Source: Sporopachydermia quercuum (Eukaryota). From it: a stretch of DNA of 64,000 nt. Below the pieces are notes generated by a model. It was given only the letters and a program-made list of their open reading frames with translations, did no database searches and had not been told where the DNA came from. A program made the translations under genes and the position numbers. This document shows, in pieces, positions 1-64,000 of this stretch (position 1 is the first letter of the stretch; each line of letters begins with the position of its first letter). The DNA lies in NCBI GenBank assembly GCA_001599295.1, contig BCGN01000012.1:186001-250000 (forward strand). Reading direction: 5' to 3'.

Positions 1-316
1 CGGATATTGAGGAATCATAGAAACTGAGAGTAGAAGTGGAGAAATAGTTACTCACATTCTAGTGATTCTTGTTGAGCTGCTCATTATTAATAGAGTGAAT
101 TCGAACCATCCTTTGAATTAGTGCTGGTTTGGAAGGGAATAGCGAGAGTGGGTGACTATAACGGAGCAAGTTGCACAGTTGTTTAGCGAAGTTACTTTAA
201 GATTGTGGGTGTTTCAACCAACAGCGGTCATCAAAGAGTTATAACTTTCCAATATCCTTCCATTGAACACTTTACAGTATCAGTCCTTTAATCCTACTAT
301 TCGAATAGTTTCAAAG

Positions 317-1639
317 ATGCCTACTGAGTCCGAAATAGATGAGTGGAAGCGAACGAAAATCATAGGCATCATAGGCTTAGGTGATATGGGTCTATTGTAC
401 GCCAAAAGGTTTAGTGAAGCAGGTTGGAAAGTAGTGGGATGCGATAGAGAAGATCTAATTGAGACTACAAAAAGAAGATGCAGCGGAATTGATATTGAAA
501 TACTGAAAAATGGTCATTTTGTTTCCCGATGTTCAGATTATATTATATACAGTGTTGAAGCAGAGAATATTAAGAAGATCGTTAGTTTATATGGACCATC
601 TACAAAGATGGGATCAATTGTGGGGGGTCAAACTTCATGCAAGGCTCCAGAGATTGAAGCGTTTGACGACTATTTGCCTCAAGATGTAGAAATTATTTCC
701 TGCCACTCAATGCATGGACCTCATGTGAACCCAAGGGGTCAACCACTTATTCTCATCAACCATCGGGCATCAGCTTCTAGTTTTGAATTTATCAAATCTC
801 TATTTTCCTGCTTAGAATCAAAAGTCGAATATTTAACAGCCCAAGAGCATGATAGAATTACAGCAGATACACAGGCTGTTACTCATGCAGCTTTCCTGAG
901 CATGGGTGTAGCTTGGAGAGCGAATAATCAATATCCGTGGAAAGTGGCTAGATGGACAGGTGGCTTGGAGAATGCTAAAATTAACATCTCGCTAAGAATT
1001 TTCTCTAATAAATGGCACGTTTATGCTGGTCTGGCCATCACTAATCCATCTGCTCATGAACAAGTGCTCCAGTATGCTGCTTCAGTCACTGGTCTATTCA
1101 AGTTAATGATCGAAGGGAAAAAGGAAGAGCTAAGAACTAGGCTACACAATGCAAAGAAGTTTGTTTTTGAAAACGAAGAACTCAATAAGAATCACAACTT
1201 GTTGTTATCTGATGATCTACTTGCTCAATATTCTTTGGGTAGTGTTCCTCCAGATAGGAGAACACCTAATTCACATTTGAGTCTGCTTGGTATTGTCGAT
1301 AGTTGGTATCAGCTGGAAATTGTTCCTTATGATCACATGATTTGTTCCACACCTTTGTTTAGAATTCTTCTTGGTGTAGTAGAGTACTTATTCTGTACAC
1401 CTGGTTTATTAGATGAATGTATTGAGTATTCTTTATCTGATCAAGTATTCAGGGCTGACGATTTGGAGTTTACTATTGCAGCAAGGCAATGGAGTAAGAT
1501 AATAGCAAATGGTGATTTCAAACATTATAGGGAACTATTTGAAGAGACACAACGGTATTTTGATCATATGTTCCCTGAAGCTACTAGAATCGGTAATGAG
1601 ATGATAGGGAATATTTTGTCTAACACCCATAATTCATAG
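317..1639 (+). CDS. TYR1: Prephenate dehydrogenase (NADP+)
   Basis: Rossmann motif IGIIGLGDMG, plus GGQTSCK, HSMHGP and HDRITADTQAVTHAAFLSMG. First ATG is at 317; the ORF track start at 263 is a TTG. Confidence 0.95.
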   Translation: MPTESEIDEWKRTKIIGIIGLGDMGLLYAKRFSEAGWKVVGCDREDLIETTKRRCSGIDIEILKNGHFVSRCSDYIIYSVEAENIKKIVSLYGPSTKMGSIVGGQTSCKAPEIEAFDDYLPQDVEIISCHSMHGPHVNPRGQPLILINHRASASSFEFIKSLFSCLESKVEYLTAQEHDRITADTQAVTHAAFLSMGVAWRANNQYPWKVARWTGGLENAKINISLRIFSNKWHVYAGLAITNPSAHEQVLQYAASVTGLFKLMIEGKKEELRTRLHNAKKFVFENEELNKNHNLLLSDDLLAQYSLGSVPPDRRTPNSHLSLLGIVDSWYQLEIVPYDHMICSTPLFRILLGVVEYLFCTPGLLDECIEYSLSDQVFRADDLEFTIAARQWSKIIANGDFKHYRELFEETQRYFDHMFPEATRIGNEMIGNILSNTHNS

Positions 1640-2516
1640 AATCAAACTCTCAAAGTCAAGCTTTTATTAAAAATTTTGCAAAATAAATTTGGCTTCCTGT
1701 ATATAATAACATATACTTCATGTCTGCTAGCTTTCTTCATTTCTATACTAGAGAGTGAGAAACCGGCTAGAAAGCTATTAATAAAACAAAATGGATACAT
1801 TTGACATCGTTACAATCCAAACCCACTAAGCAGTTTGAAAATTACTTGAAGATGATATTTTCTTGACGTTGAAGATATCTAGCATTCACTTGTTCTATTC
1901 TTTTACCCTTTCTTCTCTCTTGTCTTTTTCTCCTCTCAGATACCTCCATCACGTGGCTATCATTTTATGCCATGGTCCTATAATTTAATGATTACGTAAG
2001 CATAAAATTATTTTTACCTACACATCTCTTTTCAGAAGCACGGTTTACAGTGAGATACGATGTTCAAAAAGTTTTGGTTACACAGTTGTTCCTACCCACT
2101 ATTTGTGGTCACCAGCAGAAAAAGAAAAACTGTAGATCTGTAAGATACTGAAATGTAAGAAATAATCACTTGATGAACATTGAACTACTGTTTATACCTC
2201 TAGATAGAACCAGTACTTTTTGTAATTTGTAATTTGTAATATATTTCTGAAAGAAAAAATTAGCAGCTGTTGCTTATTTTAATTGAATGATTGTTGAGTT
2301 TGCTTGATTCAATTCAACTAACGTCTAGAACCAACAAACAAACTTGCATTGAAATCACACAGCCGTCAAATCATTTTTTATCAAGCAGCATATACCTAAT
2401 CAACATATACAGGAAACATCAATAAAATAATCAAAAGACCCGGCTCGAAGTAAAATATCTACAAACAAAATTGCATTTATCAAATCTTATATTTCCAAAT
2501 AGAATTGATATTCATC

Positions 2517-3388
<872 letters not shown>

Positions 3389-4019
3389 TTTTGTCTTATT
3401 ATATTCAAATTCTTAATTTTGTATCATTTTTGTTTTGTCATTTTTCTACATCTATAGGCTTTATTTCTTTCATCATAACCGTTGTTGACTGTTTCTCTTC
3501 CCTTAATTCTTACCGTTGTTTAATCGCATTGTTATGCCAAAAGACAGATCGTCCCATAAGAGGGTTACGTAGCTGTTTTCAAGTTACGATACCTTACATC
3601 ATTTTAGATGATGTCATCAGGCATTCCAGGTGTAGTTTTCTCCCTGTCATGTCAGTAAGCAATGTGTTCACTATTCTATAGTGAATTATTAATTATTGGC
3701 TACTGATGGCGGTCGACAAAATAGATAAGTAGTTATTTGACGCTAAATGGACTTGACATTATAGGTTTTGGATAGAATTTGTTTCTTCTGAGGACATTTT
3801 GGCCGTTTAGATTGATGTAGCGGGAAGACCCTTGAATCTAATGGTAGAAGTATCACCATACATATTGATACTCAATTGATAGTACTTAAAAGTAGTACAT
3901 GCCATTCGTAGTATCGACAGATATAAGAAGCATCAAATCTTCGATCCGCTTCAAACAAAAAGTATTAGCAGTGTAAGGAGGCTCATTGCTATATCTTGCT
4001 TTCATATCTGTTATGAAAT

Positions 4020-6302
4020 ATGATTCGTTCTGTACTATCAAGACTGTACATTTTACCGTGTCAGACTATCAACCTAAGTCTCAGAAGGCCGATCAATCAA
4101 TGTATAAAAAAACAGAACAGGTTCTATGGTATAAATGAATTTCCACTGCTGAACTCAGACGCCAATGTGTGGAGAAGTAACCTTATTTTCATGAGAAAAT
4201 ATTCACAGAGCTACCAATCCCATAGAGCTCATCGAAAGACATATTATTCCAGGATATCATCCATCATAATAGTGTCATCACTAACATTATATCTCACACA
4301 TTCGACTATCAATAATGACGATCAACCTCCAAATCTCACATTTGAGAAGCAACTATGGCTGCAATCAAGAAAGGACAAAGTAGAGAAAGAATTAGCAAAA
4401 GAATCAGACTATGGAACTATACGTTACTTTTATCATGAAATTATAATCAAGTATATCATTGATCCAGTCAAGACAATAGCAAGATTCCTGGAGCTTACTG
4501 CAATTTTTGTTCCTGTTATTCTATTATTCCCAATATCGTTATTTGGATTTTACGATAAGAAATATGAAGAAAGATCTGGTGCTCTTCTGTGGTACAGACT
4601 AATAAGACGAGCAATGGAACTGGGCTCAGCAAGTTTTATCAAACTTGGACAATGGGCTGGTTCACGTACAGACATCTTCCCTAGAGCCTTATGTGATGAG
4701 TTATCCGAATTGCATTCCAATGCCAAAATGCATAGTATGCGTGATACTAAGCATATTATCAGTGAAGCATTTAATATGGACTTTGATGAAATATTCGATG
4801 AGTTTATCGAAAAGCCAATGGGAGTTGGTGCAATTGCTCAAGTCTACGTAGCTAAACTAAGTGATAAGATTATGACTAATGTTAGAGAAGAAAGAGCGAA
4901 TAGTACTGGAGGCTCCAGCAATAATGAACTCTCGAAGGGTAATCTTGAGAAAGACAAGCTATCTGCTTTATCAATATTTGATTCTCGCAGAGGGAATAGT
5001 AATGAAATTCCAGACTCTTGGGTAGCAGTTAAAGTTTTACATCCGAACGTCGAGAAGATTATTGATAGAGATTTAAAGATCATGATGTTTTTTGCCAGAA
5101 CTATTGATTGGATCCCCAGTATGGAATGGCTGTCATTACCTGATGAAGTTGAACAGTTTGGATATATGATGAAATCTCAGCTTGATTTACGTATCGAAGG
5201 CCAAAATCTACAAAGATTCAGAGAGAATTTCAAAGATAGAGTTGATGTCAAATTTCCTTATCCTTATTTGGATTATACATCTAGAAAAGTATTAGTGGAA
5301 GAGTATATATCAGGTATACCTATTAGTAGGCTGTTAGATATGTGCCACGATACTAATAGCCGTACTAAAGGAAATCCTGCTCAAACTGAGCCTCATAGGA
5401 TGGCGGTAGAGGTTGCTGATAAAGGGTTGAATGTTTTCTTGCAAATGCTTATTTTGGATAATTTCATCCATGGTGATCTACACCCGGGAAACATTCTTGT
5501 TAGGTTTTATAAAAACGAGCAGGATGCTTTGCTAAACAAATTGAACTCGCCAACTCTTCCAATGCTAAAATCTGAAAAAGACTCTGCCGCAGCTATTGAT
5601 AGTGTCCGGGCTGCAAGCACCAAAGATGAAATTGGTAATACTGACTCAGACTCATATAAAGTGTTAGCTGAATTGCAAAACTTAGGAAATGATTACGAAG
5701 CATGGAATGACAAGTTAGATTATTTATATCAAAACGGATATCATGCACAGTTATGTTTCCTTGATGTTGGGCTAGTCACTGAGCTAAATGACAAGGATCG
5801 AGTGAACTTTATAGATTTGTTCCGATCGTTGGCTATGTTTGATGGATATAAAGCTGGTGAACTGATGATTGAAAGATCCAGGACGCCAGAAACAGCAATA
5901 AACAAGGAGATATTTGCACTGAAAGTTGAGAGACTGGTTAAAGATTTGAGAAATGATACATTTGCATTAGGTAATGTAAGCATTGGACATTTACTAGATC
6001 AAATGCTTAGTATGGTAAGGAAACATCATGTTAGAATGGAAGGAGATTTTGTTACAGTAGTGGTAGCAATTTTACTACTTGAAGGAATTGGAAGAAGATT
6101 AGATCCTCAGTTAGACTTATTTGCCAGTGCACTACCTATTCTCAGACAATTAGGATTACAGGATGGCAAATACATACTGAACAATGATAATCTGTCCTTA
6201 TTGAAGGTTTGGGTTGCATTGGAAGTCAGAAGATTTATTCATGCTTCAGTACAAGACATTCATAATCTGGTTAAATATGATAAATTAAGTCCTAATTATT
6301 AG
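4020..6302 (+). CDS. CQD1: Mitochondrial UbiB/ABC1-family atypical kinase (YPL109C/Cqd1-like)
   Basis: Motifs FIKLGQW, GAIAQVY, VAVKVLHP, NFIHGDLHPGN and DVGL. Basic N-terminal presequence. Adjacent to GDE1, as YPL109C is in S. cerevisiae. Confidence 0.85.
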   Translation: MIRSVLSRLYILPCQTINLSLRRPINQCIKKQNRFYGINEFPLLNSDANVWRSNLIFMRKYSQSYQSHRAHRKTYYSRISSIIIVSSLTLYLTHSTINNDDQPPNLTFEKQLWLQSRKDKVEKELAKESDYGTIRYFYHEIIIKYIIDPVKTIARFLELTAIFVPVILLFPISLFGFYDKKYEERSGALLWYRLIRRAMELGSASFIKLGQWAGSRTDIFPRALCDELSELHSNAKMHSMRDTKHIISEAFNMDFDEIFDEFIEKPMGVGAIAQVYVAKLSDKIMTNVREERANSTGGSSNNELSKGNLEKDKLSALSIFDSRRGNSNEIPDSWVAVKVLHPNVEKIIDRDLKIMMFFARTIDWIPSMEWLSLPDEVEQFGYMMKSQLDLRIEGQNLQRFRENFKDRVDVKFPYPYLDYTSRKVLVEEYISGIPISRLLDMCHDTNSRTKGNPAQTEPHRMAVEVADKGLNVFLQMLILDNFIHGDLHPGNILVRFYKNEQDALLNKLNSPTLPMLKSEKDSAAAIDSVRAASTKDEIGNTDSDSYKVLAELQNLGNDYEAWNDKLDYLYQNGYHAQLCFLDVGLVTELNDKDRVNFIDLFRSLAMFDGYKAGELMIERSRTPETAINKEIFALKVERLVKDLRNDTFALGNVSIGHLLDQMLSMVRKHHVRMEGDFVTVVVAILLLEGIGRRLDPQLDLFASALPILRQLGLQDGKYILNNDNLSLLKVWVALEVRRFIHASVQDIHNLVKYDKLSPNY

Positions 6303-7709
6303 ATGGTTAAATACTACTTGAATGTGAATATGAATTAAATGATTTTGACTGGGCATGAGAGATCATCTCTTCGTGGATCCGAGTAAGAGTGTGCTACCGA
6401 TGTTTAAAGGCAATTCAGGTGAGAAATGAATATTCCTTTATCGTGTAGAATGAGCGTGATTAATTGATTATGATTAAATAGACTTAAGACATGGTTTTTC
6501 AATTCTGTAGATAAGAATCTATTCAATCCTGGTGAGGGATTCAGGCACAGGGAGAAAATAGCGGTAAGATTACGTGAACATTTATGTGTTGGTTATACGT
6601 GGGTCTTTCTTTCAACGAATGAACCCTCTGATAATGTCAACTGTCTATTGCTGTTTCTTCTTTCATTTCAGCTATATTTTGCTAATATTTCTTAGATTTG
6701 GTAAGTAAACGCTGAAAATTCCGCTCTACGTTCAATCATTCGTACTGTCTGTTCAATAAGGAGCGTGGTCTTGATCAAAGTCATCTTTTGGTTGGTATTT
6801 GTCTTTCGGTTGATTTTATTGGGCATTGGTAAGAATTCAAGACCCACTATAATTCCGATTAAAATCCATTAATGTTATATTTATTTGTTCGTAGAACTAT
6901 TAACATATTCATCTTGTCAATTGTTCAGGTAAACTTGTTAGGTGATACAGAAATAACTTACTTGAAAGAGAAACTCAACGGTTTCCTTATTAGGTATTTT
7001 TTCCTTATCGTATGCTGTGAGATTTTTCAGACGAAAGGGCAGAAATATTGATCGAAGTTACTGCAAGATTCGAATAAAGATTCAGAACAGTCCATTTAGT
7101 AGAGCAATGGTTTGTAAAATCTGAGCAAGAGGTTTGTTTATATCGTAATCGATATAATAATTAAGCAGGGTATAAACCATTTATGCAACCGATGTTTTCA
7201 TTCTTATGAGCAGTGGGAGAAACTGTATTTATTAGTAATGAGGTGATACTTTTGCTCGAGAAGTTACCCTTTTTGCCAGAGAACCATTAAAAGATTCCCA
7301 ATAATTTAGCTAAAATGCCTCGTTCTATTTATTTATTGGCAGGAATTCAATTCCGGTAATTGATAGTTCTCAACTTGAATTAAACAGCGCTACATTCAGC
7401 CTTCTCATGCGTTGTAATGTGCATGTATGCGTAATAAGCAGAACACGTAAACATCCTTTTTCTGTCATATATCACCTAACCTAAACAGCCTGTGGAAATC
7501 GGCCTTCTCCGACTACATTTAGTCAATCTTTCATTTCGTAAATCACAGTAAGATTTACCCCTCATTTCACTTCAAAAATTCCTTTTGCCATCACTATTAA
7601 GCACTTTATTCATCGTCTTCTATTCGCCTTCGGCGTTTGGGTCACATGATACATAAATCTAAGACTTCCCAATGAAGTAATCTCTCCTCCTTATCATGCA
7701 CATGTTTCC

Positions 7710-7715
7710 CACGTG
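7710..7715. promoter_or_regulatory. CACGTG E-box (Pho4/Cbf1-type) upstream of GDE1
   Basis: CCCACGTGAT about 660 bp upstream of the GDE1 ATG. GDE1 is a PHO-regulon gene in S. cerevisiae. Confidence 0.45.
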
Positions 7716-8371
7716 ATTGTTATAGTGTCAGAGAAACTCATACAAATCCATCTTTCTTGATAACAATCGAGGAACAATCAATGACATATCAACACATAAT
7801 TCATAGGCTTAACCATCAAGATCCAGGAGGTTGTCGCCACTAGTATTGTATTAAGTTATTCCAGAATTGATTTGAGTATGGCCGTATTTCTATAAGCTTG
7901 TGCTAGCACTAGGACGATTGCCTGAAGTGAAAAGCAACCACCAGAACAGTTTCCTATTATACCTGCGAACTAGGAAAAAGGCTTTAATAAATAGTATTAG
8001 AGTCAGCCAAAGAAAAACGGGGGGAATTAATAGTACAAATATCTGTTTTGAACTTTCTTGAAGGAGAACTCAACATATTGCTGATTGAAAGAAGCGCGAT
8101 ATTTGCATTCTGTTCAATTGAGGCTTTAATTGGTAATCAATCTACTGACTGCCTTCCTAACCCAATTGCGCATTTGTCTCTTGAATACGAAGAATTTGCA
8201 GCAGACTCAACTGAATATCTTGTGATGCAAGATTTGAATCAGTTTGCAAGCTCCATTTACTTAAGACGAATTGTTTATCTGTCTTTGATCATATGAATAA
8301 CCTATTCAAACGCATTGATTCTCATTGAGCCTTACTCTCTTCGTACTAATTACTAAAATATTGACTGCAGT

Positions 8372-11300
8372 ATGAAGTTTGGTAAAGCATTATTAGCTCA
8401 TCAAATTCCGGAATGGAGCCATTCGTATATCAATTATAAAGATCTCAAACGCAAGATCAAGATAATTGCTAGACTACGTAACTCATATCAACTAAATGAT
8501 CAGACAGGAAGAGATTCGTTTTCTACCGACAAAACTTCTGGCAGTCAGTTGGATCTGACTACTAATGGTAACAATGGAAATGTGCCTGAAACACTAGAAA
8601 CGTCTTTATCAAGCTTTTTCTTTGCTTTAGAAAGAAACCTCGAGAAAGTTAACGAGTTCTACAATCTAAAACATGCTGAATATAGTAGAAGACTTCGGCA
8701 TCTTTCTTCAATTTTACACACTTCTTCAAAATCCGATCTTGACGCTGAAGAGCTTGACGAAATCATAGGTGTTTTGCTTGAACTGAGATCAAATTATCGC
8801 AATTTGAAATGGTTTGCAGAACTAAACAAACGCGGATTTGTTAAGATTCTAAAAAAGTGTGACAAGAAAACTGGAAGTAACATTCAAGGTCGCTATTTGG
8901 AATCACGGGTATTCACACTCCCATTTGCTTTTGGCTCAACATTAGAATCAGATTTAAATCAAATTAACAGTCTGCTAACTGAATTCACGCCGATGGATCC
9001 TGCTGATCCTCTGAGTGTTGATCAACCTAATGATAATGATAGGTCCTTCTATACTTCCGGCTCTGAACGAAACACCAGTGTTAGTTCTTTCGGTGGAACT
9101 TCCAGAGGTAGATTGTCATCAGTGTCAAGTGTTTCCAGAATGGACGAACTACGAGAATATGTCGCTGAAGATGATATTATGTCTTTAATGTCTGTTGTTA
9201 CTGCTGAAGGTGACTCAATAACTGCCAAAAGTTTACTATCATTGTTTGTCAAAGCTGCACTCAACAAATCTTACCAATGCATAGACTATTTATTGCCAAA
9301 ACTTGATTCTTTATTAGATCCCAATGAGATCAATTCGAGGAATTTCTTCCATCATTTTGTTATTGCTTTGGGAAAACAGCAGTCAAAGAATAGTAAAACT
9401 AATTCTGACGGTGTTACTGAGAATGGTTCTGTCAATGCTTCAATCAACTCATCATTTACTACCAATGGTAATACGAGTGAAACCCTATTGAATGGAGACA
9501 GAAAGACATATATTCAACCATCGGAGGCGCCAACTGTAATTAGACGATTGTATCGCCATTTTGGTAGTGATGGGATCAACTCGAATGATGAAATTGATGC
9601 TCTGAAACATATCCTGGAGGTATTACCACCTAAGTTGAGACCTTTCCTTATTACTGCTGATGAGTATAAAAGAACACCACTTCATTATTCTTCGCAATAT
9701 GGACTAAAAGCTGTAACTGAAGTTATACTCAAATTTATGAATGAATGGGATCTATACGATAGAACTGTCCCATTAGATGGTGTTACTTGGCATGACAGAG
9801 AGCATTTGACACCAATTCATTTGGCTGTTGTAGGAAAACATCCCAAGACTCTTGAAGTGTTAATGAAGTCAATGGGACCAATCTTTTCTTTAACTTGCAA
9901 TGAGCTTCTACTTCTAGCTGCTAGAATGAATTGTGAACCAATACTTGCTGTTCTACTGAAATATGGATTGAAAGTGAATTATCAGGACTCAGATACGGGC
10001 GAAACTGCTGTATATATTGCTGCTAAATACAATCTTGTTCCTATAGTGAAATACTTGATAACAGAAGCCAATGCTGATACTGAAATTGGTGAATTCACCT
10101 TTGGCTGGACTCCAATCTTCGTTGCTGCTGCTGAAGGGTATACCAAACTAGTAGTACTTCTTAAAGCTTTTGGTGTTGATTATAAGAAGTTTGATGATTC
10201 TGGGTGGACGCCGATGGAACATGCTGCTCTTAGAGGTCATATTGAAGAATCTGAGCTTCTAGCGTTTGATGTTATATCTTTGTTAGATGAAAAAGCTACT
10301 GTCAATGGAACCCTTGCTAGTAGTATAAGCTCTATCAATATAGACAGAATCAACTCATCAACAGACAATCTGCATTCTGATTTTGGAGATGTGAACTATA
10401 CTTTAATTAGGAAAAAGGTATCTCCTACTCCAAATAATACTGAATCAAGCTCAGAGTTAAGGTCAAATTCACCATCCCCACCGCCTTCTACATCATCAGC
10501 ATCACTGAGCCCTGAAACTGAACCTGAAGTACCTGGAATCAAGACGTTTGGTCATAGATATCTCAAAGACGAATCAATGATTTACATAATGCTTGGTTCT
10601 AATGACATGAGAATTAAAGCTCCACCTGTTGAATTAGAGAAAATTCCCTATACTAAAGCTCCTACTACTGACTTAGATACCGCCTTGTCATTAGTGGTGT
10701 CAGCTATTAATGGTAATGGCGAATCTATAATAATTGATCTACCAATTCATGATAATCGGTCTGTTGATCCCATAATGTTCAATTCGAAGAATCCTGATGA
10801 TGTGATTATCAAATTTGACATTGTGCCTACTTATGCTAGTAACCAGAAATCAGTCGGAAGGGCAGTTGCTATATTGAAAGATCTAAAAGTAAAAATGAGT
10901 AGCAGTCTGTCAATGTTGAAGCAAATGATTACAGTACCTATATTGAAAGCTGAGACTTTAGAAGTTATGGGGAAAATATCATTTGAATATCAAATTATAA
11001 CACCTTTTTACCATCCCAATATGGGCATTGAGAAGTCAACTACTTATTGGAAGTCACTCATATCTACAAGAGTTATTGGTCATAGAGGGTTAGGTAAAAA
11101 TAGTGTATCTAAGAAAAGTTTGCAACTAGGTGAAAACACCGTTGAGTCATTTATTGCTGCAGCAAGTTTAGGTGCTTCCTATGTCGAATTTGACGTTCAG
11201 CTAACTAAAGATATGGTACCAGTAATTTATCATGATTTCCTTGTTGCTGAAACTGGATTAGATGTTCCTATGCATAATTTGACAAGCGAACAGTTCTTAG

Positions 11301-12175
11301 CGTTATTCAAAGGCAAGAATAAAGAAAGAGATTCAGATAATAGGACTACGAATACTATTAAGGATAATGATATTAATAGCGAAGAAGACAACTTGATATT
11401 CAATCAAACAAATGAAGAAGTAGACCGTTTTGCAAAAAGAGGAAAGAAACTTGAAAGATCATCTAGTGATGTTGGTCGTAGCAGGCCTAGGTCACTCTCT
11501 CTCTCAAAAGCATACTTAGATAATCATCCTGTGGAAACTCAGTTTAATGATAGACTTAAGCATACTAGAGATTATAAAACTAAAGGTTTTAAAGGAAATT
11601 CACCTGGAATTAGTATATATTCACCATTTGCTACTCTAGAGCAATTGTTCAAGACTTTGCCGAAAGGCGTTGGATTCAATATCGAGTGCAAATATCCTAT
11701 GCTTGATGAAGCAGAGACAGAAGATATGGAATGTATTGCTATTGATTTGAATAAATGGGTAGATACAGTACTTCAATGTGTTTATGACCATGGTGAAGGA
11801 AGAGATATTATATTCTCATCTTTCCATCCTGATATTTGCATGATGTTATCTATGAAGCAGCCATCGATACCCATATTATTCCTTACAGAATCAGGAACTG
11901 CTCCTATGTATGATATGCGAGCTAGCTCATTACAAGAAGCAATTAGACATGCAAGGCAGTGGAATTTACTAGGGATTGTATCAGAATCAACTCCGTTGAT
12001 TGAGTTCCCTAGACTGATATCTGTTGTTAAGGAGAACGGACTTGTGTGTGTTACGTATGGAGTTAAGAATAATGATCCTCAGAATTCAAGACTACAGATG
12101 AAGTATGGAGTTGATGCTGTAATTGTTGATAGTGTACTAGCAGTTAGGAAAGGGCTGACGGAAACAGGAAGTTAA
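8372..12175 (+). CDS. GDE1: Glycerophosphocholine phosphodiesterase (SPX - ankyrin - GDPD)
   Basis: SPX start MKFGK...YINYKDLK, ankyrin repeats (TPLHY, TPIHLA, GWTP), and GDPD motifs VIGHRGLG, LGENT, VEFDVQLTKD and NIECKYP. Confidence 0.95.
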   Translation: MKFGKALLAHQIPEWSHSYINYKDLKRKIKIIARLRNSYQLNDQTGRDSFSTDKTSGSQLDLTTNGNNGNVPETLETSLSSFFFALERNLEKVNEFYNLKHAEYSRRLRHLSSILHTSSKSDLDAEELDEIIGVLLELRSNYRNLKWFAELNKRGFVKILKKCDKKTGSNIQGRYLESRVFTLPFAFGSTLESDLNQINSLLTEFTPMDPADPLSVDQPNDNDRSFYTSGSERNTSVSSFGGTSRGRLSSVSSVSRMDELREYVAEDDIMSLMSVVTAEGDSITAKSLLSLFVKAALNKSYQCIDYLLPKLDSLLDPNEINSRNFFHHFVIALGKQQSKNSKTNSDGVTENGSVNASINSSFTTNGNTSETLLNGDRKTYIQPSEAPTVIRRLYRHFGSDGINSNDEIDALKHILEVLPPKLRPFLITADEYKRTPLHYSSQYGLKAVTEVILKFMNEWDLYDRTVPLDGVTWHDREHLTPIHLAVVGKHPKTLEVLMKSMGPIFSLTCNELLLLAARMNCEPILAVLLKYGLKVNYQDSDTGETAVYIAAKYNLVPIVKYLITEANADTEIGEFTFGWTPIFVAAAEGYTKLVVLLKAFGVDYKKFDDSGWTPMEHAALRGHIEESELLAFDVISLLDEKATVNGTLASSISSINIDRINSSTDNLHSDFGDVNYTLIRKKVSPTPNNTESSSELRSNSPSPPPSTSSASLSPETEPEVPGIKTFGHRYLKDESMIYIMLGSNDMRIKAPPVELEKIPYTKAPTTDLDTALSLVVSAINGNGESIIIDLPIHDNRSVDPIMFNSKNPDDVIIKFDIVPTYASNQKSVGRAVAILKDLKVKMSSSLSMLKQMITVPILKAETLEVMGKISFEYQIITPFYHPNMGIEKSTTYWKSLISTRVIGHRGLGKNSVSKKSLQLGENTVESFIAAASLGASYVEFDVQLTKDMVPVIYHDFLVAETGLDVPMHNLTSEQFLALFKGKNKERDSDNRTTNTIKDNDINSEEDNLIFNQTNEEVDRFAKRGKKLERSSSDVGRSRPRSLSLSKAYLDNHPVETQFNDRLKHTRDYKTKGFKGNSPGISIYSPFATLEQLFKTLPKGVGFNIECKYPMLDEAETEDMECIAIDLNKWVDTVLQCVYDHGEGRDIIFSSFHPDICMMLSMKQPSIPILFLTESGTAPMYDMRASSLQEAIRHARQWNLLGIVSESTPLIEFPRLISVVKENGLVCVTYGVKNNDPQNSRLQMKYGVDAVIVDSVLAVRKGLTETGS

Positions 12176-12388
12176 TACTTATGTAAAGAAGGTATATACA
12201 TGTATATGAAATAGAAGTGTGATTAAAAGCTCAAGACTATTTGGAGATAAAATTACTACAATAAGTACACGGAAACAACTCAAGCTGTATAAGTTGTATG
12301 GCTTATGTAAAACAAACAAAACCATGCTTTACTATCTTCATGTTTAACGAAGATAAATCAATGATGTAATATCAATATGATTTGATAT

Positions 12389-13099
12389 TTATAAAGCATC
12401 TGATGGAACACCGCCAAAGCTTGCAGTGGTCTTTTCAGTAGTAGTGTCAGAGTCGCCTGATGCCTTTCTTGCTTCAGCAATCTTCTTCGCTTCTTCATGA
12501 ACCTCAGTTGCATTGTCAACTAAGCCTTTATAAAAATTCTTCACTTTAACACCTCTTGGATTATCCAAGGCTTTTTCCACATATTGAATGAACGATTGAC
12601 CAGTACTTGTGAGGTTGTCAGAGATACCTAATCTCTTATCGATTTCTTCTGACTTTTCATTCATATGATACTTAGCATCTAAATCCGAAATGAATGCTTT
12701 AAATTTTTCGGACCATCCATGCTTTCTGTCAAATTCAATACCTTGTTGAATGATTTGGTCAGAGAGAATATAACCGCTGGCAAGGTACTCAGCCAAAATA
12801 GTACTCTTGGGTTTGTCCTCCTGTTTCACATCACTACCTGAATCTTGTGAAGGGCTGTCATTTTCAGGTTCAGATCTGTTAGTTTCTATATAAATAGCAG
12901 AGCCACCAAGCTGAGCACCATTTAATAGAGAAGCAGAAGATACAGCAGATTTTGAGCTAAATACCACTTTAGCTGTTTGAGTGTCTCCTTTAGAATCAGG
13001 AATTAGTTCAATTGACTGAACTTTTCCGCAAATTTGGAAGAAGTCTTCCACCGCTTTTTCGCTCACTGTTGAGGGGATATTGGAAGCAATAACAGACAT
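12389..13099 (-). CDS. RRM protein of the fungal Vip1-like family (S. pombe Vip1 type, not the S. cerevisiae IP6 kinase VIP1)
   Basis: N-terminal RRM (SNIPSTVSEKAVEDFFQICGKV...LLNGAQLGGSAI), then QEDKPKSTILAEYLASGY and VHEEAKKIA. First ATG is at 13099. Confidence 0.75.
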   Translation of the reverse strand: MSVIASNIPSTVSEKAVEDFFQICGKVQSIELIPDSKGDTQTAKVVFSSKSAVSSASLLNGAQLGGSAIYIETNRSEPENDSPSQDSGSDVKQEDKPKSTILAEYLASGYILSDQIIQQGIEFDRKHGWSEKFKAFISDLDAKYHMNEKSEEIDKRLGISDNLTSTGQSFIQYVEKALDNPRGVKVKNFYKGLVDNATEVHEEAKKIAEARKASGDSDTTTEKTTASFGGVPSDAL

Positions 13100-14205
13100 T
13101 GTTCCTGAATTAGATTTCTGTGAAAATAAGAGCAAAAATAATGGTAATGGCAGTGAACAGTGGCCAAGTCTTTGTTACAATGGATTTTCTATGATAGTTG
13201 TAATAACAATCTAACCTAACAGTTATTCTTCAAATAAAGAACCTACAATGCTTTTCAAATCTTTCAATAGCAAAAGCAAAGGAGTAGTAAATATTCTTTT
13301 TACTGTTCTTCTAATTTCTATTAATGAATATAAAGAAAAAAGCTTTAATTAATGAGGAATTATTGTACCCTTATATACAAATGAGACAGTGTATTGAATC
13401 ATCAATGCTCATCACAATTGTGATTCAAGGAAATAGAGTTTCCACGTAAACTAATTACAGAGGCAAAACCGGCGCAGGGATACGACGTCATCATCGTTTC
13501 CTGAGAAATTTGCATGTGAAAGTTTAAGAGAAAGAAAATTGGAGAAGAGATGTGAAGTGCTGAGTTCGTTAGCGCTCGTGACAAACAACACACTTGGCAA
13601 ATGAATTGTTGATGCTTGTCTGACAAACAACGGATTGGCGAAATAGAAAATAGGTTTACTTGTATATAAATGGAGCTCATCAATAGCCTTTGCCATATAT
13701 TAATTCTTAATTTTATTTACTATGATGGTCATGTTGTTTTGTTCAAGTGGATGGCCTGACGGATTTGTGTAGAAGATTAAGGAACAAGTTGCTCGAACTG
13801 GCCTTTACCTTACTCAATGGCCATTGGGTAGACTTGAAAGCTTTACATACGTGTAATAGATATAGGAGACTAAGCGGCAGAGAATATTGAGTATGAAGGA
13901 AATACAACATATACGTTCTTTTTTTTATCTACCTTGAACTTGTTAAGTTGAAAGATCTTTGTAGGGAGGGAGATGCACTGTAAGACCATTAACAGCTAAT
14001 AATTACCAATTGTTCAATGAATGGTATTCAATAAACGGTCCTTTATGGAGTGTTTGGTAAACCGAAAGAATTTTCATTAGCCTATCTTTTATTCTACTAT
14101 ATTTGAGAGACTAGTATCTATATTAACCACGGGATTTGAATGTCATGATCTTATTTTTTTGTTTTGTAAGGTTAACTATTTACCTAAGCATTTGCTGATA
14201 TCAAT

Positions 14206-15237
14206 TTATAGAAGGGTTTCACCTAAGGCACACCTTACAATAGAACACGAAGCAGCAATTGTATCAATGACATGTTGTTCAGCGCCCAAATGAGGATTAC
14301 ACTCAACCAAATCCATTGCCACCAAATCTTGAGTCTCAGCAATAGCTTCTGCTATGTATAAACCTTCACGCAATGTTAAACCACCACGAACAGGTGTACC
14401 AGTACTAGGCATGAACAAAGGATCGATAGCATCTACATCATAGGAAAGGTGAATGGGTCGATCGCCATTTGGATTAATCTTTTCTAATGCCATTTCTACC
14501 ACTTTTGCTATACCGTATTTATCAATATGATGCATAGAAAAAGCTGCAATGTTTTTTTCTCGTAAAATTTTCTTTTCGGCGGCATCAACATCTCTTAATC
14601 CAATATATGCTATTCTATCAGGAGATAGACATTTGGGTACCCAACTGAACGGTTCAGGTGCGGGTTCTTCTAAGTGCATTAAAAATGAGATAGGACAACC
14701 GTGAATATTACCTGAATCTGTTGTCGATGGAGTATTAATATCAGCATGAGCATCAATCCAAAGTAAACACGCGTCTGGATATTGACTTTGAACACCTGCC
14801 ACTGTTCCAATGGAGATTGAATGATCTCCTCCAATTGTCAAAGGAAAGTGTTTCTTCTGTACTGTTTTAGTAACTGCATCAGCTACAATTTTACATGAAT
14901 TTCCAACATATCTAGGACGTTTGAGCTTTCCACTATTATCATCGGATTCTACCATTGGGAATTTCAGTGGTTCGTTTAGTTGAACATCCCAGTTCAACGA
15001 TTCAATTTGCTTGACGATTCCATTTTCTAACAGAGACTCTGGGCCTCTATCAACACCAGTTATTCCTTGACCTCCTGAAAATGGGGCTTGGATAATCTCC
15101 AATTTTCTGTCTTTATAATAATTGAATGTAACTGCAAATGGTTAATTAATGATCATTGGTAGCATAGTTCATTAGTTTACAGGATCACGAAGGAATCCAA
15201 AACTGAATATAGATACTAAATATTACTTACTTGACAT
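14206..15237 (-). CDS. CAR1: Arginase; exons 15237-15231 and 15131-14206
   Basis: Motifs [24 protein letters not shown] and [10 protein letters not shown] 99-nt GTAAGT..CAG intron (15230-15132) gives the N-terminus [24 protein letters not shown]. Confidence 0.95.
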
Positions 15238-15524
15238 GATTGCTGATTGCATCAATGTTATTTAGTATACTGTTATAATATCTGTTGTTTCTGTTTCCAA
15301 ATGAGCACTTGTTACGCTTCTTGTGAACAGGGGATCTACACCAATACTACTATACTGGATGATCTATGGCTTTAACTGATGGACAAGTATGAATCACAAT
15401 GCTTTATTGGGACTTCTACTACTCCAACTAAGTCAATATCTTTAGCCAATTGGTTTTTCATTACAATGTTCATTCAACAGGAAGAGAAATAACTTTGGGA
15501 TGCCACCTAATTTATATCCCTATC

Positions 15525-16179
15525 CTTATCAAGGAGCGTCATTTTGTTGAATCGGCTCAAAGGTTTTTCCTGCCTTTAGGGACGGTTGATCTTTTTTTCT
15601 TTCAGTTAAAGGCAGGAGTTGGAGATGAGGCACAAGAAAAGAAGGTTTGAGATTAGACGCGGTTTGATGTATCGTATAATAGAGTTTGACTATCATTTCC
15701 CATTCCTTGATAAGTGCAAGCTTTGCTGTTTGATGATTGAGACAATGGGCGCTTTGATATAGCCGAAAAGTGTGGTTTGTATTTATATTGGTAATACAAA
15801 GAGATGAATCATGTTTTAGCTTAGTGTTAAATCAACGATTACCATTGCAGTCGTTCCTGAATAGCTGATAATCAGGAATGCAAGGAATACAAGGGAACCT
15901 CAATAGAACCAAACTCTATTTAGGTTTGTTTATCTAGATATTTAAAGTTTTTGGTACCTCTAAAGGCAACGAAAAACGATACCTTCTTTTGAGATCTTGG
16001 CTGGTAATACAATTCATTATCTATCAACAATGGAAAAATAAGACTGTAACAACTCGCTGGAGTAGTTATTACTAGCAAAAATTAACAAAAATTAAATGTT
16101 GTCAAATAACGTTCAAAGTTTCTACGTCATTCTCTTTAATTGACTGTTTTCAGAGTGTTTTTGAGCTGCATTCCTTATC
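15525..16179. promoter_or_regulatory. GATA (GATAAG) sites upstream of CAR1
   Basis: CTTATC at 15525 and 16174, GATAAG at 15709. Arginase is known to be under nitrogen catabolite control. Confidence 0.4.
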
Positions 16180-16985
16180 TTCATCGTACCTGTCCATCTC
16201 CCTGCACTACTTACAAACTTGACATACTTGATTAGATAATCTTATACTTAACGGAGATTACTGATTATGCCACTACATTATATACCTCTAAGACCCTTTT
16301 TGCAAATTCATCCAACGCGGACCCTAGCATTTCAGTTCGGAGACCCCAAATTTTCCAATTCGCAACCTGGTATGGGGTGTTGTTCAGTCTCTGCAAGCAA
16401 AAATCCCAACTTTATTCTTCCTCCTCATGCAAAATTCATGCAGATGTGGCGACCGCTCGGCAATGAGCTCTGGACCCCTGTATGAATTTAATAAAACATC
16501 CGGCTTTAATAAATTACGGATAGTCACAGCATTAATAGATCCGATTGAAAATATATGGAGATCAGCGCCCCAATAGAAACGACAAAGCATTCATATTGCT
16601 TAGTTGAGAGCTTATATTGTATTGCTTGCTGGTATTGTTCGTACTCTGCAAACAAGACTTCTGTTGAACAATACGTCCAGAAGGTATCAACAGGACTTAT
16701 TATAGAAATACTTGAAAAGTGCTTACTATTCATTTATATACACTACTGGTTGAAATTGAAATACAACCAGATTGAAAAGTAAATGTCAAAATTTGAGCAG
16801 ATTTTTGATTTAGAACTTGATATGTATGGTTCCTAATTACCAGTGATTGCACCAGCTGCATTTATTGCATATTCGTCTTCGGAGTATCACATAAAAGAAT
16901 AATTGTCCGTCATCCATCACCAAAACTCAACGTAACGTCAAATCAGTCACATTCGAACCTTATTTCACACCATCCTCACATCAGA

Positions 16986-19355
16986 ATGTCCAGCAGACCA
17001 AGATCAAAAGCTAGACGCGATAGGGACCGCGAAAGGTCTACCTCTACTGCTGCTGGGTCTTCAGGTAGCCCTTTAGCTCAACTAACAGAATCCCTGCTTA
17101 CGAAACTAGGATTACCTGCTAATACAGATTTGAAAGATTCATCATTCAAAGTGCTCCCCATACCACCATTAGACGTGCTAACAGAAGTAGAATCAATACT
17201 GAAAGAACTATCAAGTACTCTCGATCAGCTCAATGACCGCGATAATGAGCTTCTCACTTACTGTAAATCTCTGGCCCGTGATATTCCATCAAAAGGATCC
17301 AAGAAAGACAAGTCATTATCTAAAGTGGAAGAAAACAATACAAGCGATTCTGAAAAGGACAGTACAGTCAGAAAAGGGCGATCAAAACGTCCTAGTTCTT
17401 CCCTTGAATCTCGTGAGGAAGCATCCAAAGGACCAAAAGGGTCTAAGGGAAGACCAGGAGCTCAATCTCGGAAAAAAAGACAAAGCGGTAAAACTAGAAA
17501 ATTTGGAGATGATGATATACTGTCAGACACGTCAGATTATGAGCCAAAGGCAAAGAGAGCTAAGATTTCTGATGATAAGAGTGTAAGCCGTGAAGATAGC
17601 GAAGAGCCACTAATGGCATCTGTTCAAGAGGATAAAATAACAGAAAAAACTCCTGTTACATCCACAACTGCTACTGATGAGTCCTCAACCCTCGATATAC
17701 CTCACACACCCACCAAACCTGCAATAGAAACTGAAAAAGCACTGATAGAATCTCCCAAAGTCAAACAGGAACTTGATGTTGAAGATACTTTTGATAAAGG
17801 TCCTCTCTCCGACGAAATATTTGAAGAGTTCCATACACCACCAGAAACCCGTAAAGTATACGAAAAGAACCCGAAAAGTGAGTTTGTTTTACCTCAGACT
17901 TTGCCTTATGCTGCTTTGAACTTGTATGATGAGAATGCTGACGGGTTACCAAAAACCGGTGAAGAATATCTTAAGAGGAAATATGCCGTTGCTTCATACC
18001 CTATGAGTGATTTACAAGATTTACTACCAGGAGTGATCCCGGACATGGATTTTACCAAGGCTAAGCCAGCTAATCAAGTACAATTCTCAACATTTCTTAC
18101 GTATATAGAGCCCTATTTTCGGCCATTTGTCGATGACGATGTTAACTTCTTAGAGCAGAAGCATGTGGGACTGAAGAATAGCAATGTTGTCTCGGACCAA
18201 TTATCGCCATATGTTATTCCAAAACTAGGACCTGTTTATACAGACGTATGGGCAGAAGAAGACCAAAGTACGGATTTGTTTAAAATATCCCCAGCTCCAG
18301 CGCAGGATGCATCATTGGTTCAACCAAAAAGCTCATCTGAAGCTATTTCTGACCGTTATTTGGTAACTAATGAGATTTCGTGCGGTCCTTTAGCTTCTAG
18401 ACTCTTGTCTGCTATCCTCAAGGACGAATTGGACGACGTTTCATCACCTGTTCCTTCTGGAGATTCTCGTGGTGAATTAGACTCTGATAAAGATCGTGAT
18501 CGCGAACCTGAACGTGATCAGACTTCAACTCCCGGTATTTCTAGCTCTCCTGCTACTCCTATGGCCAATGGTCATGCCAACAATCAGTCCAACAGCGTAG
18601 GTAAACCATTGACTGTATCAACAACAGCTCTTCCTGATCATAAAGGCTGGAAAGCCTTTGCTATCAAGACCGATTATGAGGATATTGAAGAGCGCCTGAA
18701 ACGGGAATTGAAGTATATCGGCATTTTAATCAACGTCCCTGGGAAAGAAGATGGAACTAATACTAATGATGGTGTTAATGGTAATGCTACTTCATTAGGG
18801 TCTGGAGCCTCAAATGGCAACGAAAATGGTAGCGTGAATGTGAACGGTGGCTCAGGGGACCCTACGTACAACACCGGAGAAATCGACTGGGTGTATGGAA
18901 GAGAAGATGACGAAATTTGCGTTGAAATCAGAGAATTACAAGCAAAACTTCGCCAGGTGACTAAAGCAAATCAAGCTCGCAAAGCAAGGCTAATTCCTAT
19001 TGTCAGAGAGCAAATGGCCTACCAGGAGTATCTACAGATATTAGAAGACTTGAATAAACAAGTCGATCAAGCGTATTTGAAGAAACTGAAAGCCCCAAGG
19101 TCGAAGAGAAGGAAAGGACCACATACTCACCATGTACCGCATCCACCTACTGGTGCTCAAATGGCAGCTCAATCAGGTCTTCGTTCCCTATTGGAAAAAC
19201 GTAATAAATGGATCACCAAGATTGGGCCAGTGTTCAAGAGTGATTTAGAGATGAGAAGAGTACCGAGAACCAGCTTATTTGCTGGTTGGGAATATGATAG
19301 ACTTGATGAAGATGAGGAGGAAGAAGAAGCAGAAGAAGAAGAAGTAGTGGCTTAG
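16986..19355 (+). CDS. NGG1: SAGA/ADA histone acetyltransferase subunit Ada3
   Basis: Motifs KNPKSEFV, KYAVASYP, DFTKAKPANQVQFSTF, EERLKRELKYIG and REDDEICVEIRELQ. Confidence 0.92.
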   Translation: MSSRPRSKARRDRDRERSTSTAAGSSGSPLAQLTESLLTKLGLPANTDLKDSSFKVLPIPPLDVLTEVESILKELSSTLDQLNDRDNELLTYCKSLARDIPSKGSKKDKSLSKVEENNTSDSEKDSTVRKGRSKRPSSSLESREEASKGPKGSKGRPGAQSRKKRQSGKTRKFGDDDILSDTSDYEPKAKRAKISDDKSVSREDSEEPLMASVQEDKITEKTPVTSTTATDESSTLDIPHTPTKPAIETEKALIESPKVKQELDVEDTFDKGPLSDEIFEEFHTPPETRKVYEKNPKSEFVLPQTLPYAALNLYDENADGLPKTGEEYLKRKYAVASYPMSDLQDLLPGVIPDMDFTKAKPANQVQFSTFLTYIEPYFRPFVDDDVNFLEQKHVGLKNSNVVSDQLSPYVIPKLGPVYTDVWAEEDQSTDLFKISPAPAQDASLVQPKSSSEAISDRYLVTNEISCGPLASRLLSAILKDELDDVSSPVPSGDSRGELDSDKDRDREPERDQTSTPGISSSPATPMANGHANNQSNSVGKPLTVSTTALPDHKGWKAFAIKTDYEDIEERLKRELKYIGILINVPGKEDGTNTNDGVNGNATSLGSGASNGNENGSVNVNGGSGDPTYNTGEIDWVYGREDDEICVEIRELQAKLRQVTKANQARKARLIPIVREQMAYQEYLQILEDLNKQVDQAYLKKLKAPRSKRRKGPHTHHVPHPPTGAQMAAQSGLRSLLEKRNKWITKIGPVFKSDLEMRRVPRTSLFAGWEYDRLDEDEEEEEAEEEEVVA

Positions 19356-19662
19356 GAGGACTAGAAACTGAGGCTGAGATTGACTGAGGCCGAACTAGGG
19401 GAATGCCATTGCCATAATCAATCCTATGTCTACATCTCTATTATTTCTCTCTACTCTTATTGAGTGAAATAAAAACACCCAGTTTAAATGTCTGTTTGTT
19501 GATACGAGAAGTAAGTAAAACACACCTGTAACCAATGTATATTATAATCTATATCATATCACATTCGTAGGCAGATTATACACACACGACATTCACAATC
19601 ATCGATTTACACTAATAACTTAGAAATAGGTCAAATTCAAGCTCTAGATTATATCACTCATT

Positions 19663-21066
19663 CTATTTTCTATATGATAGAATCTTTTCATAGTCCGGTA
19701 AACCGGTTATAGTTCCAAGAGCTACCAATGCAACAGGTTTATCTTTGATATGCTTTTCAGCCCAAGCACGCACGTCTTCAGCAGTAATGGAATCGATTTT
19801 TTCAAATACTGCTAGTGGAGACATACGAGCACCTGTAGTAACCAACTGCCTACCGATATCTTCTGCTACAGCTGTGGTCCCATCTAACGACATCAACAAT
19901 GAAGATTTCAACTGAGATTTAGCAATTTCAACGTCCTCCGGGTCAATCTGCTTTGTTAAGGAGTCCCATTGTATCATTATTCCTTGCATTAACTTCTCCA
20001 AGCCGTATTGGTTCTCAGAGACAAGATAAACACCCCATAAACCAGTATCAGAATATGAAGTTGAGAATGACATAAATGAGTTTGCTAATTGATAATTATG
20101 AATGATATTGAGTAGCGGCGAGTTTGATTTGGAAATATTACCTGTGGCTCTATCGTAATTACCAACCAAAGCATGAGCAATTAATGATGTGAAATAGTCT
20201 GGAGATTTCCACGACACACCTTCGACAGTCATAGCAATATGAACAACAGGAATAGATTCGTCAGAGATTCTCATCTCATCGCCATGAAAAACAGGCTTAT
20301 TGTTAACGTATCGAGATCCCAAGGGTAAATTATCTCCCGAGGAAGTCAGTTTACCGAAGGATGCTTCAGCCAACGCAACAAACTCATCATGGTCTACTGC
20401 CCCTGTTCCTACTAGGACCATTCTATCAGCCTTATAGTTAGTTGAGATATAGTTTTTCAAGTCAGTTTGTTGAATAGATAAGATATTCTTCTTGGGCCCT
20501 AATATTGTTCTGCCTAAAGGTTGATTTTTGAAGCAGATTGAATGCAAATGATCAAAAACAACTTCATCGTATAATTTATCAACTTCATCTGATTCTCTAA
20601 TAATTACATCACGTTCTCTTTCAATAGCTTTCTTCTCAAGCTTGGAATTCTGTAAAATATCGGATAAAATATCAACTGCTGTTTTAACATCATCACGAAA
20701 TGCTTTAGCATAGAAGACTGTGGACTCTCTACTTGTATAAGCATTCAAATGAGCTCCTATATCTTCTATTTCTAGTTCTAGTTGATACTGGCTTCTATGT
20801 TTGGTTCCTTTGAATGCAAGATGCTCTAGAAAATGTGCCGTACCATTATTTTTCTCGTTTTCTGCTCTGCTTCCAGCGTCAATCCACATCCCAACTGTTG
20901 CAGTTTGAATGTTGGGAGATGTTTCTGTGGCCACTGTTAAGCCATTTGGTAAAATAGACACTTTGGCTTGTGGGATTCCTTCTGTTGCTGTAGCAAATAG
21001 TCTACTGGTGTTCACAGACCTCAGTAGAGATCTTTTTGTGAGCTGTCTGATACCAGTTGACAACAT
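19663..21066 (-). CDS. MAS1: Mitochondrial processing peptidase beta subunit
   Basis: M16 zinc motif HFLEH, LNAYTSRE, and a mitochondrial presequence. Confidence 0.93.
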   Translation of the reverse strand: MLSTGIRQLTKRSLLRSVNTSRLFATATEGIPQAKVSILPNGLTVATETSPNIQTATVGMWIDAGSRAENEKNNGTAHFLEHLAFKGTKHRSQYQLELEIEDIGAHLNAYTSRESTVFYAKAFRDDVKTAVDILSDILQNSKLEKKAIERERDVIIRESDEVDKLYDEVVFDHLHSICFKNQPLGRTILGPKKNILSIQQTDLKNYISTNYKADRMVLVGTGAVDHDEFVALAEASFGKLTSSGDNLPLGSRYVNNKPVFHGDEMRISDESIPVVHIAMTVEGVSWKSPDYFTSLIAHALVGNYDRATGNISKSNSPLLNIIHNYQLANSFMSFSTSYSDTGLWGVYLVSENQYGLEKLMQGIMIQWDSLTKQIDPEDVEIAKSQLKSSLLMSLDGTTAVAEDIGRQLVTTGARMSPLAVFEKIDSITAEDVRAWAEKHIKDKPVALVALGTITGLPDYEKILSYRK

Positions 21067-21602
21067 TTTGGTTCTTTTACAATGTCCTGTCCTGTCGACT
21101 ACAATGAATGATCGCCTATGTGGAGAGTTGGTATTTGATCAGAATGGTTGATATTTTTAGATATGAATATAACTTGGAACTTAAAGGGCAAGTTGATAGT
21201 ACAACCGCTTGAAACGTTATTAAACAACTATTTATGTCGTTAAGATTGGTACATAAGGTTCTATTAACCAAAGTGACGGAGATACTGTTTCACTCATTGC
21301 CCTGATTGAATGATTGCTTAGAAAGGTGGAAAAGACCAGACTAAGTGAAAGGGGCAAATTAGGAATGAGACGTGAAGACAAAAAAGGGTGGTTCAGGAGA
21401 TAATATGGGAGCAGAGATTATACTTGAGAAGTGAGTAAATTTCGGAGATGATGAATTCTTTTGATAACGGAATCGAGAATGCTTTCCACGTATGGATGTG
21501 AATAGCGCGGATGAATCGTTTGTAATTCCAGGGAAGTTGAATCTTCATTTTCAAGAAGTCAGGGATCTAGAGATGATACTGTATATGTGGTATTGTCGTC
21601 GG

Positions 21603-21896
21603 ATTGGCTAAATTACAGTGAAATGAGATAATATAGTTATTATTTCTCAACAGAGAAACAGAGAGGTCTATTGGTCTTCTAATTGCTCCTATAGTCAAAC
21701 ATTCTCAGTCAATTAATCTCTCCTATATCCTGTTGGAAAACCAAATAAAACCTGTCTCACATGATCCTAACCTCCACTCCATGGGTACATCAACCAATCA
21801 AAGCCAATAAAATATGATTACTACAGTAATACCAAAACAGAAAACTCTCACAAATTAAAGGGAGAATGTTTGGGTGTATACCCCACACCAGCCAAT
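21603..21896. promoter_or_regulatory. CCAAT-box cluster in the divergent MAS1/SDH4 promoter
   Basis: ATTGG at 21603 and 21670; CCAAT at 21794, 21804 and 21892; CCCCAC (Mig1-like) at 21881. Both flanking genes are respiratory. Confidence 0.5.
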
Positions 21897-22607
21897 TAGG
21901 CCAAAGAGTTTGAGGGTAATTCAGAAGACTATTTATTTTTTGTTTCCTATTTCCGGATCATCACGGACCAACTGTTTTACAATTTGATGGATATCTGAGT
22001 TGTTATTATAAAGTAAATTGCCAAAATCAACTTCTAATCGATAGAAAACAGGATATCAATGTTTTGTACTAACATCATATCCAATTTTCTCTCATATTTA
22101 TTGTAGTTCCTCTCATGCTGTTTCTCTGGTATTCCCTCATCGATCTCTCCATTACCCCCAAAGTCATATAGACTATGTAAAAAACCGGAGGAACGTAAAC
22201 TCTATTTTTCTTATATATGAGAAATACTCAAATTATCATCGTTTTGTATGGGTGAACTGGGTTTTTGGGTCCTTCTTCTCCGCTTACTGCCAGACCAGAG
22301 AGTAAAGAAAAGAATTAATGATGACAGTTATAGTAGTGTTTTTATACTTCTCTATACAATAAAGCTCTTGCTAGTTGGATTAACCATCTGTTGTGCGTAT
22401 TTTCATCAAGCTCTTATTATAAACGATTATTCTGATATTATAGACTGAATAATTACTGAGTGTCAACACAGTCTTATCTATTAGCAGTGTTCAAATACTA
22501 TCATAACAAGACGTATAACAACACCAGGAGCTCATTCAGCACATAGAAATCTTCTAGAATACTCTACAGTACATCAAGGCAATATAATTCAATATAAAAT
22601 ATACGAA

Positions 22608-23099
22608 ATGAGTTTCAGAATAGCTACCAGGCCATTTGTTGGTTTAAGATCAACCCAAGCTTTAGCTGGCACATACAAATCTATTCATTTATTACCATTC
22701 GTACCAAAGATCCCCGGACCTCCTGGTAACATCTACGGTACCGTCAATGATGCTTATGTTGTTCCGCCAGCTGACAAAACTCACGGATCTATTCACTGGG
22801 CTGTTGAGAAAGTAGTATCCTTTGGTTTAGTTCCATTGACTATTGCTCCTATTGCTTTAGGTACCGCTTCACCGCTTGTTGACTCCGCATTGAGTGTCTT
22901 TTTACTCATTCACTGTCATGCTGGTTTCCAATCCTGTATCATTGATTATATCCCCAAGAGAGTTTATGGTAAATACCACGACTACTGCATGTATTTATTA
23001 GGATTAGGATCTCTTGTGAGTGCTTATGGTATTTATGCCATTGAGAAGACAGAAGAAGGTGGGTTATCAAGTGTTGTTAAGAAGGCTTTCACCGCTTAA
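22608..23099 (+). CDS. SDH4: Succinate dehydrogenase membrane anchor (CybS family)
   Basis: GTVNDAY, HGSIHWAVEK and HCHAGFQSCIIDYIPKRVYG, with three hydrophobic segments. Confidence 0.9.
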   Translation: MSFRIATRPFVGLRSTQALAGTYKSIHLLPFVPKIPGPPGNIYGTVNDAYVVPPADKTHGSIHWAVEKVVSFGLVPLTIAPIALGTASPLVDSALSVFLLIHCHAGFQSCIIDYIPKRVYGKYHDYCMYLLGLGSLVSAYGIYAIEKTEEGGLSSVVKKAFTA

Positions 23100-25035
23100 A
23101 TAGTTAGGAAATTATAATCTTGTGTGAATTCTGAAGGTATAATTTCGTCTTCAGATTTCATGTTATAGAAGTTTCGTTAAATTAGCATAAAAATAGATAG
23201 CTATACTATTAGCTTATAATATTATGATTTCTAAGTGGTCATTTTATTATATAGGTATAGAACTCCTATTTTGTTTTGATCTTTGGTGGATTGTTTGTTT
23301 TCCTACATATTTATTTATTTATTTATTCATTTATAATACTGATTATTTATATTGATTTGGCATTGTAGAACTGATACTTGGAGGCAAGTTTCAGAATGCT
23401 ATTATGTAGACATGCAAGTATAGATTTATGTAGCTATTATATGATACACCAAAAGTTACCTGATCTTATTGTCCTATAACAGCAAATTGACAAGAGACAA
23501 TTGCTGGACAACTGAGTCCTCTTGATACAACTACCATCATATCTTCGCCCATCCTCACAAACAATGGTCAGTGGACTATTACCAGTTCAAATAAACTAAC
23601 AAGGGCGTTACATCTAAGTTATCAGAGAGATGTTCTAGCAATATATCAGCTATATAACGTATAGCCTACTATGATGATCATATTATCAAACTTCTTAGTA
23701 TGAATAAGTGTGTCGATCTGACTGTCTAATACTTTATAAGCTTGATAGGTAAGGCAGGTTTGGTACTCTTGACAGACTTTAAACTGTAAATACACAATAT
23801 AAACATATATACAAAAATTGCAAGTACTTCATATTGGAAAAAGAATATTTTCATCGAACAGAATTAATCAATTAGTAAGTTGTTCTTCTGACAGTTAGTA
23901 TGCCTTCTGTATGATAGTTTAGAAGTATAGCTGGCACGTATGAACAATTAGTCCAGTTTTTGTAAATAGTCCAACTTCTTCATTTAAATGTACACAATGA
24001 AGCTTACGAGAAACTTCCGTGGAATACTTCCGTGGAATATCATAATATTCCTTCTTGTTGATGCTATTCAAGGGGATATTAAATGACCCCTGAATTGAAT
24101 CATTCGTTACAGAAAAATTATAGAGTGATTTTTATAGTTAGATAGATTCATTTAAGTCAATTAGTTAATAAAGCTTTCAAAGCGAACAAGTCATAAATTC
24201 ATTATATCTGATTATATTATAATTGAAAAATATACAGAGAGAGCATAAAATAGAGAAGGGGATTGCTGTGGGTATGAAAATATTTTAATCAACAGTATAC
24301 TAAAACTTCACCAGCTTCTTCATTATTCGGTTCTAAAACATCTTACTGTAATGTATAACAAGTAAGCATAATTTATCGAGCTCTTGTATAAACAGAAGAG
24401 AAACCATTACTCACAACGGTTCTGTGTAAACACCCGAGGATTTGTTTGACAGGTCATAATAGAAAAATATAGTTGACAGGAGAGAACTCAAGGGTAAGTC
24501 GTATATTTGTGAGAGTCCAAACAATATGAACTATCAACTGGTTGGAAAACAAGTAACCAAATACAGAACATCAAATCAGTGAAAGCTTGATCGCGAATGT
24601 CCAACTGTTCAGTGTACAGCTCCTCGGAACTTCATGAAGCCATAGGACAAGGGCGTCGACAATATAAACTGAGCGAACTCAGCATTCTTGAGTGGAATAT
24701 AGTAATTGTTATCTCAGCAAGACATTCTTATGCGCTTGTTTGTGCCATATCGTTTTCACCATTATATTTGCGGTCAGAAGTCAGGATAAAAATCATATCA
24801 TTAAGGGTATGATGCTACATAGCTCCTTAGCTTCGTCAATCAGCAGTTGGTGTCAAGTGACGTTTCTTAACAGGTAGCATGATGGTTTATAAAAAGTAGT
24901 CTATGATACTGAAAGTAAGACCTATAGTACTTTCTCATCATATGATTCCCAAGAATATCGCATAATTCATGTCACCTTTCATATGTTTCATACATTCATT
25001 ATCCTTTTAATTTTCGTATGGTATATTCTTTCTAG

Positions 25036-25977
25036 TCATAGCTTTCTCTTCCTTGAAGATAACTCTTTTGACTCCTCATTAACAATTGAATCCTTAATAT
25101 TAATCTCCTGCTCGTTCAAATTACTGGTGATATTATTACTATCAGAGTTGCTGACCCCAGTTTGACCCTCATCATTCTTGTTCCTTTCAAGCTGTGTTTC
25201 CTTCTTCTTGTCATCTTTATTCATCACTAATTCTAGCATTGCTGCTATATCCAAAGAGTTGTCCTGTTTACTATCTAGCGATGACAATCGAGATAAGACA
25301 TCTTGTAACATTTGTATCGTTGGCAGCAACTTATTTCTCTCCCAGTTATCAAAATACTCTACTAAATCACTGGTATCTTTGATAATTTTCTCATTCGTAA
25401 CTTCGGTGTTATTATCTCTACTATTAAGAACCAGTAGTTCATTTCTACTATTGACACCCGGTAACACATCTCTTCCAATACATGAAGAGATCATTAATTC
25501 TTTCTCATAAGCAAATATCTTACCTCGTATCAAACCCAGAGAAAAACAGTCCACTATTACTTCTTCTATAAGTTTGTCGTTGGATTCTATTCCAAGTTCT
25601 ATGCTGATCTCTTCATATGACACTTTATCCTTGTTTCCTCTATTGCTGCACAGGCTCACCAGACTTAATTCCATGAGCTTATCTTTCATAGGTTTTGTTA
25701 ACGATGGCAGTAAGCCATTAGAATAACTTGCTAGATCACGAATAGTGCCATAAGAGAAAAATTCCAGTAGGATAATAGCCTTGATGCCTTCGTCTGCTAA
25801 GCCTAGATGTTTATGGGAAGAAAGATACTCTCTCAGATGCTGATTCCAATACAGTTCCCCAAATCCAAATATCCGGGAAGATGAAAGTACCTTCATTATG
25901 AGTTCATGTACACCTGAAGGCGAGTTGACAGCTGTTGGTAACGTGAGCAGAAACGACTCCATGATGGTATGGTGCAT
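25036..25977 (-). CDS. CSN9: COP9 signalosome subunit 7-type PCI protein (positional equivalent of CSN9)
   Basis: CSN7-like motifs FGFGEL, LLEFFSYGT, LPSLT..KDKL..LSLVSL, GLIRGKI and CIGRDV. Next gene after SDH4. Confidence 0.75.
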   Translation of the reverse strand: MHHTIMESFLLTLPTAVNSPSGVHELIMKVLSSSRIFGFGELYWNQHLREYLSSHKHLGLADEGIKAIILLEFFSYGTIRDLASYSNGLLPSLTKPMKDKLMELSLVSLCSNRGNKDKVSYEEISIELGIESNDKLIEEVIVDCFSLGLIRGKIFAYEKELMISSCIGRDVLPGVNSRNELLVLNSRDNNTEVTNEKIIKDTSDLVEYFDNWERNKLLPTIQMLQDVLSRLSSLDSKQDNSLDIAAMLELVMNKDDKKKETQLERNKNDEGQTGVSNSDSNNITSNLNEQEINIKDSIVNEESKELSSRKRKL

Positions 25978-26652
25978 ATGACAATGATAATAGTATCTGA
26001 TTAAGATGCAGTTCGGAGGTAGAAAGTGCTGCTATGATTTTGTCAATAATACCGGTATAGAGATAATCAAAGGCTGCTTCACACTGGCAAAAGCGTCGGT
26101 TGTAGCACCATCTAACTAAAGAACTAATGATTGAGTAAAAAGACTAGTTTTTCACACTTATTGTATCAATGATTGCAGATCATAGGCAAGAAAAACTGTT
26201 GGTGAGAGCACAGACAAACTCCATGATGAGCCTTAGCATTGAGATATCTGATATGAGACAGCAAGAGCCAGTGATAGGAGGAGACGTGATGCTCCGAGAA
26301 AATTTTTGAAGATTGTGATTATATAATCTATTAAACAGATATTCATCAGATTATATAATCAGTAAAGAATACTCTAGAGATTGATTTTCAGTGGCGCAGC
26401 AGGGTGCCACACATCCCATAAAGAAAATGTGTAGTCCATTATCAGAATTGTCCCATTGAACTTCGCCACAAAGAACATTTTGGCATTTCGCTAAGCTTTC
26501 CACATCGTTTCTTACTCATAATGAAAGAATTATCTGACAATTCTATCATCAAATCAACAAAATCATACATTCTCTCATTATTACTGAGTATTGAAATAAC
26601 TTTCAGAATTGTTATTATCCCTTTTCAGATCATTTAATCTTACTTTTTCACA

Positions 26653-27507
26653 ATGGATAAACTACTTCATTGGTCTCTTCAAGCTCAAGAAGGGCAGACA
26701 ACAGAAGGACCCGATCCTCAACTGCTGTCCCAGTTATTTGGTGGAGCTGATGAGCCAACATTAATGAAACAAGCTCTTGCTGTTATTATAGATAAATCTC
26801 AACCTTTAGAAGAAAGAGAGACTGCTCTTGATAACATGGAAATGCTCATTGAGAACCTTGATAACGCCAATAATCTAGAAAACATGAATATGTGGGCACC
26901 ATTAATACAACAACTGGATGATGAGAACAATTCAATCAAATCCTTAACCTGCTGGGTTATTGGAACTGCTGTTCAGAACAATCCAACTTCCCAACAAAAC
27001 TATATCAAATATGATAATAGTGTTACTAAGCTAATCAACTTGATAAAAGACTCAAATACTGAAGAAAGTAGTGAAGTGAGAATGAAAGCTATATATGCTT
27101 TAAGTTCACTGGTGAGGAACTGCCCTAGCGCTTATAAATTATTTGAGCAACATGGCGGCTGGGTTCTTATTAGTTCCTTATTAGAGCAAGATTTAAAACC
27201 AAAGCTTTTATTGAGAGTCCTAACGTTATACTCTGCATTATTGACTAATAAGGGATCAAGTGATAAGAAGCTAGAAGCTCATATAAGAGAGAATGATTTA
27301 GTATGGAAGATTCTCCCACATTTAAGCAATGAGGCTGATGCATCGTTATTGGATCGTGTGATCAATGTATTGGTCACTCTTGGTCAAAGTGAGTTTGAAT
27401 TTATGGATAACGAAGTAAGTAGGTTGAAAGCCAGTATTCAGCAGTTGAAGAGTGATAATATTGATATTGAAGAGTTGGATGTTTTGAAGGAGTTGATGGG
27501 CCAATAA
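26653..27507 (+). CDS. FES1: Hsp70 nucleotide exchange factor
   Basis: MDKLLHWS, PDPQLLSQLFGG, MLIENLDNANNLEN and GTAVQNNP, followed by armadillo-like repeats. Confidence 0.93.
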   Translation: MDKLLHWSLQAQEGQTTEGPDPQLLSQLFGGADEPTLMKQALAVIIDKSQPLEERETALDNMEMLIENLDNANNLENMNMWAPLIQQLDDENNSIKSLTCWVIGTAVQNNPTSQQNYIKYDNSVTKLINLIKDSNTEESSEVRMKAIYALSSLVRNCPSAYKLFEQHGGWVLISSLLEQDLKPKLLLRVLTLYSALLTNKGSSDKKLEAHIRENDLVWKILPHLSNEADASLLDRVINVLVTLGQSEFEFMDNEVSRLKASIQQLKSDNIDIEELDVLKELMGQ

Positions 27508-27593
27508 ATAGGGAGTAGAAGAGAGAAGAGAATGTGATTATTAGTTATAATAGTTGATATTAGAATAAATGGTGGCAATGATGATGTGTTCTA

Positions 27594-27633
<40 letters not shown>
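27594..27633. repeat. (TAG)13 microsatellite between convergent FES1 and MMS4
   Basis: Perfect trinucleotide run read directly from the sequence. Confidence 0.95.
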
Positions 27634-27895
27634 TTGTTTATATTTGCTTGTTTGCTTACTGTATGAATACCACTGTTCGTTCTAATGCTCCTTTGAAACA
27701 GTTCATAATGAGTCAACACAACCACGTTTACGTTTATGTTTGTTTTACTACATTGTTAGTAGTATATCTTTAGCTTCCTGGAATTATCAGCCATCATTTC
27801 CTTTAGTATAACATTTCTCCTAATATTCCTTATATCCAGCCAATAATCCTATCAATAAGTTTTCATGATTTCAAGCGATTTCACCCTCTTGATAT

Positions 27896-29969
27896 CTATA
27901 TCATCTGATTGGGATCATTAGATGTAAACACTCTATAAATAGTGTTGGCTAACGTATCACTCATTCCCCTCATTGATTTTCCCACTTTCATGCCCTCAAA
28001 CAGCAATTTTCCGTCTCCTGACCTTTCACATTGCCCATAAAACTGCTGTAACGTTGAGAACCTCTCGACTATGGTTTCCCCGATGTTTGGTGTGACCATT
28101 CTGATTTGTTCCATCATCAATTTCATAGTTTCTTTGCCATTTCTTCCTGATTTTATTACTCCTACATTTGCAAATTCACCGTTTGATCTTGCTGCTGCTT
28201 TATATGGGATAGTTGATAGGGCTTTCATTAGAGATTCCAGCCATTCGATTGTATCGCTTGAAGAAGATGTGAATACTGTTCGTATTTTGTTGTTGATTTC
28301 AAGCTTAACAATTGATTCTTCCAGCTGATCCTTGGAAAACATGTTTAATGTGTTGATAGTAGTCGAAGAAGTCGACTCGGAATTAGAAGTAGAGGAAATC
28401 GTTGATTTGGGTTTCTTTTTAGTAGATTCTCCCATTAGTTCTCTTACTTTATTGTTATAATCTCTGTTGGTGTTATTTGATAGCTTTGTAAGTAAACTGT
28501 TGTATCCTTCTATTATTAGTATAGGAGATTTCGCAGTAGAAGTAGTATGAGCAGGATCATTTTGGATACTAGTGGGAATACTAGTAGAAATACCATAGAA
28601 GTACATAATATTATTGACCTCCTGGTCAAGAGAGCTTTCAGTTAGTAGTTTCAATAGATTCTTTGCTTGGATGACTAGAAATATGAATTTGCTTTCAACA
28701 TAATGACATTCGTTTGATTCTAACGGCAACAATACATCTTCTTCAGTAGAATAATAGCAATCCTTATACTGTTTGAACGCTAGAATACTCAAGCCATAAG
28801 GATTAGCAGTAGTGTTACTAGTATTCCTTTGTTTTAAAAGCTCAAATTTGGCCTTGGATAACCTTTGAATTAATAATTCACCTGCTGGTTGTTTAGTAAA
28901 CTCATCATTATAATAAACCAGCAATTCCTCTGTCACATCATTCGCCTTTATTCGTTTATTGATATTAACAATCTTCTGTTTATGCATTTTTATCGACTCA
29001 TTGTTCTCTCGAACAATTCTACTTCTCTTCTTACGAGTTGAGCCGTTCATATCAACAGTTGTTTCTGCTGTTGGTTCAGATTTCGATCTTTTAGCTTGTC
29101 TGGCTGTGGCTGATTTTGAAGATTTCATTTTGATGGGAGGAGCTATATCCTTTTCATTCTTGGCCACCTCGGGAAAAGCATTATTCCTAGTTATAGAAGC
29201 CTTTGGTGGCTTGATTCCTTTCAGTAAATCTTCTAAAGTGTCATCGCCAAAAGTATCATCTGACAAATCTGTAGCATTTGCTTCGTCGTTAGCCACGGTT
29301 GTATTTAGAGCTTTACCCTCAGCAGAAGCAGAGAAGTTAGTTGTAACGGGAAAAGAATTCTGGTTCAGGAAATCAAACTTAGGTTCCGCTTGAAATTCAT
29401 GCCCGATTTTATCTTGGGCCCCAGTTTCAGTTGCGCGAGCCTCATGCGTATGAAAACTCGGCAATGAGCTCGATATCATTATATCATTTTCTCCATCACT
29501 GGTTAGTACATCTAAGATCTCCATACATCTTGACGATCTATTCTCATCCGTTTCTCGCTTTTCACTCAAATCTTTCAACCCTTCATCGAAGAGCGCATTG
29601 TCACTGTTTAAAACATAATCAGACGACAATGTAACATTCCTTTCTTTCTTATAGCTTTGTTGTGGGTACGGCGTATCATCTACAGACGTTCCATCCAATT
29701 CCAATGAAGGCTCAAGCTGTATGGAGGAACTTTCACTTGCAAGAACTGGACTGGAGATCAATTCCAAATCAATTACTTCAACTGATTTATTGGCTTTTTC
29801 TCTAGTTGTCTAGTTAGTTATTTATCAATGCGTGAAAAGGAGGAATAGTAGCGGTAAGTTGATGTTAGAATACATACATAGACACTAAGGGGATACGCTT
29901 GGGAAGATTAGTTTTCTCATTGTCCGAGATGTCTGAAAGATCAAGCACAATTATATCTGAACTTCCCAT
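27896..29969 (-). CDS. MMS4: Mus81 partner Mms4/Eme1; exons 29969-29878 and 29801-27896
   Basis: Disordered acidic N-terminus, an ERCC4-like region (ILIIEGY, QLEESIVKLEI) and a C-terminal HhH-like segment (IYRVFTSNDP). A 76-nt GTATGT..ACTAAC..TAG intron restores an ATG in frame. Close to FES1 and VPS15, as in S. cerevisiae. Confidence 0.8.
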
Positions 29970-30400
29970 AGTTATAAGTATAAAAAAAAAGTGTTTTACT
30001 ATATGTTCGAAGGTAAATACGGTAGAATTAATGAATGCTACTGTTTGATGGATGGGAAGAACAAAAAGAAACGAGATCGAAATTTACATTTGTATGGGGA
30101 TTAGAGTTTGGAAATAGATGCATAATTGTGCATAATGGAAAGCGATTATCTGATTGTGTGGTTGGATAAATCTAACAGAAAGAGTAGCAATAAGTACTGC
30201 GGATTCGATAGGTTCCAGTTAATAATTTTCTAAGAAAGCAATAGTGGAATAAAAATACTTTAAATTAAGGACTGATCCCGCAATTAGTTCAGATAATTCG
30301 TAATTGGAGTCCATACAAAGTAGAAAGAACCAGAAATCAACTTCTGAGATACCATGCACAGTACATGCACAGTATAAACATAATTTCAATTTATACAAAC

Positions 30401-30430
30401 TCACGTGACGTTTGCATAGTTATCACGTGA
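30401..30430. promoter_or_regulatory. Paired TCACGTGA (Cbf1/Tye7-type) sites upstream of MMS4
   Basis: TCACGTGAC at 30401 and TCACGTGAT at 30423, 22 bp apart. Confidence 0.5.
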
Positions 30431-30833
30431 TGAGTATAGATTTACTTCCTTCTCTCATTTCCAGCAATTATTTTGAATTAAAAGCTTTCAATCAACGTCG
30501 GTTCTGCATAATCATCTCATTTCTGATAAATGATTCTTTGCTAATGATCAACAGAATGTCCAAATTGAATAAAACAACAACGATCTCCATATGTGCCTAT
30601 TCCATTGCCTACATCATGTTACACCGTAGGCATACTTGAATTAATACTCAGTATCATATGAGAGAAAGATCCGTTTATAAATTACTATTTAATTCACTGT
30701 TCTTTCAAATGTAAGCCAATACATAAATTGCTTCATTGAAGCTTTCTCATGATTACTTCTTTCCTATTTCAATACCTAACATAATTTCCCATAACTCTGT
30801 AAACAGCGATTATCATGAAACTCCAAATTCTCT

Positions 30834-33800
30834 TTATGCTGGCTTATTGGCAGGATTCCAATAGGCATTATGCAGTTTTATAACTGCATCCTTATAATTC
30901 TTATTAATATTCATCCGCGATGCTTCATCGCCAGTGGTAGCCATCTCACTAAATATAAGCCTAACTATCACCTTCACCTCGTCATAAGAATATTTGCTTC
31001 CCAAACCTTCATTTTTTATTTGGTTGATAATATCCATATAGTTGAGCTTCAACATTTCGAAATATGTTATGCATTGATTGAATGAGACGTCAGTTGGAGT
31101 ATCAGAGATAATCTTCAACATCTGCTTTATGATTAGAATATTAGAGTAAAGCTTTTTGATACCAATTGAGTTAATCCGCTTGATATTATCTGCCGCTGTT
31201 ATCAACACTCTGTCGATAGTAGTACCTAATCCAGTGACTATAGCATTACGACTCTGTCCTCCTAAGAACTCATTCAGTTTTTCATCACATTTCATAATAT
31301 CCTGGTCTAATTCAAGGATATTGTTGTCCTTGTCAATGATCTCCGACAGAGGACAGAACTGATCTTCCGCCATTGATCTGCTTACATGATAAATAACTCT
31401 ATCTGCAAGATCATATCTCAGCAATAGCATACCTTTCTGAATAATTGTTTGGAGTCTGAATAACTGGCTATCAAATCTCTCACCAGCTTCTGGCGAAAGC
31501 ATCAGTTTAATCAAAGAAGGATGATCAGTTTTACTCTGCCGGCTCATTTCTAAAAGACTCCATTTCTTCTTGAGATCACCCAAACTGATCTCTCCAATAA
31601 CTCCACCAGTTCTCTCGCTTGTCACTGGTGAAATTTGCTTCATATTAGATAATCGAAGGAATAGCCATGAAAGACTTGAAAGGTACTTGCAAATATGCTC
31701 ATATGCGACTTTTTCTAGTAGATCCTGATGTTGGATACCTGTTTCGCTATTAGCGTTGCAGATCCCATGAGCCAGTAAGAAATCAGCTTCACTGTTGAGC
31801 AGTTTGATCATTTGAGTCTCTGATTCAACTCCTGCCATGAGCTGCAGCGAAATATTGATTAGTTCTTTATTACCACACCACCTTGCAAGCACATGATACT
31901 TTTCACCCCGTGCAGTGTTGTTGGTCCCATTGCCATTACCGTTGTCATTATTGCTGTTACCATTGATACTACTAGTACCTTCCATGACTTTTCCAACAGG
32001 AAAGCCTACGATTTGATCAAGCATGACTTCATGGCGATCGATCATTCTCCTGACTAAATCAATCAAAACCTCAGTGTATGCTTCACGATATTGAAATCCT
32101 GTATTTAACACTCTGCAGACTCTCGGGAAAAACTGAGCAAATGCTGCAACTGACTTCAGCAGGGATTTGCCCGATTCCAAATCATCTGAGTAGCTGTTAG
32201 AGCTGGAGCCGGAGACAGAGCTGGCATTGCTATAACCATTAGAGGTAGAGTTACTGCTAGTGCCATTGCTATAATAATCTTCTTTATCAAGAGTTTGTTT
32301 CAAAGCAGCAATGAGGAACTGTTTCATCTCGTTGAAAAACACGTTAGACATGAAGCTGTGATAGAAATCCAATGGTGCATTTCTCTGACTAGCAAAAGCA
32401 TCAGGAAAAGTCATTTGGGACCCTTTGATGAACATAATAAACATTTCAAACACAGCTCGCATGTTAAATACGTGCGGTTTAACTAAAGCTTGATGTTTTT
32501 CTCTTGGTTCCTCAACAGAAATGTATGGTGATGATGGTTTATTAGCCGATTTAGTAACATGTGAGAACCCAGGGAATGTTCCCTGTAATAAGGACTCGAT
32601 TTCTCCCACATGGTTTTTGATTTTGGCATTTGGATTGTTGAAATCAACATACGATATTTGATATAATGTATCTGAAGCCTGGGTTGAAGAAGAGGCAGAG
32701 GTTCCAGTACTGGAAGGCTGCCGGTTGATTCCGGAAGATATATTCGATCCAAAACCAAAGCTGGAAGCTATACCAGTCGAATGGCGGAGACCAGATCCAG
32801 AACCGGATATAGTGTTGTTGCTATAGTTTCCGAAATTATCCAAATTGTCTCCGAAATTGCCCGTCTCCTTCTGAGGTGTAATTATATAAGTAGCTAATAA
32901 ATCACGAACTTCATTCTCAACAGTTGCCCATACAACAAAAAAATTATAGGTGTTTTTACTTTCAGTCTCAGCACCAGCTTTACTATCGCCAGTACGTTGT
33001 CTACCTTGGTTCACAATTCTAGCACTGAGCTCATAAATTATCTTATTATACTCCAACAAAGCAACCAAACGGGCAAAAGTTGACCTGAAAAGCTTCTGAA
33101 GCACAGTTATTCTCAAGTCCCCGATTTCTGGGCCAAAATCAACTACACCATCGTCCGAAAGTGACGATAGCTCGTGCATGAGCCTTGGATACGACTGTTT
33201 CACTTCCGATTCCGTTAACAGCACCATACGGTGAACTTCCGTGGGTAGACGTTCTAGAATGATCTCAAAGGCTTCTCTGAGCCTATGGAGATCAGACATT
33301 GTATTTAAAGTATTCATTATATGCAAGACAGCCGAAATAGAAGAATTAGTTTGCTGATGGAAGTCTGACAATTCCGACAACCTGGCAACAATTTCATTAC
33401 TGCCAGTATTGTCTCCGTTTTTGTTATTATTGGCTCTAATATCTCTTCCTGTTGGCGCTATCTCCATGACTAAAGCACTATCGCTACCATCCGTAGTATC
33501 ATCAACTTCATCTTCTGCTTTCTTGTCCAGTCGGGATAAAAACTCATCCAGAATATGCATAGATGTCAGCCATATTTCTGCATATTCGCTATTAATTACT
33601 TGTTCAATATTGTCTTCTAGGTTTGCAGATGTGTAAGAGTTCTCCAGTTTTAAGCCTGATACGCTTGAATTGCCTTTTCCTTGTAGCATCTCATTCAAAG
33701 GGTATCCTGATTTGAAATAGAGTCTGTTGTGTAGATCTTCTATTAAGGATTCAAATAAAACATTCTGCTGAGTAAGAAAATAACGCTGTAGACCATTCAG

Positions 33801-34523
33801 TACACTGATATTCCATAGATTGTAATCTTGAGCCAATTTTTCAGACTCTTGCAGCAATTGCTGGGCTTTAGAGAAATTCTTGCTTGAGATTAACCCGTCA
33901 AGTTCATTCGGCACTTGGTTCAGCTTATTGATAGCATCAAGGGTTTCCAGTACATCATTATACCACATAGAGTCTTTCTGCATCTTCCGCAATATATCTT
34001 TTTTCTGGAATAAAGCATTTCGTGAGTTGTCAAGTTGAGATTGAACGTCGCTTAGTATTGATTCTGACTCTGCAATGGATTGTACAACTGAACCATAAGC
34101 TCCTACACTGCTATTGAATCCCTGGTACTGGGCATTGACTGCTTCCTGTAATGCCTTAGCTAGCTGGTCCTTGGACTCTAGAAATTCAGGAAGCCTTTTC
34201 GCAAGACCAACAGAAGATGTATCAAGAAAGGAAAAAGCCATCGAAAGCGGATTTGCATCATCGTCAGCGAAATCCGACCACTGATTTTCCAGTTTGGTTT
34301 GCAGTACTGTTCGTTAGTATCGTGAGAGAAGTAAGCGAATATTAAAATTGACTGCAGAAAAGATTTAAAGCGGCATTATGAAATAAATAACAGAATACTT
34401 ACGTTTCAGCTTATTTATACTGAGAATCTCAAGCTGTTCTTCTTCAAAAGTTCTGTTTGTTACTGATAATGTTCGCCTTCTGCCTTTGCGTTGAGGCTCA
34501 GGGACAGAAAGTAAGTTGGGCAT
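30834..34523 (-). CDS. SEC8: Exocyst subunit Sec8; exons 34523-34403 and 34306-30834
   Basis: Spliced N-terminus MPNLLSVPEPQRKGRRRTLSV...QWSDFADDDANPLSMAFSFLDTSSVGL, followed by YQGFNSSVGAY. The 96-nt intron runs GTAAGT..TACTAAC-GAACAG. Confidence 0.9.
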
Positions 34524-35445
34524 TTCGGAAGATTACAGTAATAGGATACTCACAATAACGGATGTAAGGGTGAATTCAGATACGCTTGTATAATATTAGG
34601 ATTAGGATCAATAAATTAGGTTCCTTCTATAAGAAAGTTCGGAAAGAACTGAATGATTTTATACTGCTGTCTATCGGATCCGTTAACGGGGCAATTGGCA
34701 ACAAGGCACGGAAGTGGAAATGGTGATGAGAAGCGGAGAGGATATTAATAGGGTGAGACATTATGTGTATTCCCTCCGAAATATTTCGGAAAATGTGATA
34801 TAATCACGTGACTGATATCTTATATAGCTATCTGCTTTATTAAAAGAAATAGACATATGATATTATTATCATAATAATAGTTAAATCTGTTGGATTAAAC
34901 TGGCAAATTATTATTGGGATAAGTGAATTACATTTGGGACTCCGGAATGGTAAGCTCGAGGGTTTAATACCTGCTGGGAAACGCTATCACCAGTGGAGGC
35001 ATCTAGGTAGGTCAACAGGTAAAGGAAATATCCATTGTCGATGACCCAGTGGTACCTTATTGAAACAAATGACCAAAAAATGAATACTATTTTTGATTGA
35101 ATAGTTAACTCTTAGCGGAAACAGAGACCACCCACTACCTTGGATAATAGATGACCTGATGACCTATTGTATTTCAGATAATTCATGATGTAACAATAAC
35201 CATGTATCATATATCAGCAAATGATCAAAACGGTGATCATATCAATTGATTTCCTTCCTACATTAGTACTATTTCCCTCTTACAAAAGCCTTGTATGTTG
35301 TCACATTATGTAGTTATTAATGTAATCAACAGAAATAGATATAAACCCGTACAATACAATCAGTAACTAAAACCAAAACACCAATAAATCCTAATATAAA
35401 CCGACTTAGCCTCTTCAAATACTCTAAGATTTCCCACACTCTCCT

Positions 35446-36450
35446 TTAATTAGTGCTACCTCTTGATCTTTGCCTTTCTATCAGATCGGCACTATCATCG
35501 TAATATGGTGTACTTTCTCTCATCAGCAAGAACCTATTCACTCTGGCTTCTTGACTCTTATCAAAGCCATAGTTAACATATGCTTGAAATAAATCCATCA
35601 CAGATTTCTCGTGAATAGCTTTCCTTTTCTCTCTTATCAAATCTGCTTTCCTATTCATGAAAATTAATTGGCCGTAAGCTACTATAGCTGATACCATTAA
35701 CAGCACCATTAGTATTTTCATTTTATTATCAACAAATTCACTGGAATCGACGCCATTACTTGCTCTTTTCAAATCCTGATAGTCCTCCCAGTTAGATGCT
35801 CTATAGTATTGCTGATTGGAAAAATCATAAAAATAGCCATTGCTATTAGGAGAAAATCCTTTATGATGCTGGGCCGGCGCAGGATTGTATGCGTAGTTCC
35901 AACCTATCCCGAAATTGTCATACAAACTACGTTTCTTTTCATCTCGCAGTATTTGATACGCATTTGTTACTTTCTTAAACCTTTCTTCGCGCGATTTAGC
36001 TGACAACGAGGAAATTGAATGTGGTATGGTTGAATTAGTAGCGTTTGACGCAGCGTTACCGTGACGGTGATCCACTGGTTGATGATGGATAATGGAATGC
36101 AAGTGATTTGAATCCGGATGATACAGACGAGCAAGCTTTATATACTTTTTCTTAAGTGTTTTAGAGTCAAATGATTCTTTTGACAAACCAAAGATTTCGT
36201 ATGGGTTTGGATGTGGTTTCTGAGGCCACTGGGGAACATCTGAGAAGTTGGAGAAGTTGTGACGGTAAGCACGCTGGTTGCTTACATTTGCGTTAAGATG
36301 TTCGTTTGAAGGCGTTTCTGAAGAGGAGCTGTTGATGTGGAGGCATCGTGTGAATGAAATAGGGGTTTTGATTGTTGCTTCGCAGGAAGATCTGATAATG
36401 AACCTAATGCTTCTACCAATGGTACGTTTAAAAAGACAAGTAGCAGCCAT
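35446..36450 (-). CDS. JID1: Mitochondrial J-domain protein
   Basis: WP..HPNPYEIFGL, ARLYHPD, RFKKVTNAYQIL..R..YD and a C-terminal TM segment. First ATG is at 36450. Near ARO7, YMC and SEC8, as in S. cerevisiae. Confidence 0.78.
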   Translation of the reverse strand: MAATCLFKRTIGRSIRFIIRSSCEATIKTPISFTRCLHINSSSSETPSNEHLNANVSNQRAYRHNFSNFSDVPQWPQKPHPNPYEIFGLSKESFDSKTLKKKYIKLARLYHPDSNHLHSIIHHQPVDHRHGNAASNATNSTIPHSISSLSAKSREERFKKVTNAYQILRDEKKRSLYDNFGIGWNYAYNPAPAQHHKGFSPNSNGYFYDFSNQQYYRASNWEDYQDLKRASNGVDSSEFVDNKMKILMVLLMVSAIVAYGQLIFMNRKADLIREKRKAIHEKSVMDLFQAYVNYGFDKSQEARVNRFLLMRESTPYYDDSADLIERQRSRGSTN

Positions 36451-37526
36451 CAGGAGAAGGGGACTGCTAGAGTTATAGTGACTAAAGCTGAGTATCTGAA
36501 TAGCCCTACTGTGAAGGTGACCCAATAGTCAGGAACTGACCTTTGTAGTATAAAATAAGGGATACGATGTGTCTAGTGTAAGTAATCGTATGTGATAGGG
36601 AGATGACATCAGTGACATCCAAATCACTACGCACTCTGCACACGCAACTAGCAATTCTAACTAAGCTTTATGCCTCAATATTGATATGAGAACGTTTTTT
36701 TATAAACCTAATCAGTAGAACAAGAGCTCTAAATCAGAATAATCGTTCAAAAGACCTTGTTGTTTGTTGAGAAACATACCACAACCTGCATAAAGTACGG
36801 GGGAAATTTTATAATATCAGGACCAAGCCACCAGGAGTACGTTTATGGATGATGAATAAGCCACAGTACATTAGAGTGTTTTTGGAGGAGTGGACTTAAA
36901 CGTCAGCCAATGTAGGGGATAGTCAGTAGTTTTGAATCAACAAAACAGCTGGATATAATTTGGGAGAATAGCAATAATAGCAATAATGTATAGCGTTTTA
37001 ATAGTTCATTGAATTCATTATTAACAAATCACATTGTAGCAGGGAGTAATGAGGGAACGAGAACAGGTCTGAAGACAAGTGAGACAATAAATAAAGTTCG
37101 TATGGTGAGAAATGAACACTGATTTGGGTAATAAATCCAGAGTTATGGCGCAGCAAAAAGATTAATTAAGGAAAAGAGCAAATTTCGTGTGGCAGTCAGA
37201 AAAGGGGTTAACTAAAAAAGTTACCCTCTTAAAAATAACTGTTTCTCTAATCATGTGCGGTTTAAAGGTAACTGATGTATTAGGAAGTTAAAGCCACTAG
37301 ACGCTCAAGAGGGATATTTTCAGTTATGATAAGGAATCCTCTGAGTTGAAAATCCTGATCGTTGAGCAGTAAGAATATCTGATGAATTCGAACAAAAAAT
37401 GAAAATTGAAAACTGGAACTTGCAAAAATAATTACATTTATACACATTTATACTGAATAATTTTTGGAATGTAATAAATCATTGCCCATTGCTCATTTCA
37501 ATAGGTCATGTCTTGTCTGTGGCTCA

Positions 37527-37543
37527 CACAAAAGTGACAGAGA
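37527..37543. promoter_or_regulatory. Candidate middle sporulation element upstream of SMK1
   Basis: CACAAAA (Ndt80 core CRCAAAW) overlaps AAAGTGACAGA, whose reverse complement TCTGTCACTTT fits the Sum1 consensus DSYGWCAYWDW. Confidence 0.5.
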
Positions 37544-37931
37544 ATTTTGTAACCCGTTCGAATTACAATCAAATCGTCATTGTTGATCTCTGTTTGTAGA
37601 GACTTTATGCATTTTATTTCAATATCCTTTTATAATATCACCTATATAATTCTTAAAGTTCTTCTGATTCTGATTAACTTAACTTAAGAGATTTATTGGT
37701 GTAACAGAGATCCTAATGATTGTTCATTTAGGATAATTGATGGTTGGTTTTGTTAAAAGAAAGCATTAACGTTGTAGGAAAAAATCTACAAGATATTAAC
37801 AAAACAAGAGCTTTTCAATTGATCTTTCTTTCACTGTTAGTAGCAATAGTTCGTAAGAATTCTATCAAAGAAACGTACTATTTGACTTCAGACTAAATAC
37901 CATCAGAATAGAACCATCAACATCCGTCGTA

Positions 37932-39736
37932 ATGATTGTTGGATCAAAACCTTTGGGTGTTTCTAACACCAAAAAGACCCATAGACCAAGATGGGGAAAC
38001 ATCGGCAGTAAGACATTCGACTCGACAGAGAATCAAAAAAAGTTTATTATGACAGATAGACAGGAAGGTCAAAAAGTCGAGGAGTATTCTCTATATCCAG
38101 AAGAAAAGTTTGCCGTTAAGAAACGATATGAGCTGGTCGAAGTATTGGGAAAAGGATCATATGGAACTGTCTGTTCTATCGTTGATTTGGCTTATAGTAA
38201 AGGCGGAACGGATGAGACTCCAATGATCCTTGCAGTCAAAAAGATCACAGGGATATTTAATAAACCCGTTTTAATGTTGAGAGCCGTTAGAGAGATCAAA
38301 CTGATGAAACTTTTCAGAGGTAAGTGGACAACGCTGTTTTCATGATTTCGAAAGCCACATAATAAGATCAATCATAACAAGTGATTTAAATACTAACAAA
38401 TCTATTATACTTTTGATAGGTCATAAAAATGTATCATGAAACCATTATTTCTTACAGCATGATAGGCATCATACTAACAACAATTAAAATCCACACAGAT
38501 CATTCAACTATTAGATCTCGATGTAGTAAATAAAAAACCATTTGCCGGCTTATACTGCTTCCAAGGTAAGCATCGAAACGAGATCTCACTGCTATCCTAT
38601 AATAAACACATAAAGAAATCATAGATAATAACACATTGTGCAAATAGAAAAGCTTGATTTTGATTTAGCAAATTTGATTCTCAAGCAAAAAGTACCATTC
38701 TCTGAATTCCACATAAAAATAATCATTTATCAACTACTGTGTGGTGTGAAATACATTCATTCAGCTAATGTAATTCACAGAGACTTAAAACCAGGAAATA
38801 TACTGATATCTCGTGACGGGGTACTGAAAATCACTGATTTCGGTCTGGCCCGAGGAATCAATTCTTCCAGAAAGTATGCTAATCAAAATAACAAGGCCAG
38901 AAACGAGATAACAAACAATATTATAGATTCACATATAACGGCATATGTCGCGACTAGATGGTATAGAGCACCAGAGCTGATTGTAAGCAATCGTATTTAT
39001 GGGTTTCCAGGTATGCAAATTTCTCTGTTTCATATTATCATTTATGTACCTAATGGATAGAGGTTGAGCAGAACTAACGAGGATGATAACCGTATCAGTT
39101 GATATTTGGGCAGTTGGCTGTATTCTATGCGAACTTATTGGCAGATACCCTATATTTAAAGGCACTTCAGAGGGATCTCAAATATTGGAAATACTAAAGG
39201 TGGTAGGAACTCCAAACCGTAGAACAATTCGTCGCTACGTTGATGAAGTATAATCTCTACCAGGTCACTCTATATCCATCCAAGAGATGCTAAATTACTT
39301 GATCAATAACTAACTTACAACATCAAAGTATGAATATTTCTTTCCACCCATACACGATAAAATACCGCGATTATTTTTCAATGAAATATATCCGCAGATT
39401 AGAGAAGAAACGAACGATTTGTTGGAGCATTTACTTTGTTTCAATCCTGAAGATCGTTTTGCAGCCGATGAATGTTTAGAGCATCCCTATTTCAATCCAG
39501 TACGTAATATTGAAGATGAAGCAGCATGCCCGCAACGTTTTGACTATGAATATGAAATGAAAAGTAACTCATCAGACTATCTATTTAGTATGAAGTACCG
39601 AATTTCCTGAGAGCAGTTATCAAGTAGTATTCTTTCTTTTGGTTTGTATTGATTGGATTCCATTTTTAACCTGACATTTCATTTTGATTTAGAAATACTC
39701 ATGAATGAAGTACACTCAATGAAAACAAGTCCTTAG
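37932..39736 (+). CDS. SMK1: Sporulation MAP kinase; 7 exons: 37932-38319, 38420-38430, 38499-38565, 38648-39010, 39099-39247, 39329-39587, 39693-39736
   Basis: Spliced product: [117 protein letters not shown]. The start could instead be the ATG at 38049. Confidence 0.88.
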
Positions 39737-40293
39737 TGATGATATTTCTGCTAGCAAGACTGCTTTCTATAATGGGCAATGCAAATAAATGAAAATTGAA
39801 GAAAATGAGACCAATTTTATTCTCAGTCTGTAGTATTGGAATACTTTACTTGCTTTTGTTCATTCAACAGCTGCCAACTTCCATTCCCTATTTTTGCTTA
39901 TCAGCTTCTGATCATACAATCAAAAATTTAAATATTATTTGTTCACCAAATCAAAAAAGTTTGATGGTTTAATATCACGTCATCATAAAAACATTATTTC
40001 CTCAACATAATCGACATATATTGAATTCACTCTATTATTGATAGCAATGGGGCTTACAATCAGCAAACAATTGACACCCTAATAAACAGCGTTCTTATAT
40101 TAACAACTAAATGATTACCTTATCTAAATCTCCTTATATATTCAACATTTTCCTCTACAATCATAACCCTTATCGTACGTTTCTTTTTCACCCCTGTTAT
40201 GGGCCTCATGTATCGCCTAAGCCGCCTGGCTATTAGATGAGAATTATCCCCAGAAATCATCAATTGAACAAATAACGCCTGCTTTTCGGCAAA

Positions 40294-43200
40294 ATGGGCC
40301 AACAATTATCACTTATGATGACCAATGCTCCAGCTGTAGCTATCAGCTCATACATATTCGAACTTGGGAACGTTCAATACGAAACTACAATCGGCAACTC
40401 CAGGTTTTTGAAAACGGTTAACATCTGTGATGATAAAGGCTTAGCAGTAGTGAAGTTATTCATAAAACCACCATTAGGTTTGAACCTACAACCATATGTG
40501 AAGAAGCTACGAGCGGAACACCTATCATTACAGATCTGTGCTTCAGTTCTACCCTATGAAGAGATAATAGAAACAGACCGTGGTGGATATTTAATCAGAC
40601 AACATTTACGATGGAGCCTATACGATAGAATAAGTACCAGACCTTTTCTGGAGCCATCAGAAAAGAAGTGGATTGCCTTTCAGCTTTTAAAATGCTTAGA
40701 CGACTGTCACTCCGTTGGAGTTTGTCATGGTGATATCAAATCAGAGAATGTACTATTGACATCATGGAATTGGGTTTACTTGACTGATTTCGCATCATTC
40801 AAACCAACAGAGCTTCCTGACGATAACCCTTCACAATTTTTCTTCTATTTTGACACCTCGCAAAGAAGAAATTGCTATTTAGCTCCTGAAAGGTTCTATC
40901 CTCCTAATAATTCGAAATTCACTGTAGGTGACGTTTCTTCTACTGCAGCAGACCAAAACACATCAGCATCTTCATCCTCAATAGAAAACGCCAATCACGC
41001 TTCCAATACCTCGATTTTTCCTTATAATAAACCAGAATTAACCCCAGCTATGGATATCTTCAGCTTGGGCTGTGTCATTGCTGAACTTTTCCTGGAGGGA
41101 ACACCTATCTTTTCTCTTGCTCAGCTTTTCAAATACAAAGCTGGTGAATATAAACCTGATTTATCCCTGATTGAGGATATCTACGTGAGAGAAATGATTA
41201 CCAGTATGATAAGTGTTGATAGCAGAGATAGAAAGAAAGCAAGCGACTATTTGACAAGATATCGGAAGAAAATATTCCCTGATCATTTTTATACATTTCT
41301 CTATGAGTATATGAAAGATTTAACACTGCCACCAGGGTATATTGATCCATCTGCAGGACCTGATGATCGATCTAATGAATGTGATGATCGTATAAGCAAG
41401 ATATTTACTGATTTTGATAAGATCTGCTATTTTCTCGACCTGGAGCAGGAGGAGCAGGAAATTACGGGAATTGCGGGTCAAATAAGACGAGATAATCCGG
41501 ATGCAATTAGTTCGGAAGATATTCCACTTCCTGGAAGTTCCGGTATAACTTCCGCACCAGTTCATTCTGATCCTTCTCAGAGTGCATTGATCTTCCTATC
41601 TATCCTCTTCTCTGCAATACGAAATACTTCCACAACCTCTTCACGTGTCAAGGCCTGTGAATTGATTCTTCTATTAGGCCAAAGAACTCACGACGAAGCA
41701 AAACTAGACCGTTGTATTCCATATTTAGCTTCTATGCTTGAAGATTCCAGGGCAGAAGTTCAGTCAGCTGCATTAAAGACCCTAACAAGTTTAATAGCCT
41801 CGGTTGAAGTTGTGACACCAATTAATGCATTAGTATTTCCGGAGTATTTAGTCCCAAGACTGCAAAGTTTGATTAACTCGTGTAGTGCATATACTCGAAT
41901 GATATTTGCATCATGTCTTCCGCTTTTAGCGACCTCGGCACTGGAAATATCCCGCAAAGCGGAAATCTTACGTCTGAATGTTCTCCGGACTTTCATTGAC
42001 CCGGAAACAGAAAATGGAATACCCGCGGGTACCCAATCAGTGGCGATTTCAGCCACCGCGCTTTCAGAACCATTTGAACAATTTGCTGTGGCTTTGTTGA
42101 CGGATTCGGAGCCCTCAGTTAAAATAGCTTTATTACAGAACATTCTTCCGTTATGTCGATTTCTCGGAAGAGAGAAAACAACAGATATTGTGCTAAGTCA
42201 CCTGATTACCTATCTGAATGACCGCCACTCTCGACTGCGCCTTGCCTTTGTCTGTGCTGTTCCAGGAATATCCGTTTGGGTAGGACCGGAGGCTCTGGAA
42301 CAATACCTTTTACCGCTATTGATCCAGACATTAGCCGATCCTGAAGAATTTGTAGCTGTGGCGGTTGTTCAAACATTTGTATCGCTTTCGCGGCTTGGAA
42401 TGCTCCGTCGTCATTTGGTAGAAGATTTGCTGCGGTCGGTCCTTCCGTTGGTTTACCATCCGAACAATTGGCTTCGGCAAGGAGCACTCGGCTTAGCAGA
42501 AGCAGTTTCGGCTAGGATGAGCTCCGCCGAGATATACTGCGTATTTTATCCCATTATTCGGACATATCTCGATGCAGAGGTCACTAATTTCTCACTCGGA
42601 AGCTTATATCTATGCGCTAAGGCTCCAATGCCGAGAAATGTATATAACCAAGCTCTTTCATGGGCCGCAAGCTCGGCAACAAACATTGCAAATTTAGTTT
42701 CAAGTTTCTGGCAAAGTGGAAATGCCGATATAAGTTCCGAGAAAGACCGAGATTGGCTACTGACTTTAAAATCATCGGGATTAGCCGATACCGACATGTT
42801 TAAATTGATTGCTCTTAAAGATTATATTTGTCGAGTTTCTCGGCTTCGACCCCGTATGACTGGCGGAAGTAACTCCGATGCTCGGTTCCATAGCGGATTT
42901 TATGATACCTCAAAGCTCCTGTCACCGCAAACTGTGTTTTTCGACAGTCCGTCCTCGTACGGAAGTAATAGCTTTCAGAAGGTTCCGTTAAATTACGGTG
43001 AAGACAGTGAAGAGACATCATCCATTGAACCGAGATCGGAAACTTCGGAAGCTATCGGTAGCGGAAATGATGACAATATCCCTGCGGCTATAAGCGGCGC
43101 TGTGTCTACCACAGTTTCTCCCACGGCGAGCGGATCCAACACACCGGGGATACTACTTTTCGGCAAATCTAAAGCCGAGCCTGTGTCATCTACGAATAGC

Positions 43201-45249
43201 GAAACCGTTTTCGGAAATATATCGGAACCGTCAACAGAGTTGAACTCTAATTCTGACCAACTTTTATTGTACAATAACCGAATTCAAACTCAAAATCAGA
43301 CTGGGACATCGGGAACCGGCAGCTCTATTGGGACAAACCGGATAGAAATGCCGCCCGTGCTATCAAATACGGAAGAGATATCAAGTAGCATTACGAAACA
43401 AAAATGCCAAATGCTCGCCCGAGAATTGAGTCACACTTATTCTGGCAACGACCAATATGTACTGAAATATCTCAAGAAGGTTGAAATTGAACCGGAGCTA
43501 AAGTTGTTTGATGAGTTTGGGCCGATTGTTCCGCAATATTTTGGCTCACTTTCCATCCAGGGAGAACAGACTGAATTAAGTAATCAGAACACTACTTCCG
43601 GTAATGTGCCTAAATTCTGGACGCCAAATGGGGTTCTAGTGGGTAGATTAACGGAACATACATTAGGAATAAATCGGATAGCTGTTTCATATGATCATAG
43701 TTTTTTCCTAACTGCTTCTGATGACGGAACTGTTAAAGTTTGGGATACGAATAAGGTTGTTAACAACATAGTGGGCAAGTCGGAGCTTACATTAAGTTTC
43801 GGCTCAGCAGTCAAATCGCTTTGCTTTGTACACAGCAGAAATGTGGTATTAATCGGAACCAAAGACGGAATCATCCGGTTGATCCGAATAGACATCCGCG
43901 TTATCCCGAACTCTGTTCCAAACTCAGCTCGATCTTCATTTGGAAGTTTCGGACCCCTCGGTACTTTCGGCACTTTCGGAAGAGGGGACGACTCCAACAG
44001 AGAGTACACTAATGTCGAATTACTAGGAGAATATCACTTAAGGCCTAAAACCTCATCATCCAAAGCCGAGTTCGGAATAGATGTAGCTTATTATGAGACT
44101 TCTTCCATTCCGACGGCTTTGGTTCTCACGTCTAAAGCTCGGCTTGTTGCTATTGACATCCGTACTATGGACACCTTATTTTCGAGCCAAAATCCTTTGT
44201 CCCACGGGGTTCCGACCCGACTTTTAGTTGACCCCGAAGTCACATGGGCTGTCGTGGGAACAAGCCGAGGCATAATTGATGTATGGGATTTGAGATTTAT
44301 ACTACATATTAAAGCTTTCGGAATACCGGGATGTTATCCTATTGAAGATCTCCGATTATACCCGGGAGTAGCACATCAAGGGAATCAGCCGGAGAAATCT
44401 AGGCATAAGGAATCTCGATGGATCTGTGTTGCTGGTGGAACAAATCAGAATGAAGTCACAATATGGGACCTATCCCGAAGTCAATGCCGAAAAATCTATC
44501 GAAGCTCAGTCTATCCGACATCAGCTTCGAAATCAGGCTCCAACAATAGTTCTAGTTCTGCTTTTACCTCAGCACCCGAAAATCAACCTAATCCAGAAGC
44601 TTATGAACCTATTCCGGTAGATTCCACTGTTGTATCGAGCCACATAGGAGACAATGACTCCAATTCAACCCGAATAAACAAAGTTTTGACTAGCAATATG
44701 CAAGCTTTGAACCTTGATTCCCTTTCGGCAAAACTAGCGAATTTGAATGTTAGTTTGATTGTTCCTAATTCCGGATATAATACGACACATACTCTTATGG
44801 GTTCTTACGTTATCCGGAGAATTTTAACATTTGATTTAGATAGCTCGAAGGACAGTACCTCGGAAGTCTTCGGAGAAAAATCATTATACATTCTGAGCTC
44901 CGGGTCAGATTTAAGAACTATTTTTTGGAACTTATCCCGAATAGATCAATCTCAGGTTCTAATTGGAGACAAACTCAACCAAAGAGAAATGTGTGTCTTC
45001 TCAACCTCCCAACCAAATCAACATTTACAGATAGTAAATCAGAAGTACCGAAATGGAAAATTAGTCGAGAAACTTAACTCTGATTTAGGAACTAAAAGGA
45101 AGGTAAATCGGACAACAGTTATCTCGGAAGAGCAACAGGAATTGATAAGAAATCATCATGATTACGTTAATGATATGGCTGTCATTCACAAGCCATGGAA
45201 TATCATTATCAGTGGAGATCGCTCGGGGGTGATTAATATGTATAAATAG
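40294..45249 (+). CDS. VPS15: PI3K regulatory kinase Vps15 (kinase - HEAT - WD40)
   Basis: Myristoylation-type start MGQQLS, plus LYDRISTRPFL, HGDIKSENV, LTDFASFKP and CYLAPERF, HEAT repeats and WD40 repeats. Confidence 0.95.
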   Translation: MGQQLSLMMTNAPAVAISSYIFELGNVQYETTIGNSRFLKTVNICDDKGLAVVKLFIKPPLGLNLQPYVKKLRAEHLSLQICASVLPYEEIIETDRGGYLIRQHLRWSLYDRISTRPFLEPSEKKWIAFQLLKCLDDCHSVGVCHGDIKSENVLLTSWNWVYLTDFASFKPTELPDDNPSQFFFYFDTSQRRNCYLAPERFYPPNNSKFTVGDVSSTAADQNTSASSSSIENANHASNTSIFPYNKPELTPAMDIFSLGCVIAELFLEGTPIFSLAQLFKYKAGEYKPDLSLIEDIYVREMITSMISVDSRDRKKASDYLTRYRKKIFPDHFYTFLYEYMKDLTLPPGYIDPSAGPDDRSNECDDRISKIFTDFDKICYFLDLEQEEQEITGIAGQIRRDNPDAISSEDIPLPGSSGITSAPVHSDPSQSALIFLSILFSAIRNTSTTSSRVKACELILLLGQRTHDEAKLDRCIPYLASMLEDSRAEVQSAALKTLTSLIASVEVVTPINALVFPEYLVPRLQSLINSCSAYTRMIFASCLPLLATSALEISRKAEILRLNVLRTFIDPETENGIPAGTQSVAISATALSEPFEQFAVALLTDSEPSVKIALLQNILPLCRFLGREKTTDIVLSHLITYLNDRHSRLRLAFVCAVPGISVWVGPEALEQYLLPLLIQTLADPEEFVAVAVVQTFVSLSRLGMLRRHLVEDLLRSVLPLVYHPNNWLRQGALGLAEAVSARMSSAEIYCVFYPIIRTYLDAEVTNFSLGSLYLCAKAPMPRNVYNQALSWAASSATNIANLVSSFWQSGNADISSEKDRDWLLTLKSSGLADTDMFKLIALKDYICRVSRLRPRMTGGSNSDARFHSGFYDTSKLLSPQTVFFDSPSSYGSNSFQKVPLNYGEDSEETSSIEPRSETSEAIGSGNDDNIPAAISGAVSTTVSPTASGSNTPGILLFGKSKAEPVSSTNSETVFGNISEPSTELNSNSDQLLLYNNRIQTQNQTGTSGTGSSIGTNRIEMPPVLSNTEEISSSITKQKCQMLARELSHTYSGNDQYVLKYLKKVEIEPELKLFDEFGPIVPQYFGSLSIQGEQTELSNQNTTSGNVPKFWTPNGVLVGRLTEHTLGINRIAVSYDHSFFLTASDDGTVKVWDTNKVVNNIVGKSELTLSFGSAVKSLCFVHSRNVVLIGTKDGIIRLIRIDIRVIPNSVPNSARSSFGSFGPLGTFGTFGRGDDSNREYTNVELLGEYHLRPKTSSSKAEFGIDVAYYETSSIPTALVLTSKARLVAIDIRTMDTLFSSQNPLSHGVPTRLLVDPEVTWAVVGTSRGIIDVWDLRFILHIKAFGIPGCYPIEDLRLYPGVAHQGNQPEKSRHKESRWICVAGGTNQNEVTIWDLSRSQCRKIYRSSVYPTSASKSGSNNSSSSAFTSAPENQPNPEAYEPIPVDSTVVSSHIGDNDSNSTRINKVLTSNMQALNLDSLSAKLANLNVSLIVPNSGYNTTHTLMGSYVIRRILTFDLDSSKDSTSEVFGEKSLYILSSGSDLRTIFWNLSRIDQSQVLIGDKLNQREMCVFSTSQPNQHLQIVNQKYRNGKLVEKLNSDLGTKRKVNRTTVISEEQQELIRNHHDYVNDMAVIHKPWNIIISGDRSGVINMYK

Positions 45250-45933
45250 ATTGAATGATACCGGAAATTCTAGGTTGGGTGAGAAAGAGCTTTGAAAGTG
45301 GTGAGAAAGCTCCGAAAGTACCCTAAGAATGTTTGATATCATTTAGGATGACATGCTTTACAGTTGGCTTGATATGGACGTTGACTACATGACCTTAATG
45401 TGATATCCCATTATCTTGTTACCGTTAACCTTGATGAGATTTATAATGAAAGAACCTTTATATATGTACTATATAAAATATACCTAGTATACGCTAGAAT
45501 GATAGTGCTGTTCTTATATCGAGGTGAAGATGTTTAACAATAGAAGCTTACATAATCAGAATGGTTTCCTACTTGGAGTTAAAGTTAAGAAAGTTATTAC
45601 TTAAAGTTCGGCTATTAAACTATGTAACCTTAACACTTAGCGTNNNACGCTAAGTCTTAAGGTTTCTGCATGGATATGCATTTAGCTTGCAGCTATCATA
45701 CATTGATCTCCACCTCTGATTTTCCAGTTTCCTTCTGCGAAATTTCATTGAACTTCTCAATTCGTTTACTTCCCTTTTCTTTCCTACCATCAACTACATT
45801 ATATGTTTAGGATAATCCTAATATTTCTTTACCTATAAAACTCAATTGCTAGCTAATCATTTGCTAACTTGCTATGCTTAGCATCAAACCAAGACAACTA
45901 TCCAAGTCCTCTAAACATATTCATCAATTCATC

Positions 45934-46731
45934 ATGGATTTCACTAAACCTGAGACGGTTCTAAACCTGTCTAACATCCGAGACGCTCTAGTTAGAATGG
46001 AAGATACTATTGTTTTTAATATGATTGAAAGAGCACAGTTTTATCAAACAAATATAATCTACCAAAGCAAAGAAAACGGTGATGAAAAGTATATAGAAAT
46101 ACCTNATTTCAACCGTTCTTTCCTTGACTGGGCTTTACTAGAAAGTGAGAAAATGCATGCTAAAATAAGACGCTATGAAGCACCAGATGAATTGGCATTC
46201 AATCCAAAGGAATTACCAAAGCCAATTTTGCCAAAACTCGAATACCCAAAACTCCTTGCTAGCTATAGTAATGAGATCAATTTAAACAATAAGATCAAAG
46301 AGATCTATATAAAAGAAATCGTTCCTAGAATAGCAGCAGGGCCAGGAGAACAGAATGAGAACTATGGTAGTTGTGCTATTACTGATATAGATGTTCTGCA
46401 GTCTTTAAGTAGGAGAATACATTTTGGTAAATTTGTTGCTGAAGCAAAATATCAAACAGAGAAAGAGAGNTTCACTCAGTTGATTTTGGCAAAGGATGTT
46501 AAAGGTATAGAAGATGCAATTACGAATGCCGCCGTCGAGGAGAAGATTCTTGAACGATTAGAGGAGAAATCATTGGCTTATGGCACGGATCCAACTTTGA
46601 AATGGAGCCAGAATCCTCAAGGTAAGATTGATCATAATGTTGTTTCTGAAATTTATAAGAAATGGGTTATTCCTTTGACGAAAGAGGTTGAAGTTGAGTA
46701 TTTATTGAGACGATTAGAAGATGAGGAATAA
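45934..46731 (+). CDS. ARO7: Chorismate mutase
   Basis: MDFTKPETVLNLSNIRDALVRMEDTI, LQSLSRRIHFGKFVAEAKY and VIPLTKEVEVEYLLRRLE. An upstream in-frame ATG lies at 45874. Confidence 0.96.
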   Translation: MDFTKPETVLNLSNIRDALVRMEDTIVFNMIERAQFYQTNIIYQSKENGDEKYIEIPXFNRSFLDWALLESEKMHAKIRRYEAPDELAFNPKELPKPILPKLEYPKLLASYSNEINLNNKIKEIYIKEIVPRIAAGPGEQNENYGSCAITDIDVLQSLSRRIHFGKFVAEAKYQTEKEXFTQLILAKDVKGIEDAITNAAVEEKILERLEEKSLAYGTDPTLKWSQNPQGKIDHNVVSEIYKKWVIPLTKEVEVEYLLRRLEDEE

Positions 46732-48219
46732 GTGCGTTAGAGTAATAGGAATGAAGGTTGATAATATGAATAGAATAGAATAAAAGAGGAAGTATACTGA
46801 GAGATAGGGAGGATATAATAATAATAATTCTTAACTGAGTTATGTATTGTTTATTGGATTAGTTGATTTCATTCAATAGTGCTTGTTAGATGTGTTTTGC
46901 AGTAGAACAATGAGAAGGGCAAGGTGGTGAACTAAGGAGCAAATGAAAAATATCAGGATTGGTTGTTGATTGATCGTTGAGTCATTCATCATATTTCATT
47001 CTTCATTGTTAAAAATAATAAAGTGGTACGTTGTATGAAAACTCTTACAATAATTTGATTAATTAATATTCAATCATTTGGTTGAACTTTTGCCTATGTT
47101 TCAACTAGTTGAATAATTAGTAGAATAGACATTCAAACGCCCATTCATCATGAATTCGACCCAGTATATACTGGGGAGCACTGCTTGATTGATAATACGT
47201 TCAAGCTATGGGTAATCTAATTTGACCCCTTGAATAGGTTAGTTGGTATGTGAATTTATGTATGAAGTACTAGTAGCATAAGAGTGATACCCAGGTAATG
47301 GAAGCCTTCTTTTATCTGCTTGTCTCCTTCAAATAAAGCATTTCATTCTTGTCATTCACCTTCAGGTAAGGCAGTCATTTTCTAAATCGTAAATTGATAA
47401 TGATATAATTAATAAGTCTTATAGTCTTATGGTTCAGTTCCTCAAGTCGATCATCCTCAATCATTCATCTTCTAAGATTCAATCCAGTGTAAAATATAGT
47501 TATAGTTATTAGTAGCTCTATCACAATCCTATATACAATCTATCGGTCTATTCTTCACGAGGATAAAAGATTATAACAAATAAAAAAAGAGAAAAAATAA
47601 AAGTAAAAGTAAAAAAGAAAAAAGAAAAAAAGAAAAAGATGAGACTGAATTATCGTGCTATTAATTAACAATTAGGAGCTGACAATAATACTTGTTGACC
47701 CGTATAGAATGATCATCAATATCAGTCAAGTACTAACAATAATTGAAGGGCAAATACNGATGATTTTCTATGTTATAATACAATTATATTTTCTGTTCTC
47801 TTCTACTGAGTTGATGGGAAACTGTGCCATTTAATGAGTTGATGCTGAATGATTGATATACCCGAACTTATAGTTTGTCGTTCATATTGTTATATTAACA
47901 ATTGCAACTATAACGATAGTATCCAAATAGTGATCATCATGCTGATTCCTATCCTATAGTTACAACTCATTATCACACGCATCTTTATACTGATACCCAT
48001 TTCTATTCTAATGCTGGTACAGTCACTGACAACTGGTCTCCTTTCTATTCCAACCGTCAATCCATTCTTTTCCTACCTAATTATTCTATTATTATACATA
48101 GTCATAGCCATCAATGAGCATTCTCACCCTACCACCAAAACTTTTTTCTTTTCTTTTCTCTTCTACTTGAGCCCCGACTTTTCAGTTTTTGCTCAATCTT
48201 CCATCTATCAACCACCTCC

Positions 48220-49155
48220 TCAATTAATCATTCTCATTGTCAATTCAAATGTATAGAAAGTAATAGCATTAACAGGAGCAGCTCTTAAAATTGTAGGTAA
48301 AAATCCTCTAAAGAAACCTTTGATTCCTGATGTTGCATATATCTTCTTAGCACAGTCAATTGAATTCTTATAGATATGTTTTGATGGATTTATATCATCA
48401 GTTTGCATCTTACTCTTAATAACATCAATAGGATATGATGTCAACCACATGGAATATCCTGAAGCCGCACCATATAAGCAAAGTCTCCAACCAGGGATAT
48501 CTTTTCTTTCAAACTTGTTCATAGCAATATCTTTCTTAACTAATGCTTCAAATGTAAGGAAATAAATACCCATACCATGAGCCTCACGAATCAAACAAGG
48601 AGTGAATCCTCTGAAGATACCTTGAAATCCTGCCACGGAATATATTTTTTTAATAGCATCCAATGGTCCTCTATATAATACCTTACCACCTTCACCAGTC
48701 TGGGTTTGAAGTCTGATACGAATGTGTTCAATTGGTGATGCTAGAAGAGTGTTAGCAATACCAGCCGCACCACCTGCTAAGTAGAATTGTCCGCTGGTTA
48801 AGATATGAGGATTTTGGTAATTTGGCTTCTTTTCATTGATAGATGTGAATAATCTTTTCATGAACTCATTGACTCCAAATTGAATAGAAACGCAAGCTCC
48901 AACTCCAACTAATGGTGTGAGTGTTCCTTTATAAAACCCTTTGAATCCTTCATTTTTCATCAACTGTTTGATCACATCAATAGCTCCAGAATATTTACCT
49001 TCTGGTGCTGATTGAAGTCTGACTTTTGTAGTATCGAAAGGTTGTCCAGATAGCACTTGGGCAATGCCACCGCAACTTCCCGCAAAGACGTCTTTCGCAA
49101 CTCTTGCGAATCCTTCGTCTTCTGCTTCTACTAAATGAGGATCAATGTCAGCCAT
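48220..49155 (-). CDS. YMC1: Mitochondrial carrier of the Ymc1/Ymc2 family
   Basis: Three PX[DE]XX[KR] repeats (PFDTTK, PIEHIR, PIDVIK) and FYKGTLTPLVGVGACVS. Confidence 0.88.
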   Translation of the reverse strand: MADIDPHLVEAEDEGFARVAKDVFAGSCGGIAQVLSGQPFDTTKVRLQSAPEGKYSGAIDVIKQLMKNEGFKGFYKGTLTPLVGVGACVSIQFGVNEFMKRLFTSINEKKPNYQNPHILTSGQFYLAGGAAGIANTLLASPIEHIRIRLQTQTGEGGKVLYRGPLDAIKKIYSVAGFQGIFRGFTPCLIREAHGMGIYFLTFEALVKKDIAMNKFERKDIPGWRLCLYGAASGYSMWLTSYPIDVIKSKMQTDDINPSKHIYKNSIDCAKKIYATSGIKGFFRGFLPTILRAAPVNAITFYTFELTMRMIN

Positions 49156-52116
49156 AAGGAGTATTTGATTGAATGTATGTTTGATAAGTCAGTTGCCGCA
49201 ATGATTAAACAATATGGTCAATATTTACTTGGTTAATTTGATCTGTTTTCTTCTTACTTTCCAATTGATTATCTTATTTTATCTGCCCTTACGGCCTGCT
49301 GATGGTATCAGGATAATTCAGTGCAACCTAATGCTAGATAATATAATTTGGCTAGAACGGAATGAATGAAATAATTTACATTAACTATTTGTCTTTCATT
49401 TATTTTTATTCTGTTCTTTCTTCTTTTTTTCTTCTTCTTTTATTACCAAGAAAGCTCTTTCAAAAGATGTTCGAGAAGGATAAAAAATGAGAAAGAGGGA
49501 GAAAGCAAAATTTGAACAGGACGAATTTTTTTTCAGCCAATGAATTATTTGCTATTGGAACAGAAGTGGAATAAATGAGGGAGAAAAAAGAAAGTGGAAA
49601 GAGACAATGAATAATAATTAGAAATAACAGAAAAACTTGATATTTATTTATTACAATAGAACGTGAATTTATGTAAATGAAATATAATGGATTATAATGA
49701 TATGGTGGAATGAAAGTTATGAATAATTAGCTACTTGGTTGTTTTCGTATAGTAATAAACTTTTTTACTATAGGTTCAGCCTTATGAGTGGGGAAAAAAG
49801 AAAGAAAAGTGAGATATTGAACAATGGAAATAATGGAAATAATGGGAAGGCAGTTGATTGTAATGAAATATAGCAGTTCGAAAAAAACTTTTGAGAAGGT
49901 TGGAACAGGTATGGGACTATAATAGAAGATGGCAGAACGAATGGCAAGTGTTGTATGCTAGCTTTTAATAGTCAATATTCGGCAGATAGTTGATAGGTTT
50001 ATCAGTATATATAAGAGCAGCTGAAGTAGCTTTTAGATCAAACAATAAATTCATTAACTGTTGTTTAAGTATCCAATCAGTCAATCGAATGAAGATCAAA
50101 CTTGATCGGATATAAGATGAAAAAAACTAAATCAATAAACAAACATCAGCTAGAAGAAGAGAACCTGAACGCGGATAAATAGTGCCCGTGATAAATGAAC
50201 TCCAAGGTGGATTGTAAAAGGAAACTGATTGATTGTCGATAACGAGATAGAAAACATTCTGTAACAAGCAGGGAGACTTTTGGGGATGAGTTGGAGGAAT
50301 TCCAAAGATTTGCGGATAAACTGTTCAGTATCAACGGTTGCTGCTGTTCTTGTCATCTTGTCAATCAACCTGCTCGTAGTCGTTGGCTGGAGATCAGGAA
50401 GGTAACGGAGAAATGTCACCCAGTAACAAGAAAAAAATAACGAAGAGAATAATCATAATTCAATAGTCGGTTTAATATTAGAAACTGAATAGCAAATAGA
50501 ATACTTAAATATTATAAATGTTCTTCAGCTTCGGAATAGAATAGAATATTCACAGCTTGCTTGCTGTCTCGTTTATTATTTCTCTTATAGTGAAAAGAAA
50601 GAATCATTGGCTAATAGTAAGAATTTTTGGAAAGAATACCGGCCTTATAGGATTAAAGTTTACAATAGTGTGTATGATATGCGAGTTATCTGTAATATTT
50701 GAAGTTAATTTTATCTGGTNCTGAAAGGCTTTACCCGCTGTCGAGAGGATGGAAGGCCTTTGGCTGATGTTGCTTTTGGCTATTGATAGTGCATATGGTT
50801 ATTATGAACGAACGCGATCTACTTTAATTGTGGACTCGCTGTAGATGAAGAAGCAATTATACCCGAATATAGAATTGATCAAAAGAACAAATGTTTAGTT
50901 AATCAATGATATCTCTTAACTTAAGGAGAGAAGAAAAGTTGAAAATTAAGGTTTCCCTATAGGCTGTATGCATCTTAGAGCTTTTGAAGGAGCGTTTGAT
51001 TAGGAAAATATGAAAAAGATCAAACTGGTATTCAGACAGAAAAACACTGTGAGACAAAATATCAAATTTTAACTATTCTTTTTTCTATTGTTTGGAGGGT
51101 CTTATCACATCATAATTCCTGCTATTATTTCACTACTGTCAATATCAAGTATGCTAACCTCATTTCCTCTCGCCTAAATGACTCCAACATTTTAACTTTG
51201 GGACTTTTGTTTCCTAAAAGGGTAAGATACACTTCTACTATGTAATTTATTGATTATATAAACATAAACTCCTTTGATAACGATTAACTAAGAAGTCAAA
51301 AAAACAATTAACTTCTATCGCACTAGTTTCTCTGCTTTCAATCCATTTCCAGTTCAGTTTAGATAAAGCATCTAAATCTCTTGATAGTGCTGAAACCGAA
51401 TCATTCTACAAACCCCAGTGCTTTCCCTCAATACCAGTTTGTCTCCTTCTTTAACATATCACTGGTATTATCTTCTGAATCCCCCTCTACTTACATCATT
51501 CATCCTTTTCTCAGCAAATGCAGTATTCCTGCATATTTTATGCCGACTCTCTTTTTCTTCCCAGGTTATCACACAATTACATGCACAAGTCTGCATACAA
51601 ATATACTCTGCGTATATCCCTAACTTTATCTCCAATCCTGATGCCTTTAAGCCGATTTCCCCTTTATTACAGTAGAACATCAGAAGATAACAGACATCCA
51701 AATAGCGCATAAAAGAGTTATACATTCAAACAGCGATTTGTTAACCAAAAAGAAATTTTATCCTGGTAATTTGTAGAAAATCGCAAGCAGTATTAATAGA
51801 AAGCTGAATTTATGGTATTAACTAAACTTGCATTCAGTTGGAACAAAGACGCCTGCAAGGATTTGTTGATTCTCGTTTGACGTATTACATAGAAATAAAG
51901 GTCGTCAAGTGGGAGAGTAGATAAGATTATTGCAAAAAGGGAACGATTGAAAGTCTTATTGAACGATAGTTTTTTCTTTAAAGCAAACAAAGATCTTATT
52001 GCTTTTCTTTNNAATACGGTCTTTCTTGCATATATTGTTTGATCTGATTGTTGCACGAGATAACATCGTCGATCAAGCGCTTATCGCTGGCGTTATTGNA
52101 GAAACCCCAACGCATC

Positions 52117-53280
52117 ATGCCGATGCCTGAACGTGAAAGAAGAGATGGAGACTTCCATTTCAATGCTGCTGTTAAAACAAGCACTAGACTCTCTTCGATG
52201 TTTTACAGCTGTAGCGACATAAACGGTCATAGTAAGGATAAGCAGAATTTCGGTGATTCAAGCAAACACTCTGCTGGTGATACTTCAAATGGCTATTCTG
52301 ATGATACGATAATGAGTGATCCAACGGCAGACAACAGTAATGATTCGTCCGGCAATAAAAACAACAGAAATGACCCCTCGTCGAATAACACGTTTGCTGA
52401 TAATAAATCTTTGAAACGCTTAGAGGCGGCTATCAAACGAGCAGCCAATAGCCCTCCATTAGATCTTGAATCTGGCTTAGATGATGTTGCTCTTACTTTA
52501 CAACGATATATTCCAGAATACTCTGGCTATTTAAGGCCAGGTTCAGTGTTTGTTGGCACTCAGCANTCAGGAAGATCTACGTATGAAGTTTCTGTCAGAA
52601 TCAAATATGTAGATTATAAGCAGTCATTTCTATCTGGGTATTTAACAATCCAAGGATTAACCGACGATTACCCAGAAATGATCACATACTTTGAAGGAGA
52701 AATGGTTGGCTCTAAGTATTCGTTTTTCACTCGTAAAGCTGATTGGGGAGCTTCCGATAAGACTGATCAGGCCCATTGGTCCAGGTTCCCTAGTTGGAGG
52801 ATTCTGAACAACAAACGAAGGAAACGTTCTACTACTAGTGAAACTAACGTAGTTATGGAATCACCTTTCTCTTGGACTGGTACCGGAACTAATGGTAGAA
52901 GCTCTAGTGGCTTACATGCTGCTGCTGGTGCCACTGATTCGTTCTCTAGCTTTGATGGTAGAAATGGTATCGGACCTAGTAGTACTAGTAGTATAAATAA
53001 TAGCAGCTCTAGTAATAATCTTGCTCCTTCATATATTCTATCACCATTTCAAAATAGAGAGCATATTTATATGAGATGGAAAGAATGTTTCCTTGTTCCT
53101 GATTATAAAGTGAAAGATATTGCTGGCGCTAGTTATGCAGGATTCTACTATATCTGTTTATCACAGATTGATGGTAGTATTTCTGGGTTTTATTTTCATC
53201 AAGCAAGTGAAAAGTATCAACAGTTGGAGCTCAGTCCACGTGGTGATCATGATGCGCTTGGTAGTTTTGAATCCCGTTGA
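52117..53280 (+). CDS. VID24: GID E3 ligase Pro/N-degron receptor (Gid4/Vid24 family)
   Basis: LRPGSVFVGTQ, GYLTIQGLT, TYFEGE, MRWKECFLVP, GASYAGFYYI and YQQLEL. First ATG is at 52117. Confidence 0.88.
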   Translation: MPMPERERRDGDFHFNAAVKTSTRLSSMFYSCSDINGHSKDKQNFGDSSKHSAGDTSNGYSDDTIMSDPTADNSNDSSGNKNNRNDPSSNNTFADNKSLKRLEAAIKRAANSPPLDLESGLDDVALTLQRYIPEYSGYLRPGSVFVGTQXSGRSTYEVSVRIKYVDYKQSFLSGYLTIQGLTDDYPEMITYFEGEMVGSKYSFFTRKADWGASDKTDQAHWSRFPSWRILNNKRRKRSTTSETNVVMESPFSWTGTGTNGRSSSGLHAAAGATDSFSSFDGRNGIGPSSTSSINNSSSSNNLAPSYILSPFQNREHIYMRWKECFLVPDYKVKDIAGASYAGFYYICLSQIDGSISGFYFHQASEKYQQLELSPRGDHDALGSFESR

Positions 53281-54496
53281 TGAGATACTGAAGGTTAGGG
53301 TAATATATGAGATATGGTAGGATATACTAGGATAGTATATGGTTTATAGCAGTATGTAAGATTGATAAGAGAAGAGAAAGAGAACTGACAATAAATAGCA
53401 TAACAATATGAGATTTTACTGGAAGGATGCTATAGTACATATTAAGGATGTACTTTGATATGGAGCCTGATGTCAATGAGTATTTTATTTTGTGAGCACA
53501 AGGAAGAGTATATGGGTAGAATTGAATAAATAACTTGAGTAAACGATCTGAATAATATATGGGTAGATTGAACAAATGAATATCTTCAATTGTAGGTCAA
53601 ATGAAAGAAAACTAGATATAAAGGCGGAAGTTGGAACAGTAGCCAGTAGCATGCAGAATTATAATGAATGAACAAAGCCACCTAACTGTTTTTTTCTTCA
53701 AAAACGAATGTGATACAGAAATAAGATGAAANAAGTGAGAATATCAACAATAACGGGAAGTATTTAAACCAATAACACACCAGCAAGCTCATCAAGAAAC
53801 CTCAACGGAAAAAGCTAACTCCGTACTACTTCTTGTGGTCCAAAGGTCAATAAATCTATTGTATGCATTGCAGATAATACTGTTTCTTATCATTGGTGGT
53901 AAACTTCGTTTAACAGATTGCCAACTCTAAAAAGAATGCTAAGATAGGAGAGATAATATAATTACAGTTAATTGATTTCTTTCATTCGAACAATCAAATG
54001 ATGTTTCATCTTTACTGCTGATTTTGAAGCATTAACAGTGTATGGCTTCGATGAAAGACGTTTCATTGTTATTGCTTTACAATCTTAGTTATCTCTTGTA
54101 GGATAGTTCAATAAATGATAATTGGCTCTCCCGATGTTCTTATGTATAATTATACTATAGTATGAGCTTCTGGTTTAACTTGATTCAGATGTCGATCTTT
54201 CTTTCTTTTGGGAAGATTATGGTTTTGAAACTATTCCGTATTATGTAGCATAGAAATAAAAGCTCTCCTAGATATTGGATGTACAGTTTAATTCAATTGA
54301 TTATGATTTACACATTACCACTACTTGGCTCACTATTCATCGTGCTAGCTACTAACATTTCCAGTCTCCAAGCTCTAATTTCAAATTATTGGCATTTTAC
54401 ATAAATTTCATATCATTAAACAATTATCATTAAACCAATAAAGTAGTGGAAGAGAATGAGAAAAAGTATATGTATATGCATGATAAAATAAAATCA

Positions 54497-55741
54497 TTAC
54501 TTCCAGTCGAAATTGCTATATACAATTGCACTGAATTCCTCAAGCTCACTCACACGATCCATATCATTAATATAGACATTCCCAGTATTTTTTCCCATCT
54601 CATGAACTTGCTTAGTAGTACTAGCTAATAACGATGCTAGTTTGACCTTTGGCATAGGATCACCAGTTTGTAAGCCAGCAACAATAGGTTTGATTCCAGC
54701 AGTAATATCTAAGAATCTATAAATTCCAGCGCATACTAACTTGTTGACTACAATAGCAGTGGTAGGAGCTTTCAGTAATTCATGTGTTTCATCAAGCAGA
54801 ACGCGTAATTGAGAAGGAATCTCGATGGATGTCTCATCACCTACTCCAAGGATTATTGTTTGGCTTAGAACAAATTGTTCCAGGTCTTTTGGGGGCAATA
54901 AACATGATTGTAATAGTTCTGGTAATAACTCTAATTGAGGCCCTTCAATAGCAACGTGAACTTGCGATAATAAAATTGCAAACTCATCTAAAGTGATTTC
55001 TGACCTTGGTGAAACTGAGGAGAACTTCTCTTCAACAATGCTTCTTATCTTCTCCTGTAAGGCTACCCATCCTCTATTAATTAACCACCATGAAAAGCAA
55101 AGGTACGTTTGCTCCGATTCTTCAATGTCGGCACTTTCCTCCGAATTGGGATCGGTCCTTGAACTCAAGTTATCTAGGCCGTATTTATTAGCAGTAACTT
55201 GTAGCGTAGAGTTGATGAATGACCTTCTAGCAAGCATATTAAGTTGTAAACGAGTGAACAATACTAACAATGAAAGCATATACATGGAAGTGAATAATCT
55301 GGTGATTGATTGAATTTTCAACTCTGTCCATAACTGAGATTTTGACTTTTTATTCTCACCACTCACTTGAGACTGGCTAGATGACTCTAGAGCAGATGTT
55401 ACTGAAAGCTCATCCGATGTTCCAGCTAAGCTACCTGTTTTCCGTTCAATTATCTTGGTTTGAAGCTCAGCAGTTATTGATTCCACTGGTAATGATTCTA
55501 GTAAAGGCTGAATGACGGAAGGTGTTAATGATAAAATCATATACAAAGCATCTTTCTGGTTTTGTTCAAATCTTCGTTTGATTTGCTCTTTGGCGAACTT
55601 CTCTTCTGCCAATCGGTCTTGAACTTCTGCCAGCTTCTTCTTCATATAATCGACAAGAAGCCAACCTGCTGCCACTGCGCCCCCAGTAATAAGCAGCTTA
55701 CGCCTGTTACGCCTGGTGAAGTCTTTGATTGAGCTAAACAT
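54497..55741 (-). CDS. PEX3: Peroxin 3
   Basis: RRNRRKLLITGG plus a TM segment, AKEQIKRRFEQNQ, KSQLWTELKI, TRLQLNMLARR and FSWWLINRGW. Confidence 0.93.
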   Translation of the reverse strand: MFSSIKDFTRRNRRKLLITGGAVAAGWLLVDYMKKKLAEVQDRLAEEKFAKEQIKRRFEQNQKDALYMILSLTPSVIQPLLESLPVESITAELQTKIIERKTGSLAGTSDELSVTSALESSSQSQVSGENKKSKSQLWTELKIQSITRLFTSMYMLSLLVLFTRLQLNMLARRSFINSTLQVTANKYGLDNLSSRTDPNSEESADIEESEQTYLCFSWWLINRGWVALQEKIRSIVEEKFSSVSPRSEITLDEFAILLSQVHVAIEGPQLELLPELLQSCLLPPKDLEQFVLSQTIILGVGDETSIEIPSQLRVLLDETHELLKAPTTAIVVNKLVCAGIYRFLDITAGIKPIVAGLQTGDPMPKVKLASLLASTTKQVHEMGKNTGNVYINDMDRVSELEEFSAIVYSNFDWK

Positions 55742-56168
55742 TGTTTGCACTTATGGATTCTTCTGGTTGACAGTCAAGAGACGTTCACTCTACAAATATG
55801 TATAATTGGCCAACCAGCGTGGTCCAATGGTGCGAGATTAAGAGACGAGCAGTTGATGAAATGTTCTTATTGGAAACAAGATGCAGACAACTCTACGCGA
55901 TATGATTCAATACAGCTTCACTATTCTATAGCTCTACTGCTCAATTGATTGACCTTACAGAAGCAAACCAAACTCGTACATCAATGTAGTATTCTATCAG
56001 GTAGAATAATATCATTCGTCTACTCCTTTCAGTTTATTCGTCTGACTGATTAACAATAAACCGCAAATTGGTACAAATAGGGATGTGGAGTTACCACAAA
56101 CTGATAGTGAGATAATGTATTTTAGTATTACGTAATCATGTTTTTTTACTGTTGACAGTTTTAGGTTT

Positions 56169-56177
56169 TAGCCGCCA
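56169..56177. promoter_or_regulatory. URS1-like (Ume6) element upstream of PEX3
   Basis: TAGCCGCCA, with a second partial TAGCCGA about 40 bp downstream. Confidence 0.35.
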
Positions 56178-56907
56178 GTATCTCAAGAGGGTCAGCTGAG
56201 GACTTATTAGCCGAGGAACAAGATGAGGAGCATATGAATTGGGTAAATTTAGTGCAAGATTGANATAGTAGTCGGTTGAGCTTCTGAATGTTGATATGGG
56301 ATTNGAATGAAAAATAATAGGAGTGGGTTTGAAATATGATATTTTGGAAGGATGGTTTACCGTTATGGGTGGCCCATGCATTTCTGGTGACGGGAGAAGT
56401 GCGGATAGTTCATTGATCAGAGACACCAACAAAAAAATGAGATGGTGTAAATACAGCAATTGATGGAAAGAGTGAATGAACGCATATTAGTGGTTAATAT
56501 AATGCTCATGATTCGTAGAAAAATATCAATTTCATTAAGTGAAAGACAATTTCGTAAATATTATGTTACATGGGGAGATCGAATTCAGAGGTGGTAAAAT
56601 TGAATATGTGGTGTTCCGTTTCATGCTAGACTGTGATTGACTGGATACTATTGAGCTCGAGATGTTTTCCCTTTATCACAAACCAAGATGTTATTCACCA
56701 TATCCTTGAAAGTGGTGATGGTAAAGGCATGTATTCGACATGTTTTCTGAACGGTGACTGGTCTACAGGATAATAGAATATNAGCAATGTATGAGAACTA
56801 TTGCATGGATTTGAAGGTCATGAAATAACATATTATGTTATATCAAATAATCTTCTTTGTTGTTCCCATGGCCTATAGTTCATCAGTATGGATCTTCCAT
56901 AAACCGT

Positions 56908-57623
56908 TTAAGCACTTTTCTCCTTGTTATTTTTCTTTTTACTTTTCTTTGTTGTTTGTTTAGCAGGCTTCCTCATATTTGAATCTTCGGAGATGGAGTC
57001 AGTTTGTTTTAATTGTTCTCTACGTCTTGAATGTTTCTTTTTCACTACAGCATTAGCTCCATCTTCAGAGTTATCCGATGGTCTTTTCTGAGTGATTGGA
57101 TTCCCCTCATCATCAAATTTCGTCCTCTTGCCTTGAAAATTAACTGAACTTATAGATGGAGCATATCCTGTTGCCCTGACACCAACTGCATGTCGTATGA
57201 ATCTATCAGCAGCTTCTTTGTCGATAACACGTGTTGGTTTAATCTCTTCTGTATCAGAACCAGCTTTGCTTGCTGTTGCCATATAGTTCTTAACTCTTTC
57301 TAGTTCCTTCATGATAGGATGGTTATCTAGTTTCACTCCACTCACTTTCAGGTAAGCTAGTAGTAAAATAGTTAGTTTGGCTTTGCGAAAGAACAAATTT
57401 CGGTCCCAACTGCGAAATTCACATCATCTCTAAACTGTTACATACCAAATATCAGAGAAATGAGAGCATAAGCATAGTTATTATAATATTTACATCTATC
57501 AAGATCGTTAAGAGGTGCTATTTGATCACTCAATGATGACTCCATGAAGGGAGCTAATAAAGGCTCCAAAGCCTTGATTTGAGCCTCCAGGGACTTCACA
57601 TATGGTTTTGCATCAAAGTCCAT
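56908..57623 (-). CDS. LRP1: Nuclear exosome cofactor Rrp47/C1D; exons 57623-57446 and 57356-56908
   Basis: Spliced YAYALISLIFAYLKVSG..HPIMKELERVKNYM..IDKEAADRFIRH with a lysine-rich tail. The 89-nt intron runs GTATGT..AACTAAC..TAG. Confidence 0.88.
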
Positions 57624-60600
57624 ATTGCTGTGGGTTGATTATGAATTAACTAAGCGTTGCAGCCAAGATTGCTTTCATTTGACGCTATTCAAACAGTTTC
57701 TTGACAAGTTGTTATCACTAATTGATTTCTGTGTCTTTGAATCAGCGTATAAAATTTTCAATTAGATGAAAGAATGAGGTTACTGAATTAAGAATCAAGT
57801 CCGGAGATATTTTGGGTTTATNCCGGAATATGTGCCCACCTGATCTCTTGCAAGTATCAATCAATTGGAGGAAGTGGAAGTCGAGTCAACTGGCNATTTG
57901 GAAGTATGCATAAAGAATCCAAAAACTTGAGACATTAGAGTAGCGGTATGCTGTTTGCATGTGGATAACTTAAGCAAACTTATTCTATATACAACGAAAA
58001 GACATCGCAACAAATGTCATTGATTATTGATTGTCAATTGGTTGTATCAAACCGACAGACTTACCCACCANAAATTTAAGGTGTTTCAAGACTAAATATG
58101 ATTTTAACTTCGAGCTAGACACTTCTGCAAATATTTTACAGTTTGGGAAACTTTCAATTACTTCTATATTTCAATTAAATTCAAATAAAGTTTATTGAAC
58201 CTAATGTTGCAAAGAAAATTGTTTTATGATTTTCTCCTGTGGTTTACTAGTGGAATCTAACCGGAATGTAGTTGGTATATAATTACTCAATTGACGCGTT
58301 AAATTAAACTACTAAAACCCTTGAGACTGAAGAACCCACTGAAGAGTTTCTTTTCGATTGTAAGTTAAACTTGAGGGTAAGCATTGATTAATGAGCTCTA
58401 TAGAAACTGGGTTTAGATGTTCTGGTTATTTGGGAATAGGTGAACTATGGGAATTCTTTGGCAAACGGTGGTAATCCAGAGCATTTTGTCACAGAACGTC
58501 AACCATCTATTTTGAGACTTATTTTATATTTTGATTTTTACGTTTTACTATTACTTTGAGCAAGATCTGAAGTATAGTGGATTCACTTTTTTCTATTCCC
58601 GCTGGACTCATGCTATCTGACTGTGAGAACACCAACTAAGGGAGCGAAGAACTGGTTAACAGTAAGTCTTCAACAGCGAACGAGTCGATTTAATTCCTAG
58701 CTCGTTTTGTCGTCAGATATGTATGAATCTACCGAATGTAAATCGATTTTGAAGCATTACGGAGATATCGACTCTTTCACTCGGATTTTGTCTATATATT
58801 TATGTGCCTTTATTTGTTCACTGTTTTTGCTTCATGAAATCCATGATCATAATTATGGTACACTTTCTCTGCAATCTTCCATAAACCAACCAACAGAAAG
58901 ATTTACATACATAGACGCAATTCCAAAGACTACAGTAATCCAACTCTTTTATAAATTCACAGAAGTTCATATTTACCCATCAAATCGATTGGGTATTTCC
59001 ACATTCATTAGAATAACTTATTTATCATTATACTGAGAAAAAGGGTTGGCCTGTTAGAAGTTTTTATTATATAGTTTAATTTTATTTAATTAAGTTAAAT
59101 AATATCTCTCTAACTTTAACCGTAACCTTAACAAAGTTTAAATATCCTGTTTGAAGGTTTCTCTCAACACAATTATACCGATGTGGTAATAATGGCGACT
59201 GAATGAACTGTTGAAAGAAGTATTTGAAATACTGAATTGATTCTCACATTTTTCATATTTGTTTCATGTGGACAGTTTTGGAAGGATTCTCCAAAATTCA
59301 GCTGACAAATGATTAAAAGGGTGCAAATGATAACCAATAAAGACAAACACAGGAAAGAACTAGAGAATCAGCTATAATTGATATGTGTTCATCTTGAATT
59401 GACCATTCAGAATTGATAGGTTTCATATTCGTAGATTGGTCTGTTCGCAGTGTAGTGAATTAAATAGTTATTTGAAACAGAGACAGTGGCAGTTACTGAG
59501 GAAGAATTCTCGACTTAAGGAGCCAAATAGGTTCCCATCTTTACCATTGTAAATAGAATCGTTTTTTATCAGAGAGGGGCTGATAATTTGAAGAATGAGG
59601 ATAGCATTTACTATTTTCTTCACCAACAGTTGTTAGCCGTAAATTCTCTTTTTGGATTATAAGTAACTAAAGTGAAATGTTAGCATACCTTGATAATTTT
59701 AAGTTAATCGAACAGAGAATAAAATGACTAAGGTTTTATATATGTGATTCCAATTTCGATTACGGATCTCAGACTTCGTCACTCTTCCTAACCAATTTAT
59801 GTTTCATAACCTATGTATGTTCATGCATAAACAGCAATTAAATGGTAATATATCTAGTATCTAGATGAAGCTCAAACTCAATTTGTATCAAATGGAATAG
59901 CCATTTATATTCATCGTAGGCTGCCACTGATCTCAGCGCTTCCTGTTAATCTATCATACAAGCTGTCTGTACAGCTTATACTAACTTTGAAAGTATTTCT
60001 GTATATATTCTATTAGATTGATCACCTTTTTTCTTTTGCTCATTCATTTGTTACATTGTTACAGGAAGATGAAAATAGACCAATCCTAAGTGTGCCTGTG
60101 CAGCTATTAAGGTTAATCTTATTGTTAAATTATTATGGAAACTAGTTAAGATTAATTTTAGACGTTCTAACTATAACCTTATTAGAATTTCCAATTTCAA
60201 AAGTTCAGGGTCGATTTTAAGTTTTCTCAGTTTTTTATGATCATAACAAGAAAAATTATCAACATACGTTCCCGAACTTATCGTGTTGTAGGATAGATCG
60301 GACCTCTCTGGATGCTGTTTGAATGAAGTTTGCCGAGAGAATAATTTACTTCACCAATTTGAGATGGTTCAATTTCTTTAAGAACATGTAGCATGAATAA
60401 ATCCGTTTAGCTTTACTTCAATATGATAATACAATTGCTATGTCTAACGGTTAAGCGTTTAGTAATTAAGAGATGACAACCCTCAGGCTTATTCGTTGCT
60501 GACAAACTCAATGGAAACACTACAACTATGACACTAAGCCATTGGATATGCAAGGTTGATGAATGAATATACATCATTTATATTAGTCAATTAATTACAT

Positions 60601-63600
60601 CCAAATTTGATACCCTAAGTCTAGCCTTACGTCAAGAATGCAGACAAATGAATGCTCGCATGCTTCAATCAATCCTTGATACATTTGATACCATAGAACA
60701 CTAGCCNCACCCGATTCAATTATGTTCTTCATCACAACTGAATCATACCTGTCGAAGGGACGTTTTTGATATATATTTGCCCATGGTTTTGTTAAGTGCT
60801 CTTGATTCTTAAATCATATTGACACATAAGAATACAGACTTGTACCAGCTCATAAAACTCACTGCATGTCAGGATTTCATGCACCGCGACATCTTATTGT
60901 AGATAGCAACTAACCTTGTTTAGAAACACTTGGTTTTGCGCGGAGGAGGGATTTTTTGAAGTTAATGAGTTTTCTCTCGCAACTTAAAACTTTGAGTTTC
61001 CGTTAATGATTTGTTGGTTGAGGAAAATTACGGTTTAAGTTGANAAGTAGGTTTAACGTTTAGCAGTAGAAGAATGTCTATTTGGTTTCAATAACTCAAA
61101 GCTTAAACTGAACAAAACTTAAAAATCTATGTGAGATTTCGTCGAAAGAGGGCTGCTCTCAATAAGTGAATAGGCCAGACTTACTTACTTACTCTGGGAG
61201 GGAGAATAAATAGCACCGTCATAAGTGAAGCAGTGTCCATTTTTGTGGTGAAACAAATTGCTCACTCAAAACAGCCAGTACTGAGTGTGCTTGGTATAAA
61301 ATGTGATCATGGGAAGTTCGAATCTGGAAGCCTGTTGATAGTTAGAAGGCGCAATTTCATAATTTGAATGATTTTCAGGAACTAGTCCCAGGCAATATTC
61401 TAGTGAAATCGTTAAGAGCCATAATAGTTCTTTGTATGGACGGTATTGTATTGGCCAAATGATGGTTAGTCTTAACACCAACACTATTTTACCATCCTCT
61501 TCGTTCTGTAGATACTACAGTTTTATGAACCAGGGAAACTATATCTTCCATGATTTTATTAGACCCACAGTCTCAAGATATTCATTACAAATATAAAAGC
61601 CCTTTCAAATGACATTTTTATGTTACACTTCCAAACTGGATCTTTACTGTCTCACTACTTCCAGATTACCATCATTCACTCCGCGAGATCTCTTCTATCC
61701 AGGTAAACATATCTTAGGATGCTTGAGAGCTTTTTTACTCCAACACCATTATGAATTGAGAGAAGAGTTCAATTCTTTTACTTTACTATATCGGCGTGTT
61801 TCAATCAAGCTTATACATATATGTACATACATCACACATTTTTGTGAAACATAATGCTTTGAGTTTGGATAGTTTGAGGTAGATGCAGGTAAAAATAAGG
61901 TTCCAGAAATGGCATTCTGCACTTGAAAGATTAATGTTAAGCTTCTTTTATCTCAAACATTAAAAACATTATGTTCTAGAAATTTGCAGATGGATAAATG
62001 TAGAAATAAATCCATTGGGCAAAAGGAAAGAGATGTAACGAGAGACGAGCATAAGACGATAAGGATTGAGAAGAAAACGAACAATCAATTCAATATGAGA
62101 TGAAATACTGTTGAAAACTTCAAGTTGAGTTAGGATTGTATGAGACTATTCTCCAACAAAATGATCAAATGAAATATCAACGTGATTTGTAGTGACACTT
62201 TGCAGAAAAAGCAAAGGCAAGTAATAAACTTCTTTGTTGATACTCTCAATTTCTCTAGTTACAGGATTCAACAGCCTAAGTTATACTTATTTCATTTCAT
62301 TTGGACATATTAGTATAGTATAGTTAGTGTGCTCAATGATGTTTTGCTGTCCTTCTTCGAACACTCCAAGAATTGATAAAAAGACGTTTACAATCGTTGT
62401 TGATTATTTCCAAGGAAGAAAATCTTCAAATAGAGAAAAAAGCCTTCACTTTATATGTTCCGCCATTTCAGACACTTGCAGTATACCCTTTCACTTATCC
62501 AATCAACTTTGAAACCAAATCATCAAATTTGATCCTCCGTGCATAAAAGTGATGAATCACTGTTTTATTTTTTTGAAACAGGAAGACCGTTTCACTAAAA
62601 TAAAGTTAAATTAATGGATTAAACTCTACTCACGTCCCCATACTCGTTGTCAACTCCAGCGTTATCTATGTATAAAGTTTTTTTTCTTTTTCTTTTTGAT
62701 ATTCAATCTCTTTCTATCTTTCAGTTTCTGGTTTTATGATTTTTGTTTCGAATATAGGAGAACCCAGAGAAGTTCTCTTTCCGTAAGNGCTGCGTTGTTC
62801 ATTGTTCAACAATAAACATAACGGGGATATGCTGGTTGGCCAAAGTAAGGTTTAATTTAAACTTTAAGTGGTAAAAATGAAACTAATATTTAATAACTGT
62901 CGAAACGGAGAAAGTTTGAACTAAACATTAATCTGTTCATTTTATTAGGAATGAGAGTTGATCATCGAACCTTAACTGTAAAACAGAGGGTACTTGTACG
63001 CCTTGCAATTTATATTACTTATTGTTTACATACCGTCTGCCGTTCAATGAGACCCAAAAAGCAAACTGAGGTTTATTTTTTGTTTCATGACTTATTCCTG
63101 GATGGCAGAAAAAAGTGAAGATGAAATGAGCTCTCTTGAGGAAATCCTAAAAAGCTTTAATGATCCCACTACCTAATAGTTGAGGATATTCAATAAATCT
63201 AACTGTTATGTGGATCGGTTATCTGAAATAAAAGCATAGAGCAAAATGTAATATCACGTTTCGCGCTTCGAATACTTTACCTAACATTTCTAACTTTCGA
63301 TGGCAGATCTTTCTGTGGATAGTCGGAAGAGAAATGATTCTTTTCAGCTTCGCATATTTAAAGTGCAAAGTTAAAATATACCATAAAACTTAGAGTTTAA
63401 ACTTGTTCCCTTTCTGCTTTTAATTATGTTTGATGATGCTTGATAATAACCTGGGTCCTCAGCTAATATCCAGTTTTGCCCAATATTAAATGCAATGGTG
63501 TTTGAATCTACCAATATTCTCGACAAAAATCTCTGGTCTTGTAAAGAACAGTAAGATGACAGGCGAATAAAGTGACTAATGATTGTTCTTTGGAGTTGAG

Positions 63601-64000
63601 CTACGCATTTCTGTGGAAGTTCCGTTTACTTGGTCCAGCTTTGCCAGACTTCACAAACCACCAACAGAAGTTTGTTTGCCGCAAAAGTTGTCACCGTCTT
63701 GAAACTATCGTCTGTCTTCCTCATTCCTTTTATTTTATTTTTTATTTTATTTATTAATTATTTTTCGATAGTCTAATAAAGTGCAAATATTTGCTAGAGA
63801 GGAGGGAGATGAGAATTTATACTTTTTTTTAAACTTCACAAGTGTTCTGTTTCTTTAACCTTATTTAGCTTCGGGTTGTAAATCACTTTAACTTAGAACT
63901 CTATTTTCATTGGGGGCTTTATTTTATATTACACAACAATGTAACTCTAACTTAAATGTTATTATCAAACAAAGCTTATTTTAAGTTTAAGTTATTTTTA

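Follow-up and report, generated by a model that had tools for sequence, protein, structure and literature searches.

A kilobase-scale field of CGG/CCG triplets inside a yeast VPS15-like gene that looks like a DNA-level signal

Zinc-cluster proteins recognize sites such as CGG-N11-CCG (Gal4), CGG-N6-CGG (Hap1), CCG-N4-CGG (Leu3), and CCGCGG (Pdr3); AlcR is monomeric, and Rgt1 uses several sites (CGGANNA) without a strict arrangement. Repeats of the (CCGNN)n type exclude nucleosomes in yeast. CpG islands according to Gardiner-Garden and Frommer have a CpG observed/expected ratio above 0.6 over more than 200 bp and a G+C content above 50%. Conversion tracts typically have a scale of ~4 kb, and the inhibitory codon pairs of S. 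cerevisiae involve CGA, CGG, and CCG. CGG is the canonical half-site of zinc-cluster proteins, being bound in either orientation on double-stranded DNA, and monomer binding has been reported; for Zn2Cys6 dimers, pairs of CGG form inverted, everted, or direct repeats with a fixed spacing (passages of PMC10954478). The CXXC domain of CFP1 has a 4-8 fold preference for CpGG and is indifferent to the base before the CpG (passages of PMC3072069). The placement of known inhibitory codon pairs in S. cerevisiae is conserved (PMC6379720). No CGG/CCG-enriched coding domain in a yeast was found among the titles and abstracts returned by full-text searches of the literature.

The locus described here belongs to an AT-rich yeast and lies in a window of 64 kb, which is the whole stretch of DNA analyzed. 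The host gene and its internal control are as follows.

40294..45249, + strand: VPS15-like ORF of 1651 aa, uninterrupted (ORF list, translation, and homologues)
40294..41463, + strand: kinase-domain part of the VPS15 ORF, with a background triplet level, serving as internal control

The encoded protein consists of a kinase domain, HEAT repeats, a low-complexity linker, and a WD40 part. All 120 listed homologues are of the VPS15/ppk19/PIK3R4 type, with 29-50% identity, and the best of those listed come from Lipomyces, Trichomonascus, and Dipodascopsis. No homologue with more than 50% identity to any part of the ORF was found in the protein search. The neighboring gene is a multi-exon MAPK-like gene, the putative SMK1 beside which the sequence-only reading suggested that a chromatin or silencing domain might lie; another neighbor is ARO7-like.

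The following features were found from the kinase/HEAT junction to the region behind the stop codon.

41442..41459, + strand: 9-bp tandem duplication (GGAGCAGGA x2) coding for EQEEQE at the kinase/HEAT junction (TRF and sequence)
41465..45314, both strands, all frames: CGG/CCG ('CSG') triplet field, 159 triplets on 139 distinct CpGs
41800..44500, no strand: plateau of the field, with 128/290 silent opportunities used (44%)
43950..43979, + strand: 9-bp repeat with four CGG at 9-bp steps, coding for FGPLGTFGTFG (sequence and TRF)
45261..45314, no strand: post-stop sites CCGG (45261-45264) and CCG (45312), the second within an 11-bp imperfect repeat, 45278-45309

The field is bounded. It is ~3.85 kb long and contains 41 CCG+CGG per kb, compared with 6.0 per kb in the first 1.17 kb of VPS15 and 2-20 per kb in 17 other ORFs. 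The 600-bp bins across 41401-45000 contain 18, 29, 33, 24, 30, and 17 CCG+CGG, and all remaining 600-bp bins in the window have 13 at most. The observed/expected ratio for CCG/CGG is 2.06 in the field vs. 0.65 elsewhere in the window. Hand counts in an earlier, sequence-only reading of this DNA (33 in 42601-43200, 5 in 40321-40920, and 4 in 10201-10800) proved exact. The left edge was located by a likelihood change point between 41408 and 41465 (LLR 25.8). The 9-bp duplication stops 6 bp upstream of the first triplet, and any tie to this edge is hypothetical. Across 41.8-44.5 kb, 0.4-0.54 of the silent opportunities are used, a share that goes down to 0.2 near the stop codon. In the plateau, the used sites are randomly distributed over the opportunities (runs z -0.48; dispersion and largest gap equal to those of permuted labels). 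The densest portion, with 57 triplets per kb, is the low-complexity linker (residues 831-1075). The motifs at 45261 and 45312, taken in the sequence-only reading as a continuation past the stop codon, are present; an extension of the field beyond the ORF cannot be shown from them, because they are just 2 sites in ~70 bp.

Smaller candidate islands were found outside the field in SEC8 (32723-32993) and ADA3 (17847-18207); the best windows use 10/30 opportunities and are borderline after multiple testing. The field sequence is identical in contigs from two studies, with 0 differences over 39001-56263, and no second copy at ≥80% identity was found among the contigs compared. Sequencing runs of other organisms from the same study gave short fragments at most, none of them on the field. 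The ratio of C-terminal to N-terminal triplet density in VPS15 is 8.0 here vs. 0.72-1.54 in 33 metagenome loci, so that a part-way switch in triplets is not a general habit of VPS15. These 33 loci, covering most of the gene, were taken from 80 distant loci, with 47 partial ones excluded. Nor is the enrichment a norm of long genes, a refuting outcome that had been named beforehand: 4 other ORFs of at least 2.3 kb in the window are without it.

Protein sequence accounts for only a part of the triplets. Given the amino-acid sequence, 50.8±7 triplets are expected in the coding part of the field and 155 were observed (z 14.9), and the density predicted is 13.6 per kb vs. the actual 41.0. Silent opportunities number 0.305 per codon, which is within the range of the 120 homologues (0.314±0.047); the corresponding values are 0.19-0.21 for six AT-rich yeasts and 0.155-0.31 for the ORFs of this window. 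A mild protein-level contribution to the density of opportunities is possible.

The enrichment is restricted to silent sites and is independent of the reading frame. All three frames contribute equally, with 40-49% of the silent opportunities used in each vs. 9-14% elsewhere; in the kinase part the corresponding counts are 0/23 for Pro, 1/17 for Arg, 4/33 for frame+1, and 2/28 for frame+2. In the coding part of the field, 41 triplets are in frame and 114 span codon boundaries, and out-of-frame triplets make up roughly two thirds of the excess. Permutation of synonymous codons within the domain gave 74.0±6.0 cross-codon triplets (maximum 91 in 2000 permutations), far fewer than the 114 observed (z 6.6). 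A codon-usage domain or rare-codon cluster was rejected on this cross-codon excess beyond codon frequencies and on the lack of a mod-3 signal, in agreement with the initial view that gene-wide codon bias is not the cause.

Codon choice changes where a triplet can be made. In the reference set (the 17 other ORFs and the VPS15 kinase part), no Pro/Arg codons are rarer than CCG, CGG, and CGA, which stand at 8%, 4%, and 9%; in the field they reach 45%, 19%, and 33%. Among Pro codons, CCG goes from 0/23 to 28/62, while CCA and CCT are each halved. Codons of the NNC type are raised before Arg CGN (23/47 in the field vs. 25/132) and before Gly GGN (30/73 vs. 57/473). Since CCA and CCT both fall and NNC rises before CGN and GGN, the pattern is defined by the product and not by the substrate. 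NCG codons are raised solely ahead of a G; at neutral positions they are at 9% vs. 8% (TCG), 10% vs. 9% (ACG), and 8% vs. 6% (GCG). For 15 of 16 amino acids, the 858 codons unable to write a triplet are used as they are elsewhere in the window. Gly is the odd one, with GGT dropping from 39% to 6% in the field (p 0.0026) and a shift to GGA, in frame only. An excess mostly across codons, equal frames, and host-like neutral codons bear out the suggestion of the sequence-only reading that a cis layer overlies the ORF.

Base composition changes little apart from the triplets. At sites unable to make a triplet, 4-fold GC is 0.309 (n=379) in the field vs. 0.291 (n=2397), C/(C+T) is 0.336 vs. 0.319, and G/(A+G) is 0.331 vs. 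0.353; 2-fold sites are equal as well. GC3 goes from 0.349 to 0.378 and overall GC from 0.36-0.39 to 0.43 (0.432). At 4-fold sites able to write a triplet, T and A are both down and G and C are both up, a change that a single mutational chemistry does not bring about. The enrichment thus outlasts controls for local GC3 and amino-acid composition, the other outcome named in advance as refuting.

The effect is specific for one of the 32 strand-symmetric trinucleotides. The counts of both triplets lie above those given by a first-order Markov model (75 vs. 42.7 and 81 vs. 44.8). From outside to inside the field, the observed/expected ratio changes from 0.61 to 0.49 for ACG/CGT, from 0.55 to 0.60 for CGC/GCG, and from 0.85 to 0.83 for CCC/GGG, and stays at 0.92 for GCC/GGC. 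CpGs flanked by C or G occur at 36.2 vs. 6.9 per kb, and all other CpGs at 13.7 vs. 13.3. The rest of the window is depleted in CpG, with TpG/CpA in excess. The CpG observed/expected ratio is 1.07 over 3.78 kb of the field vs. 0.28-0.86 in 18 other coding segments (the 17 other ORFs and the VPS15 kinase part).

Like a vertebrate CpG island, the field is a bounded kb-scale interval with a CpG ratio of ~1 amid a CpG-poor genome, and it exceeds the ratio of 0.6 over more than 200 bp. Unlike such an island, it has a GC content of 43% instead of more than 50%, and only CpGs of the CSG type are up. A CpG island of the Gardiner-Garden and Frommer type was rejected on this G+C content (0.432) and on the continued depletion of ACG/CGT (0.49) and CGC/GCG (0.60). 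CSG CpGs are above neutrality (2.06), which implies gain or maintenance and not the escape from decay seen in CpG islands. Moreover, CpG islands are found at promoters, and the field lies within a coding region, in its 3' three quarters. RIP or another repeat-directed C-to-T mutation was also rejected: relative to the remainder of the window, the field has less TA (ratio 0.75) and more CG (ratio 2.4), and there is no second copy at ≥80% identity among the contigs compared.

One flank of a CpG is enough. CCGG, which holds two overlapping sites on one CpG, was observed 19 times vs. 32.1 under independence (odds ratio 0.28, p 9e-5). Outside the field the CCGG ratio is 0.92, and synonymous permutations gave 0.99±0.14, with 0 of 1000 as low as the field. 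CXXC readers bind one per CpG, which fits this deficit. The islands read by CFP1 also share with the field a favored unit of CpG followed by G, with the preceding base irrelevant, as passages of PMC3072069 describe it.

The field is independent of strand, with 81 CGG and 77 CCG and no strand runs (z -0.07). No preferred spacing was found at N0-N30 in any of the four arrangements (inverted, everted, and direct); the histograms are flat, no spacing having more than 6 pairs. Periodicity was not found at 2-400 bp (top power 7.5 vs. a 95% limit of 8.7 from random placement), including periods of 3, 5, 10-11, and ~165 bp. The dispersion of used sites is below random, and even spacing is not significant (p 0.12). 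The local phasing noted from the letters alone is real at two places (43030-43062, where the spacings are 7, 9, 10, and 6, and 43950-43977, with three steps of 9 bp) and does not extend to a field-wide period; the repeat at 43950-43979 is the sole true local phasing. A CGG/CCG microsatellite was rejected, as TRF finds only one unit of 9 bp in 2.4 copies, at 43958-43979. The field resembles (CCGNN)n repeats in containing CCG, and a chromatin effect is known for such repeats; it differs from them in having no 5-bp period (power 3.1 vs. 8.7) and no tandem array.

The flanks carry little information. The TCGGA/TCCGA context given as typical in the sequence-only reading turned out to result largely from Ser TCN, Gly GGA, and Glu/Asp GAN codons. 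With opportunities equalized, the share of xCN|G sites whose codon ends in C or G is 0.57 (TCN), 0.67 (CCN), 0.45 (ACN), and 0.46 (GCN), and GGA occurs in 23/43 cases without and 17/30 with a preceding C. The base before the CpG has a weak effect, and there is no motif-specific flank preference in the field. TTCSGAA was rejected as the enriched unit, with 6 copies inside the field and 5 outside.

Zn2Cys6 sites share with the field the CGG core in either orientation. They differ in that the 159 triplets have no preferred spacing or orientation and no flank specificity, and in number, with 1-10 sites in a promoter vs. ~140 over 3.85 kb inside an ORF. An array of dimer sites was rejected, because there are no fixed-spacing pairs at N0-N30. 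The half-site arrays proposed at the outset are therefore not supported as dimers, no spacing standing out, and unspaced single CGG sites are the form in which the proposal may hold.

The stretch looks like a deliberate DNA-level signal and not like codon bias or GC drift. The reading that we prefer, and hold tentatively, is that the field is a selected DNA-level set of ~140 single CGG sites read by a CGG-binding protein. These sites, on either strand and almost all in silent positions of the HEAT-linker-WD40 part of VPS15, would reflect a weak, independent pull of every possible site to the CGG state, with odds ~6-fold over background. The pull would be selection on the number of CGG-type CpG sites within the interval. 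Its likeliest reason would be a CGG-reading DNA-binding protein that covers the interval and determines the state of chromatin or occupancy there; this candidate reader could be a zinc-cluster (Zn2Cys6) protein of fungi acting on single triplets, or a protein that recognizes CpGG in the manner of CXXC domains. The data show the specificity for the triplet, the independence of frame and strand, the restriction to silent sites, the bounded extent, and the sufficiency of one flank; we infer selection rather than drive, the existence of the putative reader, and any chromatin effect.

Several observations agree with a selected field. The CCGG deficit matches selection on site count and is not predicted by independent pressure on each triplet. 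Equal counts of CGG and CCG without strand runs are as expected of a double-strand reader, and the weak effect of the preceding base matches the indifference of the CFP1 CXXC domain to that base, as given in passages of PMC3072069. The neutral sites, the codon controls, and the matching contigs exclude a GC3 shift, general biased conversion, codon bias, and assembly error. Other observations count against it. There is no spacing or orientation rule of zinc-cluster dimers, the lack of flank preference is unusual for a transcription-factor site, and the lack of significantly even spacing gives no sign of selection for coverage. A pure DNA field does not predict edges at gene features (the kinase/HEAT junction and within ~70 bp of the stop codon), nor that unconstrained intergenic DNA past the gene is left unfilled, and the in-frame drop of Gly GGT hints at a codon-level component. 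The finding is one locus in one 64-kb window, and ~100 extra sites with S ~2 each are demanding for selection.

An unlikely alternative to the selected field is a drive without function, in which triplet-biased gene conversion or mismatch repair favors the CCG/CGG state in a long-lived, recombination-active tract; this may proceed through heteroduplex repair or through preferential transmission of alleles that reduce the formation of breaks in cis. Such a drive needs neither a reader nor a function, and it would account for a weak and independent bias per site (odds ~6) with used sites random among the opportunities, for the ~4 kb extent with tapering ends, for the independence of frame and strand, and for the highest density in the least constrained linker. 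Most of these properties (weak per-site bias, kb scale, frame and strand independence, and most effect under least constraint) are also those of GC-biased conversion tracts. In contrast to them, the field has a bias for a single trinucleotide and no weak-to-strong shift at triplet-incapable sites, although known GC-biased conversion hits all weak-to-strong changes. A GC-biased conversion tract was rejected on these neutral silent sites (GC 0.309 vs. 0.291). Of the local mutational or conversion regime suggested from sequence, ordinary GC-biased conversion and a GC3 shift consequently fall away, and a bias specific for the triplet is the version that is possible. To our knowledge, no repair bias specific for CCG/CGG has been described, and none was found in the literature at the level of titles and abstracts. 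Independent pressure for CCG and CGG should not deplete CCGG; additionally, the left edge is sharp and leads to a plateau instead of a peak, and such a tract is single in 64 kb.

A signal at the level of RNA or translation, in the mRNA 3' of the kinase domain, is less probable. A frame-independent RNA-binding protein or rRNA could act on CCG/CGG, and/or slowing at the rare codons CCG, CGG, and CGA could pace the folding or assembly of the HEAT/WD40 parts. The field does begin at a protein-domain junction and stop at about the transcript end, these codons are over-used as in rare-codon clusters and inhibitory pairs of S. cerevisiae, and the Gly shift is confined to the frame. Unlike the inhibitory pairs, the field has an excess that is context-dependent and mostly out of frame, above the domain's own codon usage; NCG is up only when G follows, NNC before Gly makes no rare codon, and there is no RNA-level reason for CGG and CCG to be equally numerous in the sense strand. 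RNA folding in 12 windows is not clearly above dinucleotide shuffles (z -2.36 to +0.82, mean ~-0.7; 1/12 below -2). No Rfam families were matched in 36000-50000, no tRNA or long repeats were found, and alternative-frame ORFs in the field are within the permutation range.

Replacement of the 3' 3.85 kb of the gene through homologous recombination, by a CCG/CGG-rich copy from another lineage or from cDNA, is improbable; the pattern would then have been made elsewhere. The sharp left edge inside the ORF, beside a short tandem repeat and regardless of gene borders, would suit it, as would a right edge near the transcript end, which may point to a 3'-anchored cDNA tract. The density of 41 per kb also resembles that in VPS15 of GC-rich fungi (20-49 per kb in the 33 metagenome loci), and the choice of Gly codons differs from the host. 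However, the neutral codons (15/16 amino acids) and neutral-site composition are those of the host, so that the donor would match the host in all but the triplet, and the problem is merely moved. BLAST of four protein parts revealed no part with different or closer relatives (kinase 48% identity, HEAT 42-45%, WD40 ~30%; the linker is weak, with 22 proteins at 22-38%), all parts being equally far from everything else. A tract arising through RNA editing or reverse-transcriptase error would be defined by substrate, and the pattern is defined by product.

An ordinary composition effect or artefact (GC3 or isochore shift, CpG relaxation as in an unmethylated island, amino-acid composition, or an assembly or polishing error) is hardly credible: it would fit the rise in GC, the change of the CpG ratio from ~0.6 to 1.07, and the CpG deficit with TpG/CpA excess around the field, and is opposed by the small rise in GC3, the unchanged neutral sites, the still depleted ACG/CGT and GCG/CGC, the equal density of non-CSG CpGs, the low density predicted from amino acids, and the identical contigs of two studies.

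If the field of CGG sites is selected, it might be called a 'CGG island', a kb-scale field kept inside a gene of a budding-yeast-type genome by silent-site selection as a landing pad for a putative CGG-reading protein. Whether as a functional analogue of the vertebrate CpG island or as a chromosome-level mark, this fuller reading is doubtful. The mark in coding DNA would have a pairing, replication, boundary, or kinetochore-type function. Further CGG islands may exist elsewhere in the genome, and the share of silent opportunities used, together with neutral-site controls, is a statistic applicable to whole genomes for finding further domains. A selected field would also be a compact, recodable test bed, as ~140 silent changes would erase it. 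A field resulting from drive would be the first case of a conversion bias specific for one triplet and would affect how codon usage and silent-site selection are read in fungi. If the field is selected, a yeast gene would use its silent sites for a dense DNA signal that proteins can read and that is independent of translation, so that 3.8 kb of an ORF would hold a second code.

CCG and CGG triplets are concentrated in one field of the VPS15-like ORF (about 41465-45314), which the sequence-only reading had placed at 41470-45320 and taken for a cis layer over the coding sequence. Counts of 18-33 triplets per bin were found in the six 600-bp bins of 41401-45000 and 0-13 in all other bins of the window; the hand counts behind that reading (33 inside the field, 5 and 4 outside) were identical on recounting. 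Density is 41.0 per kb at 41470-45246, vs 6.0 over the initial 1.17 kb of the ORF and 2.3-20.3 in the 17 other ORFs of the window. The left edge was located by likelihood change point at 41408-41465 (LLR 25.8). The used fraction of silent opportunities, i.e., synonymous positions able to write CCG or CGG, is 0.23 in the first 300 bp, 0.36-0.54 at 41.8-44.5 kb, and successively 0.32, 0.38, and 0.20 near the stop codon. Beyond the stop codon, where the field had been said to continue, sites are indeed present at 45261 and 45312, but the next lies at 45422 and density is already background. The poorly conserved linker is densest (57 per kb), with the HEAT and WD40 parts at ~35-41 per kb. Short purine-rich tandem repeats adjoin both ends (41442-41459, 9 bp x2; 45278-45309, 11 bp x2.9), and a TT vs CC difference between two copies of the latter yields a CCG. 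Given one such repeat per ~600 bp, their positions may be coincidental.

The window is an AT-rich fungal chromosome segment (G+C ~36%) with ordinary housekeeping genes:

40294-45249, plus strand: VPS15-like ORF, 1651 aa, with Vps15/ppk19/PIK3R4-type kinase homologues
Window, Pfam: ABC1 kinase, GDE1-type phosphodiesterase, arginase, Ada3, M16 peptidase, SDH CybS, Fes1
Window, Pfam: Sec8, DnaJ, chorismate mutase, mitochondrial carrier, Vid24-type, Pex3

All 120 homologues listed for the 1651-aa protein are Vps15/ppk19/PIK3R4-type kinases (29-50% identity); the top matches listed belong to Lipomyces, Trichomonascus, and Dipodascopsis, and no close relative is among the 120. The ORF is flanked by a multi-exon MAPK-like gene upstream and chorismate mutase downstream. 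The MAPK-like gene (37857-39610) has at least four exons with motifs in separate frames, and the arginase ORF (14206-14955) lacks the first ~67 profile positions; thus, the genome has introns, and in it the 4.96-kb VPS15 ORF is intronless. After the chorismate mutase gene lies an intergenic 80-bp A-rich low-complexity tract of AAAGAAAAAAAGAA-type units (47563-47644), skipped as a repeat in read placement.

Assembly error was excluded as the source of the field by identical contigs from two studies: no differences were found over 39001-56263 in Logan contigs of ~111 kb (runs X1 and X2), amounting to at most one independent confirmation, as either run is possibly the source of the assembly. No other X1 or X2 contig matches at >=80% identity, so neither a second copy nor a divergent allele is indicated; the sole other match is 58 bases of a paralogue elsewhere. 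All N letters of the window (21, at 18 places, most of them single bases) lie in 45644-62788, beginning ~330 bp beyond the field end, and the 45.6 kb before is free of them. Heterozygous sites are an improbable cause, since the contigs of both studies pass through unbroken.

The enrichment persists against amino-acid composition: with codons redrawn for the same protein from window codon usage, 50.8±7.0 triplets are expected (maximum 74 in 2000 draws) and 155 were observed (z 14.9). The protein-implied expectation is 13.6 per kb, and the C-terminal parts of 59 homologues imply a similar 12.3 (range 7.8-15.7). Permutation of synonymous codons within the domain, which holds codon usage fixed, gives 74.0±6.0 cross-codon triplets (maximum 91 of 2000) vs 114 observed (z 6.6); therefore, adjacent codons are co-ordinated to write the triplet. 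Opportunities are used at 28/62 in-frame Pro (0.45), 61/124 frame +1 xCS|G (0.49), 53/132 frame +2 xxC|SGx (0.40), and 13/67 Arg CGG (0.19) positions, and at 0.09, 0.14, 0.12, and 0.04, respectively, in the 17 other ORFs. Inter-site distances show no mod-3 preference. Gene-wide codon bias, doubted already by the sequence-only reading, and in-frame codon bias are excluded, as the excess survives codon permutation and all frames are used alike. Nor does GC3 explain the enrichment, having hardly shifted (0.349 to 0.378).

Sites unable to make the triplet (neutral sites) are practically unshifted. At 4-fold sites, G+C is 0.309 (n=379) in the domain vs 0.291 (n=2397) outside for neutral positions and 0.519 (n=237) vs 0.190 (n=1087) for capable ones, excluding an isochore or GC3 shift. 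Neutral 2-fold sites have C/(C+T) of 0.336 vs 0.319 and G/(A+G) of 0.331 vs 0.353, and the capable ones 26/40 vs 49/166. Ordinary GC-biased conversion is thus excluded. Among 858 neutral codons, usage differs from the rest for one of 16 amino acids, Gly (GGT 6% vs 39%, GGA 56% vs 35%; p 0.0026, ~0.04 corrected), and the GGT loss is confined to the reading frame. CCG/CGG is the only one of the 32 strand-symmetric trinucleotides with a strong change (observed/expected 0.65 to 2.06). TCG/CGA climbs from 0.66 to 1.24 via overlap (TCGG, CCGA), and ACG/CGT (0.61 to 0.49), CGC/GCG (0.55 to 0.60), GCC/GGC (0.92 to 0.92), and CCC/GGG (0.85 to 0.83) are flat. The triplets also exceed first-order Markov expectation (75 vs 42.7, 81 vs 44.8). 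CpGs with a flanking C or G reach 36.2 per kb vs 6.9, and the remaining CpGs 13.7 vs 13.3, which excludes general CpG relaxation; RIP-like mutation was excluded as well. Judged from all ORFs outside the domain, this genome disfavours CpG whatever the context (trinucleotide observed/expected 0.55-0.66), with TCA/TGA, CAG/CTG, and CCA/TGG in excess (1.25-1.36). Such a pattern is the trace left by cytosine methylation, and non-methylating yeasts can show it likewise.

In 33 metagenome VPS15 loci covering most of the gene (of 80), the C-part/N-part density ratio is 0.72-1.54 vs 8.0 here, excluding a general habit of VPS15 genes, and observed/expected is 0.68-1.05 vs 2.05. The feature was found in no other long ORF of the window, so it is not their norm. 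The highest windows outside the domain use 10/30 opportunities (SEC8, ADA3), vs a median of 13 and maximum of 18 inside. Two stretches of the Sec8-like ORF (32662-33419) use 10/30 and 9/30 (background 0.104) and may represent a weaker, smaller counterpart of the field, borderline after multiple testing. Three of only five TTC(C/G)GAA words outside the domain lie within 260 bp (34524-34787), ~300-550 bp upstream of this ORF (30834-34241, minus strand), and eight CCG/CGG fall within 200 bp there; CGG-type sites may thus form a true promoter cluster.

The field contains 159 triplets on 139 CpGs (median gap 21.5 bp) in balanced orientations (81 CGG, 77 CCG). No strand runs (z -0.07), no outstanding inverted, everted, or direct spacing, and no periodicity at 2-400 bp above random placement were found. 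TCGGA/TCCGA, thought to be the typical context, is produced by Ser, Gly, and Glu/Asp codons rather than by any flank requirement. A microsatellite, an overlapping ORF, an Rfam RNA family, and strong RNA folding were excluded. In the plateau (41800-44500), 128/290 opportunities are used, randomly scattered (runs z -0.48). CCGG occurs 19 times vs 32.1 under independence of both flanks (odds ratio 0.28, p 9e-5), the observed/predicted ratio being 0.92 elsewhere in the window and 0.99±0.14 in synonymous permutations; one C or G next to a CpG appears to suffice.

A conversion drive biased toward the triplet would account for a bias that is weak and independent from site to site, and for the kb scale, but leaves the unchanged neutral sites, the plateau profile, and the CCGG deficit unexplained, and is unlikely. 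Somewhat less likely is an RNA- or translation-level signal: the field is bounded by gene features (the kinase/HEAT junction on the left, the stop codon on the right), triplets do not fill the unconstrained intergenic DNA, and the Gly shift is in frame, yet about two thirds of the excess lies outside the reading frame. A replaced tract would fit the sharp left edge, but its donor must equal the host in all but this triplet, which makes it quite improbable. Composition or artefact is scarcely credible, and the remaining probability is given to no named explanation.

The changes are defined by product, not substrate base: any one-off neighbor becomes CCG/CGG, and NNC before pre-existing Arg CGN is also among them. 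Such changes suggest selection, or a bias resembling it, more than a mutational chemistry. The odds at each site are shifted ~6-fold by a weak force that works on every opportunity separately. The CCGG deficit is at odds with pressure on each triplet independently; it fits selection that would act on how many separate CGG-type CpG sites exist, since only one of two overlapping sites can be read. Homotypic half-site clusters and CpG islands are among the nearest known kinds, and full-text searches aimed at such a domain, at the level of titles and abstracts, turned up no description of a yeast coding domain enriched in CGG/CCG. Fungal zinc-cluster proteins have CGG on double-stranded DNA as their canonical half-site, with paired triplets usually needed and monomer binding known (PMC10954478), and the CFP1 CXXC domain prefers CpG followed by G after any base (PMC3072069). 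The analysis establishes the triplet specificity, the independence of frame and strand, the confinement to silent sites, the bounds of the field, and the sufficiency of one flank; selection, a reader protein, and its effect are inferred. On the basis of the product-defined changes, the CCGG deficit, and these preferences, we tentatively read the field as a selected landing field, against which stand its edges at gene features, the unfilled intergenic DNA, and the Gly shift. A putative CGG-reading protein would land on it and, once bound, would set the local chromatin or occupancy state.
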